DNA of 64,000 nt from Catajapyx aquilonaris (Eukaryota). Position numbers and translations under genes: made by a program. Where the stretch lies: NCBI GenBank assembly GCA_000934665.2, contig JYFJ02002583.1, forward strand, positions 1-64,000, written 5' to 3'. Each line of letters begins with the position of its first letter. Position 1 is the stretch's first letter. Shown piece after piece: positions 1-64,000 of the stretch. The notes under the pieces were generated by a model that ran no database searches, was not told where the DNA came from, and saw only the letters and a program-made list of their open reading frames with translations.

Positions 1-195
1 GGCGGAACACGGGCATAGCGCCGAAGGCGCGCCAATTGGGGCGCAGCCCCAAGGGGGGGTGTGGGGGGGCGGAGCCCCCCCACCTCGCAAAGCGAGTAGC
101 TTAATAAATTAAGGTGGAACCAACAAAAGATAGGTATAATTAATAGTATTATTACAGCCAAATCGCAACCTAATGTAAACAAAACAGTAACTTAC

Positions 196-489
196 CAGGG
201 TAAAATTCATCCGGCTCCAAAACTTGCCCTATTATTCGGGTAGGAGCCTGAAAAAAATAGAAAAGAATCGTAGCAATTAGGGAGAGAAATAGGGAACTAA
301 GTCATTCATTCATTCGTGCCAATACCAACGAGTGTACAATACACAGTCATGTCGCACTCTCTATAGTATGAAAAGAATCAAACTTACTCTATTCGCCTGA
401 CTGCTACCGTGGACATTGATTAAGAGAATTAGAAGCAGAAGCAGTCCGGTCACTGCCCTTGATGAAACTGCCGCCATCATGGTCGCCAT
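196..489 (-). CDS. Secreted CUB-like/mucin family paralog A, 5' part only (exons 489-388 and 247-196; the rest lies beyond the window start)
   Basis: MATMMAAVSSRAVTGLLLLLILLINVHGSSQANR|APTRIIGQVLEPDEFYP; GT-AG boundaries; closely similar to exons 1-2 of paralog B (4666-4423). Confidence 0.8.
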
Positions 490-934
490 GATGCGAGCTG
501 ATGTTGCGGTTGTCTTGCCCTCGCTTTTTATTTTTGGATATGTGACGGCAAGTTGCTTCGACACCAAGATTCTATCACTGTTATACAATGAGGCTTTGCA
601 CCGCATTGCACCTCATTAGCTCACACCAACAGGAGTTGGGGGGGGGGGGGGGNGGGGGGGGAAACCTGAGCTACAGAATGATGCATCGTACGTATGTATT
701 AATTTAGGAAAACTGCACACGGCAGGATACGTAGGATTCTAATGGAGACAATGAGTGCCTTGGGGCATGTGCGTCACATGGGGATGGGCAGTGTTCGCTG
801 TGGTTTGACACGAAAGGGAGGGGCTGACGAGGTTACAAAATGACTGCAACGTAATCAAAATGATTGGGATTTTTTTGGCAGTTCTGAGAGCATTGAGGAA
901 AGCATGATAACTAGGAACTATATTACATAGGCCT

Positions 935-990
935 ACCGTTGTACAAATCAATTCATCATGTTCTGAACACTACTATTCGGGAACAGGCCT
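935..990 (-). pseudogene. Decayed extra copy of exon 2 of the CUB-like/mucin family
   Basis: aattcatc...tattcggg...gcctgaaaaaat...gcaattagg aligns with 204-280 and 4430-4480, but has indels and stops. Confidence 0.55.
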
Positions 991-2417
991 GAAAAAATGT
1001 GGCAATTAGGCTTACTACTTCCTTGCAACAAAGATTATAGCAGCTCAACTTTGAAAGATGTCCTTGCATAGCCGTAGTGTGCATCTGTAGACTACACCCA
1101 ACCTACGACAAGTAGGTTTGTCCCCTTTCGTCATGTAAATTATACAGTGTGATGGGGTGACGGTACGTCACAACAGTAAAACCAATATTTTTAAGATGTA
1201 GGATATCTCACATGATTTGACTTAAAGTGGCTGTTTCCAAATCTGCATAAGTTTATCCTGAGAATAGCAATTACATCTCTATTCAGTTTAATTTAAAAAA
1301 AATTGCAACATATTACACATTTAGGTATTCCATCATTAGTTTCATTACAGTACTGCCTGTATACGAGTATACTTCATACGCGTATACTGTATAATTATAT
1401 TAAGTTCTGCATCTGCATGCATGTGACCCTCGCAGTTTCTTGTATTGTCCTGAAATTATACTGGAAGCGACTACACGCAAATGGTTTCGACACAACAAAA
1501 TGTGTGCTTTTTCCGAAACCGGCTCAGTAAACTCACGAAATCACGAAATCACAAAATCACGAGTTGAAAGACACAATCATATTCTCCCGAAGGAAACCAC
1601 ACATGTGTCCTAATCCTATGGCGTACATAAATGTGTCATGATTCCATCCTGTCACACTTGTGTCATCTGACACATTTTGGAGTGTCTTTGCACAGAACAT
1701 AATTAAGACACGCACTGTGTCATATCACATATCACACAGTTCTGTAATTTGACAAAAAAAGCATTGATGAAATTTCCTGACACGTTTTGTCTTTTGTGCG
1801 TCATATCCCATACTTATACGTCGCTTACTTTTGTGTGTGCAAGGACAATCAAACATCAAAAATTCCTGTCCAAGAACGCCTGACGTCATAGGCCTACACA
1901 TAATTTCACAGGTTAAGTCGAGTATGGAACCAGTAACCAAATAATATAGGCGTACTCGGCTTTTTATGCCATGCCGGGGGTGTCGGCTATAATGCCCATA
2001 ACCTTTTCATTTGGACCACCCATATTAATTAGGACCTTGTTTGTGTTTTAATTGCCAGTACAAAAGGATTAGGAAATGCCACGTCACCACTGCTCTGGAT
2101 AAAGTTACATTGCTGAAATAATTACCTCTTGCAAGATTATACAGTAAGTATGGTATCCTGAGCTGTAGACTGGTATAATCTCCAGCGTTTGAGGTTAGTT
2201 ATGTACCGTCAAAATTAACAAACGTTAAAATAATGTTCGGTATAAGGTTTTATTTGTTTGCTTGATACTGTGCGTTTAGGCACCCTTCCTAGGTACGTTT
2301 TAATGCGGTACTTGTTTAATGTTGAAAGTATGGTACAGATGATCACATGTTAATATACAGTATTGGGATTTCAAGTCGTGCAGCAAAATATGAAGGCCTC
2401 TTATCCAGATAATAATA

Positions 2418-4666
2418 TCACCCAGCAGGTTTTGGTGTTGTCGTGGTAGCTTTTGTTGTTGCTGTTGTAGCCACTGTCGGTTTTGTTGTAGCCACTGTCG
2501 GTTTTGTTGTAGCCACCGTGGGTTTGGTGGTGGGTTTCGCTGTGACAGTAACGGTGTATGTCGGTGGTTCTTCTGTGCCATCGTACCCTAAACCGCAGTC
2601 TGTTCGCGGCATGTCGAGAGTGTCACCTGAAATGGTTGGATGTGAGTTACGAAGTATTAATCTCAGCAAATGGTAATGATGTACGTGGTATGTTACGCAT
2701 GCACTATGTACGGGTACTTCATTATTGCACGATGGCCTTAATTCCCATCATGTGCGGGTCTATGGAAATGCTGTTGTAGTCTAAGTTATGTTTGAAAACA
2801 CAATTAGTTGAATCCTGAAATCAATTTCATTCTCATTAATGATGCTAGGCATACCTGGTCTAATGCAAAATACGCGGCATATGAAGTCGTCGCTATCTTC
2901 TGGTGCACTTATGATAAGTTGACGTGACTTGAATCTAGTACCAACACATTCTCTGCAATAAAATGAAATAAAATATAGGTCTGCATATTGCTGCTTACTG
3001 AACGACATACAAGGACATGCACTAGCTCACTATCAATAATAATGTAAACAAACCCTTTCCTGTCTCCTCCAAGTGCTCTCAGGCATGTTCCTTTCTTCAA
3101 CTTGAGCTTTCCGCACGGACACTTCACGTGTATGAAACACTTTGCCTTCGGCTGAAATAAAAGTTCCACAAATACATATTACTTTTAGGTCAGGTGGCTT
3201 GTATACTTGTAGTATTAGCTCAAATAATTATTGTGGGGTTGATTATTGTGGGGTTTATTCAGTCTGGACAACGACGTTATTGGTCGACTCCGTTTACAAC
3301 GCATTTGATTTAAATTAATGAAGGCCTACTTGACTCGGCCCTAATCATGTACTTTGGCCTCATAAAATTATTTTCTTCATTCAGACTACGAGAATGGCCA
3401 TTTGTGTGACCCAGGACGGATGCGATGCTAGCGTTAACATGAAGACAGAAGACAAATTTGGCATGATGGTAGTAAGTTATGTGTATCGTATAATATTCGC
3501 TTTTGCCATGGTAAGGTCATATTTAATTTATGTTCGGGTAAGGGCAGGTAAAGCTTGATTGCTCATCATATTTTACCATTATTTGTACCACTTCTTATGG
3601 ACATTGTGTTTGGATTTGTCTTGACTCGTGACCAATAGTTTCGTTAACAATAGCAAAATTGTTTTCACCAGTAGCAATTAACATAGACGGAACAATGCCA
3701 GGAGATGAGGAGAATACAGAAGAGATTATGATTATACGTAGTTTGTGTAGGCTACTCATGCAATGAAGGCTGCTCGTCATTAATATTGCTGACAGAAATC
3801 TTGCCTATCAATCTCTCCATCAATTTCCCCTTTCAGTCTGAGTGGGATGTGACAAATGCTTTCAGTGAATAATGAAACCCTGGGTAACTGACTTCATGCA
3901 ACAAGCGTGATTTATGCTTATAGTTTAAAGTTTAAAATGATCATATTCGGATTTTGCTGAAATTCTTACCATAAGTTTGAATGTCCATGTCTGCACCATT
4001 CCATCTCCTCCTCCACCGATAATACTGCAGAGCGATCCACGTTTCAAGTTGTAAATTCCAGGCTGAAGTTCTAGAATACAATTAATAGCTCGTGATCATT
4101 TATATGCCAATATACTATTATGGATGCTCATTATCATTTGAAGTAAGTTACAGTAGGGCTAAGCTAACGTAAGGGTTTCGGCCTCATTTACATCAGAATA
4201 CAGTATGTACAGTATACAGTAGTTCATGTAAAACCTCTCAATAGCTCATTTTTACGGTATCTAGGACCATTTTCTGATTATCCGGAGACACCCGGACAAT
4301 CGGGAGTACAGTGTATAACTGGAAATGACTTAACTTAATTACGTTGGTGTCAAGAAAGAGAGGTCTTATTAGTGGTTATTACAGTCAGTTCGCAATCTAA
4401 TGCAAACAAAACAGTAACTTACCGGGGTAAAATTCCTCTGTGTCCAAAACCTGCCCTATTATTCTTGTAGGAGCCTGAAAAATGGAGAATAATCATACCA
4501 CAATGCGTAAAATATTTTTATACCAAGTACTTTGAAATAGGACTAACTCAATACGTACTCTTTTGGCCTGACTGCTGACGTAGACATTAATTAGGAGAAT
4601 TAGAAGCAGAAGCGGTGCGGTGACTTCCCCTGATGAAGAGGCGGCCATCCTCATCATGGTCGCCAT
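2418..4666 (-). CDS. Secreted Cys-rich (CUB-like) + Thr-rich mucin-tail protein, paralog B, 221 aa; exons 4666-4559, 4474-4423, 4070-3970, 3151-3054, 2952-2855, 2626-2418
   Basis: All introns GT-AG with compatible phases (0,1,0,2,1), 666 nt in total; hydrophobic signal peptide; domain ELQPGIYNL..WTFKL..KCFIHVKCPCG..FICRVFC..PRTDCG; (TTKPTVA)n tail. Confidence 0.8.
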
Positions 4667-6419
4667 GATGGGTGCTGATGTTGCGGTTGCCTTGCCCTCA
4701 CTTTTTATTTTGCCACAGGTGACTCACGAACAGCAAGTCCCTTCGACAGCAAGATTCTATCACTGTTACACAATGTATCCTGCCAAAGTACCAGCAGGTA
4801 TGATGTGTAACACCGAGAGTCTTCCTTGTCTTTCATGCGATTAAACGTTTCACATTGGCTGATGGGCAAGGCATTGCATCTCATTAGGTCACACTAACAT
4901 GAGTTGGCTCGGGGTGAATTTCAGCGACAGGATGAGATATCATATATGTGTTAATTTTGGAAAACTTATCACGGCAGGATACGTAGGATCCTAATGGAGA
5001 CAATGTGGCTTGGGATATGTGCGTCACTTGTGGATGAGCATGTGGTTTGGCACCAGGCCATAAGGCACGAAGTAGGAGCTGGCGTGGTCACGAAATTCCT
5101 GCAAAGTCATCAAATTGTACATTTGTAGATTATACTTTCACTCCGACAATTAGGGTTGTCTCTTTTCCACGTGTAAATTATAATACAGTATTAAAATGGG
5201 AATATGTAGGATATCGCAAATACCGGCATCAGTTCCGTTTCAAAATCGCCATAAGCTTATAAATAACTCCGATTACGAATACATGCTCTCACAGTGGCAG
5301 TTACCTCTCTAGTCAGTAAACCTTATAATTGCTTTCCACTTGGCAACAATATTACATATTACACATTAGGTATTGCGTTAGTCGAGTACATTATAAGTCT
5401 AAGTTACATCTGCGTGCGTGTGACCCTCACAGTGTCGGTATCTACTGGGATTGTCCTGGAAGCGACTACACACCAAAGGTTTTGTCACAACAAAAATGTG
5501 TGATTTTTTTTACGAAACCGGCACGGTAAAATGTACACGACACGAAAAATTAATACGAGTTGAAAGACACGCATTCTGCCGCAGAAAACCACACATGACA
5601 TGTATCATAATTCATACCATAATATGTATCATCCTTCTCCGCATGTGTCACTTGACACGGTTTGGCATGTCTTTACACAAAGCAGCATTAGGAGTAGGAC
5701 ATGTTACAGTCATGTATCATAATTACGACAGTATAGTTCTGTATCGAAAGTGTGTCTCTGTTTTGTGCTGTGTACACCGTACAGTACAAGGACAATCACA
5801 GGAAAAAAAAACATTCAGGACGATAGTCACCGAGATTCGAACTTCCCAAATTACAACCTGAATGTGTACCCAAGTATAGGCCTATGACTTTTTATTTATT
5901 GTCCATCATGCTACCAATGAAATTCTTTTCCACGTATGCACACTCTTCTCTTGTATTTCTAGGACTCTCAGATCAAAATTAATGCACTGGAATTTCTCAG
6001 TCTTGCAACATTTGCCAGTTTACGTAATACCACGTACCAAGACCACTCAAACTCAATAATCAGCTGTTACTGTAATATCTTTCCTTGAATTATATACTGT
6101 ACCACTATATCCATCCTTCATTGTCCTGTATACCTATATGCGTTGCAGTGCCTGTACAGTACCTATCGACAACCCTGAACCCACTACACATGTGACACTC
6201 ATATTCAATCACTCTAGACGCGAACTTAGGCCAACTTTCTGGACCTGACTACTCAAGTGGACATTGGTCAAGCCAGCTAGTAATCCAATGACTACCCTTG
6301 ATGAAGATGTTTTCATCCCAGCAACCATGATTCAGGTTACTCTTGATTAGCGCTGAATTTTTATTCCACAAAATGTGACCCACCATGTTGTGCCGGTAGC
6401 GCACCATCAGTTATGTCAC

Positions 6420-6800
6420 CTGTTATACAGTGTATCCTGCCAACGTTAACGTTCCAGCAGGTACTGTATGTCGTGTGCCGAGGTTCTTCCTCCTCCTCCT
6501 CCTCCTTCGTGCTTCATAGGAATTTCACCACATCGGCCGATTGACCAGGAAATGTGACACATTACGCCATACCAACAGGAGTAAGAGGGGAAATTTTAGC
6601 GACAGAGTGGAACATATTTTGTTAATTTGGGAAAGCCATGCACGACAGGAATACCGAATCCTTGGCTTTCCTGATAGAAACAATGGAGCTGCAGCTTTCA
6701 GCGTGTTTTGACACCCGGTGGACAAGGCACGAAAGAGGTAGAAGGGCTGTCCCTGGCATTGTTAGTCTGTCACGAAATTACGGAAAAGTAATCAAGGTTG
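6420..6800 (-). repeat. Third, orphan copy of the upstream (promoter-side) region of the family
   Basis: tgtatcctgccaa..ccagcaggta matches 4771-4800; ttaattt.ggaaa..cacg.cagga matches 699-729 and 4950-4980; no coding exon follows. Confidence 0.5.
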
Positions 6801-8378
6801 TGGATTTTACTCATGACGCAGTCCCCCCTCTCCATTTGTCAGGAGGTTCTTCATACTGTATGTTGGTTTCCTAAACCCCAGGGGTCGCTTAGGGGTCGCA
6901 TCAAAGGAAGCTACTGTATACATGACTGTCATCGACACTTATCATTCTTTAAAAGTTAACATTTAAATGGCAGAGGGAGAGAAGCTGCATATTGAGGTGA
7001 CCGACACTGGGTCATAACCCACCTAATTATGCCCTGGCATCAGATTTATGGGGTTGTCATTATCTTTCAAAATTATGAGGACATAAGTGCAAAATCTGTC
7101 TTGAAGGAAACAGTACTGTACACTTGCATTACCAGCCTATACGTACAGTATGTGAGATGTCTGAAAGTAAAACATTTGCATGGATTGTTTTCTGAAGGTG
7201 TGAACTCCCCCTCGGACTTTGCCGCATTCCAAGTCGAAATTACCATTGATTTCGTCCGAAATAATATAATTTTATTGTTTATTACAGCAGGCTTGTTATA
7301 GCATAAGTACAGTACATAACAGTCTACATGACCGCATAGAAAATTTGGGCTCATAGTGGGTATGGAGTGGATTAACTTAATGGCTCTTTTATTCATAATT
7401 TATTATGTATGAAGAAGTGCTGTCACATGATAATCTGTGAATGACTCGTGGCCTAACAATCATGCCAGCATTAATTTTCTATACCAATCTATGCGCAGTA
7501 TTTGAGAGACATAAGACTATTCGAGAAGGAGGTTTGCCCTAAATCTTTTTTGCTGTTCACATCACTGTATTATGTTTCATACGCACTTGAAGCGAGCAGG
7601 GAAAAAAGAGTAATGGGTAATGCTGTAGTTCTAATACAATATTCGACAGTATAGATCCAGCCTCAGTTTGAAAATCGATATTGGATCATGTATAGTGCGT
7701 ATGATTTCAATTGCGCAATTATTTAAAACCCTGCCTAAAACCTCATTTAGATCTTTGCCTAATTATGTGGAACCCTAGAGAGGAACCTAGAGAACGATAA
7801 ATATCATAATACCAGCCACTTGAAGATAACTTATATTATTGCTATCTGAGATCAAGAAAGTATACCCGTACTGCCTGAGTACTGCTGATTCAGGAATTAA
7901 CAGCCTCGGTTATAACAGACTCTCCGTAATACACAGCACACTGATTTCTGAGGTGCCAGACGTACGTTATATCCGGAGTCTACTGCAATGCGAAATACTG
8001 CGTATTGTCCAATTAGAGCTCTATTCGCTGTAATTTTTCCTTAAGCAAGTTTGAAACTGCTAAGAAGCCCAAATGGTTGAGCAAACAGTGTGACTGGTTG
8101 AAAAAGAAATATCCAACTGTGTAGGCTATATTGCATCATGATAAATCACATTCTCATCTGACGTATACAGTATAATAATATTATGATATGTCTCAGACTC
8201 TCAGGTACAATGCATCTGTGGAAAATACGATATTAATACGAATTTGCTTGCTCTATTTTTTGAAACAAATACTGCATATTACACACAGGTGATGAACAGT
8301 ATAATTATTATAATACGAGGATGGCCCATGCATTATATGCTACGGTATGTAGTTTATTCTTCCTAGATAGTTGCATTT

Positions 8379-11300
8379 TTATTTCCATTTCTTTCTTGTC
8401 TTCTTATTAGTAGATGGTGTTGTCGCTTTTTTGGTGGGCTTTGTAGTAGCTGCTGTCGCTTTAGTAGTTGGCTTTGTCGTAGCTTCTGACGCTTTAGTAG
8501 TGGGCTTTGTCGTAGCTGCTGTCGCTTTAGTAGTGGGCTTTGTCGTAGCTGCTGTCGCTTTAGTAGTGGGCTTTGTCGTAGCTGCTGTCGCTTTAGTGGT
8601 AGGCTTTGTTGTTGCTTTAGTGGTGGGTTTTGTTGTTGCTTTAGTAGTGGGCTTTGTCGTAGCTGCTGTCGCTTTAGTGGTGGGCTTTGTTGTTGCTTTC
8701 GTAGTGGGCTTTGTTGTTGCTTTAGTAGTACTTTTTGTTGTACCTGTTGTGGCTTTAGCAGTAGATTTTGTTGTACCTAGTGGGCCGTTGAAGAGTCCTG
8801 CGGTGCAGTCAACACGTGGGACTTCCATAATTCTACCTGTAACAAATTCTACTGTAATGTATGAACAGTATGGAGCCTTCCTATTCGAAGCAATTCAGCA
8901 TTTTTATCAGTTCACATAACAGACCAGATTGTAGAAAAATGAAGTTGGCTTTTATTTGATTAATTATTTATTAGTAACATCGGCCATATCAGGCACAAGT
9001 TTGACCAAGTAGCGACCAGAAACTTTCATGATCCGTTTTTTACATGCTACATGGTCAGTTTTCTTTCGAAAACTCCTTGCCCCCGTAAAAGGCTAGCTTA
9101 GTCTAACAGTCACTTCCTATAGTCCTATACAGTCCTTTACAGTGTGTGCTACAGGCCTCTGCCAAAGAAAGTCTACCATAAATGTATACTTGGCCTTATG
9201 CAACCCTCAGTACTCTATCAAGGTGAAGGTGATTTTTTCCCAAACCTTGACCATGATGTAGTGCTAGAGTGCTGATGGTTGTATGGGGCCAGGATATTAT
9301 TGTTGGAAACTTTATAGTACAGATGTAGGTCTTGGATTCGGTAAATAGGTGAGGAGCATGATTTAAAAAAAAATAACTCAAACTACAAGTCCGGTATGCA
9401 TAACTGCGTGACGCCTCTGCCCTTGACGTGCAACACATCAAATAAAACAAGTAGGAAACTTTACGTAAAATAACACAAGCGTGAGTGTAGTACCTGATTA
9501 ATTGAACTGGGTGTTTCATAACGCGTCCAACAAACCTCTGGGGAAATCCTGGACACCATGACTTTATGTAGATGTGCCGTTTGGTCTCCACAGCCTGGTA
9601 CCAAGCTAATGGACAATTATTATCATGTAGTAAACTGTAAAGAATATCCTGGCGGGGACCACCCTCAAAACAAAACCCTTGAAGTTTGTCGGCCCAGTTA
9701 TGAAGCACTCTGCATAGATAGGACCAGACACAACATGCTTGGCCTACGCCCTACTGAATCGATATAGATATTGATTACTGAGACTATGTCCTGACACGAA
9801 TGATACGTTGCTATTGTTGGCTTATCTACTGCTGTATAGGAACATCCACATATCCAATAATGCTACGACACAATGCTTTGAAAATTTACTCAAGGATGTC
9901 CAACCATTGGGGGACTTGTCACTCTTTTTTTTTTCACTAACACTCTCACTCTGTCTTGCATATACACAAATACATCTGCCACATCAATAAAAAACGTAAT
10001 TTTATACACATCTATTCAGCGGGAAAGTATCTTCAGCTGTCAAAAGCAATTGTGCTGTGCTGATGGATTCTTCTACCCTGGTCTTACTCTAAAGCGAAAA
10101 GTGAACTTCCACCTACGTATAGTGACGTTAGAATTACTGGAGAGAGCGATACCTGGAGGAAGGCAAAACACGCGGCAGACGAAAGCGTAGTTATTTGCTA
10201 CGTTGATGTTCAACTGCCGCGATCGAGTAAATATTATGCTGCTGCACTGGCTGAAATGAAAGAAAATTATATTATTTACAAACAGGTTGGCGTACATCTG
10301 AAATTCGACGTAGGTTAAACTGCAATTAATATATGCAAAAAATCAAGCTCTTTGTGGATCTTCATGTCTTGTGCAATTTTGTAAAGTTATCTTGTGGTCA
10401 GTGCTATTTTAGTGATGGTCTCTATAACATTTTTTCTGATTAGTGATTAAACCAATCCGAGACGTACATCAGCAAATACAGGGCATTTCATCATGTAACG
10501 TACGTTACTAAATTAGGCAAACTTCTGTGGACCAGAAAATCACGGTTGTGTAGACGTATCACTTGCTCTCCGCAGATAATGAGAATTAATCAGAATTAAC
10601 TATTATACTCACTTAAATTTTCAGGTGCTCTTACTTCAGTGTGCCATTATTATTTTAAATAACCTCCTGACGCCCAGAATATTTTTTAAATATTTTTTAA
10701 ATTTTTAAATTTTTTTTAAAAAAATATTTTTTTCTAAAAATATTTTTGTCAAAAATTTTAAAACCCAATGGCTAGAGGGCTGTACGCTGGGCGTCAGGAG
10801 GATAATTAGTCTACACTTGAACAGACCACTGCTGATGATTCATTTCACACAGCACAAAATAAGGTATAATTATCTGATCATGTTCTGATCACGAACCGTG
10901 TGAATGTCCCCGATGTCGGACAAATACCTAGGTGGTAATTATAACATGAAGTGATACGACTCCATTTCAAAAAGGATAACAGAAGGCAATAACAATCAGG
11001 GTATTTTTGTGATCATAGGATTTTCCAAGGGCGTGATGGGAGAGGGATCGACCGATCGCCATACATGACGTAATATCCTACCCTTTTCTTGGCCCAGCCA
11101 GTATCCTTTGGCAAAATCCGTTTCTAAATCGGACACGACCGCAGGGACAATTGACCCTCAGTTGGCATCTTTGGCCTTGCTGTGAATTGAACGGACCAGC
11201 GCAGAAAGTGTCCAAAGTTGATTACGTTCTGTATTTCAAGAATCACATGCAGAATGGTGAGTGGCTTACCACAATTCTGAATGACCACCTCCGAGGTCGT

Positions 11301-11556
11301 GGTAGTGCAGCAGCAGCCCCAGCAGCCCTCGTCTTCCCGGGTTTGATTCGACGCCTACCAATGATGCTGGCGGCGGATCCAGCGAGCATGTTGTACACTC
11401 CAGGAGCCACTTCTGGAAATTCAGTACACTGAATTACTATACGTCAGGCAATGAAGGATGAGGAAGAGAAGCATATGTGCAATTGAAAGAAAACCCGATA
11501 TTGTCCCAAATATTGATATTACGTCTGACACTCCTTCGGGAAAATATTAGTTAGGT

Positions 11557-11599
<43 letters not shown>

Positions 11600-12786
11600 G
11601 TGGGAATTTAAAGAGAATGTGAAGTGCAAGTGTGTAGTTAATGTGGCTGTGTTCCCTTTGTGCAACTTCCTGTGGATGGGCCGCAAAAATGTTTACATAG
11701 AGTCCTTGAGAATCGTTCTTATGTCACTCGGATTATGGTCAAATAGTACATGTTACGAATCACTCTTTGTATGCAATGTAATGAAATGCAGATTCCGTCC
11801 ACATCCTCATATACTACTTGCCCATCCAATGATCGCTAATATTGCAGCAATTGAATTATTGTAATGTTTTATTTCAGCAGAAGTTACCATTTGCCCTTAT
11901 CTCATCAGTCATCACCTTAGAATTCGAAGATATTGAGCTTATTGTTGTGTGTTGGATTCAAAATAATAAGCAAATTGGACACAATAGAAAATTTCCTATT
12001 GACTAAGTAGTTCTAGTTAACCTGTATGGTAAAATGATTTACGCAGTTCCTTGTCTCAGCTTGGTGGTGTGACCCATCAAGGAAGGTGCGCTAAAATGCA
12101 TTTGGTCTGATGCATGAGTGTTGTTGCCATTATGATGAATGATAATAGAGTAGAGATGACAGGGTTGCGTGTATTAAGAAGTGTCGTAATTTTTAAACAG
12201 GATATTGACTAGGCGTTTTTATTATTTATTAAAGCATGATGGTGATGCAATTCGAGAATTTATGCTTGGGCGTACAGCACGTACCAAACAATATTATTAA
12301 GTTGGTTTCATAGCTGCATTTAATGAGTGAACAATTCGGGGAACTCGTAATAATTGTCGTCGTCTATCCTAGTCATGCATGGCAAGTTATGTAAGTTGAC
12401 CTGTGGGAAATGCTTATAATACACAAGGGAGTAGCTTAATAACTGTGCAGTGAACAACTTCAATAATTAATAAGTAAACTGATATCTTACCCCTATAAAA
12501 TCGATTCGGTCGCAGTATTTTCGCATTCTGTGGTTTCTGTGTCGGTTTTTGTGCCTGAAAGAACAAAATGGGACACCTGGTACCATAGCGAATACATTGT
12601 AGTCTGGAATGACATTGAACCTCGTTCAACCGGAAATTGGAAGATATTAGTCATTAACTAATACACTGATAATAATGATCCACTTACTGCTTGAGGGATG
12701 GTGAATTGTGTGTTTAAGAAGAAGGAGAGAAGAACGACGGCAACAACAAATGCTGGTGATGGAATCTTAAAAATGTCAACTGCCAT
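8379..12786 (-). CDS. Secreted Cys-rich (CUB-like) + Thr/Lys-rich mucin-tail protein, paralog C, 319 aa; exons 12786-12688, 12554-12491, 11412-11270, 11179-11082, 10250-10153, 8836-8379
   Basis: Same six-exon structure and phases as paralog B, including two 98-nt exons; MAVDIFKIPSPAFVVAVVLLSFFL signal peptide; RCQLRVNCPCG, FVCRVFC, PRVDC; (TTKPTTKA[TAA])n tail ending KKTRKKWK. Confidence 0.82.
10663..10801. mobile_element. Small MITE, piggyBac-like ends
   Basis: 15-bp TIR CCTCCTGACGCCCAG; ATAA on both flanks (TTAA-like TSD); AT-rich interior. Confidence 0.65.
11557..11598. repeat. (AAC)14 microsatellite
   Basis: Direct reading. Confidence 0.95.
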
Positions 12787-13722
12787 GACCAGCCATCGCC
12801 AGGCACTCAGTGGCGCTTATCCTGCGCTCAGGGAAAATATTATATCCTCACGTGCAAAAGGCTCTCTTTTCCACGCACAGTATTGTAAATCGCTTCCTGT
12901 TATGTGGAATTTTTTCTAAGGTTCCTGGGTTTAGAAGCCATGCGCTCTCGTTTGGTGAATAAGTTGACGCACTACATGAGCAATTATTGAAAATGCCGGT
13001 TGAATATTTCTTAACATAGACCTGTTATTAAAGTGTGAAATTACATATTGCAGGATTCAATTCAATGATTTTATTCAACAGCAGAAGGCCATAAATGACG
13101 CATGATCAGTGTGTCTTGCGTTATGACGATTTAATGTAAACGTGACATGCTTTCTATAGAGTTTTGCATGTGAAAGGAGCAATAAATTTACCCACAATCA
13201 AGGGAATAACTTAATTGCTCTTAATGAAAACCCTCCTTCAAAAATGGTAACGAACCAGCAATAAATTGTGCAGTCAATTCTGAAAATTTATTAGACCCTG
13301 TCTAATTAATAATTCATGAACCTGTCAGTCTCATGACCTTTACTTCCAGTACACCGACGTCACATACAACCGAAACAATAAAGGAGGATTGGTTTTGACA
13401 ATAATGACAAAAATGTCACGTCAGGAAAGAGGATGCAAGTACCATTATCCATTCGGCACGAAAGGGGAACATTTATCACTGTCATGTCATGGCCTTGAAA
13501 GGGCACTCAAATAAACACACTTGGCTATACTCTTTATGTAATAAGTAAATGCGACATCGTGAGATTTAGCATCATCGACACGACAGTTCTTTTTCTCAAG
13601 CAAGATATGTATAGCACGGAAATCTACTTGCTTTAGCCAATACAGTCCCGACCAAGAGACCGCGTGCAGCAGCTAATGGTAGATTAGCACACTTTGGCCA
13701 GATATAGTCTGGATAAGCAGTG

Positions 13723-15829
13723 ATGAAGGGAAACCGCCCACTTCAAGAAATTGTATCTTTCCCACCTGGAACAGTTCAGGAAGAGGTATTGGCTGAGTTT
13801 ATGGACAAGGCGTGAAAAGAAATTAATCTCGTGCTCTTTGGTCGTTTTCAGTATTTGATAGAATTCGGCGATAAGAAAGGCGCTCTGAATATGGGAGCAT
13901 GCAAAGGTCAACCGAACTTTGATGGAAATCCTCGTGTAGATTATTACAAAGAATCTGATGGCCTCAGTTCTCTTCATTTGGCAGTGAAAGGGAGGCAAAT
14001 GGAGGTGTCCAAATTACTGCTGGACTCCGGAGCAGATCCTAATGGTAGAGACAAACGAGGAAGAAGTCCTTTACACATCGCTGTACTCGAAGACGATGGT
14101 GGTATTGTCAGCATCCTGTTGGAACATGGAGCAAAGGTCAGTTTGATGCGGATGCCGTGATAACAGCTATACTGCACGGTGCACCTTTTTGCAGGTTGAT
14201 GCTAGAGATGAAGAAGGAGGCACTCCCTTGCACTATGCCAAATCTGAGCAAATGGTATGCCTCCTGGTAAAGAAAGGAGCCTGCTTGTGGACTAAGAACA
14301 CCCACCAGATGGCACCCATCACCACAATACCTCTGGAAGTATTCACGACATGCTTGGACAGCTGCATTACAAAAGCAAAGTGCAGCAAATTTATCTACAT
14401 AGATTTCAGCATTCTGAATGCTGGAGATGAGCGTGGGGATGAATGGAAGCACCTGGGTGCTATGGTTGAAGCTTCTGGAAACAAAATTCTCCTTAATCAT
14501 CCCCTGATTTCGACATTTCTGCTGATCAAATGGGGTCGGGTTTTGCCTTTCTTCGTGGCCCTGTTCCTTCTGAATCTGACATATGTCATCTCCTTTACTT
14601 GCTACGCTGTGGCAATGATCCCGAGTGACGTTTGCCATGCAAATTGCACCAAAACCATTACAGAGCCCCATCCGGTGACTCGGTACGCATTCTTTGCAAT
14701 GTTGGGCATTTCATTGACCGTTGAAGCAGGCCAGATGATGGGCAGCAGCAAATTTCTGGAACACTTTCTCAATCCAGGAGTTGTTTTCGGAATCTTTATA
14801 AAAGTTTTGGCTGCTTGTTCTTCATGTACTGTAGTCCCTGAAGATGTCAGGAAAGGACTTGCCATCATCAGTTTGTCTCTTTCCTGGCTTAACATGGGCT
14901 GGATGTTTGGCGGCTTCCCAATGTTTCACAAATACATAGCCATGTTTACTACCGTTTGTTTGAATTACGTCAGCTTCTTCGTGCCCTTCACGTTTCCCCT
15001 GTTTGGCTTCTTGCTCTCATTTTATCTGTCATACAACTGGAGTAACGAGGATAATTCACGTTGGTACCAAGGACTGTACCAGGAGTTCCCACTGGCTTCG
15101 TTGAAAACATTCGTAATGATGCACGGCAGTGTTGATTTGGTGGACCTTCCATTTGGTCAGTTCACTCCGTACACGTTACTGCTGATGATGCTGTTTCAGT
15201 TTTTTGTGACAGTGGTGATCATGAACTTGCTAAATGCCATGGCAGTCAGTGACACCAAGGCCATTGCCAACGAAGCGGAGATTATGGGATTGCGAGCCTC
15301 TGCCATGTACATCAGTCGGATGGAGAATTTTCTCCAGAGAATTGGACCACGTTCATCTAGTCCCCTGTGAGTTTATCTAGCCATGTCATTTTTTAATTAA
15401 AATAAAAGTGGCTAATATTTCCGACTAAAAAGTTAATCGAAGCCATATCTTTTCAGGTTCCCAGCCTGGAAGCGCTTCGTAGACAATAACCATTTGTTTT
15501 CCACTCTTCCAAATGGTCAATTGACCATATTCGTGGAGGACGGGCGGGCTTATTCCACGCAGCAGCAATCAGTTACCCGTTTCCCCAAGGAAGTCGTGGA
15601 TACATTAATGGCTGCGGCCACATATCGAGAATCGACCGAAGTGCCGTCGACCCCTCCACTTCCTACGTCATGCCTTCAGGACGATGAAAATGATCATTTG
15701 CATAAGCTAGTTATAGCCGAATTAAAACATCTGAAACTCAGTCAGGCCACATTGCAGAAGCAGGTGGATAGAATTTACACACTCGTAAAGGATATGCCCT
15801 GGCAGAGGTCAACCAAGTACCGAGAGTAA
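13723..15829 (+). CDS. TRPA-subfamily cation channel 1 (pyrexia/painless/water witch-like), ~630 aa; exons 13723-13785 (tentative), 13852-14136, 14195-15366, 15457-15829
   Basis: Ankyrin repeats (LSSLHLAV, RSPLHIAV, GTPLHYAK); LLNHPLISTFLLIKW pre-S1; hydrophobic TM segments; SLKTFVMMHG pore helix; MNLLNAMAVSD in S6; C-terminal coiled-coil-like segment; splice phases compatible. Confidence 0.85.
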
Positions 15830-16159
15830 CACTTTTGCACTGCTTTACTTACAGTACACGCATGTGATCAATTCGTTCTAATATTAGGATAGTAAGGGCG
15901 GGCAATTTCACAAATTGAATGCATTCAATGTGGGAGCGAACCGTTTGTGCAATTTTCCCGCACGTGACGTCATGCGAGCCCAATGTGCGATGTCAGTTTG
16001 TGACCATCGATCTTCTGGAAACACTGTTGGGTCAGTTGGCCACGCCAGCCTTTTAGGCTCGCATGCCTTCATGCCACACTCCGGGAAGATTGACGTCCGC
16101 CACAACCAGCACCACTACTTCATTATCCAAGAGGGTCATCACCAGTACGGCTGTCCAGA

Positions 16160-18819
16160 ATGCGTTGCCGAATGTTCTCATGGTGTCAACGAGACAAGAA
16201 GGTGTTGCCTCTCATCACTGTGACTGATTGCAGCGACTTCATTGACAGCGGATACCGGAATTTGTCATCTTCAGAGGTACAGGACACTTTTCTCATAAAT
16301 GTGGACATTGTTACCCGCCTTTATTGTCGCGATATTTTTAATATAATGATTAGTGCTATGAGGCGTTTGCGTGCCTCAAGGGACCCCAGGCATCGATCTG
16401 TATAGGCCTATACGCATAGAAGGCCACACAATTCAATCCTCATAGATAATTTATACCCGTGGTACCGGTTCTATGCAATTTCGCATGCCCATCAATGACT
16501 ATAACTGACTGAAATTCAATTTTTAATTTGAAGATTAGTAACCATCCAAATTCATCATGCTTCTATTCTAGGAATTACGTTAGTCTTATTCCTTAGGGTA
16601 TAAAACCTATCGTGCGAACCTTGGAGTGACCTCGAATGCATTTCCGTGCAATTTTTCAGGGCAAGAAACTGGACGAGAATCAGCTGGAACTGTTTGATGC
16701 GACCAAAGAAGGTAAGTTGGACGCTGTCCGACAGATTCTGGACCAGGGAGTTGACCTGGACGGCTGTGTGAACGACCTCAACCAGAACCCCATCCAGGTG
16801 GCAGCCTCTATGGGACACTTGGAGGTACTCCACTTGCTGCTTCTGCACCACACCTGGTCACCACTCCAGATCAACAAAGCTTTTCTTTCGGCCGCCAGTC
16901 GCTCCCAGTGGACCACCGTGTTGCACCTGATTGACCACACCGAAGAGGCAGACTTCAACGCCGAGAACTCCTTCGGCATCACGGTGTTCCAGATGTCCCT
17001 AGCTGACAACGCTGACCAGATCACCACGAAGATGATGATGCGAGAATTTGGCGGACCGGACCTGGACCATCGCGACGACCTGGGACGATCAGCGGTACAT
17101 TTCGCAGCCATGAACCGCGATCCAAAGTTCGTTGCATCCATGCTGGACAGTGGGTTTGATATTGAGGCCAGAGACGACTCCTGGAGGACGCCTCTTCATT
17201 ATGCGTCCAGATCTGGAGGGTCCAGGACAGCGATGGAAATTATGGGTCGGGGAGGTAACGTTTGGGCGAAGGATGTGACGGGTTTGAAGCCCATTGATGA
17301 CCTGATGCCGGAGACAATGTTTTCTTATCTGGATTCGCTGGTGGAAGTGAGTTCAGAATGCGGTCAGGTACAGGTCAAACTTGGGTTTCTAAGACCGGAA
17401 CTGGATGGGTCGGAGTGTGACCGCATCGCTTACCTTCTGCGGTCACCAGTGCACGCTCAGGTTCTGAGACATCCGGTGGTGGCTTCTTTTGTACACCTTA
17501 AGTGGAAGAAAATCAGGATTTTCTTCACCGTTAATTTTTTTATACATTTTGCATACGTCATTTTCACGTCAGCATATGTCGTGTCTGTTATTCCGTCTCT
17601 GGGTGCCAACAACACAACCGTCAATGCAAATGACGTGAGATCGGGACCTGAAATACTTCTGCACATTTCGCAATCGTTTTTGGTAATCACTATAGCACTT
17701 CAAATAATTATTTTGATTGCAAATTGTTCCAAGACTTCCGTAAGATTAGCCCTGGATTTGTTGGACTTGTCCTTAGGAACATTGGTTCTCTTCTTCGACA
17801 CCTGGCTTTTTCCGGATTGGAAACACGGTTTTTTACTGTTATGGCCAACAACTGCATGGCTGAATTTGGCTATGCTCACAGGGAGTTATCCTGCACTTGC
17901 TGAGATTGCAGTGGCTTTCAGTGGCCTCGTCTGGACATACTTCACCGTCCTCTTTCCTTTCGGATTCATCCTCCTTACCGGATGTGTGATGAGTTTCTTC
18001 CTGGCCCATCATGAAAAAAATCAGAGTGAAGTGTCCTTCTCTGAATCGGCCATCAGCACTTTGGTGATGTCAACCGGAAGGCATCTGGAACCTGTCATAG
18101 ACATTGCCAGGATCGTTCCATCCGGCATGAAGCCTTTTGCTATGATATTCGGACTAGGATTTATTTTCATAGTTGGATTGGTCTTCAGCAACCTCCTCAC
18201 TGCCTTGGCTGTTTGCCGCCTTCAAGAAAGTCCAAGGCAAGAGCATGGGTATTTTGTTCTGGCTGAATCCGTCTGTGCTTTTGACGCCTTCTGCACCGCA
18301 CCCACCAGGATGCAAAAGACTCTTAGCAGGTACCTTTGTCCATGTTATGATTCGGGACACAGTCATATGCAATGCCTTTGTTTCAGGTTCTGCGAATGTC
18401 ATGGGTACAACTTGGGATGCTGCTGTGACTTCTTCCCCTTCCGGTTCCTCCAATGGCTGCTGAAGAAGCTGCAGAGACACACAGGTGTGCTCCCTGATAA
18501 CAGGGTCGGATCCGAGGACGACGTCCTTCAGCTGAACTTACAAACCGGTGTAGCCAAGACGTCCATCTCGGCCTGTAAGCTTCCCCAAGACGTGATTTCA
18601 TCCTTCAGGAAGGTGCTGGGGAGGAAGGTGGAGGAACAGCGGGACTTGAAAATGGCAGCTACCATGGAGGAGCTGAAGAAAGGTCTGGTCAAAGTGGAGG
18701 AACTCAACCAGGAAGTAAAAAACAACGTGCGTTCTCTGGAACGTCAATTGGAAACCGCGATAAACCTGCTGAGAGACCAGGTGGTGGCTCTTGACACCAT
18801 CGACATACATGAGTGTTGA
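16160..18819 (+). CDS. TRPA-subfamily cation channel 2 (pyrexia/painless-like); probable exons 16160-16276 (tentative), 16660-18329, 18387-18819
   Basis: 727-aa ORF with ~6 ankyrin repeats; VLRHPVVASFVHLKW; TM segments; STLVMSTG pore helix; FSNLLTALAV in S6; C-terminal coiled coil. Confidence 0.85.
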
Positions 18820-21424
18820 TAAGGATCATTATTGGTTGGTAAGTGACTAAGTGCTCTTTCATGCCTTTCATGGTGATAGCGTGATGGAGTAGTTAGAGGT
18901 GGCGGCTTCAACCTTGACATTTTCTTGGGCATGAAAAAAAAAATTCACTTACTAGAAGCGATGCTTACTGAGAATAGTGACGACACTGATTACGTTACAC
19001 TACTATTTCTTAATGATTGTTACACTGTGCATGCCACTACTCTTATATATCAGTAGTTTCAGAGATTATCATAGAAGTCACACTAAACAGAAAATGTCGC
19101 TGTTAAAACTCAATATCGTTAGAAATTATACTAGCCTAGCATGTAATTAATTATTATTTCTTTCGCATATTAAATCGTTGCAGGTTTCATGCAGTGCAAG
19201 CAGTACATAAATTAATATTTAGATGCAGTAGTGGAGTAATGGACTACCACAGTGGTGCCAAATACTTGAGGCCAAAAGATTGCGTTCCAGAGGGTTACAC
19301 TAGACTTGAGGGAAAAATACAACAACAAAACAGAACAACCATAACACGACATGCTACGTACCTTGATATGGCGACACCAAGGATGAGATTGATCTCATAA
19401 GAAGGTGGCAGCAGAAATCGTCAAAATAGCATCACTGGCTGGGAGACATGCAGAGTGAGCTGTTGGTGACATTGGACAAATCACATCAAGTACAGAGGCT
19501 GTGTGCTGGAGTCGCATTCAACAAGGTATGTACACCATCTTCCATTCAGTTAGTTGCATTGTAATGGTTCAGTAGTTATAGTTCAGCAGTCACTTCTGTT
19601 TCCTAACCAATCAGCTTAAGAATATCATTGAAACAACAAATTGCAATCAAAGTGGATAATATTACTTATTATCAGGCTCGCTTCAGAAAAAATGGCTCTG
19701 GGAACAGAACTGCTTGCTGACGATTTAATAGCTGCGCAATCCGATGTCGAGTGAAGTAAACAGCAATAAAGAAGAAACCCTTGTGTAGGCCTACAATAAG
19801 TTTTTATTGCTAACACAAAGACACCAACTGATTTGAGACAAAATGCCAACAATGAATAATTCTATTGGCACAAAACATGGTAGTTGGATGATGTCCAGTT
19901 TGTACTTTTGAGTTGTCAATACAATGTCCAGCAACTAAAATTGGGTGCCAGGCCTTGAGTTTGTGCTGCACTTGTGTATCTGGAAGGATCAGATAAAGTG
20001 GCGATAATATTATTTTCTCGAATATATTTGCATCATTTTAATTAATATATTGAGTTCTGCAGATTGCTCATATAAAAGTGCTGCGTACAAATCAAGTATT
20101 ATTTTGCATGTGCTAACTATGGCCCATGCCCTGCATTGATTGTTCAAAATAATGGTAACATAATGCGAATTTGTGAGTGAGTTAACTTGTATACCTTAAT
20201 ACTTGTATCTGCCTGAAGTTATCGACTTTTTACAATATGATTTCAACTGAATCCAGGAAATTCCAATGGAGATAGTCAAAGGTTGCAGCAATAGATTCAA
20301 GTGTCATCCAAAACCTAGAAGTTTCTTATTTAGGCGAAATAACTGCTACTTGTAATTAGTTAAATTCAGTTAGCTCCACTGCTAGATACGCAAGAATATA
20401 TTAATGTTGAATACGTGGTCATATGGACAGTGCATAATCGCCTGCAATGTCATAATTTTTAAATATGCTATCATGTGTTGCAATAATTAGAATTATTATC
20501 AGCTAGCAGTATGTCTGAGGAATATTACAATAATGTTGAGCAAATTTACGGTTTGATGACTAAGCACCATTTCTATCTCTTTAATGTCATACATCTGGAA
20601 GAGATAAGGAGAAGACAGAAGAGCAGCTGTTATTTGCTGGTTAATTCCACAATTTGAGTTCATCATGTCTATATTTGCTGATCAAGGCTGGTTTTAAAAT
20701 ACAGTACTGATTAACAGTGATTCTCATACAGTTGATGCTCATAATTATATTCGCTACCACCACATTTTGATAAATGATAAATTATCGCATCAGTCTATTT
20801 TCACATGCTTTCAAATTTCTGTAATACGACTTGCAGATTAGGGATGTTTGAAGTCTGCTAATGTCATTATAAAAATTCCTACGACAAAACACTTGATTGT
20901 GTGGCAATGCAACCTATAATTAGTAGCTAATTCTTTTGATCACCACTATTTCATATAACTATGCAAAAGTGACTGCATGTAAGTGCTACAAAGAGGCAAT
21001 GAGCACACTCAATGATAGTCATGTGACTTATACTCATTACACCTTGCAGAATTATGATGATGCGTCTGATTTGGTCTCGGGACATCACCTGCCTGATTCT
21101 GCCAAACCAACATCCACTTTCGCCTCATCCAAATCAGCTCATGCAATTAAGTGATGTGAGGTGCTGTCATCATATTATCAGAAGCCTCATATCTTCTGTT
21201 GCTATCTTCACTATCCTGGCGGACCAGGTAAGCATTACACTTGTACCTTGTATGTTGGTCAGTACAATCATGGTAAAAAGAATGTCTCTTGATGCTAAAT
21301 TTTTTCTGTTGCAATTATGGCTGGGAAGTAAAGTCAAGGGGGTACTCTGGTACTCCGGTGTACACCTGCAGTGGTACTCTTTGGTACTCCTCGGTACTCC
21401 TTCGGTACTCCCAGGTACTCCTTG

Positions 21425-21479
21425 GAACCCGGGACCTTTCATATGCAAAGTGAACGCTCTACAACTGAGCTACACCCCC
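21425..21479 (-). pseudogene. tRNA-Ala(TGC)-derived pseudogene or SINE head, broken in the T-loop
   Basis: Minus strand GGGGGTGTAGCTCAGTTGTAGAGCGTTCACTTTGCATATGAAAGGTCCCGGGTTC resembles tRNA-Ala(UGC); no normal 3' half. Confidence 0.75.
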
Positions 21480-23289
21480 ACTTCGTAGGAGTTATTGCTT
21501 CATTACGAGGGGACCTATGACCATGTTCATAACACATTATATTGAACATAATTTAATCTAGGGTGACACCATTTCCAAATCTCCAAAAAGAAGGGCATAG
21601 ATGCTCTGTTTAGGCTGTGTACAATACACAATATTATACTAATAAATACGCATTTTTACTTCATCATAACCGAATCTACGATTTCATACCCTGTATTTAA
21701 TGTCACCGTCTCTATCATGTGAGTGATGGCCAATAGTTTCACATCTATCTGTTCTCTTCCTCAGATGCAGGACAGAGCTCCTGTTCACATAAACCGCCTG
21801 GAGGAGGAGCAAGAAATGCAGAGAAGAACGCTCGAAGGAATATTGCAGCACCATCACCGTCATACCTAGCAGAATCTACATCTATATGTGCGATTGTGCA
21901 GATTAACTTTTTTCATATAATGCGCGCCCATATCATTCTGGGGATCGGAAAAAACAAATACAAGCTTGCTAATAAAGACCCTTAATATATTATCCCTCAA
22001 TTAATTCTTCCTTGTTGAGATTCCAGGTCAATTACAAGTAATTACGGTGTACAGAGGGAGGTTGGCCAGGTCTTCAGGGAGGCAAGTACAGTATATTATT
22101 AAGGAAATTTAGAATCAAAAAGGCTTCAATTTTATAGCATGCGCTTTTGCCTCGAAACATTAAAATACGTTACTCAAGTATTAGTTCGAGTTAAACATTG
22201 GCCTGTATTACAGTACCTACTAGCTAATTACCCGCATATGCAGTAGATGTTTGTCATGTGTTGTTATTGATCTAGTGGCTAATATTGAGCAAATAATGGC
22301 AAAAAAAATTGAATCTAGAAAATGTGCGTCATACATGATTTTCAGACAACCCAGTTCACAACTGCATCAGATATACTATCAATCTCATTGAACCATTCAC
22401 AATCCTTAATTGTAACCTGGAACCTCCCATTAAATGTGCATAATAAATGTTTCAAACAGTCAGCATTATTATGTTTTAACTGATCCACGTTCATATTTTT
22501 AGATAACTTTTTTGACAATTTGTAGTCCTTCATTTTGTATATTCGTCAACGCGACAAGATTGTAGGTGAGCGCTTCCTGCACATATACTCGAGCATAGTT
22601 AGACTCTACCTTTTTCTTCATATTTCTTCATATCAATTTATTATTGGCTCTCGCAGCGATCGCGATCCACAAGTATTTTTTAAATAGAGCAGGATTTTAG
22701 CTATGACAAGTTTTAAGCGCTCTAAAGACAATGTGTATGCATGGTATACACGGCAAATTGTGTACTGCATTGTACTAACTAATGGCACATAATGCAGTAC
22801 ACAATGTGCATTTTTTAAAAAAAACCACAACGCTGATGTCTACCATGGTCCATGGATACACGTTGCATTTGAGAGAGTGCCCCTTGAAGTATCTGTTCGA
22901 GAGTAACATCTTGTAATGATGGTGGTGGCGTACTGCAGACGGAATAATTTGTGAACATACGCAGTTTCTTATCCTTTTTTGTTTTGTTTTTGACGAGTGT
23001 GAGAGTCGATGCTCTTCATGTGTGGGAATCTATTATTTTCTTTTAGTGGACATGTCCCTTTTTAGGCCTTCCGTAGCAGGTATAGGGTGGCCATTTCCAA
23101 ATCTTCAGAAAGAAGGACACAGCTGGTAGGTATATCGTATAATGCTTTATACAGTACTATGCATTGTGTGACCTCTGACCTCGGGCTCGGGTCATACCCT
23201 GGACCTGACTAGTTCAGTAACGCAGGTTCAGTTGGAGAAAAGATGTCAGTCTGGGCGAAAAGGGTGGAAGAAGTGGAGGGAAAACTGGA

Positions 23290-25697
23290 AATGCCGGGAA
23301 AATAATGGTTTCTGATAACATACAGTATAATGAATATACCTTTTTTACTTAATATAACTGAAACACAAATTGTACACATTCCGGTAGAAAATATACAAGG
23401 ATATACGTATATTATGAGAATTTATTTAACAAATGCCACTACATTGAGATTAATGGTATGTTGTGGCGCCCTTTCTTTACAATAAGTACATGTGAGAGAG
23501 AGCTTGAGTATATCGAGGTAAAGCAGTGGTCTAGGGGTTAAGACGCTCTCTTCGTAACCTGAAGGCTGAAGGATCGAATCCTGAAAGAAAGACGTCGTTT
23601 CTTTTTATCGCTTGGACCTTTCCCGCTGTTACTTTATCTCTAATTTCAAATTTATTTCTCTTTGAAGTGCATCTGGTAAATAGGCCAGACCCTTCCAACA
23701 CCCACAATTTCGTTGCATCAGAGTGTGGCCTAAGGTAGCGCGTCAGACTCTCAATCGGGAAATGCGGGTTCAAATCCCGAATCTCCACGGCTGAGAGTCA
23801 GGGAAAAAAATTTGCAGCCGCCATCTCTGGCCAAGATGGCGACTGTTTCTTCGCAGTTTCCCAAACACTCAGAGGTGTGAGAGGAGCAGCGAAGAGGGGG
23901 GGGGGATTTTTTTTGGAAATTATTAAGACACCTGCTTAATGGGAGGGGGCGGTCACTTTTTTCGAAGAAAAAAGTCAAAAAAATAAAAAAGTCATTAAAT
24001 TCATCAAGTGGCTTCGCTTGTGTTGTCCATCCCGGCAGCCCCCACCCTACGCACCCCATAGTGACTACATTTGTCTTATACCAGGGAGTTCCATTCTCAA
24101 ACCTAATAGCCCCCCAAATATTTAAGCCTAGAATTTAAACTATAGGTCCAATAAAATCACAAGCACATGCAAATGAATCGGCACAATTTTTAGGGCATAT
24201 TCAATGGTTTGTTGCAGGCTGACCTTTGACCTGAAAGGCCCTAGTATTAGGTTTTTGGTCTGGGGCCAGGCCCTACCTCGGTCTCCATCTGTCGGGTCTT
24301 TCGTAATGAGACTGTACATAGCACAGTACATAGATATACAGTATATCTCTCGATGTGAGCAAGTATGCCCCTAGCCTGCTAGCCAAATGTAGCAGTCCGC
24401 CTGTCCTTGTGGGTAGCGGGGCGGGGGTGGAAAGGGGGGAATATGTAAGGTGAAAGAGACAGGAAGGTGACCAAGCCTACACGAAAATTTACCTATGTAA
24501 AACAGCGTCGAACGATCTGCGCATCTCCACCCACAGCAGAAGCGGGTGGGGATTTATTATTTTATTAATCCATAGAGCAATGCCACGAAACAGTGATGTC
24601 GAATGTCCGTCCTGATGACCCCAAGAGGTGACCACTCGCCTACGTCACATTCACACTGATACCAGCCAACTGGGACTGCTACATTTGGCTAGGGGGATTC
24701 CGGTACTTGTTCACATCGAGAGATATACTGTATATCTATGTACTGTGCTATGTACAGTCTCATTACGAAAGACCCGACAGATGGAGACCGAGGTAGGGCC
24801 TGGCCCCAGACCAAAAACCGAATACTAGGGCCTTTCAGGTCAAAGGTCAGCCTGCAACAAACCATTGCTGAATATGCCCTAAAAATTGTGCCGATTCATT
24901 TGCATGTGCTTGTGATTTTATTGGACCTATAGTTTAAATTCTAGGCTTAAATATTTGGGGGGCTATTAGGTTTGAGAATGGAACTCCCTGGTATAAGACA
25001 AATGTAGTCACTACCCCTCTCCACCCCTCCCCCCCCCTCTTCGCTGCTCCTCTCACACCTCTGAGTGTTTGGGAAACTGCGAAGAAACAGTCGCCATCTT
25101 GGCCAGAGATGGCGGCTGCAAATTTTTTTCCCTGACTCTCAGCCGTGGAGATTCGGGATTTGAACCCGCATTTCCCGATTGAGAGTCTGACGCAACGAAA
25201 TTGTGGGTGTTGGAAGGGTCTGGCCTATTTACCAGATGCACTTCAAAGAGAAATAAATTTGAAATGAAAGATAAAGTAACAGCGAGAAAGGTCCATAGCG
25301 ATAAAAAGAAACAACGTCTTTCTTTCAGGATTCGATCCTTCAGCCTTCAGGTTACGAAGAGAGCGTCTTAACCCCTAGACCACTGCTCTACCCCGATACT
25401 GAAGCTCTCTCTCACATGTACTTATTGTAAAGAAAGGGCGCCACAAAATACCATTAATCTCAATGTAGTGTCATTTGTCAAATAAATTCTCATAATATAT
25501 GTCCTTGTACATTGTCTACGGGAATTTATACAATTCAATCACCATAAAATGTTTGATTTAGGTTACATTTTTAGCCTTATTAGTGTGTTAAGTATAATAT
25601 AATGTGGCACTCTGTGTGTTTCAGTTATATTAAGTAAAAAATGCATATTCATTATACTGTATGTAATTAGAAATAACCATTATTTCCCAGGCCATTC
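23290..25697. mobile_element. Outer long-inverted-repeat (foldback) element carrying tRNA-derived segments; arms ~23290-23905 and ~25030-25697
   Basis: Arms are reverse complements over ~600 bp with a few indels; Pol III A/B-box-like motifs at ~23527-23582 and ~23724-23779. Confidence 0.8.
24059..25013. mobile_element. Inner long-TIR MITE (TAG...CTA termini, possibly Academ-like) nested in the spacer of the outer foldback element
   Basis: TAGTGACTACATTTGTCTTATACCAGGG at both ends in inverted orientation; ~340-bp near-identical arms (24059-24398, 24672-25013); C-rich flanks. Confidence 0.75.
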
Positions 25698-28005
25698 AAC
25701 CACCAACCACAGTGAAGATCATCATAAGAATGGAGCAAGAGGCAGGTAACTTGTCATATCCATACCGGTAGAAGTCTTGTACTGTATGCATTGTTGCCTT
25801 GGTCTCCTCCTTTGCAAATGTCCTTCATCTGCATAGATACAACCAGCTGTAACAATCCCCCCACTTGAAGTGAGAATTCCGACAGTGAAAATAAAGTGAC
25901 CTCAAGAGTTTCACTGCTACAGGCATGGGCTTCCTTTTGGTTTAACCCAATACTGCCAGACAGTGTTATGACATAAATCACTTCAGTATGGAGAGCCCAA
26001 GAAAAAAAGAGAAATCCAATCAGCAGATTGGCTGTCCAGGATGAAGACAATAAGGTAAAGGCTGTGGATCATCTATTAGGAAGTCCTAGTGGCTTCCATA
26101 GATGTGTGCACAGATGCCTTCTTAGTTATTCTTAGTTATTATTACATACTCCTTCAAAATTAGATTCTCCTCTATAGGTACACCCATGGTCAATGTTCAA
26201 CTCGTAGATCTTAAAACTTGATTTCTTGATGTTACGTATATCATAATATGTACTGTACATTTTTTGGGCCTTAACTTAATTTTAACATGATGACTTTGAG
26301 CCCGTATGAAAAAATTCAATTACAGGTGCAGTACTTACTTCATGCAGGGCCTTACACTGGGCTGGAATAAACAGGACTGTACACTTTCCATGCAATAATA
26401 TTGTATGCATAACATTTATTGCAATTTCAGTATGGTACAAAATTACAAACAGCGGCTAAAAAAAGGCTGATAAATCTTTGCTTAGCTTGCGTACAAAAAG
26501 TGATGGATGAGCTTATGGAAGGAATTAATTACGCGCAAACACCTATTAACCTACCTCTATTCCCCCTACATAACCCATATGTTTTTTTATGTATATAGAG
26601 ACGAAGTCTCTGAGTAATAAACATAATTTGCTCCACACCATCATACATGTACTGATACAAGATTGGAGTAAAACAGTCCTGCCATTTCATGCAAAACGAT
26701 TCAGACATACGAGTTATACTGTCAGGTTGTTTTCTCGGTCTTGATGCAACGTTGCCATTGCAAAGAATTGTCAAAGTTAGTCTTTCATGATTGATTTACA
26801 CAAGTCAATTTTATCAATGTTCTGCATCAACCAACAGGACGTTCCATGTTCCCAGTATATATACATTTTTCTTTTAAATAAATATATGATAAAATGTCAG
26901 CAGGAGTATCATGCTACATCAAAGTCTTACACAGAATTGTCACAGTATTTTGTAAAAAAGTTCTTTACGTGGGAGGGTGTTAATAACGAAAGTAGGCTAT
27001 TACAATACAATCACGACATATATGGTTTCTGTATGAAGCCGGATATTTTTCAGTTAAAAAAAAACCGGCCTCGAAGCTTTCTACCATAAATGCATTCCTG
27101 GTAATTCCAATGGAGCAGGAAGTTTAAAATTAAAAATTCACATCAAAACATTTTGCAGCTGAGCATCTCTTATGTGTCTTTTTTTTTCCATTATCTCCCT
27201 TCACATAGTACACAAAAACACATGTTCACACCCACATACTCACACAGGCACATTGACAAGACACTCACATGACAGCCTACCTACACATTTCACATTGAAA
27301 ATCTAGAATGCCTAACAATAATCAACCCTGCCCATTTTATAAGGAACAAAAACATTACTCGTAAGTGTTTGACATGCAATGCATGTGGCGCTTCGAAAGG
27401 GAGACAAAATGAAAAATTGGTCCTTGGTCTGGTCTTTTCTTTAACAGCAGTCATCATGAAGTCTGGACATCAAAGATTCTAATAGAGATTCAGAAATATT
27501 TCCCCTTTTACCCATTTTTTCAAAACTAAAATCACAGGCGTATACTCCACTGCTCATGTCCACATGTCACATTAAACTCCTCTTATGATATGTGCATATG
27601 GACATTCCCATTCTCTCACTCAATCATACAGTTACGAAACACATTATTCTTTGTGGCATACTATTTAAGTAGAAGAGGCTAACCGTAATCAAAATGACAT
27701 CTCACTTAAGTACCTACTAACGACGGGGGACAGTCTTATATGTGTTGTTGTATTTTATTGATTTCCTTCAAACAATACTTTCCATTCAGGCATCAACCCT
27801 TATTTAAATCCTTGCCAATCTTCCCAAACCCCATCAACCATTGCCACCACAACTTGCAACAAAAATAATTGGAATAATAAAACAATGAATGTGAGCATTG
27901 GCCTGAGGCATTGAATTATGTAGATTTTCAGTTACAAAACATTCAATTATTATCATCATTATTCTTCAATAAGAAATAAAATATTTAAAAATCATCAGAC
28001 TCAAT

Positions 28006-31000
28006 TTAGTACTCCCACTTACTGGCAGACTCATAATCCCCACCACCAATCTTAAAGACTCCATTCTTCTCTGCCACCAGATAACTCCCTTGAGCTGACT
28101 TGATGCAGATGCGAGTTGGTTCCCTCAATTCCAGAAAGAATCCTTCAGGAGCGTCAGAATCAGCACTCACACCGTCTCCGCTCACCTGCCAATATTTTCC
28201 ATTCTGGCCTGGAATTGGAAGACATGTCATGTTCATTTAAAACATTCAGAACATTTCAACATTCAATAAATCCTAATATTGAGACCTTTGGTGATCCATT
28301 ACAATCCTACAAAACATCAAGGCCCAGTCAGAATTCATGTTCAGGGAAAATGTACAGTGCTGCAATTAAAAAAATCACAGGCAATTTCCTGGATTCAGTT
28401 AATTATTAGTCATTGTGACATATAATCAGAGTTTTTCCATAATTTACTTTCACACAACCAGCCTAAAGTCAATTTTGTCATTGCCTGTTACACAACCAGA
28501 GTAATAACATTTAAACAAGAATTGAGCTTGGCCTGATGGCCTTGCATCAGTTCACAAATGATTGGAAGTCCACTTCTCCATGCAGAAAAATAAAATCCTG
28601 ACACTGTTAGAAACAGAAGGGAGATCCCAATACTCATTAGTGGAAAGGCTGGCTTGGCACATGATTGTGCATATGGGCATTAACTCGTGCTAGCCCAATT
28701 AGGTTAAATATAGGCATTACTAAAGGTGGATTCCATGCATCGACCCACTGAGATCAATCAGCAATGGCAATTACTTGGGCTGACTAGGAGAGCATCAACA
28801 ACAGACTTTTCCCATTGCTATTATGTTATGCTGCAGTTGTTGGAACATCTGTCATAGTAATGAGTGGATATGTATGTCTGCATTCAAGTGCACTTGCAAT
28901 GGACAAAAAGGGATCCCCCACATGAAGCAAATTGCCCAATCCCCTCCCACAAGGCCATCTGTTCCACAAGTTGGTTGGGCAAACACTCTAGGCAGATATA
29001 AATGGAGTTCTGAAGTGGGTGTGACTTGACATAACTCATCTGCTGTGTCTCTGCTATCTACATTGATTAAGACCATCACCTGCCTCTAATTTAACCATCA
29101 GTCACCACCCACAACTAATTTCAAATCTAAAAGGAGGAAAAAAACCCACCCTTGAAGTATATGAGACCCTTCTCATGGCGCTCTACTTGGATGGTTTCAT
29201 AGTTGGCTTTGTTGCACTCCAAGCGTGGGGATGCAGCACTCTTGTAGCCTACAAAACCTTGGTCACTCTTCAGCACCAAGATTGGCCTGAAAGGGAACAA
29301 GTCACATTTTAAATGATTTGTACGCTATCATCAACGTATTGCCTGCAGCATTGCAAATCTGGCACCCAAGTCCACATCAGTTTCAGTTGCAGCCTACTAA
29401 TTGACAACTGCCCTCTAAGCACATGAGGCTCATTTTATCATGCAAATTTTCCAGACAGTTTATGTACCATATTTTACATCTTGTTGGTCAAATTGTAGCA
29501 CTGGTTTATGCTATTAACACTTCTTTTAGCAGGGAGCAGCCAAGCAAGGCCTGTCACAATAAATATTTTCTGGTTGCAATCTGGCTTCAAGGTCTCTGCA
29601 TACCATCAGATGTAAGTATGACAAACATTGAATTGGAACAGGGACAAAAACAGGTGTGCTGCAGGCATACAGCTGCCAGGCACAACTATGAATAAGGGCA
29701 CATAAAGTCATGCAGACACAATGATTAATAGCAGACCTATTGATTAGGTAGAAGAAGAACTTGGAACTGTCATCCAAAACCTCGGTGTTGGCATAGAGGT
29801 GACCCGACCGCTTTGTTGCAACATACTTCCCATTGTTGGCTCGGAAGGCAACTGAGCCATCAGGCTGCCAGCTCAGCTCAAAAAGGGCATTGGATGACCT
29901 GCGAAGGAAATGCACGGCTACAGTCACAACTCCACAAAAACATATTTTTTAACAACTCCTTGTGTCCAAAGTGGGATGGACCAACCACTGTTAATTGCCA
30001 TCTTCTGCTGACAGGTTGGGGTCTCATTATCAAGGCAAGCTGGAAAGTTTAGGACCGAGACGACCCCTAATTATACATGGTCCTTGTCTCTGAAGCAGGT
30101 GAATCTGCACCACCCCTTGACAAATCACTGCCCCATATCCACCTTCTGTCTCAAAATAATGCAAACGTGGCTCACCTCTTGTCTGCCGCCGCCTGGATAC
30201 CCCCTCCAGTTTCCAAGGTCCAGTACTTGTCCTGCATCGTACGCAAGTACCAACGCTTAGTGCAGTTGTCAAACTCCAGCTGGAACGTTTCATGATCAGA
30301 TATCTCATCCTGGTTCGCAGTCACATCCACACCTGCAATTTAAGAAAATGTCAGCTTCACCAAGAGCTCTTGGCTTCACATATACTTTCTGGACAATTTC
30401 CAACAAAAATGCTAAGTCCCCATGGGTGATATTTTATTGCATTAACAAGAAAGCTCCTCCGCTTGCCTCATTTCAGCCTCCTTATCACAACTGGTGGTAC
30501 AGCCAAGAGGAAACTTGGACCTAGAACCTCCCATTATTTATTCCAGCTGACACCCCCTGCCCTAGGCCAGACTTATCAGGGTCACCTATCTGCTCCCTCC
30601 ATTTCCCCCTAGCCCATTCCTGACCAACTATTTCTTGCTTTTGTTGGGGAGACCCAGAGCAGACAGATCCCTCATCTGCAGTCAGGGGTGGAGGCTGGCA
30701 TGAAGGTACACACACAGCAGAGGGTGGCCTGTCAGGGGGGGGAAGGAATACAAGGCAAGGCTGCCAGACTGCTGTTCCAGACAGGACTCCCCCGATAAAC
30801 TTGAACCCAGCTCATTGCTATGCGACACCAGAAGTTGCCACCGAGATTCAAGGCTGTGGCAGGTCAGCACCCCTGTACAAAATCCAAATAATCGGAAGAA
30901 TCAAAAAAGAGCCGATTGCAAGAATCGGGCATCATTTCGTGGTGTGTTTCCATGCTGTGGGTGTGCAATTAACAAGCGACGCTAATGAGCTCGTGCCTGT

Positions 31001-33807
31001 ACCTGGCCATCAGCAGGAGGGAATCACGCCCGCTGCCTGTTTTGATAATTGTTATCAGCTTTTTGCGCCGTACATCGCAACGGCTGCCAAACTGACCCCG
31101 ACACCCATAAACTGCGCTAATTAAAAATTATATCGCGCCCGCAAGAAAGCAACCCTGAATCGCCACATACAAAAAATCGCATACAAAGTTGTAATTTGGG
31201 AGGTGATTCGGATGAGAAAGCTTCAGCAGCACGGTCATCACTCGGCAAGCATCCACTGTAACTTGTCACAGGAAGTCCAGTCAGCCAGCCATCAAAGACG
31301 GCAGCCAGGTGAATGGACCCCACCCATATTATGAGTGGCTGCACAGAAAATGAAGCACGCGACAATGTCCCTGAACCTATCTGGAGGCGCACACCCAACA
31401 CTGAGATAATCAAGTTGATAAGGGCATTCACAGGGTGTACATCACGACGTGGGTGCTGCAGCAATTGTCGCCACACTGCTTCATTACATACAATGTACTC
31501 TAACAAGTGACGTCGTTTTTAGGTGTCGGGCATTCGTGTTCGGAAGGTGTGACAAGTGTCACATGGTCCAATTTGGGAACCCCCCCCCTCGTGACAGGAG
31601 CCGTAATTATAAAAGGGACAAGAGGACCGACGAAGGGGGGGCTGACTCAATAGTCCCTGGCAAAGCAGACTGCTGCAGCGGCGTAACCGTGGCAACGCCC
31701 TTTTTGGGAGCCCGGCGGGGATGACGAGAGGGTCCCTCTTTACATTTTGGCATTTGGGGTTGGGGGAGGTCTTCTTCACCCACCTTGTTTGACGGACACG
31801 TAGCGGCCGTTGAGGGCGGCCACGAAGCTGGCCTGGGGCAGGGAGTCCTCCAGGCTGAACAGCTCGTCTTTGGTCACAGTCTGCGACCGCGTCTTCAGAA
31901 TCGCCTGAAGGGATGGGAGGGGAAAAAAAATTTGATCGCAACAATGTCCTCTTTTTTTTGTCACAGACTCAATGGTACAAACCTTGGATCCGATCGGGGC
32001 CAGATAGAGACCATGGCAGTCCCTGAGAGCCAGGTACCCGTGGTGGTACTCGGCGGCGAAGAGACAGTCCCGGGTGCACTGAGCCAGCAGTTTTCCCTCG
32101 CGGTGCAGGTACTTATTGTTGCACGTATGTAGGGCGTACTTTTCGTCACGGAACTCCAGGGTAAACAGGGTGTCTTCTCCCCAAGGGATGTTGGCATCCA
32201 CCTGAATCTCCTCCATGCTCTCGGACAGATGAGCGAACCGCTTCCGACCCACCGACCGCAGGTTGACCTGAGCACAACAATGGTACTGTCAGGTCATGTT
32301 TCATAACATGCTTCAAACAGGAGCTGACCTGTGGCCTGGCCGCCAAGTGGACGAACCAGTACTCGGCATCGGTGGGCACCTTTGCGCTGCAGGTGAGCTT
32401 GTCCGACGCTGCTCCCAGGAAGTACCCTCGAGACACGTTCCTCAAGGCCCATCGACCCGAGTTGTCGTCTGCAACCACGATCTCGAAGCGGCTGCCAGTC
32501 TCCTTCTCCTCCGAGTCGCATGTCACATTTCCAAACTGGTCCACCGCCAGGTAGCTAAAACGACCAACCAGTTCCAGTCACATCCTGCTACAGCCCGGTG
32601 CATCCTCGACACCTGTCGAACTACTACGGCTTCCCATGAGAACCCAAATTCGAGCCCATCGGAACACAATTTAAAATATTCCCACCTTTCGTTGACCACT
32701 TCCTGTTGAGCGCGAAGGTTGCACCAAGTACATTGTACTATATACTCTCTAGTACTTTTGCCTGAGCAAGGTCGTCCTGGTTTTGCCCATTCCTACTTCC
32801 CAGCCACCGGCCGAAACTAGGTGCTTTCACCTGTTTTTTTTTTTTACTGTAGCACCTAGCAGGAACTAATGAAGACAAGGTATGTGTCCCTGCTTCCAAC
32901 AGGTTCAAGACCTTGTTTTATTACGCGGCATATTACGCCCAATCCAGGACTCAAAAAACGCTAACACTTATGACCTACTTGCCTGGTTGGCGACAACCAG
33001 CTAAACGCCATATGACCCTCATCTGCCCAAAGCAAGAGAAACGCGATCCTGGCGCATTGCCCTCTGACCCCAGGCCGGTATGGCGCAAACAATCACAATG
33101 GGAAAATCCATCAGTCGTGACCAGCTCCATTACGATATTGCATACCCATATGTGTATCGCGCGCCTGCGGGAGACTATCCCACGAACTGACTCATAATTA
33201 CAGTCATTACTATCCCGGATGGTCTCCCCCACAGAGTTGCATCACAATGAGGATCTGGCCGCCGGATCACAATGGACAATTCGAGTTGCGCCCCACTTTT
33301 ACGTAAAATTATTGTGCTGTTCAGTCCACCTATCCACCACTCAATGTGCATGTAAATACATGTTTTTTAAACAGATCCAGCAGCTCCCATGAAGATGTCA
33401 CACCCCTAATTTTTTGGTGTCCCGTAATTCAATCCACCGCGACACATGTGGGGCACGCGTGTGTGCGTGTTTTGACGCCAAAAGGGAAGTACCCCCCACA
33501 CGTGCCCCCTGATCCCCAAAAAAAGGTCAACCCTTACCACACACACTATGTAAGCGGATCTGATAAAAATAATTAAAACTCACCGATCCAGATGACTGTG
33601 CAGACAAATAGTATCGTTGTCCTGGGCCGGCTCCAATGTCCAGACCTGCTTCTTCTTGAGGGAGCTCCCATTGGCATTGATCTTGAACCCGAACGTTTCG
33701 GCCGTCAGGTATCGGAACTTGGAGTTCAGAAGTCCGATAGTCCAGCAAGCCTTGTCCGATCCATGGTCTCCGTTCACTCCATTCACGCCATTGTTGACCC
33801 CATTCAT
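28006..33807 (-). CDS. sn: Fascin (singed), actin-bundling protein; exons 33807-33583, 32554-32329, 32267-31983, 31904-31784, 30332-30176, 29898-29737, 29286-29150, 28208-28006
   Basis: [92 protein letters not shown]-terminal KWEY are hallmark fascin beta-trefoil sequences; GT-AG boundaries. Confidence 0.97.
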
Positions 33808-36800
33808 CCTGGAACGAGCTTTTATTGCATCACGACCACTCAACCGTGTTCAAATTCTCAACCGTGTCTCAATAGAATTTCCTGTTCAATTGAAACTTGG
33901 AATTCTCCCCCAGAAATTCATTACGCCCAACAATGACATCTCCCCTCCAAATTAGTTTCCTGTACTGGAGGACACCCCTGGAAATATGCTTCCTGGTTGA
34001 TTGCATACATGATACGACATAAATCCTGAAGTTTTTTTCGTTGTGTAAAGACTAGCTGAGCCCCCCTGTCTTTCTCCTATGTCCCTCATCGATTTGTTGG
34101 GTTGGGTTCGCAGGGGGTGAGCAAGCAGGGGGTGGCGGGGGAAGCTCGGTCGTTCCCCCCTAGCTTTTCGGGGGCTCTGGGCTTTAGGAATATAGTGCAC
34201 ACAGACACACACACGTAATATACACACACACAGCCGGCAGCATTCCTCTTCACTTCCCCCTACCCTAAGCACAGATTGGACCGCAAGTGCCGTTTAAAAT
34301 CCAGTGTCCATGACGACACTGCCACTTATCGCCCTCCAAATCATCATCGGAACGGGAGGAAACATTTTGGACCCATTTCTTGCTGCTGATGGGACAACCG
34401 CCCTTAAATCATTATTTGAGTTGACCCCAGGAGACGCATTTACACGTGTGCAATTTACGCCCGTTGGATGAAAATTAAGACAAATCAGGAACTGAAATAA
34501 CTGGGTCTTTTTTGTTTATATGAATCACTCACAAAAGTAGTTCGAACTGTTCGTGACCAAAATTGGCCCGTGTGAATACCAGGGTCCTCCACTGTGCGGC
34601 ACGAAACGTCTTACAAAGATTAAATCCCGCACGTGAGAGGCCCAGCAGGTGTAGGGCGCAATGACTAATGTCCCAAAACGATTTAATTTGTCACGGGGAG
34701 GTGCAGCAACTATCGGAACTGTACGTAACTGTACCTGTGGGCCGTCTATGGTGTGTATATAAAAGCTACACGGTCTTATTATTGAGCTTTTTTTTTTTTC
34801 TTCTTCCGGACACGCTTGGCGGACCAAGGGGCATGCACACCTTTATTCTTCTTCTGCTTCTTCCATCCTCGGATAAATCTTTTCACTCGGCCACAGGGTC
34901 ACCGACCGCTCCTTTTTTTTCTTCTTCTTCTTTCTGCCCTCTGCCACCGGATATGTCCCCACCCTGTATTAGCAAGGTGACCCGCAAGTGCAAGGTCGGT
35001 GTCAGAGGGTGCGGGGAGCTCAGAGGAAATTCCGGAGTTGGAAGGTTTCGTGACCAAAACAGGGCGGAGTTGCGTGATCTACTCCACACACAAAAAAATA
35101 TATAGGGGGACTCTAGAGGGGGGTTCTCCCACCATATTTACTACGGGTTGGTCCCCCTTCTAACGGGGCAGGTTGGCTACAAAAATAACCCAGCAGGCCC
35201 CGTCATGATTTTTTCATTCGGGGGGGCTCGTAATTTGACATATGGCTACAGTGCACTTGACTGCATTTGGACGACTATTTTTAAGTCCGCCTGACCTGGT
35301 CACGGCTACCTAATTTCTAGGGTGTATTATCTGGAACTACAACAAATTCGCAGAAAAATTTCAGAACACAATTATTGACCTCGAAATGCAATCAATTAGC
35401 TGAAGCGGCTAGAAAAATCCGTGTCGCCTTATCAATCGGGGAAACTCGATATCCGCAAATTGTCACTTCCCTACAAATCAATGGCTTCCCCTCCCTGCCC
35501 GACATCCGTTGCATTACTCACCCACCATATACAGAGCAAATTGATTAATTTTCGGGGAAATCCAACAGTCTCCCTCTACATACGGGAAGCGCACGAAACA
35601 GGTTTTTTTTTTTTTTTTTTCAGTGGATCCTGGACAGATGTTAAGCCCATCTGCTACATGCGGACCGGACCTACCCGACCGGTATGCCTCACCTGAAACA
35701 GCGTATGAGCCGCCTTGGTAACAAACAGTCCTCCACCGGTTGTTGTCAGTCACACTTATTGTCTCCCGCACTAGCTGGAGTGTTGCTTGTCCAGCGGCTG
35801 ACTACGGACTGTCTGTGCCTCCCGGCTTCTTGCATCCTTTTCCAGTAGGGGGAATGGCCAATAAGAGACGGCCTTACATCCATGGGCACCAATACGGTCG
35901 AGGGTTGGATGTGGGACGGGCGGGGACCAATCAGAGACGGCGGGATCGGAGGTAGGGTCCAGGGAGCCAATCAGAGCACAGCGCGGGAGCACTTTCAAGT
36001 ATGGAGAAAACCCATGGTCTTTACGAGAAAACTAAGGTTCATGCACACTTGATTGTAATCGGGGGATGGATAAGATGTGAAAACTGCAGGGATTTCGTGT
36101 TGGTCAGTAATAAATAAGGTACAGTTCGACAACTTGATGCTGAAGTGGAAAATGTAGCGGTATCACACTTTGCATCTCAATGCACATCGATGTGCCCAAA
36201 ATCACATATAATTCAGGGAATGTTTAGTAGGCGGATCAGGATATGGCCATGTTTAATGAAATTATTCGGCCGTTAAACTGATGAAGATGCGAGTGAAGAT
36301 GGTATTGTATATTAAATAATGTACAATATGTGGAAGCATATGCATTGTGCATTGTGTATCATAACATTCATGTCCATTGTAAAAGTAAATAGTCTGCAGT
36401 CTATGCAGTTTTCTTGTCGCTAAACACATCTGCCTTTATCATATGCTCCCATCGTTCCATGAGCTACACCTGCTGCCGTCGATGGCACATAAGTAACAAT
36501 TTGCCAGAATAGCGCAACACTAATCGGCGCAAATAAATATATGTCTAATTAAAGTTGTGGGTCAAATTCTGTTCCTCTTCTAAGTAATAACAATCGCTCA
36601 AATGAAAAGATCTAGTTTACTGAAGCAGGTGCCCGACATATTTGTTTGCGAACCTACTTTTGCTGCTTGACGAGAGCTGCACTAACCGTTTGTTTCAAAT
36701 CTCCAAAGCGTATACGAAAGGCCCGGTGCGCCTCACTTAATCACCTATTAATTTTTTTTACCTTCCTTTTTCTCACCCCTTCTCCTCTGCATCATGAAAG

Positions 36801-37681
36801 TCGTGATTCATCTCAGGTCAGCACGCTCAACGGAGCTTAGCATTTATTTTTTTTTAAGCAGAATAACTCTCTACACACACTCGCCATTCAAATATCAATG
36901 TCAGCAACACGAAACCACTTTCTGGAGGTCAATACACGTGTCCTTATAATAGTTGATTAGTACAGGAGTACCAACCACTGATTGAGTATGGCGCGATATT
37001 GAATTGGTACCAACATAACTCATCCATACACAATCAAGATGATCACTTGGATTTTTGTACAATTTATAATGGGTAATCCTGGAACTGTCTCGTTAGACCC
37101 ACAGAAAACTGGATGGTTGAACGGTTTTGATAGCAATCGGCACCTGCTGACGTCAAAACTTGTGGTCACACACTGCTCATCTTTGGCATTTTACGAGTCA
37201 ACGGTTTTCCAGGCATAAATTTCTACACGCTTTCTGAAATCAGCGATCCAGACGCCGCCTTGAGAATGGTAATTCAATCATTCCCGTAACGGAGCTCTTC
37301 CTAATAATTATTGCTCAGCTATGCGCGACCAGATATGTGTTTCTTCTTCAAAATGCAACCATCTCAAAATTAGAAAGGAAAAAAAAAAGTCTGTGCCTCC
37401 CATTTCCTCTGCGGTGAGATATTGTGTGATGAAAACACAGCCACATCCGAGTCAACAGCCAATACTTCCTCCTATACCTTCAACACAATAACATTACATT
37501 CACGCCACAATACAAATGATGTAAATATAATAAGCAATATGTCATACCCGAACTCCTTATCTTAATTAGGACCCGAACTTCATCATCAACCGGACGTGAA
37601 GATTAAGTTATCAGTAGTTCCGGATGATGTTAGAAGCGCAATTCTTCCATTCGGTACAACGCAAGTACTGAGGTTCCAGAA

Positions 37682-38484
37682 ATGAAGTCCTCCGTGGTCA
37701 TTCGGACAATTTCATGCCTTCTGCTGCTTCATCAGGTACAGGTTGGGCACCATGTGGATAATAATCATAGTAATGGTGCATTGTCTTCCAGGCTGCGGGA
37801 GAATGTGACTATTTGGACGACTTCCCGTCGAAGGTGGATGTCAACATGGATAAGTGCTACTTTGGCGGAAATATCGAGGTGATGTTTCTCATGGTTCAAA
37901 ATAAGCTTCTAAAGCTCGCTTGGGAAAACAAGCTGCTCTGTGAACTGACCACTTGTTCTTCCCTCGGCTTTACCTGACATATTAAAATATCAGATGAGAT
38001 GTGCCAATTACGTGAATTGTGTGTTTCAGTGCTACCCCATGTGCGTGTACGCGGCCCTGAACGCGGTGAGTTGCGTATGTCTCGCTGAGTGACTGATGTG
38101 ACCATAAATGTGTCCACAGATAGATGAAGATGGTTGGCCAAAAGCTGCTGTACTGGCGAATACGATGGCACCCGGTTCCTCCCAGCTGAGACTGCGCCAG
38201 TCCATCGTGAAGCACTACGAAGCCTGCACCTACTTGGGTTAGATGCACCTTTCACGCACCAGTGCATTCGTTCCTTCTCGCCCTTGACCTTATACGCATT
38301 TTATTATTCTTGTCCCGCAGCCAAAACCAAGTACACGGGAAATACTTGTCTGAGGCTCTGGCCACTCATGCAGTGCGCCGAAGACCGAATCATCAAGGTC
38401 AACACATTTTACCAAGTCGTATTGGTCTGGCTTGAATCTAATTTGGTTGTCGTTTTATTGCAGGAATGCTTGTGGGCTGCCTAG
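37682..38484 (+). CDS. Odorant-binding-protein (PBP/GOBP fold)-like secreted protein; exons 37682-37735, 37792-37878, 38030-38065, 38120-38237, 38321-38397, 38464-38484
   Basis: Spliced product has a signal peptide and Cys spacing C-X24-C-X3-C-X42-C-X12-C-X8-C, with CYPMCVYAALNAIDEDG, plus two extra Cys; all phases compatible. Confidence 0.78.
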
Positions 38485-38986
38485 ATGAGGATGCACATCG
38501 ATGGTGCTTCATTGCACCTGTCAATTACAATTAGCATGTAGATAAAACCGACAATAAATGCAATGTGCGAGCAACGCTCGGATTTACTTCCATTTTTGGT
38601 GCATGTCCAGTTATGACAATAGCCTATCTTCAATAATAATAACAACAACACAGGTATCTATACATGCATGTACTTCTCTTTCTCATTATTTGATACAACC
38701 GGTTCTAAATGTATTGTTCAATATTGGATAATTAATTGGCAGTGTTTCTCAAGTGCTACTTCGAAATTACTTTGATGTATTCAAAGCCCTGTGGGTTTTT
38801 TTTTTTAAATAAAATAATTTAATAAGCTGAAGGTAAGCAGCTGTCATTTAATAATCGCACTGCATTGTCAAAACTGCGACACGGTGGCGTTTGATTCAGT
38901 CTGTCATGCCCATGTCAAGTGCTCAATTGAACGGCTAAACTTGCAACAAGAGGTGAAATGCACACACTGGCCCATCTCATAGCCCC

Positions 38987-38992
38987 TATAAA
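38987..38992 (+). promoter_or_regulatory. TATA box of the Gly/Tyr-rich gene
   Basis: TATAAA ~30 bp before an Inr-like TCACTT (~39019) and ~80 bp before the ATG. Confidence 0.6.
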
Positions 38993-39069
38993 TTCGGCGT
39001 GCAAAGGCGGCTCTGTCCTCACTTTTGCACGTCCACGCATCTGAGAATAGTCACATACATTTCTCCAGG

Positions 39070-39570
39070 ATGCGAATGGTAAGTGTTAATAGACCACTTC
39101 AAATGTACGATATCCTATTGATAACTTTTTTCTGGCAGATACTTCCAGTGGTGCTCCTGTCCGCCCTGGTCTCAGCGGTCATTGGGGAGTTGGCCTACAA
39201 CTGGGGTCAGGGGTTAAAAGGCCACGATCAGGACAAGACCTCTTCGTACCGGAACGACAAATCCACGGCTCGCTCGTACGACTACGGGTACCACGACTAC
39301 GACCACGGCGTCGGACCATACGACTACGATCAGCACTACGGCTACGCAGGCTACGGATATCCTGGCTACTCCCCAGGAGGCTATTATGGTCAGAACTATT
39401 ACGGACACCGTCACCCTCGGAGCTATGGTTATGGATACGGACATGGCTACTACGACTACGGATATGCTCCCCATTATGGATATGGAGGCTACACTTCCGG
39501 AATCCCTGGGTTCTTCCGGCGACTCATCAGCCATCGGTACAGTCCACATGGCAGATATGGAGCCTACTGA
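39070..39570 (+). CDS. Secreted Gly/Tyr/His-rich low-complexity protein (cuticular/structural or peptide precursor); exons 39070-39078, 39139-39570
   Basis: MRM|ILPVVLLSALVSAVIG signal peptide with a tiny first exon; YGY/GGY repeats; TATA upstream; AATAAA at ~39612. Confidence 0.85.
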   Translation: MRMVSVNRPLQMYDILLITFFWQILPVVLLSALVSAVIGELAYNWGQGLKGHDQDKTSSYRNDKSTARSYDYGYHDYDHGVGPYDYDQHYGYAGYGYPGYSPGGYYGQNYYGHRHPRSYGYGYGHGYYDYGYAPHYGYGGYTSGIPGFFRRLISHRYSPHGRYGAY

Positions 39571-40529
39571 TGAATGAGTTGTATTTAAAATGTTGTACAT
39601 AGTGGGTCTTGAATAAAATTCAATGTACTCGAAAGAATGCGTTGAAAATCATTACGTTGCCGTACAGTGAATGCTACGGAAGCAGTGTCAGAGATCATGA
39701 GTCAGCAGCAATGCAGTTGTCAGGAAATGCCTTTGACCTCTACAAGCAGCTGAAGAGTCACTACATTCCGGGGCATATGCTAGCTAATGTAAAAATAGAC
39801 AAAATATGTAGAAATTTATGTCACTGGCATCAGCTGAGATCTAGCAGTCGTAAAACCGGGCTTGAAATAGGCTCGTATTTCAAATTCAGACAGGTGGAAA
39901 AATTAATATTGATTCATACAGTTTTCGAATCAGTATATTTTGGTGTCCTAATACTACTGTAATGTACACACTGCCTTGCATGAAATCAAGATTAGTGACA
40001 AGAGGGCTGTAAAATGCCTGATTATTTTCACATTCCAATCTATCCAATGCTGCAGCTGTGCACTATAGAGGCATTACACATATCAAAGATTCGAATTAAA
40101 AATCACATCCTGATAATAGCCATAATAAGTCATTTCCCAATTGTCAACCAATGCCATTTACTAATTTGGTTGGTTTATTCAGTGACAAACTATTTTAACC
40201 ATTGGCAGTGACCTATTACCTGCAACATTTTACTAGCAGTGGTCGATGCACCACAAGACATTTACAGAAGGTTATAAAATACTACTGAATAATGATTAAC
40301 TCTTCTCAAATTTGCATTCCTGAGAATGGTCCGAGTATTGACCTGAGCTGAAGTGAAGAAATCGCTTGCCATTCTCAGCTCCTCATGGAAAATGTGCTAC
40401 CTTGCTAAGAATCCTGGCCCAATGCTCAGCAAATATTTCTTGACCCATAAAAGCAGGCTCCCAAATGCTCTCTGATAGCACACTGTGACACTGCCTTGCT
40501 GTCTTCACATTCTCAAGAACAGGCAGTCA

Positions 40530-41526
40530 ATGATGTCCCCTTACCTCCTCTTCCTTGTCCTAGCCTTTGGTTTGGGCACGGCACAAAGAACCAGCAACAA
40601 GCACAGCAACTCAGCCACCACCCAGAGATGCCAGGCATGGGACCCTACTACTGTCAACGCTACAGAGGTAAGTCAATTCATCCATTCACTTATTCCATTT
40701 GCATTAATTTATGAATTTTGGAAGATTGAGGGTGACTGGTATGTCCTGGAGCAATGGTCACCTCATCTGGCTGACTCATACCGTTGCGTCCATGAGCGAC
40801 TCAACCTTCTGGGAACACACACCATCCAGTCCAACTGGACAGGTGTGGTGATAGACAATGACACCCTCTGCGAGAATCGACAGTCACACATTTTTATGTG
40901 TGACATCCCCACTCCAACCAACGTTGTCGTCTTACTCAGAAACTGTAAGTATCAACAATGCTAAAGTTGCACATCCAAATGCCCAAGCTTCAACTCAATA
41001 ATATAACAATAAGATTTCATGTCAACAAGGATGAATGCTGCTGGTACTGTTGCATTTTTGATGCCAACAAAACTCACTCTTGTTGACAAGAAACCAGACA
41101 ATCGGAATCTGAGCTGGTCATGTCATCCTTAATAACCAGTAGTGGGCCAGTTGGCACTTTTATGGTACTAATATGTCATACTGTACTTGAATTTATTACT
41201 CCTTTTTTGAAGTCAACTGTTGGGTGTTACCTTGCTGGCTGTACTGACATTTACGACCTTTTACAGGCGAATACAAGGTCACTGGTTTGGAAACTGACTA
41301 CAACACCTACCTGGCAGCCAACCTGTGCCAAGAATATGCTTCAGGTGAAACTCAACAAGTGTCATTCATATGGTCCAGGCGTGACTGTCTCCCAGACAAG
41401 CTGATTGAGAAGCTCCGCAACAAGATTAATGGCTGGGGAGGAGATGCCAGCAAGCATTTCCGAATTGACCAGTATGAATGCCCTGATTATTGTCGCGCTC
41501 CAAACAGGCGGCCACATTGCTTCTAA
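40530..41526 (+). CDS. Lipocalin (apolipoprotein D-like); exons 40530-40667, 40725-40944, 41267-41526
   Basis: Signal peptide; SCR1 IEGDWYVLE, SCR2 LETDYNTY, SCR3 FIWSR; Cys-rich; AATAAA after the stop. Confidence 0.9.
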
Positions 41527-41658
41527 AAAAAACCTGCATTGTAACACCTGAAATAAATAAAAATTGATGCAGCTCCCATTATTTGCATTTGGTATCCAAC
41601 TATACATCCTAAATGAATCAAACGCATGGATCAACAAGTGTAGTCTCAGGATATTATA

Positions 41659-42267
41659 CAGGGTGTTTCACTAGGTGGCCCCCCCAAAGAATTGACCATA
41701 CACCATAGACTCTGAGGTCTATGGAATTGACTATAGTTTTCTTCCTGCTCTACCTAGAAACACGATGTTTGGTTTTCAAATTACCTTCGTTCATGAGAAT
41801 GTAGCACCATTCACAATAAATGCTGTACTTGATCTTCAACGACCTCCATACGCATTCGAACACGACTCGACACGAATCTCCTTATTATCGAAGGCCATCC
41901 GCAGCATATTGACATTAATAGTCAGGATTGCTGCACAAAGTGTTTCGGACCAATACAGTGGTAGATGACCTCCTTTAGAGAAAGAAAAAAAAAAAGTCTA
42001 AAAAGTGAAGCACAGGCTGCTGGCAGGACAGAAAAAGTCACAACAATTTTGTCACAAGAAACTGGGTATCCTGTTTCCACTTATGAGGATAGGCTGAGGG
42101 GGACCTGCGATAATAAGGTGATTCGCGTCGAGTCTCGTTCGAGAGTGTATGGTGCAACATTCCTATATGAACCAAGGTAAGTTTGAAACCAAACATCACG
42201 TTTCTAGGTCGAGTGGTAAGAAAAATATAGTAGATTCTTTGAGGAGACTACCTAGTGAAACACCTTG
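41659..42267. mobile_element. Tc1/mariner-type MITE
   Basis: TA|CAGGGTGTTTCACTAGGT ... ACCTAGTGAAACACCTTG|TA. Confidence 0.75.
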
Positions 42268-42719
42268 TATTAGTCCTACTTCATTTGGGAATTTCACTAC
42301 CTTCTGGGCCCAAAGCTAAAGCAGATTGTGATAGCACATGGCAACACTGGGGAAGTGCATTTGATGCATGTATGCAAATCAGCAGAGGTCATGTGATCAT
42401 TCCCACAAAACATAAAAGGGGCATCCTGACGTGTGTTCTGCCCAAAGATTTCTGGTTCTGCCCATTTGCCCCCATAAATCCTTTTCATAGCTAGTCTAAC
42501 ATCTGCGTGAAACCGGACGATTGTGGGCGTCTGTCTTGTTCAATAGGAGTGTTCAAAAAATTAGACCCTTCCTTTTCAGATTGCTTGTCCTTCTGCTTGT
42601 GGCCCAAGCATCCAGCTTCTTCTTCAAGGGCTATTATCATTACCACAGCTACCCATGCCAATGACCTAGCTACAGATATGGAGGAATTTTTGGTTATCCG
42701 TGTCACTATGAATAGGGCT

Positions 42720-42835
42720 ATGTCCTGAGTTCAATCCTCAGGTTGGACAGAGGATACTTATGTGGATAGTTTCAATGGGGTTCTCCCAGTGTTCGAGTGG
42801 GTTTTCTCGGATTTGTTTCCTACCACAATCAAAAT
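42720..42835 (+). mobile_element. Truncated copy of the tRNA-derived SINE at 47420
   Basis: gagttcaatcc..ggacagaggat.cttatgtggata..gtgggttttctcgg matches 47474-47560. Confidence 0.7.
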
Positions 42836-43654
42836 TGATCATAGAACAGGGAATGATTTAAAAAAGTTAATTAAAAGTAACTAATTGTACCCCACTTACA
42901 GGGTGATGTAAAAGTTGCCACACTTCTCTTGGCCATAGGTTCCCTGCAAACTTCTAAGACAAAATTACCCTAGCACACCTACCACCCAAGTTTGGTGAGG
43001 GTGCAATTAATGAAGTATCTCAGCTGTTCTCTTTTTTTTTTTTTTCCTACACTTCCGTTACTAGTAATTTCATCAACCCATTTATTTGACTCTTGTACCA
43101 ATTTGGGTCTACATTTTATCTCTTTTGGGAGTGGTGCACTGTATAACGTAACAATCATAATATTGTGGAAAAATTGTATTGAACTTCTTCAAGTCATTAT
43201 TCCACAAGAGAAATAAAAGTTTTGCATACGCACATCGTTCCAGAAAACTTAAGATGAATATTTCCGTCAAATGTGTTAGTGTCAATTTTACCAAAAAACA
43301 ACAAGGATGGATATAGTCAGTCTCTTAGAAATTTATTGTGCCATGCAATTATCAAGATACATTGACTCAAAGTATTTCTTCTGAATTTCACTCAAGTTCA
43401 ACCATGAGCTTAATGCCACCTGAATGTGGCTGCATCTCTCAATATTGCCATACCATCTTCACTGATCTTCACACAGCAGTGACAACTTCCATGCTGGCAG
43501 GATTGGAGTTAAAAATCATGCTGCATCACTCCTCACATGTGAGGCTCTACTAGGAGCTGCTTGCAAGTGTAGGGAAGCATTCATAGTGACCTACTGGAAC
43601 TGACAAACTGGTGATGCCATTGTGAAACAACTAGCTGAGGATATCCTGCACAGT

Positions 43655-43920
43655 AACCGAAGCCGTTTGGAGGAGGGGATATGGTGTCCGACTGTTAATT
43701 GGGAGGTCCTGGGATCAAATCCCAGGGCCGGCAACTCTGACAGTGGTTTTCTGTGGTTTCCCAGTCCTTCCAGGAAAATTCCCGAGTTGCTTCCGTAATT
43801 AATAGGCCACAGACGCTTCCTTCTGTCCCTATCCTATCCCAAAGAGCATAGTAAAATGAAAAGCAAAGAGTTCCTGGCAAAACAAACTTCCCCCCTAAAG
43901 AGCTGATGGCTGATAACGGG

Positions 43921-43973
<53 letters not shown>
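43655..43973 (+). mobile_element. tRNA-derived SINE with (TTA)n tail
   Basis: 14-bp TSD ATATCCTGCACAGT (43641-43654, 43974-43987); B-box-like GGGATCAAATCCC; body motifs GGTTTTCTGTGGTTTCCC and AGGCCACAGACGCTTCCTTC. Confidence 0.85.
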
Positions 43974-43977
<4 letters not shown>

Positions 43978-44327
43978 CCTGCACAGTGACAAATGAAATT
44001 GTACATTTTGCGATGATGTGATCAGATTGTCATTTCTTGCAAGCCAGCACAAGTGATTCCTAAACACAGCTGCTTGTAGTGTCTAGGAGAGAATCACACT
44101 GGAGGGGACACACTGGAGGGGACACACATGCATGGTGCATAGTTTAGATGAAAGCACATTGTGATCAGCAGTTATATTCAGCCTTATAACAGTACTGGCA
44201 GCATATGCCTCTAGCTTCATTGTGGCATCAGTACTATTCTGAGGCTGCATGGCATATACTCACTTTCAATATGCATAAAATTTAACCAAGTAGGCCTACC
44301 TACATATTGTTCACTAAACTTCTAAAC

Positions 44328-44426
44328 CAGTGGTTCCCAACCTTTTTGGGCTGAAACCCCCTTTTATGATAGCTAGTCAAGTAACCCAAGGAAAAGGCTT
44401 CGCGACCCACAGGTTGGGAACCACTG
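44328..44426. mobile_element. hAT (Charlie-like) MITE
   Basis: TIR CAGTGGTTCCCAACCT; perfect 8-bp TSD TTCTAAAC. Confidence 0.9.
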
Positions 44427-44512
44427 TTCTAAACTATGCGAACAACTCGATGCACATTTCCATATAACAAAGGCTTATCATTAGTTAATAATACATGGGA
44501 AATATAGTTTAA

Positions 44513-44733
44513 GGCTGGGTATCCATGTAAAAGCTTCTCGTGCCAGAGTCGGCCAGTCCCCTCTTGCGCGAGAAAACTTGTCCGTCGAGACGGACTCTAT
44601 GTCGCCTCAAGGCCCCTCTGATCCCTCGGAAAGGGGATTAAAGTTGAAAATTTTCTACTTTTCCTCTTTCCTCCGATACGAGCATGCGCAGTTGGCCTCT
44701 CCGATAAGAGAAAACTCTGGCGAAAACCCAGCT
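44513..44733. mobile_element. Possible PIF/Harbinger-type MITE
   Basis: TAA|GGCTGGGT ... ACCCAGCT|TTA ends, plus internal inverted GCCAGAGT. Confidence 0.45.
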
Positions 44734-45300
44734 TTAGATTGCAGCAGAAGTTTCAGAAACATCTTGGCACCATCACAAAGATGATTGCAGTAAGTTGAAA
44801 TAAGAGGATTATGGCACCACACATTTCTTCAGTGAATGAAGTCAATTTCATACCATTGGCAACAGAAAAATTAATCCACGAATAATTTATTTTTACTCTC
44901 CTTTGAACTATAGTACAAGTGCAATTAAAATGTTAGGACCACCATTTTAATACTTGTGCTGTTGAAAATGAAGCAATCATAAATTTTTGAACATTGTAGA
45001 CAGCAGGTTGTGTTTTGGTAGCCTCCAGCTTAACAGTGGTAATGCTGTCAGAATATTTCCATGCAGTCCTACTGCATTACATTCCTACATTCAGTGGAAA
45101 TGTGTTCAAGTAGGACTGTAGGAAAATATTTTCTACCAATACACTTTCCTGTACATTCCTGTCAACATCTTTAAATATTCTTTTTGACTCATGGCTATTA
45201 AAAATAAAATAAAACTAGCACTTGCACATTACACAGTGGCCTTCTCTTCCTCAGTGCTACAGAAAAAGTTTCTTTTTTAGATAAACGACAACCTCTTGGG

Positions 45301-48300
45301 CTATACCAACTTGGTGTTGAGGATTTCATACTCCTTCAAACGTTTCCTGAACTTGACACACACATCCACTGGAACACCTGCATCTCGATGGGACACTTTC
45401 TTCATCAGCTTCTCCCACTTCTGCTCTAGGGCTGACTTCTCAAAAGGTGTTCTGGTACAAAATTCTGCCACTGTGCAACCTGGAATAAACCAAGCATCTT
45501 TTAGTTAAAGTGACATCATCAATAGATAAAATTTGGCATTCCCATTTCATGGCACTTTTTGACTTTGCAAGAAGCAAAACAGTTTGAAAGGTTTTAAACA
45601 ATGAACAATGGCAAAAATAAGGCAAAAACATCAAAACTTGCAGGATACCTGTTCTATTGAAGAATTAACCCTATTTAGACGGGAGGTTTTTTGGCGATTT
45701 TGTCGGATTTTGCACAGGTCAGAAAATAAATCTCTCTTTCAAGTATTTGTGCTTCCACACACTGGACTTGACTTTTGTCTCGTCAGTAAATGTCCAAGCT
45801 AGATTCTAGCAACACTTCTTGGTGCTTTAAGGAATTTAGGGCTTGCCAAACCTTAAGGCCCTACACCCCCTCCGTTCTACGCGGGTGTGTAAATCCCAAG
45901 GTTGCATGGCTTTTATATGTTGAAAAGGCACAAGAGGTGGCATGGGCGGAGTTTTTGCTACTGCGGATTTTTTTTTTTTTTTGATGGTCCTTTTCAGACC
46001 AAGGTGCAGTAGACTTGTGTGTCTGGCCCAGCCAAGCCGCTATTTACTCAGACGTGATTAGTCACATGCGTAGGTTGAGAGCTACGTAGGAATAAGAAAC
46101 CGCCTACCCAGAGCGCAAACTTGGCCTCCCTCTGATCCCCCCTACCCAGACCTATCCACCTCGGGGAAGGCCCGCGGATGGCCGGGCAGGGGTGCCTCGC
46201 CCTAATAATTGAGCACTATCCAACATTATTTATTTATTTTTAAAACCTATTAATNGGGGGGGAGGTTTTTTTTTTTCAGCGGCAGATGATGGGCAGAAAA
46301 TGTCATTTAAGTTAATCTGGTGGTTTATTTATGCAAGATTTTGTAGTCCAAAATTCGAATTTATTTTTACATGAGAGATATATAGTTTCACCAGCAAAAT
46401 TTTTGAAACCAGCGTATCAGCACATGATAAGACCGTCTAAATAGGGGTGCTATGGAGACCCATTGCCAGGGATACCCCATTGCTATGGTAACCTCTGGCG
46501 CTACGGACAACCCTTGCCATGGAACTCCTGTTGCTGTGGATGCCCGAGATGCCTGTTGCCATGGTAACCATTGGGATCAAGAGTAGGGGTGGTCGAGGGC
46601 AGGAGGAGGAGGAGGAGGAGGAGGGGGGGGGGCAGCAAAAGTGAGTATCCCTCTGTCAAAACTAACCAAAAAATTCCTCCGCTCTCTTTCCAAAAAGTCT
46701 CGTCATCAGCATCTTTCCTTTTTTGTCCTGCAGATAGACAAATACTTGCAGGAACACTTCAATATCTTCCTCACAAGTGGAGCAGTAGAAGGTCACTTCC
46801 TCTGCATTCCCCTGCCTCACACGCTTCTCAGGGCAAGTTGAAAGATAAGGGTATTGTTGAGCACATCCTGTGCAGGTGCCAATTATGTAGGCATACCATG
46901 GATCTGAGATGAAGATAAAAATTGGTTGCATAGACTGGTTGAATCACACAATTAACTTACAATTAATCCCAGGATGACCTCCAACAAGATATGAGCATAC
47001 ACGGTGCACCTTTTCTTCAGGATGGGATAGTGCATGTGAAGCCTTCACTGGTGTCTTCGTCATATCTGTAGCTAGAAGAAATAAGCAATTTGAATGTTCA
47101 ATTTCCTTGACACTATTCCTACTGCGTACTCAGATCCACATGCATGTACAGTTGGTTAAAGGATTCGCTTACCACATGAGGAAGACAAATTAGCCTCCAA
47201 TAGAAGTACTGTACTTGCTACAGGAGTGCGAGTCATTGCATCAGGGGAAGGCAGCACGTCTGTTGGAGGCTAATTTCTCCGCCTCATGTGGTAAGGAAAT
47301 CCTTTAACTGACTGTCCTGTAACTAGTAGTTGCCTCCCAACTCCACATGAGATGCAAACATATTTTACACCCAGGATAGGGATTGAACCTGCAATGGGTG
47401 CACACATTATTACAGTGTAGGGCGTCACAGTGGCCGAGTGGTTAGCGCCACAGCCTTCCACCTCTGAGGTCCCGAGTTCGATCCCCGGGTCGGACAGAGG
47501 ATGCTTATGTGGATACAGTTTCGATGGGTTCTCTATATGTTCGCGTGGGTTTTCTCGGGGTTCGCCCGTTTCCTCCCACTATCAAAATCCATCACATTAC
47601 AGGCAAATGATTAAAGTTGGTCTATTAAAAGATGATCCCCTAAAAAGCCCAAGGAGGCTAATCACGGGGTATCCATTATTATCATTATTATTATTTATGA
47701 ACTTCATTCTTTGTGGTGTATTTAAAAAATATAATTTTTGCAAGGTTTGCTCTTCTTGTCAGAACTTGTTGTATTATCTAGAAGCAACATACTGTATAAT
47801 GAAACTTGTGCATAAAGGAGCCACTTGACTGCATTTTGTGTGCGTGTGTGTGTGGGTGGACGTGTCTTGCTATCCTTGTGAGGAATTTTGTCATTACGAG
47901 GTAGTTTTCCTGTACCTCATAGTGAACACACGCCTCACAAGGATAGGGTAAAATCGAAACAATACCTCATAGAGGCAGTAAAAATATATTTCACCAAAAT
48001 TTCGTGTTTCCTTGCAGGTTAGGTTAGGTTAGTTTTAAATTTCAAATTTTGGAAAAACCGAACAAGGATAGGAATGCCCGCCTGTGGGTGGGTGTGTGTG
48101 CATTTAACAGGATTTCATTACACAAGATTGAAAGAATAAGTTTAAAATCATCTGCTGGAACAAAATGAAAGTTCATAATGTAGGGGAAAGTGGGGAGAAA
48201 TCAAACGTGGGGGAAATTTGACAGTGGACTCTGTTAGTCACCAAACAACAAAGAGAAAATTTAAATGTGAAAAATAAAATTTAAATGTGAAAAATGTCCC

Positions 48301-51300
48301 ATTCCCGGGCCTATTCTGCCTTACATGTTCCCACTAAATCCAGGGCCCATTATATGCATGCTTCACATTTCAGCACCCACTTATTAATTTGTTTATGAGA
48401 AAACATTTAAAATTAAACCAGAAAATAAATGCACCTGCACCAGAACATACCAATTAATAGAGTTTTAAAAAACCCTTACTTGTTAGGAACGTAGCATGGC
48501 CTTTGAGGCTGGGACTTATAAGTGAGGTTCCCGAGGCCTCAGGCAGCTTCTTCTTTGGTGAGGAAACTTGATTATCAGTGAGGGCTTTTTTTGTGTCCTT
48601 AGATGATTCAAGTTCCGATATATCCATTTCTGACGAGTCCTTTCTCGACTTTTTAAATGCATTTTTGAACTCTGCAAGGACATTTTTTACTCGTCTCTTC
48701 TGCTTTTGGGGAGGCAAAGCTTCCTTATTCCTCTTTTCTTGCCTTACCAACTCATTTTTAGGTGGCTGGTCTGCAGTTTCACCTCCTGAGGGTATGAGTT
48801 CCACATTTGCATGTGCACTCTTCATCTCCCTCTCTGACTTGCCTTGATGGTGTCGTAATTTCCTTTGAGGGCTTTTATCTGGATGCTTTGATTTTGATGA
48901 TGATGCACTCCTCGTATGAGCACTAATGAAATCCTGCTCATTTTTTGGTGATTCTAGCTTTTCAGGCTGTTTAGTTGTTTCTAGATTTTCAGGCTGTTTA
49001 GTGGAGGAGACTTTACCAGGACCCTCATCAGGCAACTTTTTCAATTCTTGTCCTGAAGTCCTTCCTGTTTGAGTCTGCACCCTTTCAAGACAGACCCGTG
49101 GAGACTTCAATGGGATGTGCTTGTTTTCAGTCTCTTTCCTTTCCGGAGTGACAGCTGACATGTCCATTGTTTCTCCTTTGGGCACCTCATCCAACTTCTC
49201 TGGTGAAGCTTCCCCAGCCAAACTGGCTGAACCTCCTTCCTGTTTATCCTTTGATGAGACCTCCTCAGTACTTTGTGACTCACTCTCACTTGACAACTTC
49301 TGGGACTTCTCAGTGTCACTGCCCTGCAAGTCACACAGAAATTGTAAGCCGAACTTGCATCTTGCTGACCTCACTTCTATTTCAGTGTCAACCACATTTT
49401 TGGGAGTGCATGATGTATCTTCTTCAGCAGCCTTGTCTTCAGCATGTCCATCACATTGCCTCTTCCCTGGAGTGAACATTTCACCTTCAATACTGTTACC
49501 AACTCGCTGCTTTTTGGAACTGGATGCAGCAATTTCAGCACTGGTTCTCTTCTGAGAAACACGGGTCAGCTTACTTTTAGGAACTGGAATATGCCTTTTT
49601 AACATTTGGATGATAGGATGACCAGAGACTAATGGAGTGGCACAACTGCTGCCACCATTCAGCTTGGCAGAATACAGGATAGTACCATCAGTCCATTTTG
49701 TGTCCTCAAAGATCTCAACACCATATAACATGCAGTAGGTGTTAACCTGCAGCTGAGAGATATCCTCCAGGTGATCAAACACCACGACTTCAAGGACAGG
49801 ACGTGTTTCATCATACCAGAGGCTCTTCCTTCCACTGATCATGTCACTAAAGGTGCGACTAGGAAGACTAAAAGTGGTGCCATCTTCCACCCGAAGCATG
49901 GTCACTTGGCGCTCGATCACCTGTTTTCAAGAGCAAAGAACAAATAAAACTTTCACCATTTCTTTCAGATCTTCCGTACATAATAGACCCTTAAGCGAAA
50001 ACCAAGGTTCTGATACAAAAATACAGTGGGACCTCATACTTGGAACAGCCCTAACTTCAAACGTTCCCGATTTTAGACATTCATGTGAAATTCGATCCAG
50101 AGTTCGAATGATTCTTTAAAGTTTGAACATCTTGAGCAGTGAAAAAAAATACACTCATTGCATAAATGCCTTCTGTTGTGCGCCCAACTCGTCTCTCCCT
50201 CTCACTGTCAGAGCATCTCTTGTGTTACGCATTATGCTGTTGTCAGTGCTTTTTAAGCTTTATTATTACAGTATTAATGCATTTTATTTATTGTTTTCCT
50301 GTTTTAATTTATTATTTAGGGCATTTTATTGTGTTATTTTTATCTGAAATTATGAATAATTGCTGTTAAGTTTATCGAACTTGCTATTTTTTAGAATCTG
50401 GGAATTGATTAATTACTTTCCATCATTTCTAATGGAAAAATTTATTCGGATATCGAACTATTCAGAGTTCAAATGGCCCCCTGGAAAGAATGAAGTTTGA
50501 AGTATGAGGCACCACAGTGAGTGAGATCAGCAGTGTCATGAACTTTTCAATGCCACTGTACCCATCAGCTGTTGACTGTATCAATCACAACTCCAATTTT
50601 AAAAACTTCTAAGCAGATAATAATACCTCATTATCCCTTCCCCTGACTCAATTTAATCAGTCAATCATACTTGACAATTCAATATTCACACAAGTTCACA
50701 AATAAACTGGGCCTATTCTACTGGGCCTAATAATGGCCAAATGGAGAGTTCTTACAATACACTGTAGTTTCCATACCAGAAAGACGAAATGCACTGTACA
50801 GTACAGTACTGGAAAAAATAGCCTGTATCCCCTCAAGCAGCACCAAACGGCCAGCCAAGTTGGCGCAGGTGGAAGCGTGCATGAAACCTGTTTCCACCTG
50901 CACTCACACTGGCACTGCTTGCAGGGGAGCAAGGCTATTTTTTCCAGTAGTGTGATATCCACATGTCAAATCAGAATTATTTTGTCTACTTCTCCACAAA
51001 CTCTCCATCACAGTCAATGCAATCTGACCTGTGCATAAATTTTAAATTTCCATCGAGTAGCACTCTGTTCCAGTACATCCTAGATGACACATCGCAGGTT
51101 GAGAATTACAAGGTTGTAACTGCATAGGATTTTCAAGCGCCCGATTCTCATAGCCACTAAGGGCGAAAGTCGCGTACAGGCCGTGCATCCATCCCTGCTG
51201 GGTTAGGGGGGAAGCGGGTACGCGACTTTCGCCCTTAGTGGCTACGGGAATTGGGCGCTTCGCGGCGGGATGGCAGAAAAGTGGAAAGACCACGGTTCTA

Positions 51301-54300
51301 TTCGTGGTTTTTTACTAAGGACTAGTTGGAGTATCCATGGCCAAAATTGCAAATTTTTTAAAATACCACTTTTTGAGATATTTGACCTTGAAGTACGCAA
51401 ATTTCGAAATTTCTCCAATTTCTGACCTAAAAATCGGCCAGAATGGCTTGCAACCGTGAATTTATTTTACCACGGCTGGATGTCCTCCCAGTCCGAGTTC
51501 TTGAAAAAAAATATCCACCCTGTTGTTTCAAGCCATTTTGATTTTGCATTTGAAAAGGGCAAAATTTATCATTTTGGAGGCAATATGTAAGACCATTAAA
51601 GTTCCAGTTACCAAAGTTTTATCCTACCTGTATGTACATATTCTGAAAGGCCAAGACCTCTACTTTCAGGAAGTGAAAAGCAAAACATCCTAACTTGAAT
51701 AGACACCAAACAATAGGCATTTTTAAGAACCCTTGCAAACGCTTGTTTTTGCTCGCCGCAGTGAAGAAAAATGAGCATAAATCCAACATGGTGGCAGATA
51801 AAAAATTAATAAAAATAGTTTTGAGCTAGTCAATATCAAGGCTACACTGCAAATCATGTGCTGACTATGTGCTATGTCGTAGATAGCACAAGGTGGTCTA
51901 GTTAGCACGGCCGTTAGCACAGGGAAATTTGAATCTTAAGTCAGCACCGACTCAGCACATGCGCAAGACTGTGCTGACTGGATAAATAGTCAGCACACGG
52001 TGTGCTAAAACAAATGCTTAGGCAGCACAACAGTCGGCACATGAAAGTCACATGATAAATCCAGACAGCACAATCCCATCAGCGCATGATTCATGCGCTG
52101 ATCCGCTCTTGTGCTTCGTCGAGCGGGGGAAAACCTCATGCTTGCCATTGTGTTGGAGTCGGTTGGAGTTGGTTGGAGTGCAAGTTGCTCTCATTTCTGC
52201 TGCACAGGTGACAGTTGGTGACACGGCAAGATGAGGGACTTGCAAATATATAGGATACTTGCAAATTATTTGCTCATTTTTGCAGCATTGCAGGAATGGT
52301 GGTGAAGACTCAGGTGGGGAGAGGCGGAGGAGGGCCTGGGGCAGGTTGGGGGGGGGGGAAGAGGGAGGAGGGGCAGGTCTCCTGTGCTGACTCTCATGTC
52401 AGCACAATAGCCAGCACAGCAGATGGCATAAAAAAACAAATTTGTGCTGGCTCAGAGGCAGCACATAGTCAGCACATGATTTGCAGTGTACCTGTGGTGA
52501 AAATATAAAAAATTAACTACTATCCGTTTATTTAATATAGAGCCCTGTCTTTGACTCTAAACAACTCCCAGGAAAATTATCCAAAAAAATAATGGTATGT
52601 ATCGTTAGAAAGCTTGTTTAAATCCACGTTACATAATATATGCGAGTTGTTTTCCTTTCGTCAGTCTGTAATTTTTTATCGTAAAAAGAAGGCGGAAAAG
52701 TGTCATTTTTTGACTAGTTGCCGACGTTACACCGCAAAGGGAATTTTTTATGACACTTTCAGGTGGCCAAAAAAATCCCCCTGTGAACCATGAATAGTGC
52801 ACATCTTTGTCTATCTAATGATATATTTGAAACATTGAGATCACCATTTGTGTAATCATAATTAAGTTAATTGCACACCTCTGTTATCTCGGCTGTTTAT
52901 AATCCAAATTACTTCACAAATGTATCGATGGCAAGCCAGAAATGTGCGTGATAAGATTACACCATACTCTATTACCCTAAAAATTTTAAAAGTATTTAAA
53001 AGTATCACTGTCTATTCCCGCCAGAAAGCGGGCTGGGTCCTTTTCTATTAAACTCACTAAAACAATACTTTTAAATTTTTTAGTGTAATAGAGCACAATG
53101 TAATCTTATCACCCACATTCCTGGCTTGCCGTCGATACATTCGGGAAGTAATTCGGATTATAAATAGCCGAGATAACAGAGGTGTGCAATTAACTTAATT
53201 ATGATTACACAAGTGGCAATCTCAATGTTTCAAATATATCATTAGATAGACACAGATGTGCACTATCCAGGGTTCACAGGGGGATTTTTTTGGCCTCCTG
53301 AAAGTGTCATAAAAAATTCACTTTTTGGTGTAACATCGACACTTTTCCGCCTTCTTTTTACAATACAAAATTAGAGACTGACGATAGGAAAACAACTCGT
53401 ATATATGTAACGTGGATTTAAACTAGCTTTTTCACGATACATACCATTATTTTTTTGGATAATTTGCCTGGGAGTTGTTTAGAGTGAAACTCAGGGCTCT
53501 ATATTAAATAAACGGATAGTAGAGGGTCGAGCAACCACCCTGGCCCACTTCGCATGGAATGACTCTTTAGCAGAAACCTGTTCATCAAGAAAAGTCTTCG
53601 TGGAACAATGAGAGTCCAATGCAGACAGATATTGTAGTGGATTCACTGTAATTACTGGTACTCTCTCCCTTACTTAAAAAAAACTTACCCCTCGACATGT
53701 AAAGCTGATTCTGCAAAAGAGGTTGAACACCCCAGGTCCTTTAACATCCTTGATTTGCTTTATACCCAGTGGCTTGCTGCTGATCCATTCTTGCAGCTTA
53801 TCAATTGCCCGTTCTGCATCCACTATGCCTGCAGTCACTCTCATAGATTCAGCTAATATCAGCTCCTTTTCACTGCTCTCAGTGTCTGCCTTGTTTAATT
53901 CTTCCTCTCTTGACAAGTAGAATTCTCTGAGGGCTTTGATGTGCTCACGATCTTCCTCTGAAACACAACCCTTCTCTTTACATATCAGCAATGTTTCAAT
54001 GGTACCTTACTTAAGGATCGATACAGTGATACAATGGGTGGCAGGAAATCAATGGAAGTAGATGTTTTAAGGCAAATGGAGCATAGAGGGGAAAAACGAG
54101 AGGAGTTATGAGTGTTGTGAAAGTTAGGCTCATTTTCAGAAACAGCAACATGCTGCATTAAATTTCTAATCAAAAGTAGCCCCTGGTGGTGTATATGCAT
54201 TCCCCTGGATTTCTATAGTGAACAAACTCAAAAACTTTCCAAAATATTAGATTAAGACCAATGATTAAGACATACAAAAAAAACAGAAAATACAGGAAGT

Positions 54301-57300
54301 ACCCGTTTACGCTGTTTCACATTAACGCATGATCAAAAAATTATATTTGAAAAATTTTAAGATGATAACACAATCTAAACATAAACACACCACAACACTT
54401 CTCAGAAACCAAACACACAACCGTGATTGCTCCTCTTTTGTTTTTCCTGGTGCCTTGTGGCAGGTTCTATCGCAGCGGTTCTCAACCTTCCCCACATTGG
54501 GCCCCTCTGGAAAGTAATTTCAGATATCTCATTTACTTACATTATTTATTAACAGCGTAAAACGAGTACTACCTGTACTGATATCGCAGTCACTCTGGCA
54601 GGAGAGCATGAGAAATTAATTCATATAAAAAGTAATACATAACATATGTCCAGGTAATTTGGAATTGACAAAAATGCTCACATTATGGTATTTTCTGCGA
54701 ATGTATTCACGCATATTGAGAATATTTTGAGATATATTGCAGACTTGCTTTTTAGAGCACAACTCTCCCATCTCAAGGTATCACCTAGGAACCAGACCAT
54801 TCTTCACGTTATGCATGAATGGCTTGAAATGCTTGTGAAAGAATCCAGTTTCATTCAGCTACCATAAATTGGTCTTTTCAGTGTATGATGATCTTACAAC
54901 TCCATTACTTCACTTATCTGTCTATCATAATTAGCATGCCAATAAATGCAGCATTAATATACCGGATTGCAAGAAGTGGTACCTGTGAAAGTGTATGTCT
55001 TAGCAATGGTCCATGGCTCGAGATCCTCACCACTGCCTTTGTGGAAAACTACCAGGTCCTGCAGCCTGAAGATGCGGCCATCAAGCTTCTTCTCATACTG
55101 CTCCACCTTCACAAAATAAGATGCCAATCGTGAAACCTTATAAGTAGTTGTTGCTCCGCAAGTGTGTGTCGTTATGGCTGCCCAGAAAGAGCCCGCCCTG
55201 CGGCAATTACCTTTTCTGCCTGTAGTGGTAAATGAAGCTCTCAAAAATTTGATTTTCTTTGTGATCTCGCCTTCATCTCCTATTGTTGCATTTGAGAAAT
55301 ATAATTTATTGCAACTCGCGGCCGCCCCTAGGACAGTGCCTATTGTGCCTAATGGGAAATCTGGCGTTGATTATCTTCATGACCAGGTTGCGTATGTTGC
55401 CCGCATCTGTTTTCCTCCCTACCACGTCTTCCAGTAAGGTTCTCTCTCTCCCGTCCACCCTCCCTCCCACTCTCTTCTGCCTGGAAGACAGTCATCTTGC
55501 CCCGGTGTTGAGGATGGTGTTCATGATCATGTTGCCTGTATGTTGCCCGCACCTGTTTTCCTCTCTACAGCGTCTTCCAGTAAGGTAATTATTTTTGTTG
55601 AAGAGCAGGATTGAGAAGAGCAGCCCCCGGACACTACCCTCTTATTATCGCCCTATGGGCCTGACGGGGCGTTTTGTGGGAGGTGACTGCATGTATTGCA
55701 TGCATAGTATTATAAGGCCATGGTGGAGAGATACAGACTCTGAGCAGTCAGCAGCATCGAAGCGACATCCGATGGTAACGACATTTGGCGGTAACATGCG
55801 GAAGTAGGTGACCTGAGAGACTGATAGTGGCACAATTGGGAATTGCGTGGAGCTGGCCTCGTGGTATTTGCAATTTACGTATTCCCTGTTCACTTTTTCC
55901 TAAAAACAAGTGGTGGGCATATACAGGGTGATCCAACTCTGTGGCACCAACAGTTATTGGAAAAATCAACAAGCTGCTTGTTTATAAGCAGGTCGTTGCT
56001 AAGAGATCAATAAGAGTTACTTTCTGGAGAATCGGGAATAGCACCTGCTGATATTAGGTCCAATGCCCATGTAACAATATTAATGAGGGAAAAAAGGATC
56101 ATCCGTGGGAAACAGGCTGTTCTGGTGTTCGCTGGAGGGTTTCACATGAGGTCACTAGCTGCCAAACCAAAGGTCNGTGGATCGAGTAGTAAAAGTACGT
56201 GCCACTAGATGGCATTGGAGTCAGCCGACAGCCATCACAAGATGGCGGCGACACTTACGAAGTGCACCAAAGAAGAACAGCGGGCCGTCGTGAGATTGTT
56301 GCGGAGTGAAGGGATTAAGTCGATCGAAATCCACTGCAGGATGGCCCTGAAATATGGGGACGTGTGCATGTCGCAGGGGGGAGTGTACGCGTGGTGCAAA
56401 AAATTCGTAACAGGACCCGTATACTGGGCCCGTATACTGGCCGNATGTAACAATATTAATGAGGGAAAAAAGGATCATCCGTGGGAAACAGGCTGTTCTG
56501 GTGTTCGCTGGAGGGTTTCACATGAGGTCACTAGCTGCCAAACCAAAGGTCTAATCCGTCGGAACTGGACAGACCCGGGTGTGTCAATAAATAGGCCTTC
56601 TGGTCTGTTCATTGTTGGCCGCTGTTGGCAAAACTGAGACAGGTCAACAGGCAGCGTTGTTTAGTTACCAGCAAATAAAATATTATTGTTACATGGCCAT
56701 TGGACCTAATATCAGCAGGTGCTATTCCCGATTCTCCATAAAGAGCCAGAAAGCATCTCAGGCAATGGATTTCTTAGAGTGAACTGCTGGGCCCATGGCC
56801 CCGCCCCCAAACAAACTTCTCTCCTCCCTCCCCCACCACTTTGGCACCATGACAACATGTACATGGGTATCTCTCCGCCAGAGCCGGACAACTTATTCCG
56901 ATGGTGCTTATGCGCGCCGAAAAGAAGTGAAAAGAAGAGATTCGAACACCGTTGCCTTGGATTCGAACAATGCTTCGAAATTACGTGGGCACGGATCCCG
57001 ATGCTCTTTTGTCTCTCGCCTTGAAAGTAGTCCCCATGTGGCAAGGTTGCTGATTTTAATTTTTCTATTACGCTATTCTAAATAATGCTTTAGTGTTCAT
57101 AAATTATGTCAGAACCAAATAATTGATATCGGTCGAATTCCTTTTTAAAATACACATGTTAATTACAATTATGTATTTCACCTGGCAACCTCACTGTGAC
57201 GCACGGTCATACAGGCGACCCCATTGGTTCGTCCGTGGGGGCGTGTCTGTTCACTCTAAGAAATTCGTTACCTATAGCAACGACTTGCTTATAAACAAGC

Positions 57301-60289
57301 AGCTTGCGCGATTTTTTCAATAACTACTGGTGCCATAGAGTTGGATCACCCTGTATAGAAGACACTGGCAAAATTTTGAGAGCACTCCCAACGCTGTAGG
57401 CCGTACGGTTCGGGCGGAGATATGGGTACAGTAGGATATTAATAATATAGATGACTGCTTTGGGGTCAGGCTAATGGCCAAAGCAAAGTGACTTGTCACA
57501 ACAACTACAACACAGCCATCACACAACTCATTACTAAAAAAAAAACTTATTTCATTGTTGGTTTACCCCTTCCCTCACAAAAATATAATCTACAATGGGG
57601 AGACGGAGTGGCGCCGCGGTAACGCGCGCGCGCCCACGGAAGTTAAGGTCCCGGGTTCAATCCCCACCCGGGGTTCCCACCTTCTTTCGTGCAGAGTTGG
57701 GCCATCTCTGGCTTAGTTTCGGGTGGCAATTTCCGATAGACTAAGCCACCCGGGGGAGTTCACAAAATGACGATTAGAGACATTGCACTTGCACTTTGCA
57801 CATCCCCTCCCACCCACCCTTGGAGTACACTAATAAGATTCTATCTTAACTAGCTCCAACGAAAACCCCAATGGTGGTAATCCACCCCCCCTAAGGAGTA
57901 CGTAACTCCCCCCGTGGGGTAATTCAAAAAAAATAAACAAAATAAAAAAATAAAAAAAATAAAATAATATAATCTACAATATTCATACATGCAAAAATCT
58001 TTTGAGGGGGGAAGAGAGACCAAAGCCTGAATCTTAATTAATTAAGCATGTACTACCGTACATTTTTGGCTGTGTAACAAGATTTCCTTGTGCATAAAGC
58101 TTTTTATGGCTCAATTCTCTCTTTCATTGAAGTAATGTGTATTGAAACTGTAAAGGAATAACCAGTGATTATTGCATGCAAAAATCTTGCTCTCCACTAT
58201 GGCTAGGACCTAATGCTAAACACACTGTTCCCCACCTTCATCCGATGAGCTCTCACAATATCCCCTTTCTCCAGTGGAGGTTTCTTGTCGCCCTTCTTGG
58301 AGTAAATGTGAAGAAGGAAGTCATCACAAGTCTCATCTTCAATGGCTACCATTGCATGGACCTTCACACCCTCCCTTGTGGGTGCTGGTTCCTGTTAGGT
58401 CACAAATGAGAAATTATAGATTAGGAGAAGGCAAAATCATTGCAGGTGCACACAGGGTGTAACTCTTAGATGTGTTAATTTTAATGAGTGATTTTTCATT
58501 CTAATTTGCTTATTTTTTTAAACCAACTGCTTTGGAGTAGTTACTTTCATATTACTATAAGTATTAGCTGCTAATATTAGGCCAAATGGATTCATATTCC
58601 CAAGCTCTGAATTTCAATAAATTTTGATTTGGTTGACTGATATATACGTATTGGACTTTATATGGCACAACAGCAGCAGTGGCTATTCTGTGCCAGAAAC
58701 AAATTTTGAGTAGGAATGGCATATTGAAACAACTGGCAACAACCCATTTTTTTCAGCCCAGATTCCTTTGCAGGCATTTAAAAGGGCGGGTCCATGCAAC
58801 CTGACTTATCAATTAATACTCGTACTTCTGATAACCACTGCAGGTGACTATTCAAAAGTAACTGATTAAAAATACAGTTCACTGACAAAAAATAACCACC
58901 TAAAATGGATATATCAATTGGAACACACTGTACACTTCAAACCGATCATCAAAGTATGCAACTGCTTACCTTTAGGATACTCTTGACTAATCCATACACA
59001 TGACATTCCACCTTTGACAACTTAATATCTTTGAGAGATGTGTACTTATAATCATCTCTGCCTTTCTCATCTACTTTTGAAACAGTTTTTTCCGACACGT
59101 TCGTCTGTTTTACTGATGCTGTACTGGCTCTTCGGTCTCCTGTGGGAATTATGGCTTTCAGTGACTCACTTGACCTCTTTCTTAGTGAGCGTTTACTTCC
59201 TGAGCTAGGGCCAGCTTCCTCAGTGTCAACTTCTACATGTGGCAGTACTTTCAGAGACCCAGGACTTCCTCTTGCACGGGCAACTCTTGGCCTAGGTGGA
59301 GTTGTGGGCAGGTTGTCATTGCTAACTCCATGACTGTTATTTAATGAAGCCTCTGTATTGCTTGAATCATCAATGATCTTTTCCTTCCCCTTATTTTTGT
59401 TGTCTGCACTAGCACTTTGGTCTCGAGAGTAAGACACTGTTTTTGGTGACTGAGCAACATTTTTTTTTGGCAAGACTTCAGATTCTGAGTTAGGGTCAGC
59501 TTCCTTCGAGTCACGCTGAAGTGGCAACTTTTGTGGAGATGGATGTTCCAGGCACGTGACATATGTACTACCTGACTCCTGGCTCCCTTCTGTGCCGGAA
59601 ATTCTAGGCGAAGGTGGACTTGTAGACAGGTTGTCATTGCCAACTACATGACTGCTATTTAATGAAGCATCTGTATCACTCGAGTCATCAACAATTTTCT
59701 TTCGTTTCCCCTTCTTTTTGTTTTCTCCACTGGCTCTTTGGTCTCGCGTGGAAGGAGTTGTTTTTGGTGATTCAAATAACTTCCTTCTTGGTGAGGGTGT
59801 ATGTCTTGAGCCAGAGCCTGCATCCTCATTATCATGTTGAAGTGGCGACACCTGTGGTGACGTGTGATGTGTGACACATTTACTAACTGATTCAGGGCTT
59901 CCTCCAGCACTGGTGACTATGTGCACAGGTGGACTCATGGGCAGGTTGCTATTGTCAACTGTATGACTGCTATTTATTGCAGCCTCTGTATCACTTAAGT
60001 TATCAATAATATGTTTTGGCCTCTCTCTTCTTCTAAACCCAGTTTGCTTGACTCTTGATGGGGAAGTGTCAGAATCTGAGTCGGCAATAACAATCACATC
60101 TGAAGCATCTTTATCTTTTCTTGCAATACTACGTGTCACACGCACATTCTTCATGGCCTCACTGAGGTTTGTGTGTGTTGACACTGCCTCAAAATCTTCT
60201 GAAAAAGTTCCTGGCAAGCCCCACTCAAAGTCGAGTGTTTCTGGCATGTTCACAGCAAGTGAATCTACATCACCATCAGAGTTGTCATT
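45301..60289 (-). CDS. POT1: Protection of telomeres 1 (POT1), at least 1278 aa, 5' end unresolved; exons 60289-58970, 58391-58236, 55106-54983, 53957-53689, 49920-48480, 47071-46961, 46903-46667, 45479-45301
   Basis: OB1: YKYTSLKDI..HVYGLVK, LEKGDIVRAHRMKVEQY, YTFTEEDREHIKALR. OB2: IKDV..FNLFCRI, MLRVEDGT, LEVVVFDH, KLNGG. OB3: CTGC..CSTC, LFGKRAEEFFG, YEILNTKLV*. These parallel recalled human POT1 motifs; all splice phases are compatible. Confidence 0.88.
46447..46568. repeat. Degenerate ~17-bp tandem array of RFX X-box-like palindromes
   Basis: About 7 units of TTGCYATGG(T/A)AAC; last unit GTTGCCATGGTAAC. Confidence 0.7.
47148..47315. repeat. Inverted repeat with ~57-bp arms (MITE remnant or hairpin)
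   Basis: 47148-47204 is the imperfect reverse complement of 47259-47315. Confidence 0.75.
47420..47697 (+). mobile_element. tRNA-derived SINE with a V-domain-like core and (TTA)-rich tail
   Basis: A box GTGGCCGAGTGG; B box GAGTTCGATCCCC; GCGTGGGTTTTCTCGGGGTTCGCCCGTTTCCTCCCAC core; second copy at 42720. Confidence 0.85.
47838..48100. mobile_element. Putative non-autonomous element within TG tracts, with internal (GTTAG)3
   Basis: CTATCCTTGTGAGG (47870) is inverted to CCTCACAAGGATAG (47933) and ACAAGGATAG (48062); TG-rich flanks. Confidence 0.5.
50024..50517. mobile_element. pogo/Tigger-like MITE
   Basis: TA|CAGTGGGACCTCATACTT ... AAGTATGAGGCACCACAG imperfect TIRs. Confidence 0.65.
51135..51260 (+). 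repeat. Strong hairpin: 43-bp stem, 40-nt loop
   Basis: Perfect 27-bp inverted repeat (51151-51177 / 51218-51244) extended by 16 bp with two G-U pairs and one mismatch. Confidence 0.85.
51845..52488. mobile_element. CACTA/EnSpm (CMC)-type non-autonomous element
   Basis: 29-bp perfect TIR CACTGCAAATCATGTGCTGACTATGTGCT; TA on both flanks; many subterminal AGCAC/GTGCT repeats. Confidence 0.85.
52517..53522. mobile_element. ~1 kb palindromic (foldback) element in a POT1 intron
   Basis: Arms 52517-52996 and 53064-53522 are reverse complements; 67-bp spacer containing a CCCGC/GCGGG mini-hairpin. Confidence 0.85.
55924..57353. mobile_element. Tc1/mariner-type non-autonomous element containing a nested TIR element (~56025-56738)
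   Basis: TA|CAGGGTGATCCAACTCT..., ~78-bp TIRs, TA TSD; inner TIR TGGAGAATCGGGAATAGCACCTGCTGATATTAGGTCCAATG. Confidence 0.85.
56242..56410 (+). pseudogene. Mariner transposase N-terminal HTH fragment
   Basis: MAATLTKCTKEEQRAVVRLLRSEGIKSIEIHCRMALKYGDVCMSQGGVYAWCKKF; truncated; lies between two n characters. Confidence 0.85.
57597..57965 (+). mobile_element. tRNA-derived SINE with A-rich tail
   Basis: 15-bp TSD AATATAATCTACAAT (57582-57596, 57966-57980); A box GTGGCGCCGCGG; B box GGGTTCAATCCCC. Confidence 0.88.
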
Positions 60290-60550
60290 CTGAAATTTAT
60301 AAAACTATAATTACTGCCCATGTAACAAAATTCTCAAATGATTATGATAAATACTAACAAAGTAGGTTACAATACACATGCTATCAATACTAGTAATTAA
60401 TACCATTATATTTGTGTGCTGCATCTTGTTAACTGAACTACTGCCACCTAATATTATGATTCATTGACAGTATCAGGAAAAAACAAATAAGCAACTCCGA
60501 TCACTTCTGAACAAAATGCAGGTTTCAAGCTGAATTAACAAGTCATGAAC

Positions 60551-62201
60551 CTTTCTCCATCTCTGGGTACAAAGTTGCTTTCTGACACCAGATATCCTGA
60601 CTTTCGCCACCATTGCATGACCAAAATAAGAACAGAAGCCTTCCATTTTGGTAGTGGTAGAGCATTTTGCCATGCACTTTATACAAACTGGGTGAATATA
60701 AATTTTCTATGCAGACAAGTACTGCCATCAAGGATTTCAAACTGTCCGATACAAAGTCTACTTCAGCCAATGATGATGATACATGGGTTGTTTCATAAGT
60801 CATGTCGTGTATTTTTTAAATTCAAAAACGGTAACACATACAGAGATGACCTCTGCTGAGATTTGAAGATCCGGCAATTACAATTTGGTCTGGCAAAGAG
60901 ATGTCGCCCATATCACAACATTTGGGGGCCTGGAAACAAAAGAGGATCATGAGCCTCCACCTATCCATCTCCCTAAGCCTGACGCTCTTGGAGCTGTTGA
61001 ACTTGGAATGCGGGACACTCAGCGATGGACAACACGAGAGCTTGATTTCGCGTGTGGGACAAGTGAGAGCATTATGCTTAGGACTCTGAAAAACTGAAAG
61101 GTCTCAAGAAGTTGGGAGTCCTCATTGGCTTTCTAGCCATCTCTCTGATGTGCGAAGGTGATGCCACTTTGCCCTTGCCGAAACCTTGGCCGAAACACAT
61201 TGGAACTCTGGCTCAGTGAGGGCCATGGTTTTCTTGAACGAAATGTGGCGACGGATGGCACATAGTGCTCTGACTTGTTCCACAGTCAAAATCAAGCTTC
61301 CGTGTTGTCCATCGTAGAGTGTCCTCCATGCAGCGTCCAATAGCTCCAAGCGCATCTTAGGCCAATGGCGCGGTGTGGGGTCACGATCCCCTTTTGTTTC
61401 CCTGCCACCCATGCGATATGGGCGACATCTATATACCATATCAAATTGTAATCGCTGGATCTTCAAAACTGAGCAAAGGTCATCTCCGTATGTGTTACCG
61501 TTTTTGAATAATAAAATACGTGCTGATGAAACAACCCACACATAAGGTTTAGTAAGATCTGGCAGAAAATGTGTTTTTGCTAGGATGTACAGTAGTTTTC
61601 ATAATCCCCACCATAACCACCAGCAGTGTCTACAGTTGGTAGCCTATCCAACCAAAAATCCTACACACTAAACCCCCTTGAAATATGTAACTTTCGAATA
61701 AACTTAAACATGATCCGAGAGAAGTGAAATAGGCTGCGATAAATGACAATGCTCAGAAATTCGAGAAAGGCACATTTCATGCTATTCAGGCCTCACAGCA
61801 ACAACTTAGCAGCACTGGGTGACTTGAGACACTTCAGAATAGTTTGTCACATCCAGAAGTCCCTTTGACCAGTCTCATTTACTACGGGTAAAAATAAAAA
61901 GGGGCACCTGCCTTTTCTGGAAGACCAGACTTTCTATTCTCATTGGTCCAGGCCACGTTCCAGGCAAGCCGCTGGCTAAGTAAGATCCGGGATTCTTCAT
62001 GCTGCTCATTGTGAATCAATATCTCCCAGACACATTTCGTGTCCTTAAATCTCCTGGCATGTCCTTTAATGCACCGTACATCTGTTGGATTGTGCACAAG
62101 GATAAACGCATTCACCAGATTCGGGGCCCTCTCCAGGGTCTGTGCAAGTTGACCAGGAGCAATTAAAGAAACATGGTCACCCCGAGTGTAGTCTGGAAGG
62201 A
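60551..62201 (-). CDS. Probable further upstream exons (62201-61908, 60687-60551) that splice in frame to POT1
   Basis: Phase 1 then phase 0 junctions join ..LPDYTRGDHVSLIA..LVNAFILVHNP..VWEILIH..EKA|VCIKCMAKC..FCSYFGH..RWRK|NDNSDG without stops. Confidence 0.5.
60784..61538. mobile_element. Older, more diverged long-TIR foldback element
   Basis: Arms ~60784-61078 and ~61259-61538 are reverse complements with many substitutions. Confidence 0.75.
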
Positions 62202-62757
62202 CTGGAATAAAAAGCGAAACTGAGATGGTCTTGAGGAGTTCAAAGTAATGGCTCACTGATTTATGCAAACTCCTGTATGAACATGACAATAAATTACCCC
62301 AATTTAAAATTACATTAAGCCAGTCTTGCATTGCAGTTTGAAACTATTCATGTAAGATTTTACATTTATTGACTGTAACAATACTATAGTCTGACCATTC
62401 ATAAATTGTCTTGAGGTGCCTTTCAGATCAATTACCACCCTCCCTTGTTCAGAATACATTGGTAGCCATAGCCTAGCCCTGACCCTCCTGCTGCTCAAAT
62501 TACTATCATGCAGACTCAGTCATACATCCTGGAGCCTACCCCTAGCATGTAATGCCAACTGCTGAAATGTGCTCTTTGCTTAATTCTAGGGAAGGGAGTT
62601 TTCCAAATTCCCACAGAGGCCCTTCCACAAGTAACTTGCAATAAACCAGAATATCACCCTTTCTCTCATGGATTGTACACATTACCATTGTGCAAAAGCT
62701 TGTAGCCCTCTCTGTCCTAATGTCCCACATGTTGTCAGTCTGTGCCCTTGATAATAA

Positions 62758-63801
62758 CACTGATCTGCATTTTCTGACTTTTTTTCTGTTGTTTTGAAAT
62801 AAACATGTGTATCCAAACGGATTTTTTCTGCAGATTAGGAAAATGACATTGAAAATCTCCTACTACGTCCAGTTTTCGAGTTACAGGGTGTGTCATAAAT
62901 TCACGTTGGTATGTCCACATGTCCAGCACGTGACGTGGATGGAGTTGACCTACAGCAACGTCCTTACACCACAATGTTGTGACACGGATCCTTGTTACGA
63001 CCACCACCTTTCATTCCGATTGCATCATTCCACTGGGAGTTATGCACCTCTGAAGGTGTAAAAGTGTGGGTCAGAGGTGAATATCGGTGACCTTGCGGGT
63101 ATCAAATAAAATCATAATTACGTAATTAATAAAGATACCATTAATTGTGATATTGTACGATGAGTAGGTGGCGATGCTCTATCATATTCCATCATCAAAC
63201 AAAGTGCCTGACAATTCAAGATGTATCGGGAGTGTTTGGAAGAGACCCCCACCCATGCGCAAAGGGCAATTAATCGGGAAGGAACAAAGTATGCAACACT
63301 ATACGTTATGTGGATGGGTAGGGGTCTCTTCCAAACGCTCCTGATCCATCTTGAATTGTCATGCACTTTATTTGATGATGGCGTATGATAGAGCATCACC
63401 ACCTACTCATCGTGCAATATCACAATTAATGTTATCTCGATTAATTACACAATTATGATTTTATTTGATGCCCGCAAGTTCACCGATATGCACCTCCTAC
63501 CCACACTTTTACACCTTCTGAGGTGCATAACTCCCAGTGGAATGATGCAATCGGAATGAAAGGTGGTGGTCGTAACAAGGATGCATGTCACAACAATGTG
63601 GTGTAAGGACGTGGCTGTAGGTCAACTCCATCCACGTCACGCGCTGGACATGTGGGCATACCCACGTGAATTCATGACACACCCTGTAACTCGAAAAGTG
63701 GACGTAGTAGGAGATTTTCAATGTCATTTTCATAATCTGCAGAGAAAATCCGTTCAGATAGACATTTCCATTTCAAAACAACAAAACCTTGAATATTAGT
63801 G
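62758..63801. mobile_element. ~1 kb palindromic element with CACT(G/A) termini (CACTA-like)
   Basis: TAA|CACTG ... TAGTG|TAA; arms ~62787-63256 and 63314-63783 are reverse complements; 57-bp spacer. Confidence 0.82.
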
Positions 63802-64000
63802 TAATCCGTCTGTACCAAGTATCCCTGGTAGTAAAGTTATGGCCGTACTTTCAACGTCCTGGTAAGCAGCGATGGGGCAGAGCGAGGGGGAGTGTGACAT
63901 CTAAGCAGTCAGTAGCCTATGTAGTTCAATAAACATCTCCGAATATCTCATTTTTAAAATGGAATATAGAACCATGTTCGGGTTATTTGTGTTTTCCGGT

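Follow-up and report, generated by a model that had tools for sequence, protein, structure and literature searches.

Does the minus-strand gene at the far end of the window (the whole stretch of 64,000 nucleotides analysed here) encode a telomere-capping protein with an additional folded domain at its N terminus, or a more familiar protein that has simply grown? The architecture of POT1 (protection of telomeres 1) outside the vertebrates is known mainly through database surveys, and the first-pass annotation of this locus had proposed a giant POT1 with a long N-terminal extension, perhaps a fusion in which an OB or Cys/His module replaces a separate partner. Our answer, to which we give a probability of roughly three in four, is that the gene is an invertebrate-type POT1 in which the OB folds are accompanied by two lineage-specific, probably disordered regions.

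The gene is multi-exonic, with at least nine exons spliced together. Contigs of run X1, placed on 44100-64000, define eight introns, seven of them GT-AG and one GC-AG, and each intron-skipping contig carries 0-1 mismatches. All of the RNA-like evidence for the gene model comes from this one public run of one study. Individual contigs link E8-E7-E6-E5, E5-E4-E3-E2-E1 and E1-E0, which gives the following model:

61912..62201, minus strand: exon E0; 61912-61999 lies in a spliced contig, and the probable 5' limit of 62201 is taken from a strong acceptor-like site
60290..61911, minus strand: E0-E1 intron, GC-AG, 1622 nt, skipped by a contig
58970..60289, minus strand: exon E1, 1320 nt, 440 codons; first ATG at 60247, a 399-aa extension and the first 27 residues of OB1
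58236..58391, minus strand: exon E2, middle of OB1, including GDIVRAHRMK; from contig joints
54983..55106, minus strand: exon E3, end of OB1; from contig joints, in frame in the spliced ORF
53689..53957, minus strand: exon E4, inter-OB helix region, an insert of ~49 aa and the first strand of OB2; from contig joints
48480..49920, minus strand: exon E5, bulk of OB2, then a 365-aa charged hinge; from contig pieces
46961..47071, minus strand: exon E6, start of OB3; from contig joints
46667..46903, minus strand: exon E7, OB3 with a putative zinc ribbon and without an HJRL-sized insert
44941..45479, minus strand: exon E8, last 58 codons (coding 45479-45301), stop codon and 3' UTR

E1 to E8 translate as a single uninterrupted ORF of 1278 codons that ends at the stop at 45303-45301, and the predicted protein is 1264 aa long counted from the first ATG. 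The E6/E7 intron measures 57 nt (46904-46960), and the 3' UTR extends to at least 44941 (contig piece 44941-45476), with a poly(A) signal, ATTAAA, at 44951. E1 is joined at 60289 to 61912 and at 58969 to 58390, the latter with the cut shifted by 1 in the contigs. Its acceptor is TTTCAG and its donor AAG/GTAAGC (slash, splice cut), and it stays open for 440 codons, against stops at ~5% of codons in intron sequence. Among the contigs listed, E1 is covered at its two ends only, the run containing 0.37 of the sampled words of 58949-60304, and some isoforms may lose part of the E1 repeats through internal splicing. E5 is covered by pieces at 48480-49365 and 49430-49918, with 64 nt uncovered between them.

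The formal assignment to POT1 draws on per-exon Pfam matches below threshold and on motif similarity. OB1 and OB2 occupy residues 400-718 and OB3 residues 1084-1264, OB1 beginning with YKYTSLKD.. at residue 400, which is codon 414 of E1. The OB domains were scanned as contiguous exon pieces only, with OB1 split over three exons. On these pieces the Pfam POT1 family (PF02765) matches the 63-aa ORF of E2 with E 0.034 and 14.4 bits, for a curated cut-off of 29 bits, and the exact E2 exon with E 0.15; the match covers profile positions 42-83 of 140, the middle third, where E2 is expected to fall. The E1 tail and E3 had no Pfam match when scanned alone, nor did E3 alone match a PDB sequence, and the OB2 pieces of E5 (127 aa and 107 aa, first strand missing) matched 0 Pfam families at E<=10, PF16686 (POT1PC) included. 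The AF2 model of the OB2 piece, again with the first strand missing, was unusable at pLDDT 38. Per-exon searches found no POT1 chain among PDB sequences, and word-based searches retrieved no orthologue. Blocks in OB1, OB2 and the C terminus presumably resemble those of human POT1.

The type of POT1 is suggested by E7, where CTGC (46874-46863) and CSTC (46784-46773), 26 residues apart, form a predicted zinc ribbon at residues 1137-1170. An insert bearing four putative zinc-coordinating cysteines interrupts OB3, which contains no HJRL, an element described as vertebrate-specific (PMC8653790). Pfam matches on E7 include Rep_fac-A_C (E 0.0066, cut-off 28.5 bits), KDM6_GATAL (E 3.8e-4) and other zinc ribbons, all below their cut-offs. 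The paired CxxC motifs and the Rep_fac-A_C match together agree with invertebrate POT1s, which in the account of PMC8653790 lack HJRL and keep the zinc cysteines, POT1 itself resembling RPA70.

The same C-terminal evidence could be turned towards some other multi-OB single-stranded DNA-binding protein with disordered regions, RPA70-like, HROB-like or CTC1-like, given that the best Pfam models for the C-terminal OB are Rep_fac-A_C and DUF4503 (E 0.066), with no POT1 model, and that the PF02765 match lies below threshold. We hold this to be quite improbable, since PF02765 is the sole family that matches the OB1 exon, and does so at the expected profile positions, and since the motif blocks in OB1, OB2 and the C terminus match those of human POT1. 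Rep_fac-A_C is also the only RPA model with a match; no further RPA70 domain model matches any exon piece at E<=10. The C-terminal OB of RPA70 (DBD-C, Rep_fac-A_C), a partner-binding module, likewise has a four-Cys zinc ribbon set into its OB fold, but the resemblance is limited to that OB. Moreover, PMC8653790 describes a zinc site in OB3 of POT1 and likens that domain to RPA70.

Around these OB folds, the length estimates made at first sight have stood up well. More than 400 aa of low-complexity sequence had been expected before OB1, and 399 aa (S 16%; P, D, K and T 8% each) lie in the same exon, E1, as the OB1 start. The insert of ~50 aa between OB1 and OB2 measures ~49 aa (residues 534-582, 53916-53770, within E4), and the charged linker of ~370 aa before OB3 measures 365 aa (residues 719-1083, ~49593-48499, in E5). 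This hinge contains 67 K+R and 58 D+E, with acidic/Ser patches at residues 810-835 and 1034-1052. The possibility that translation starts just before OB1, which would have undone the idea of an extended protein, is excluded for an AUG start because no in-frame ATG occurs in the 296 codons before OB1. In-frame ATGs in E1 are found only at codons 15, 46 and 118, so that translation of a complete OB1 has to begin at codon 118 or further upstream.

The extension has an internal structure of its own:

59135..60085, minus strand: three tandem protein repeats of ~105 aa each, by Smith-Waterman comparison against shuffles
60085-59771, minus strand: repeat 1, residues 55-159
59770-59453, minus strand: repeat 2, residues 160-265
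59452-59135, minus strand: repeat 3, residues 266-371
60068..60097, minus strand: VIVIADSDSD, SIM-like, residues 51-60, read from the sequence

Pairwise amino-acid identities between the repeats are 39/102, 37/93 and 49/94, and Smith-Waterman scores of 126-208 stand against shuffle means of 34-38 (z 14-25; 300 shuffles each). Their conserved core is K-I-[IV]-D-[DN]-x-S-[DN]-T-[ED]-A-x-[IL]-N-x-S-H-x-V-x-N-x-N-L-x-x-[ST]-P-P. At the nucleotide level the repeats are 0.61-0.71 identical, without stop or frameshift, and TRF reports no DNA-level array in the region; dN/dS between repeats is 0.63-0.88, which indicates only weak constraint outside the core motif. As described in PMC12751080, a SUMO-interacting motif has a hydrophobic core of four residues, three or more of them V, I or L, with acidic residues or phosphorylatable Ser beside it. 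VIVIADSDSD, which opens with four aliphatic residues and continues as an acidic/Ser run, has the form of such a motif, and the repeat cores IIDN-, IVDD- and IIDD- match the definition less well.

Upstream of E1, in-frame exons had been proposed tentatively, and for E0 this is borne out: one contig (depth 3.1, 88 nt on the E0 side) joins 61912 to 60289 in phase 0. The E0 donor is AAG/GCAGGT, and the acceptor-like tract TTTTATTCCAG at its 5' limit scores 0.93, compared with 0.46-0.93 for known acceptors. The E0 frame runs without a stop for 144 codons, as far as 62343, and contains an ATG at 62331. A search of 1.84 billion representatives with the 153-aa E0 ORF gave no match at E<=0.001, PDB sequences likewise gave none, and the sole Pfam match of the ORF is RA (E 0.035). 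As to the suggestion that the N-terminal exons hold an extra OB fold, the AF2 single-sequence model, of low confidence (mean pLDDT 59, pTM 0.54), is indeed beta-rich in its E0 part, where four strands come after a helix at 63-71, but the match to an OB fold did not follow: Foldseek returned nothing at E<=0.001, the best VIA hit (Z 5.5; REDD1, not an OB fold) does not reach the 7-8 that VIA gives as its chance level, and the 50 VIA matches listed include no OB fold.

The Cys/His part of the proposal fares worse. It came from an ORF within the E0-E1 intron:

60476..60706, minus strand: CIKC..FCSYFGH ORF, 77 codons, with CIKC at 60685 and FCSYFGH at 60637

This ORF lies wholly inside the intron of the only contig that bridges the region, and we judge the stretch to be intron and not a zinc domain. 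The intron also contains an inverted repeat pair, 60813-61076 and 61261-61516. Should the ORF be real coding sequence, perhaps in an alternatively spliced exon that gives the N terminus a small Cys/His zinc module, a 35-codon in-frame cassette at 60706-60602 is formally available, with an acceptor of 0.71 and a donor, AAA/GTCAGG, whose score of 0.02 is close to the weakest known donor, 0.3. Such an exon is hardly credible, however, when the sole bridging contig joins E0 straight to E1 and when no phase-0 cassette in this intron passes moderate splice-site thresholds (0 candidates with acceptor >=0.7 and donor >=2). The only in-frame donors of the ORF, at 0.02 and -1.41, are very weak beside the seven known GT donors, which range from 0.3 to 6.95. 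In codon usage (-0.124) the ORF ranks in the lower half of the stop-free ORFs of the window, and no Pfam family matches it.

Myler et al. 2021 (PMC8653790) report a fourth OB fold at the N terminus, OB-N, in every metazoan POT1 outside primates and rodents. E0 may be a remnant or a piece of this fold, or it may be 5' UTR. We see a little under an even chance that E0 is a non-coding 5' exon, the decayed relic of OB-N, with translation starting at the ATG at 60247 (MPETLDF..) to yield a 1264-aa POT1 with three OB folds. That ATG is the first in the POT1 frame within E1 and has an A at -3, E0 has neither a homologue nor a recognised fold, its donor is the non-canonical GC, and the former OB-N exons of human POT1 are described as untranslated and carrying an upstream ORF (PMC8653790, Supplemental Fig. 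S7 legend). Against this, in-frame openness over 97 codons has a chance of ~1% (stop-free windows in this gene's introns number 115/10687 for 97 codons and 15/9700 for 144), and at least one out-of-frame upstream ATG, 61943, lies inside the part of E0 seen in the contig; with those at 62000 and 62009 it would burden the 60247 start if E0 were UTR.

These last observations speak for E0 as coding sequence and part of OB-N, with a start at 62331 or further upstream, possibly beyond the window, as do the phase-0 junction with 144 open codons, a codon-usage score for 62202-61912 of 0.016 in frame (-0.10 and -0.03 out of frame; E1, 0.018), a beta-rich AF2 model that scores higher than that of the genuine OB2 piece, and the reported breadth of OB-N in metazoans. 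We regard the coding reading as a real but tentative possibility, since E0 has no relatives in the searches above and no structural match, 62343-62203 scores as non-coding (-0.22), the only upstream exon candidate in the right phase (donor >=3, at least 15 open codons) contains no Met and falls within one arm of a repeat, and E0 alone would make only a partial OB fold. On this coding reading, the protein would exceed 1375 aa, and the repeat region of ~400 aa would connect OB-N to OB1 as an internal linker. That upstream exons belong to a separate gene was one of the refuting cases named in the first-pass annotation; for E0, the E0-E1 contig would then be a read-through or chimeric transcript, and the E0 frame does continue for 9 codons past the weak GC donor to a stop of its own at 61884-61882, with the faint RA match as a further hint. 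We find this improbable: one contig splices the 61912-61999 part onto E1, the junction is in the POT1 frame, no AATAAA or ATTAAA occurs on the minus strand in the 1622 nt 3' of E0, which is the E0-E1 intron, and the ORF has no homologue in a large library.

An invertebrate-type POT1 also fits what is described of POT1 elsewhere. The premise that POT1 starts directly with OB1 is true of primates and rodents only (PMC8653790), and because OB-N is general outside these groups, one more OB fold at the N terminus would retain an ancestral state already described and would not be a fusion that replaces a partner. In common with metazoan POT1s as described there, the protein has the order OB1-OB2-OB3, an OB3 split by a zinc-cysteine insert without HJRL, and an N-terminal region ahead of OB1, as is usual for POT1s other than those of primates and rodents. 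It differs in having ~400 aa of repeat-built, low-complexity sequence directly ahead of OB1, in an OB3 insert of only 26 residues, and in an E0 without a demonstrable OB-N fold. Ustilago maydis and other basidiomycetes, an unrelated lineage, likewise have zinc-binding residues in OB3 and a long extension before OB1 (~200-350 aa) that includes non-OB sequence, according to PMC9119445. In Ustilago, ~350 aa precede OB1 and include a recognisable 120-aa OB-N that binds Rad51 (PMC9119445), whereas here the part adjacent to OB1 consists of probably disordered repeats and any OB-N would sit in separate upstream exons.

Human POT1 shares with this protein the DNA-binding blocks of OB1 and OB2 and a similar C-terminal OB, as well as a Ser- and acid-rich region before OB3 and, possibly, untranslated or relic 5' exons. 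The present protein, in contrast, is ~2x as long, has no HJRL, carries two large, probably disordered regions and has its first ATG 399 residues upstream of OB1. The human protein is described as having three OB folds, HJRL and a short phospho-regulated hinge (PMC10197580), roughly residues 299-341 compared with 365 aa here, and a basic cleft of Ctc1 accommodates the Ser/Asp-rich POT1 hinge (PMC10197580).

By analogy with the family, OB1 and OB2 would bind the single-stranded telomeric G-overhang, and OB3, in which a short four-cysteine zinc ribbon would take the place of the vertebrate HJRL insert, would dock a TPP1-like partner, for which the window contains no gene. The two lineage-specific, probably disordered regions bring the protein to about twice human size. 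The 399-aa region probably arose by triplication of a unit of ~105 aa that kept a linear motif of ~30 aa, and E0 would be the last exon of an ancestral OB-N module or its 5' UTR relic. Extension and hinge are most likely flexible tethers bearing short docking motifs, acidic and Ser-containing and so perhaps open to regulation by phosphorylation or SUMO, an arrangement that would resemble the contact which mammalian POT1 makes with CTC1 through its short Ser/Asp hinge. A stronger proposal, that the repeat motifs and VIVIADSDSD form a multivalent, SUMO- or phospho-dependent docking platform and that the hinge is an enlarged hinge for CST recruitment, is in our view unlikely. If it were true, this POT1 would carry bridging roles that in other animals belong to separate shelterin subunits or to the TPP1-Stn1 SUMO-SIM contacts.

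The protein is a variant of a known one, POT1, and otherwise an ordinary orthologue with lineage-specific growth of low-complexity sequence. Its gene supplies an exon-level, RNA-supported model of an invertebrate-type POT1 in which the putative DNA- and partner-binding OB folds are spaced by two probably disordered regions of ~400 aa, one of them made of repeats with a conserved linear motif. The gene can further serve to ask whether ancestral OB-N persists on the far side of a long linker or has decayed to 5' UTR, as in primates and rodents, which would make this a second such lineage. If the motifs are docking sites, telomere-capping proteins may gain regulatory contacts through the expansion of linkers and not through added subunits.

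The gene on the minus strand at 45301-62201 is real and encodes a variant of a known protein. All relevant open frames there lie on that strand, and the splice-site sequences at the exon ends are canonical. A single public sequencing run, X1, whose kind is unrecorded, contains 0.37 of the words sampled from the large exon E1 (60289-58970), and its contigs differ from the window by zero to one letter within the gene. Since these contigs join exons without the introns between them, X1 appears to behave as cDNA. Within 44100-64000 they skip eight stretches, each of which starts with GT and finishes with AG on the minus strand, except that 60290-61911 starts with GC:

Stretches skipped by X1 contigs
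45480-46666, minus strand, between exons E8 and E7
46904-46960, minus strand, between E7 and E6
47072-48479, minus strand, between E6 and E5
49921-53688, minus strand, between E5 and E4
53958-54982, minus strand, between E4 and E3
55107-58235, minus strand, between E3 and E2
58392-58969, minus strand, between E2 and E1
60290-61911, minus strand, between E1 and the upstream exon E0

Single contigs link E8-E7-E6-E5 (record 1) and E5-E4 through to E1 (record 2, 1164 letters), and one contig links E1 to E0 (record 4). The contigs cover E5 completely but for 64 nt and confirm the very short 57-nt GT-AG intron at 46904-46960 that separates E6 from E7; X1 cover is 0 at 62028-64000 and falls very low across central E1, neither of which is taken as evidence. 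From 60289 down to 45301, the eight exons form a single open reading frame of 1278 codons, giving a protein of 1264 amino acids when counted from the first ATG at 60247.

Some intronic stretches have repeat-like features. At 47420-48083 and 57380-58043, summed X1 contig depth is 235 and 901, against 1-12 elsewhere. On the minus strand, both translate into what looks like tRNA-derived sequence, which makes high-copy SINE-like repeats probable; ARAGORN finds no tRNA in either. The E2-E3 intron holds a duplicated, partly inverted element (55966-56660), where X1 contigs skip 436-488 nt and connect 56078 with 56541 in a joint labelled “opposite strands”. Its 142-residue plus-strand frame (56209-56637) is reminiscent of what we take to be the N-terminal HTH of a mariner-type transposase, and has no Pfam match at E<=0.01.

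We identify the product as POT1 with a probability of about 0.9. The blocks YKYTSLKD..VYGLVK, GDIVRAHRMK and YTFTEEDREHIKALREF, together with the OB2 strands and the C-terminal ..YEILNTKLV, align with what we take to be their counterparts in human POT1. Tool evidence is formally weak because introns split every OB fold and the queries were contiguous translations. Pfam POT1 (PF02765) matches E2 at E 0.034 and 14.4 bits (cut-off 29), spanning profile positions 42-83 of 140, the place expected for the middle exon of OB1, and E7 matches the C-terminal zinc OB of RPA70 (Rep_fac-A_C, E 0.0066) as well as zinc-ribbon models. PDB sequence searches with single exons returned no POT1 chain; the best rows were all unrelated (an HTH-domain protein, E 0.0043; ORC6, E 0.45; a retroviral nucleocapsid zinc knuckle, E 2.3), and the other single-exon queries gave none. 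Word-based protein searches found no relative for the E1 translation among longer proteins, or for OB2 residues 1-125 among near-length and longer proteins. The OB2 piece had no usable match in the ESM Atlas (recognition 1771), and its AF2 model (pLDDT 38) is too poor for structure search. The C-terminal OB contains CTGC and CSTC separated by 26 residues. According to Myler et al. 2021 (PMC8653790), the OB3 insert HJRL is restricted to vertebrates, invertebrate OB3 inserts are variable with the zinc cysteines invariably kept, and POT1 is likened to RPA70.

The first-pass annotation had placed a long low-complexity region ahead of OB1, and this is borne out: 399 residues, from Met1 to YKYTSL, lie wholly within E1 (S 16%; P, D, K and T 8% each; hydrophobic 18%). 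The 440-codon opening of E1 is not a chance occurrence, because stops make up ~5% of codons in the gene’s own introns. The only in-frame ATGs of E1 are codons 15, 46 and 118, OB1 begins at codon 414, and the next Met falls within OB1; translation from an AUG immediately ahead of OB1 is thus impossible unless OB1 is truncated. Residues 55-371 comprise three tandem units of ~105 amino acids each, with pairwise identities of 39/102, 37/93 and 49/94 (Smith-Waterman z 14-25, 300 shuffles each). Between units, nucleotide identity is 61-71% and dN/dS is 0.63-0.88; TRF recognizes no tandem array in the DNA of E1. The conserved positions cluster in a core of ~30 residues, K-I-[IV]-D-[DN]-x-S-[DN]-T-[ED]-A..N.SH.V.N.NL...PP. 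VIVIADSDSD (residues 51-60), on the upstream side of the three units, has the features published for a SUMO-interacting motif (SIM), a four-residue aliphatic core with an acidic, phosphorylatable flank that is frequently a CK2 target (PMC12751080).

Further upstream, the proposal that additional exons belong to the gene held for one exon and failed for another. The failed candidate, a CIKC..FCSYFGH frame at 60706-60476 tentatively taken to encode an extra folded Cys/His domain, lies within the contig-bridged intron, has only very weak in-frame donors, a non-coding-like codon score and no family match. A scan of the E0-E1 intron for cassette exons found none. The exon that held is E0 (61912 to probably 62201), which a contig joins to 60289; it is in phase 0 relative to E1, its frame runs 144 codons without a stop, and a strong acceptor-like site at 62202|62201 coincides exactly with the 5′ end first proposed. 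A scan of 62210-63990 for upstream phase-1 exons yielded a single weak candidate, which lies within a repeat arm. A large inverted repeat that looks like a foldback element lies ~0.6-1.6 kb upstream of E0 (arms 62784-63261 and 63309-63786; 478 nt each, 91% complementary, 47 nt apart); its frames have no Pfam match.

An N-terminal fourth OB fold, OB-N, is reported in every metazoan POT1 but those of primates and rodents, in which the exons that once encoded OB-N are left untranslated (PMC8653790). Given this distribution, E0 would represent the final exon of OB-N or else a relic of it. That it is an untranslated relic has nearly an even chance. That it is coding is a tentative reading, favoured by the low likelihood that its frame is open by chance: among 10687 windows of 97 codons taken from the gene’s own introns, only 115 are stop-free. 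Read in frame, E0 has the same codon score as E1, on a log-odds measure trained on 2127 codons that discriminates poorly (known coding E1 itself scores only 0.018), and E0 as a UTR would place out-of-frame uATGs before the ATG at 60247. Against coding, the 153-residue frame had 0 matches at E<=0.001 in an exhaustive phmmer search of 1.84 billion representatives and no relative in a PDB sequence search, and its sole Pfam match, RA (E 0.035-0.086), is treated as chance. Its single-sequence AF2 model (pLDDT 59, pTM 0.54; a helix followed by four strands over the E0 portion) matches nothing above noise: the best hits, FBPase with Foldseek (E 0.062, TM 0.24) and REDD1 with VIA-align (Z 5.5), are not meaningful. 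In the ESM Atlas, E0 recovered unnamed clusters only, with scores up to 0.82 (recognition 1211). It is less likely that E0 belongs to a separate upstream gene, as the 1622 nt after it have no poly(A) signal and the E0-E1 junction is in frame.

Elsewhere in the window, two adjacent plus-strand genes (13816-18819) encode ankyrin-repeat proteins whose long C-terminal regions are hydrophobic and channel-like. Frames 13816-14160 and 16630-18819 match Pfam Ank families (E 6e-19 to 4e-14), frame 14147-15370 has no Pfam match, and the pair are possibly TRP-like tandem paralogues. A minus-strand fascin gene lies at 29526-32577 (Pfam Fascin on three frames, E 1.4e-21, 1e-12 and 9.9e-06). Low-complexity, coding-like stretches at 8363-8919 and 38992-39648, one a TTKP/ATTKPTTK repeat frame open in several frames and the other Gly/Tyr/His-rich (..GYGYGHGYYDYGY..), have no Pfam match. 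Rfam at gathering thresholds and ARAGORN gave no match.

Sequence N-terminal to OB1 is the rule rather than the exception among POT1s (PMC8653790), and Ustilago Pot1 has ~350 amino acids there (PMC9119445). The spacers of the Catajapyx protein are what differs, in size and in nature: ~400 repeat-built residues adjoin OB1, the hinge is 365 residues long and the OB3 insert is a minimal 26 residues. Searches of the POT1 literature accessible to us returned no account of such a form, although the figures and image tables of PMC8653790 may list a similar long orthologue.

Both internal spacers of the first-pass annotation are present, the OB1-OB2 insert at residues 534-582, in E4, and the charged linker at 719-1083 (365 residues; K+R 67, D+E 58), the hinge, which bears acidic/Ser patches at 810-835 and 1034-1052. 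In human POT1, the Ser/Asp-rich hinge occupies a basic Ctc1 cleft, and CST binding becomes stronger with negative charge or phosphorylation (PMC10197580); at fission-yeast telomeres, SUMO-SIM contacts involve Tpz1 with Stn1 (PMC5955624). The repeat core, the SIM-like motif, the hinge patches and these precedents support, but do not show, that the two disordered regions of this POT1 may act as tethers carrying putative docking motifs.
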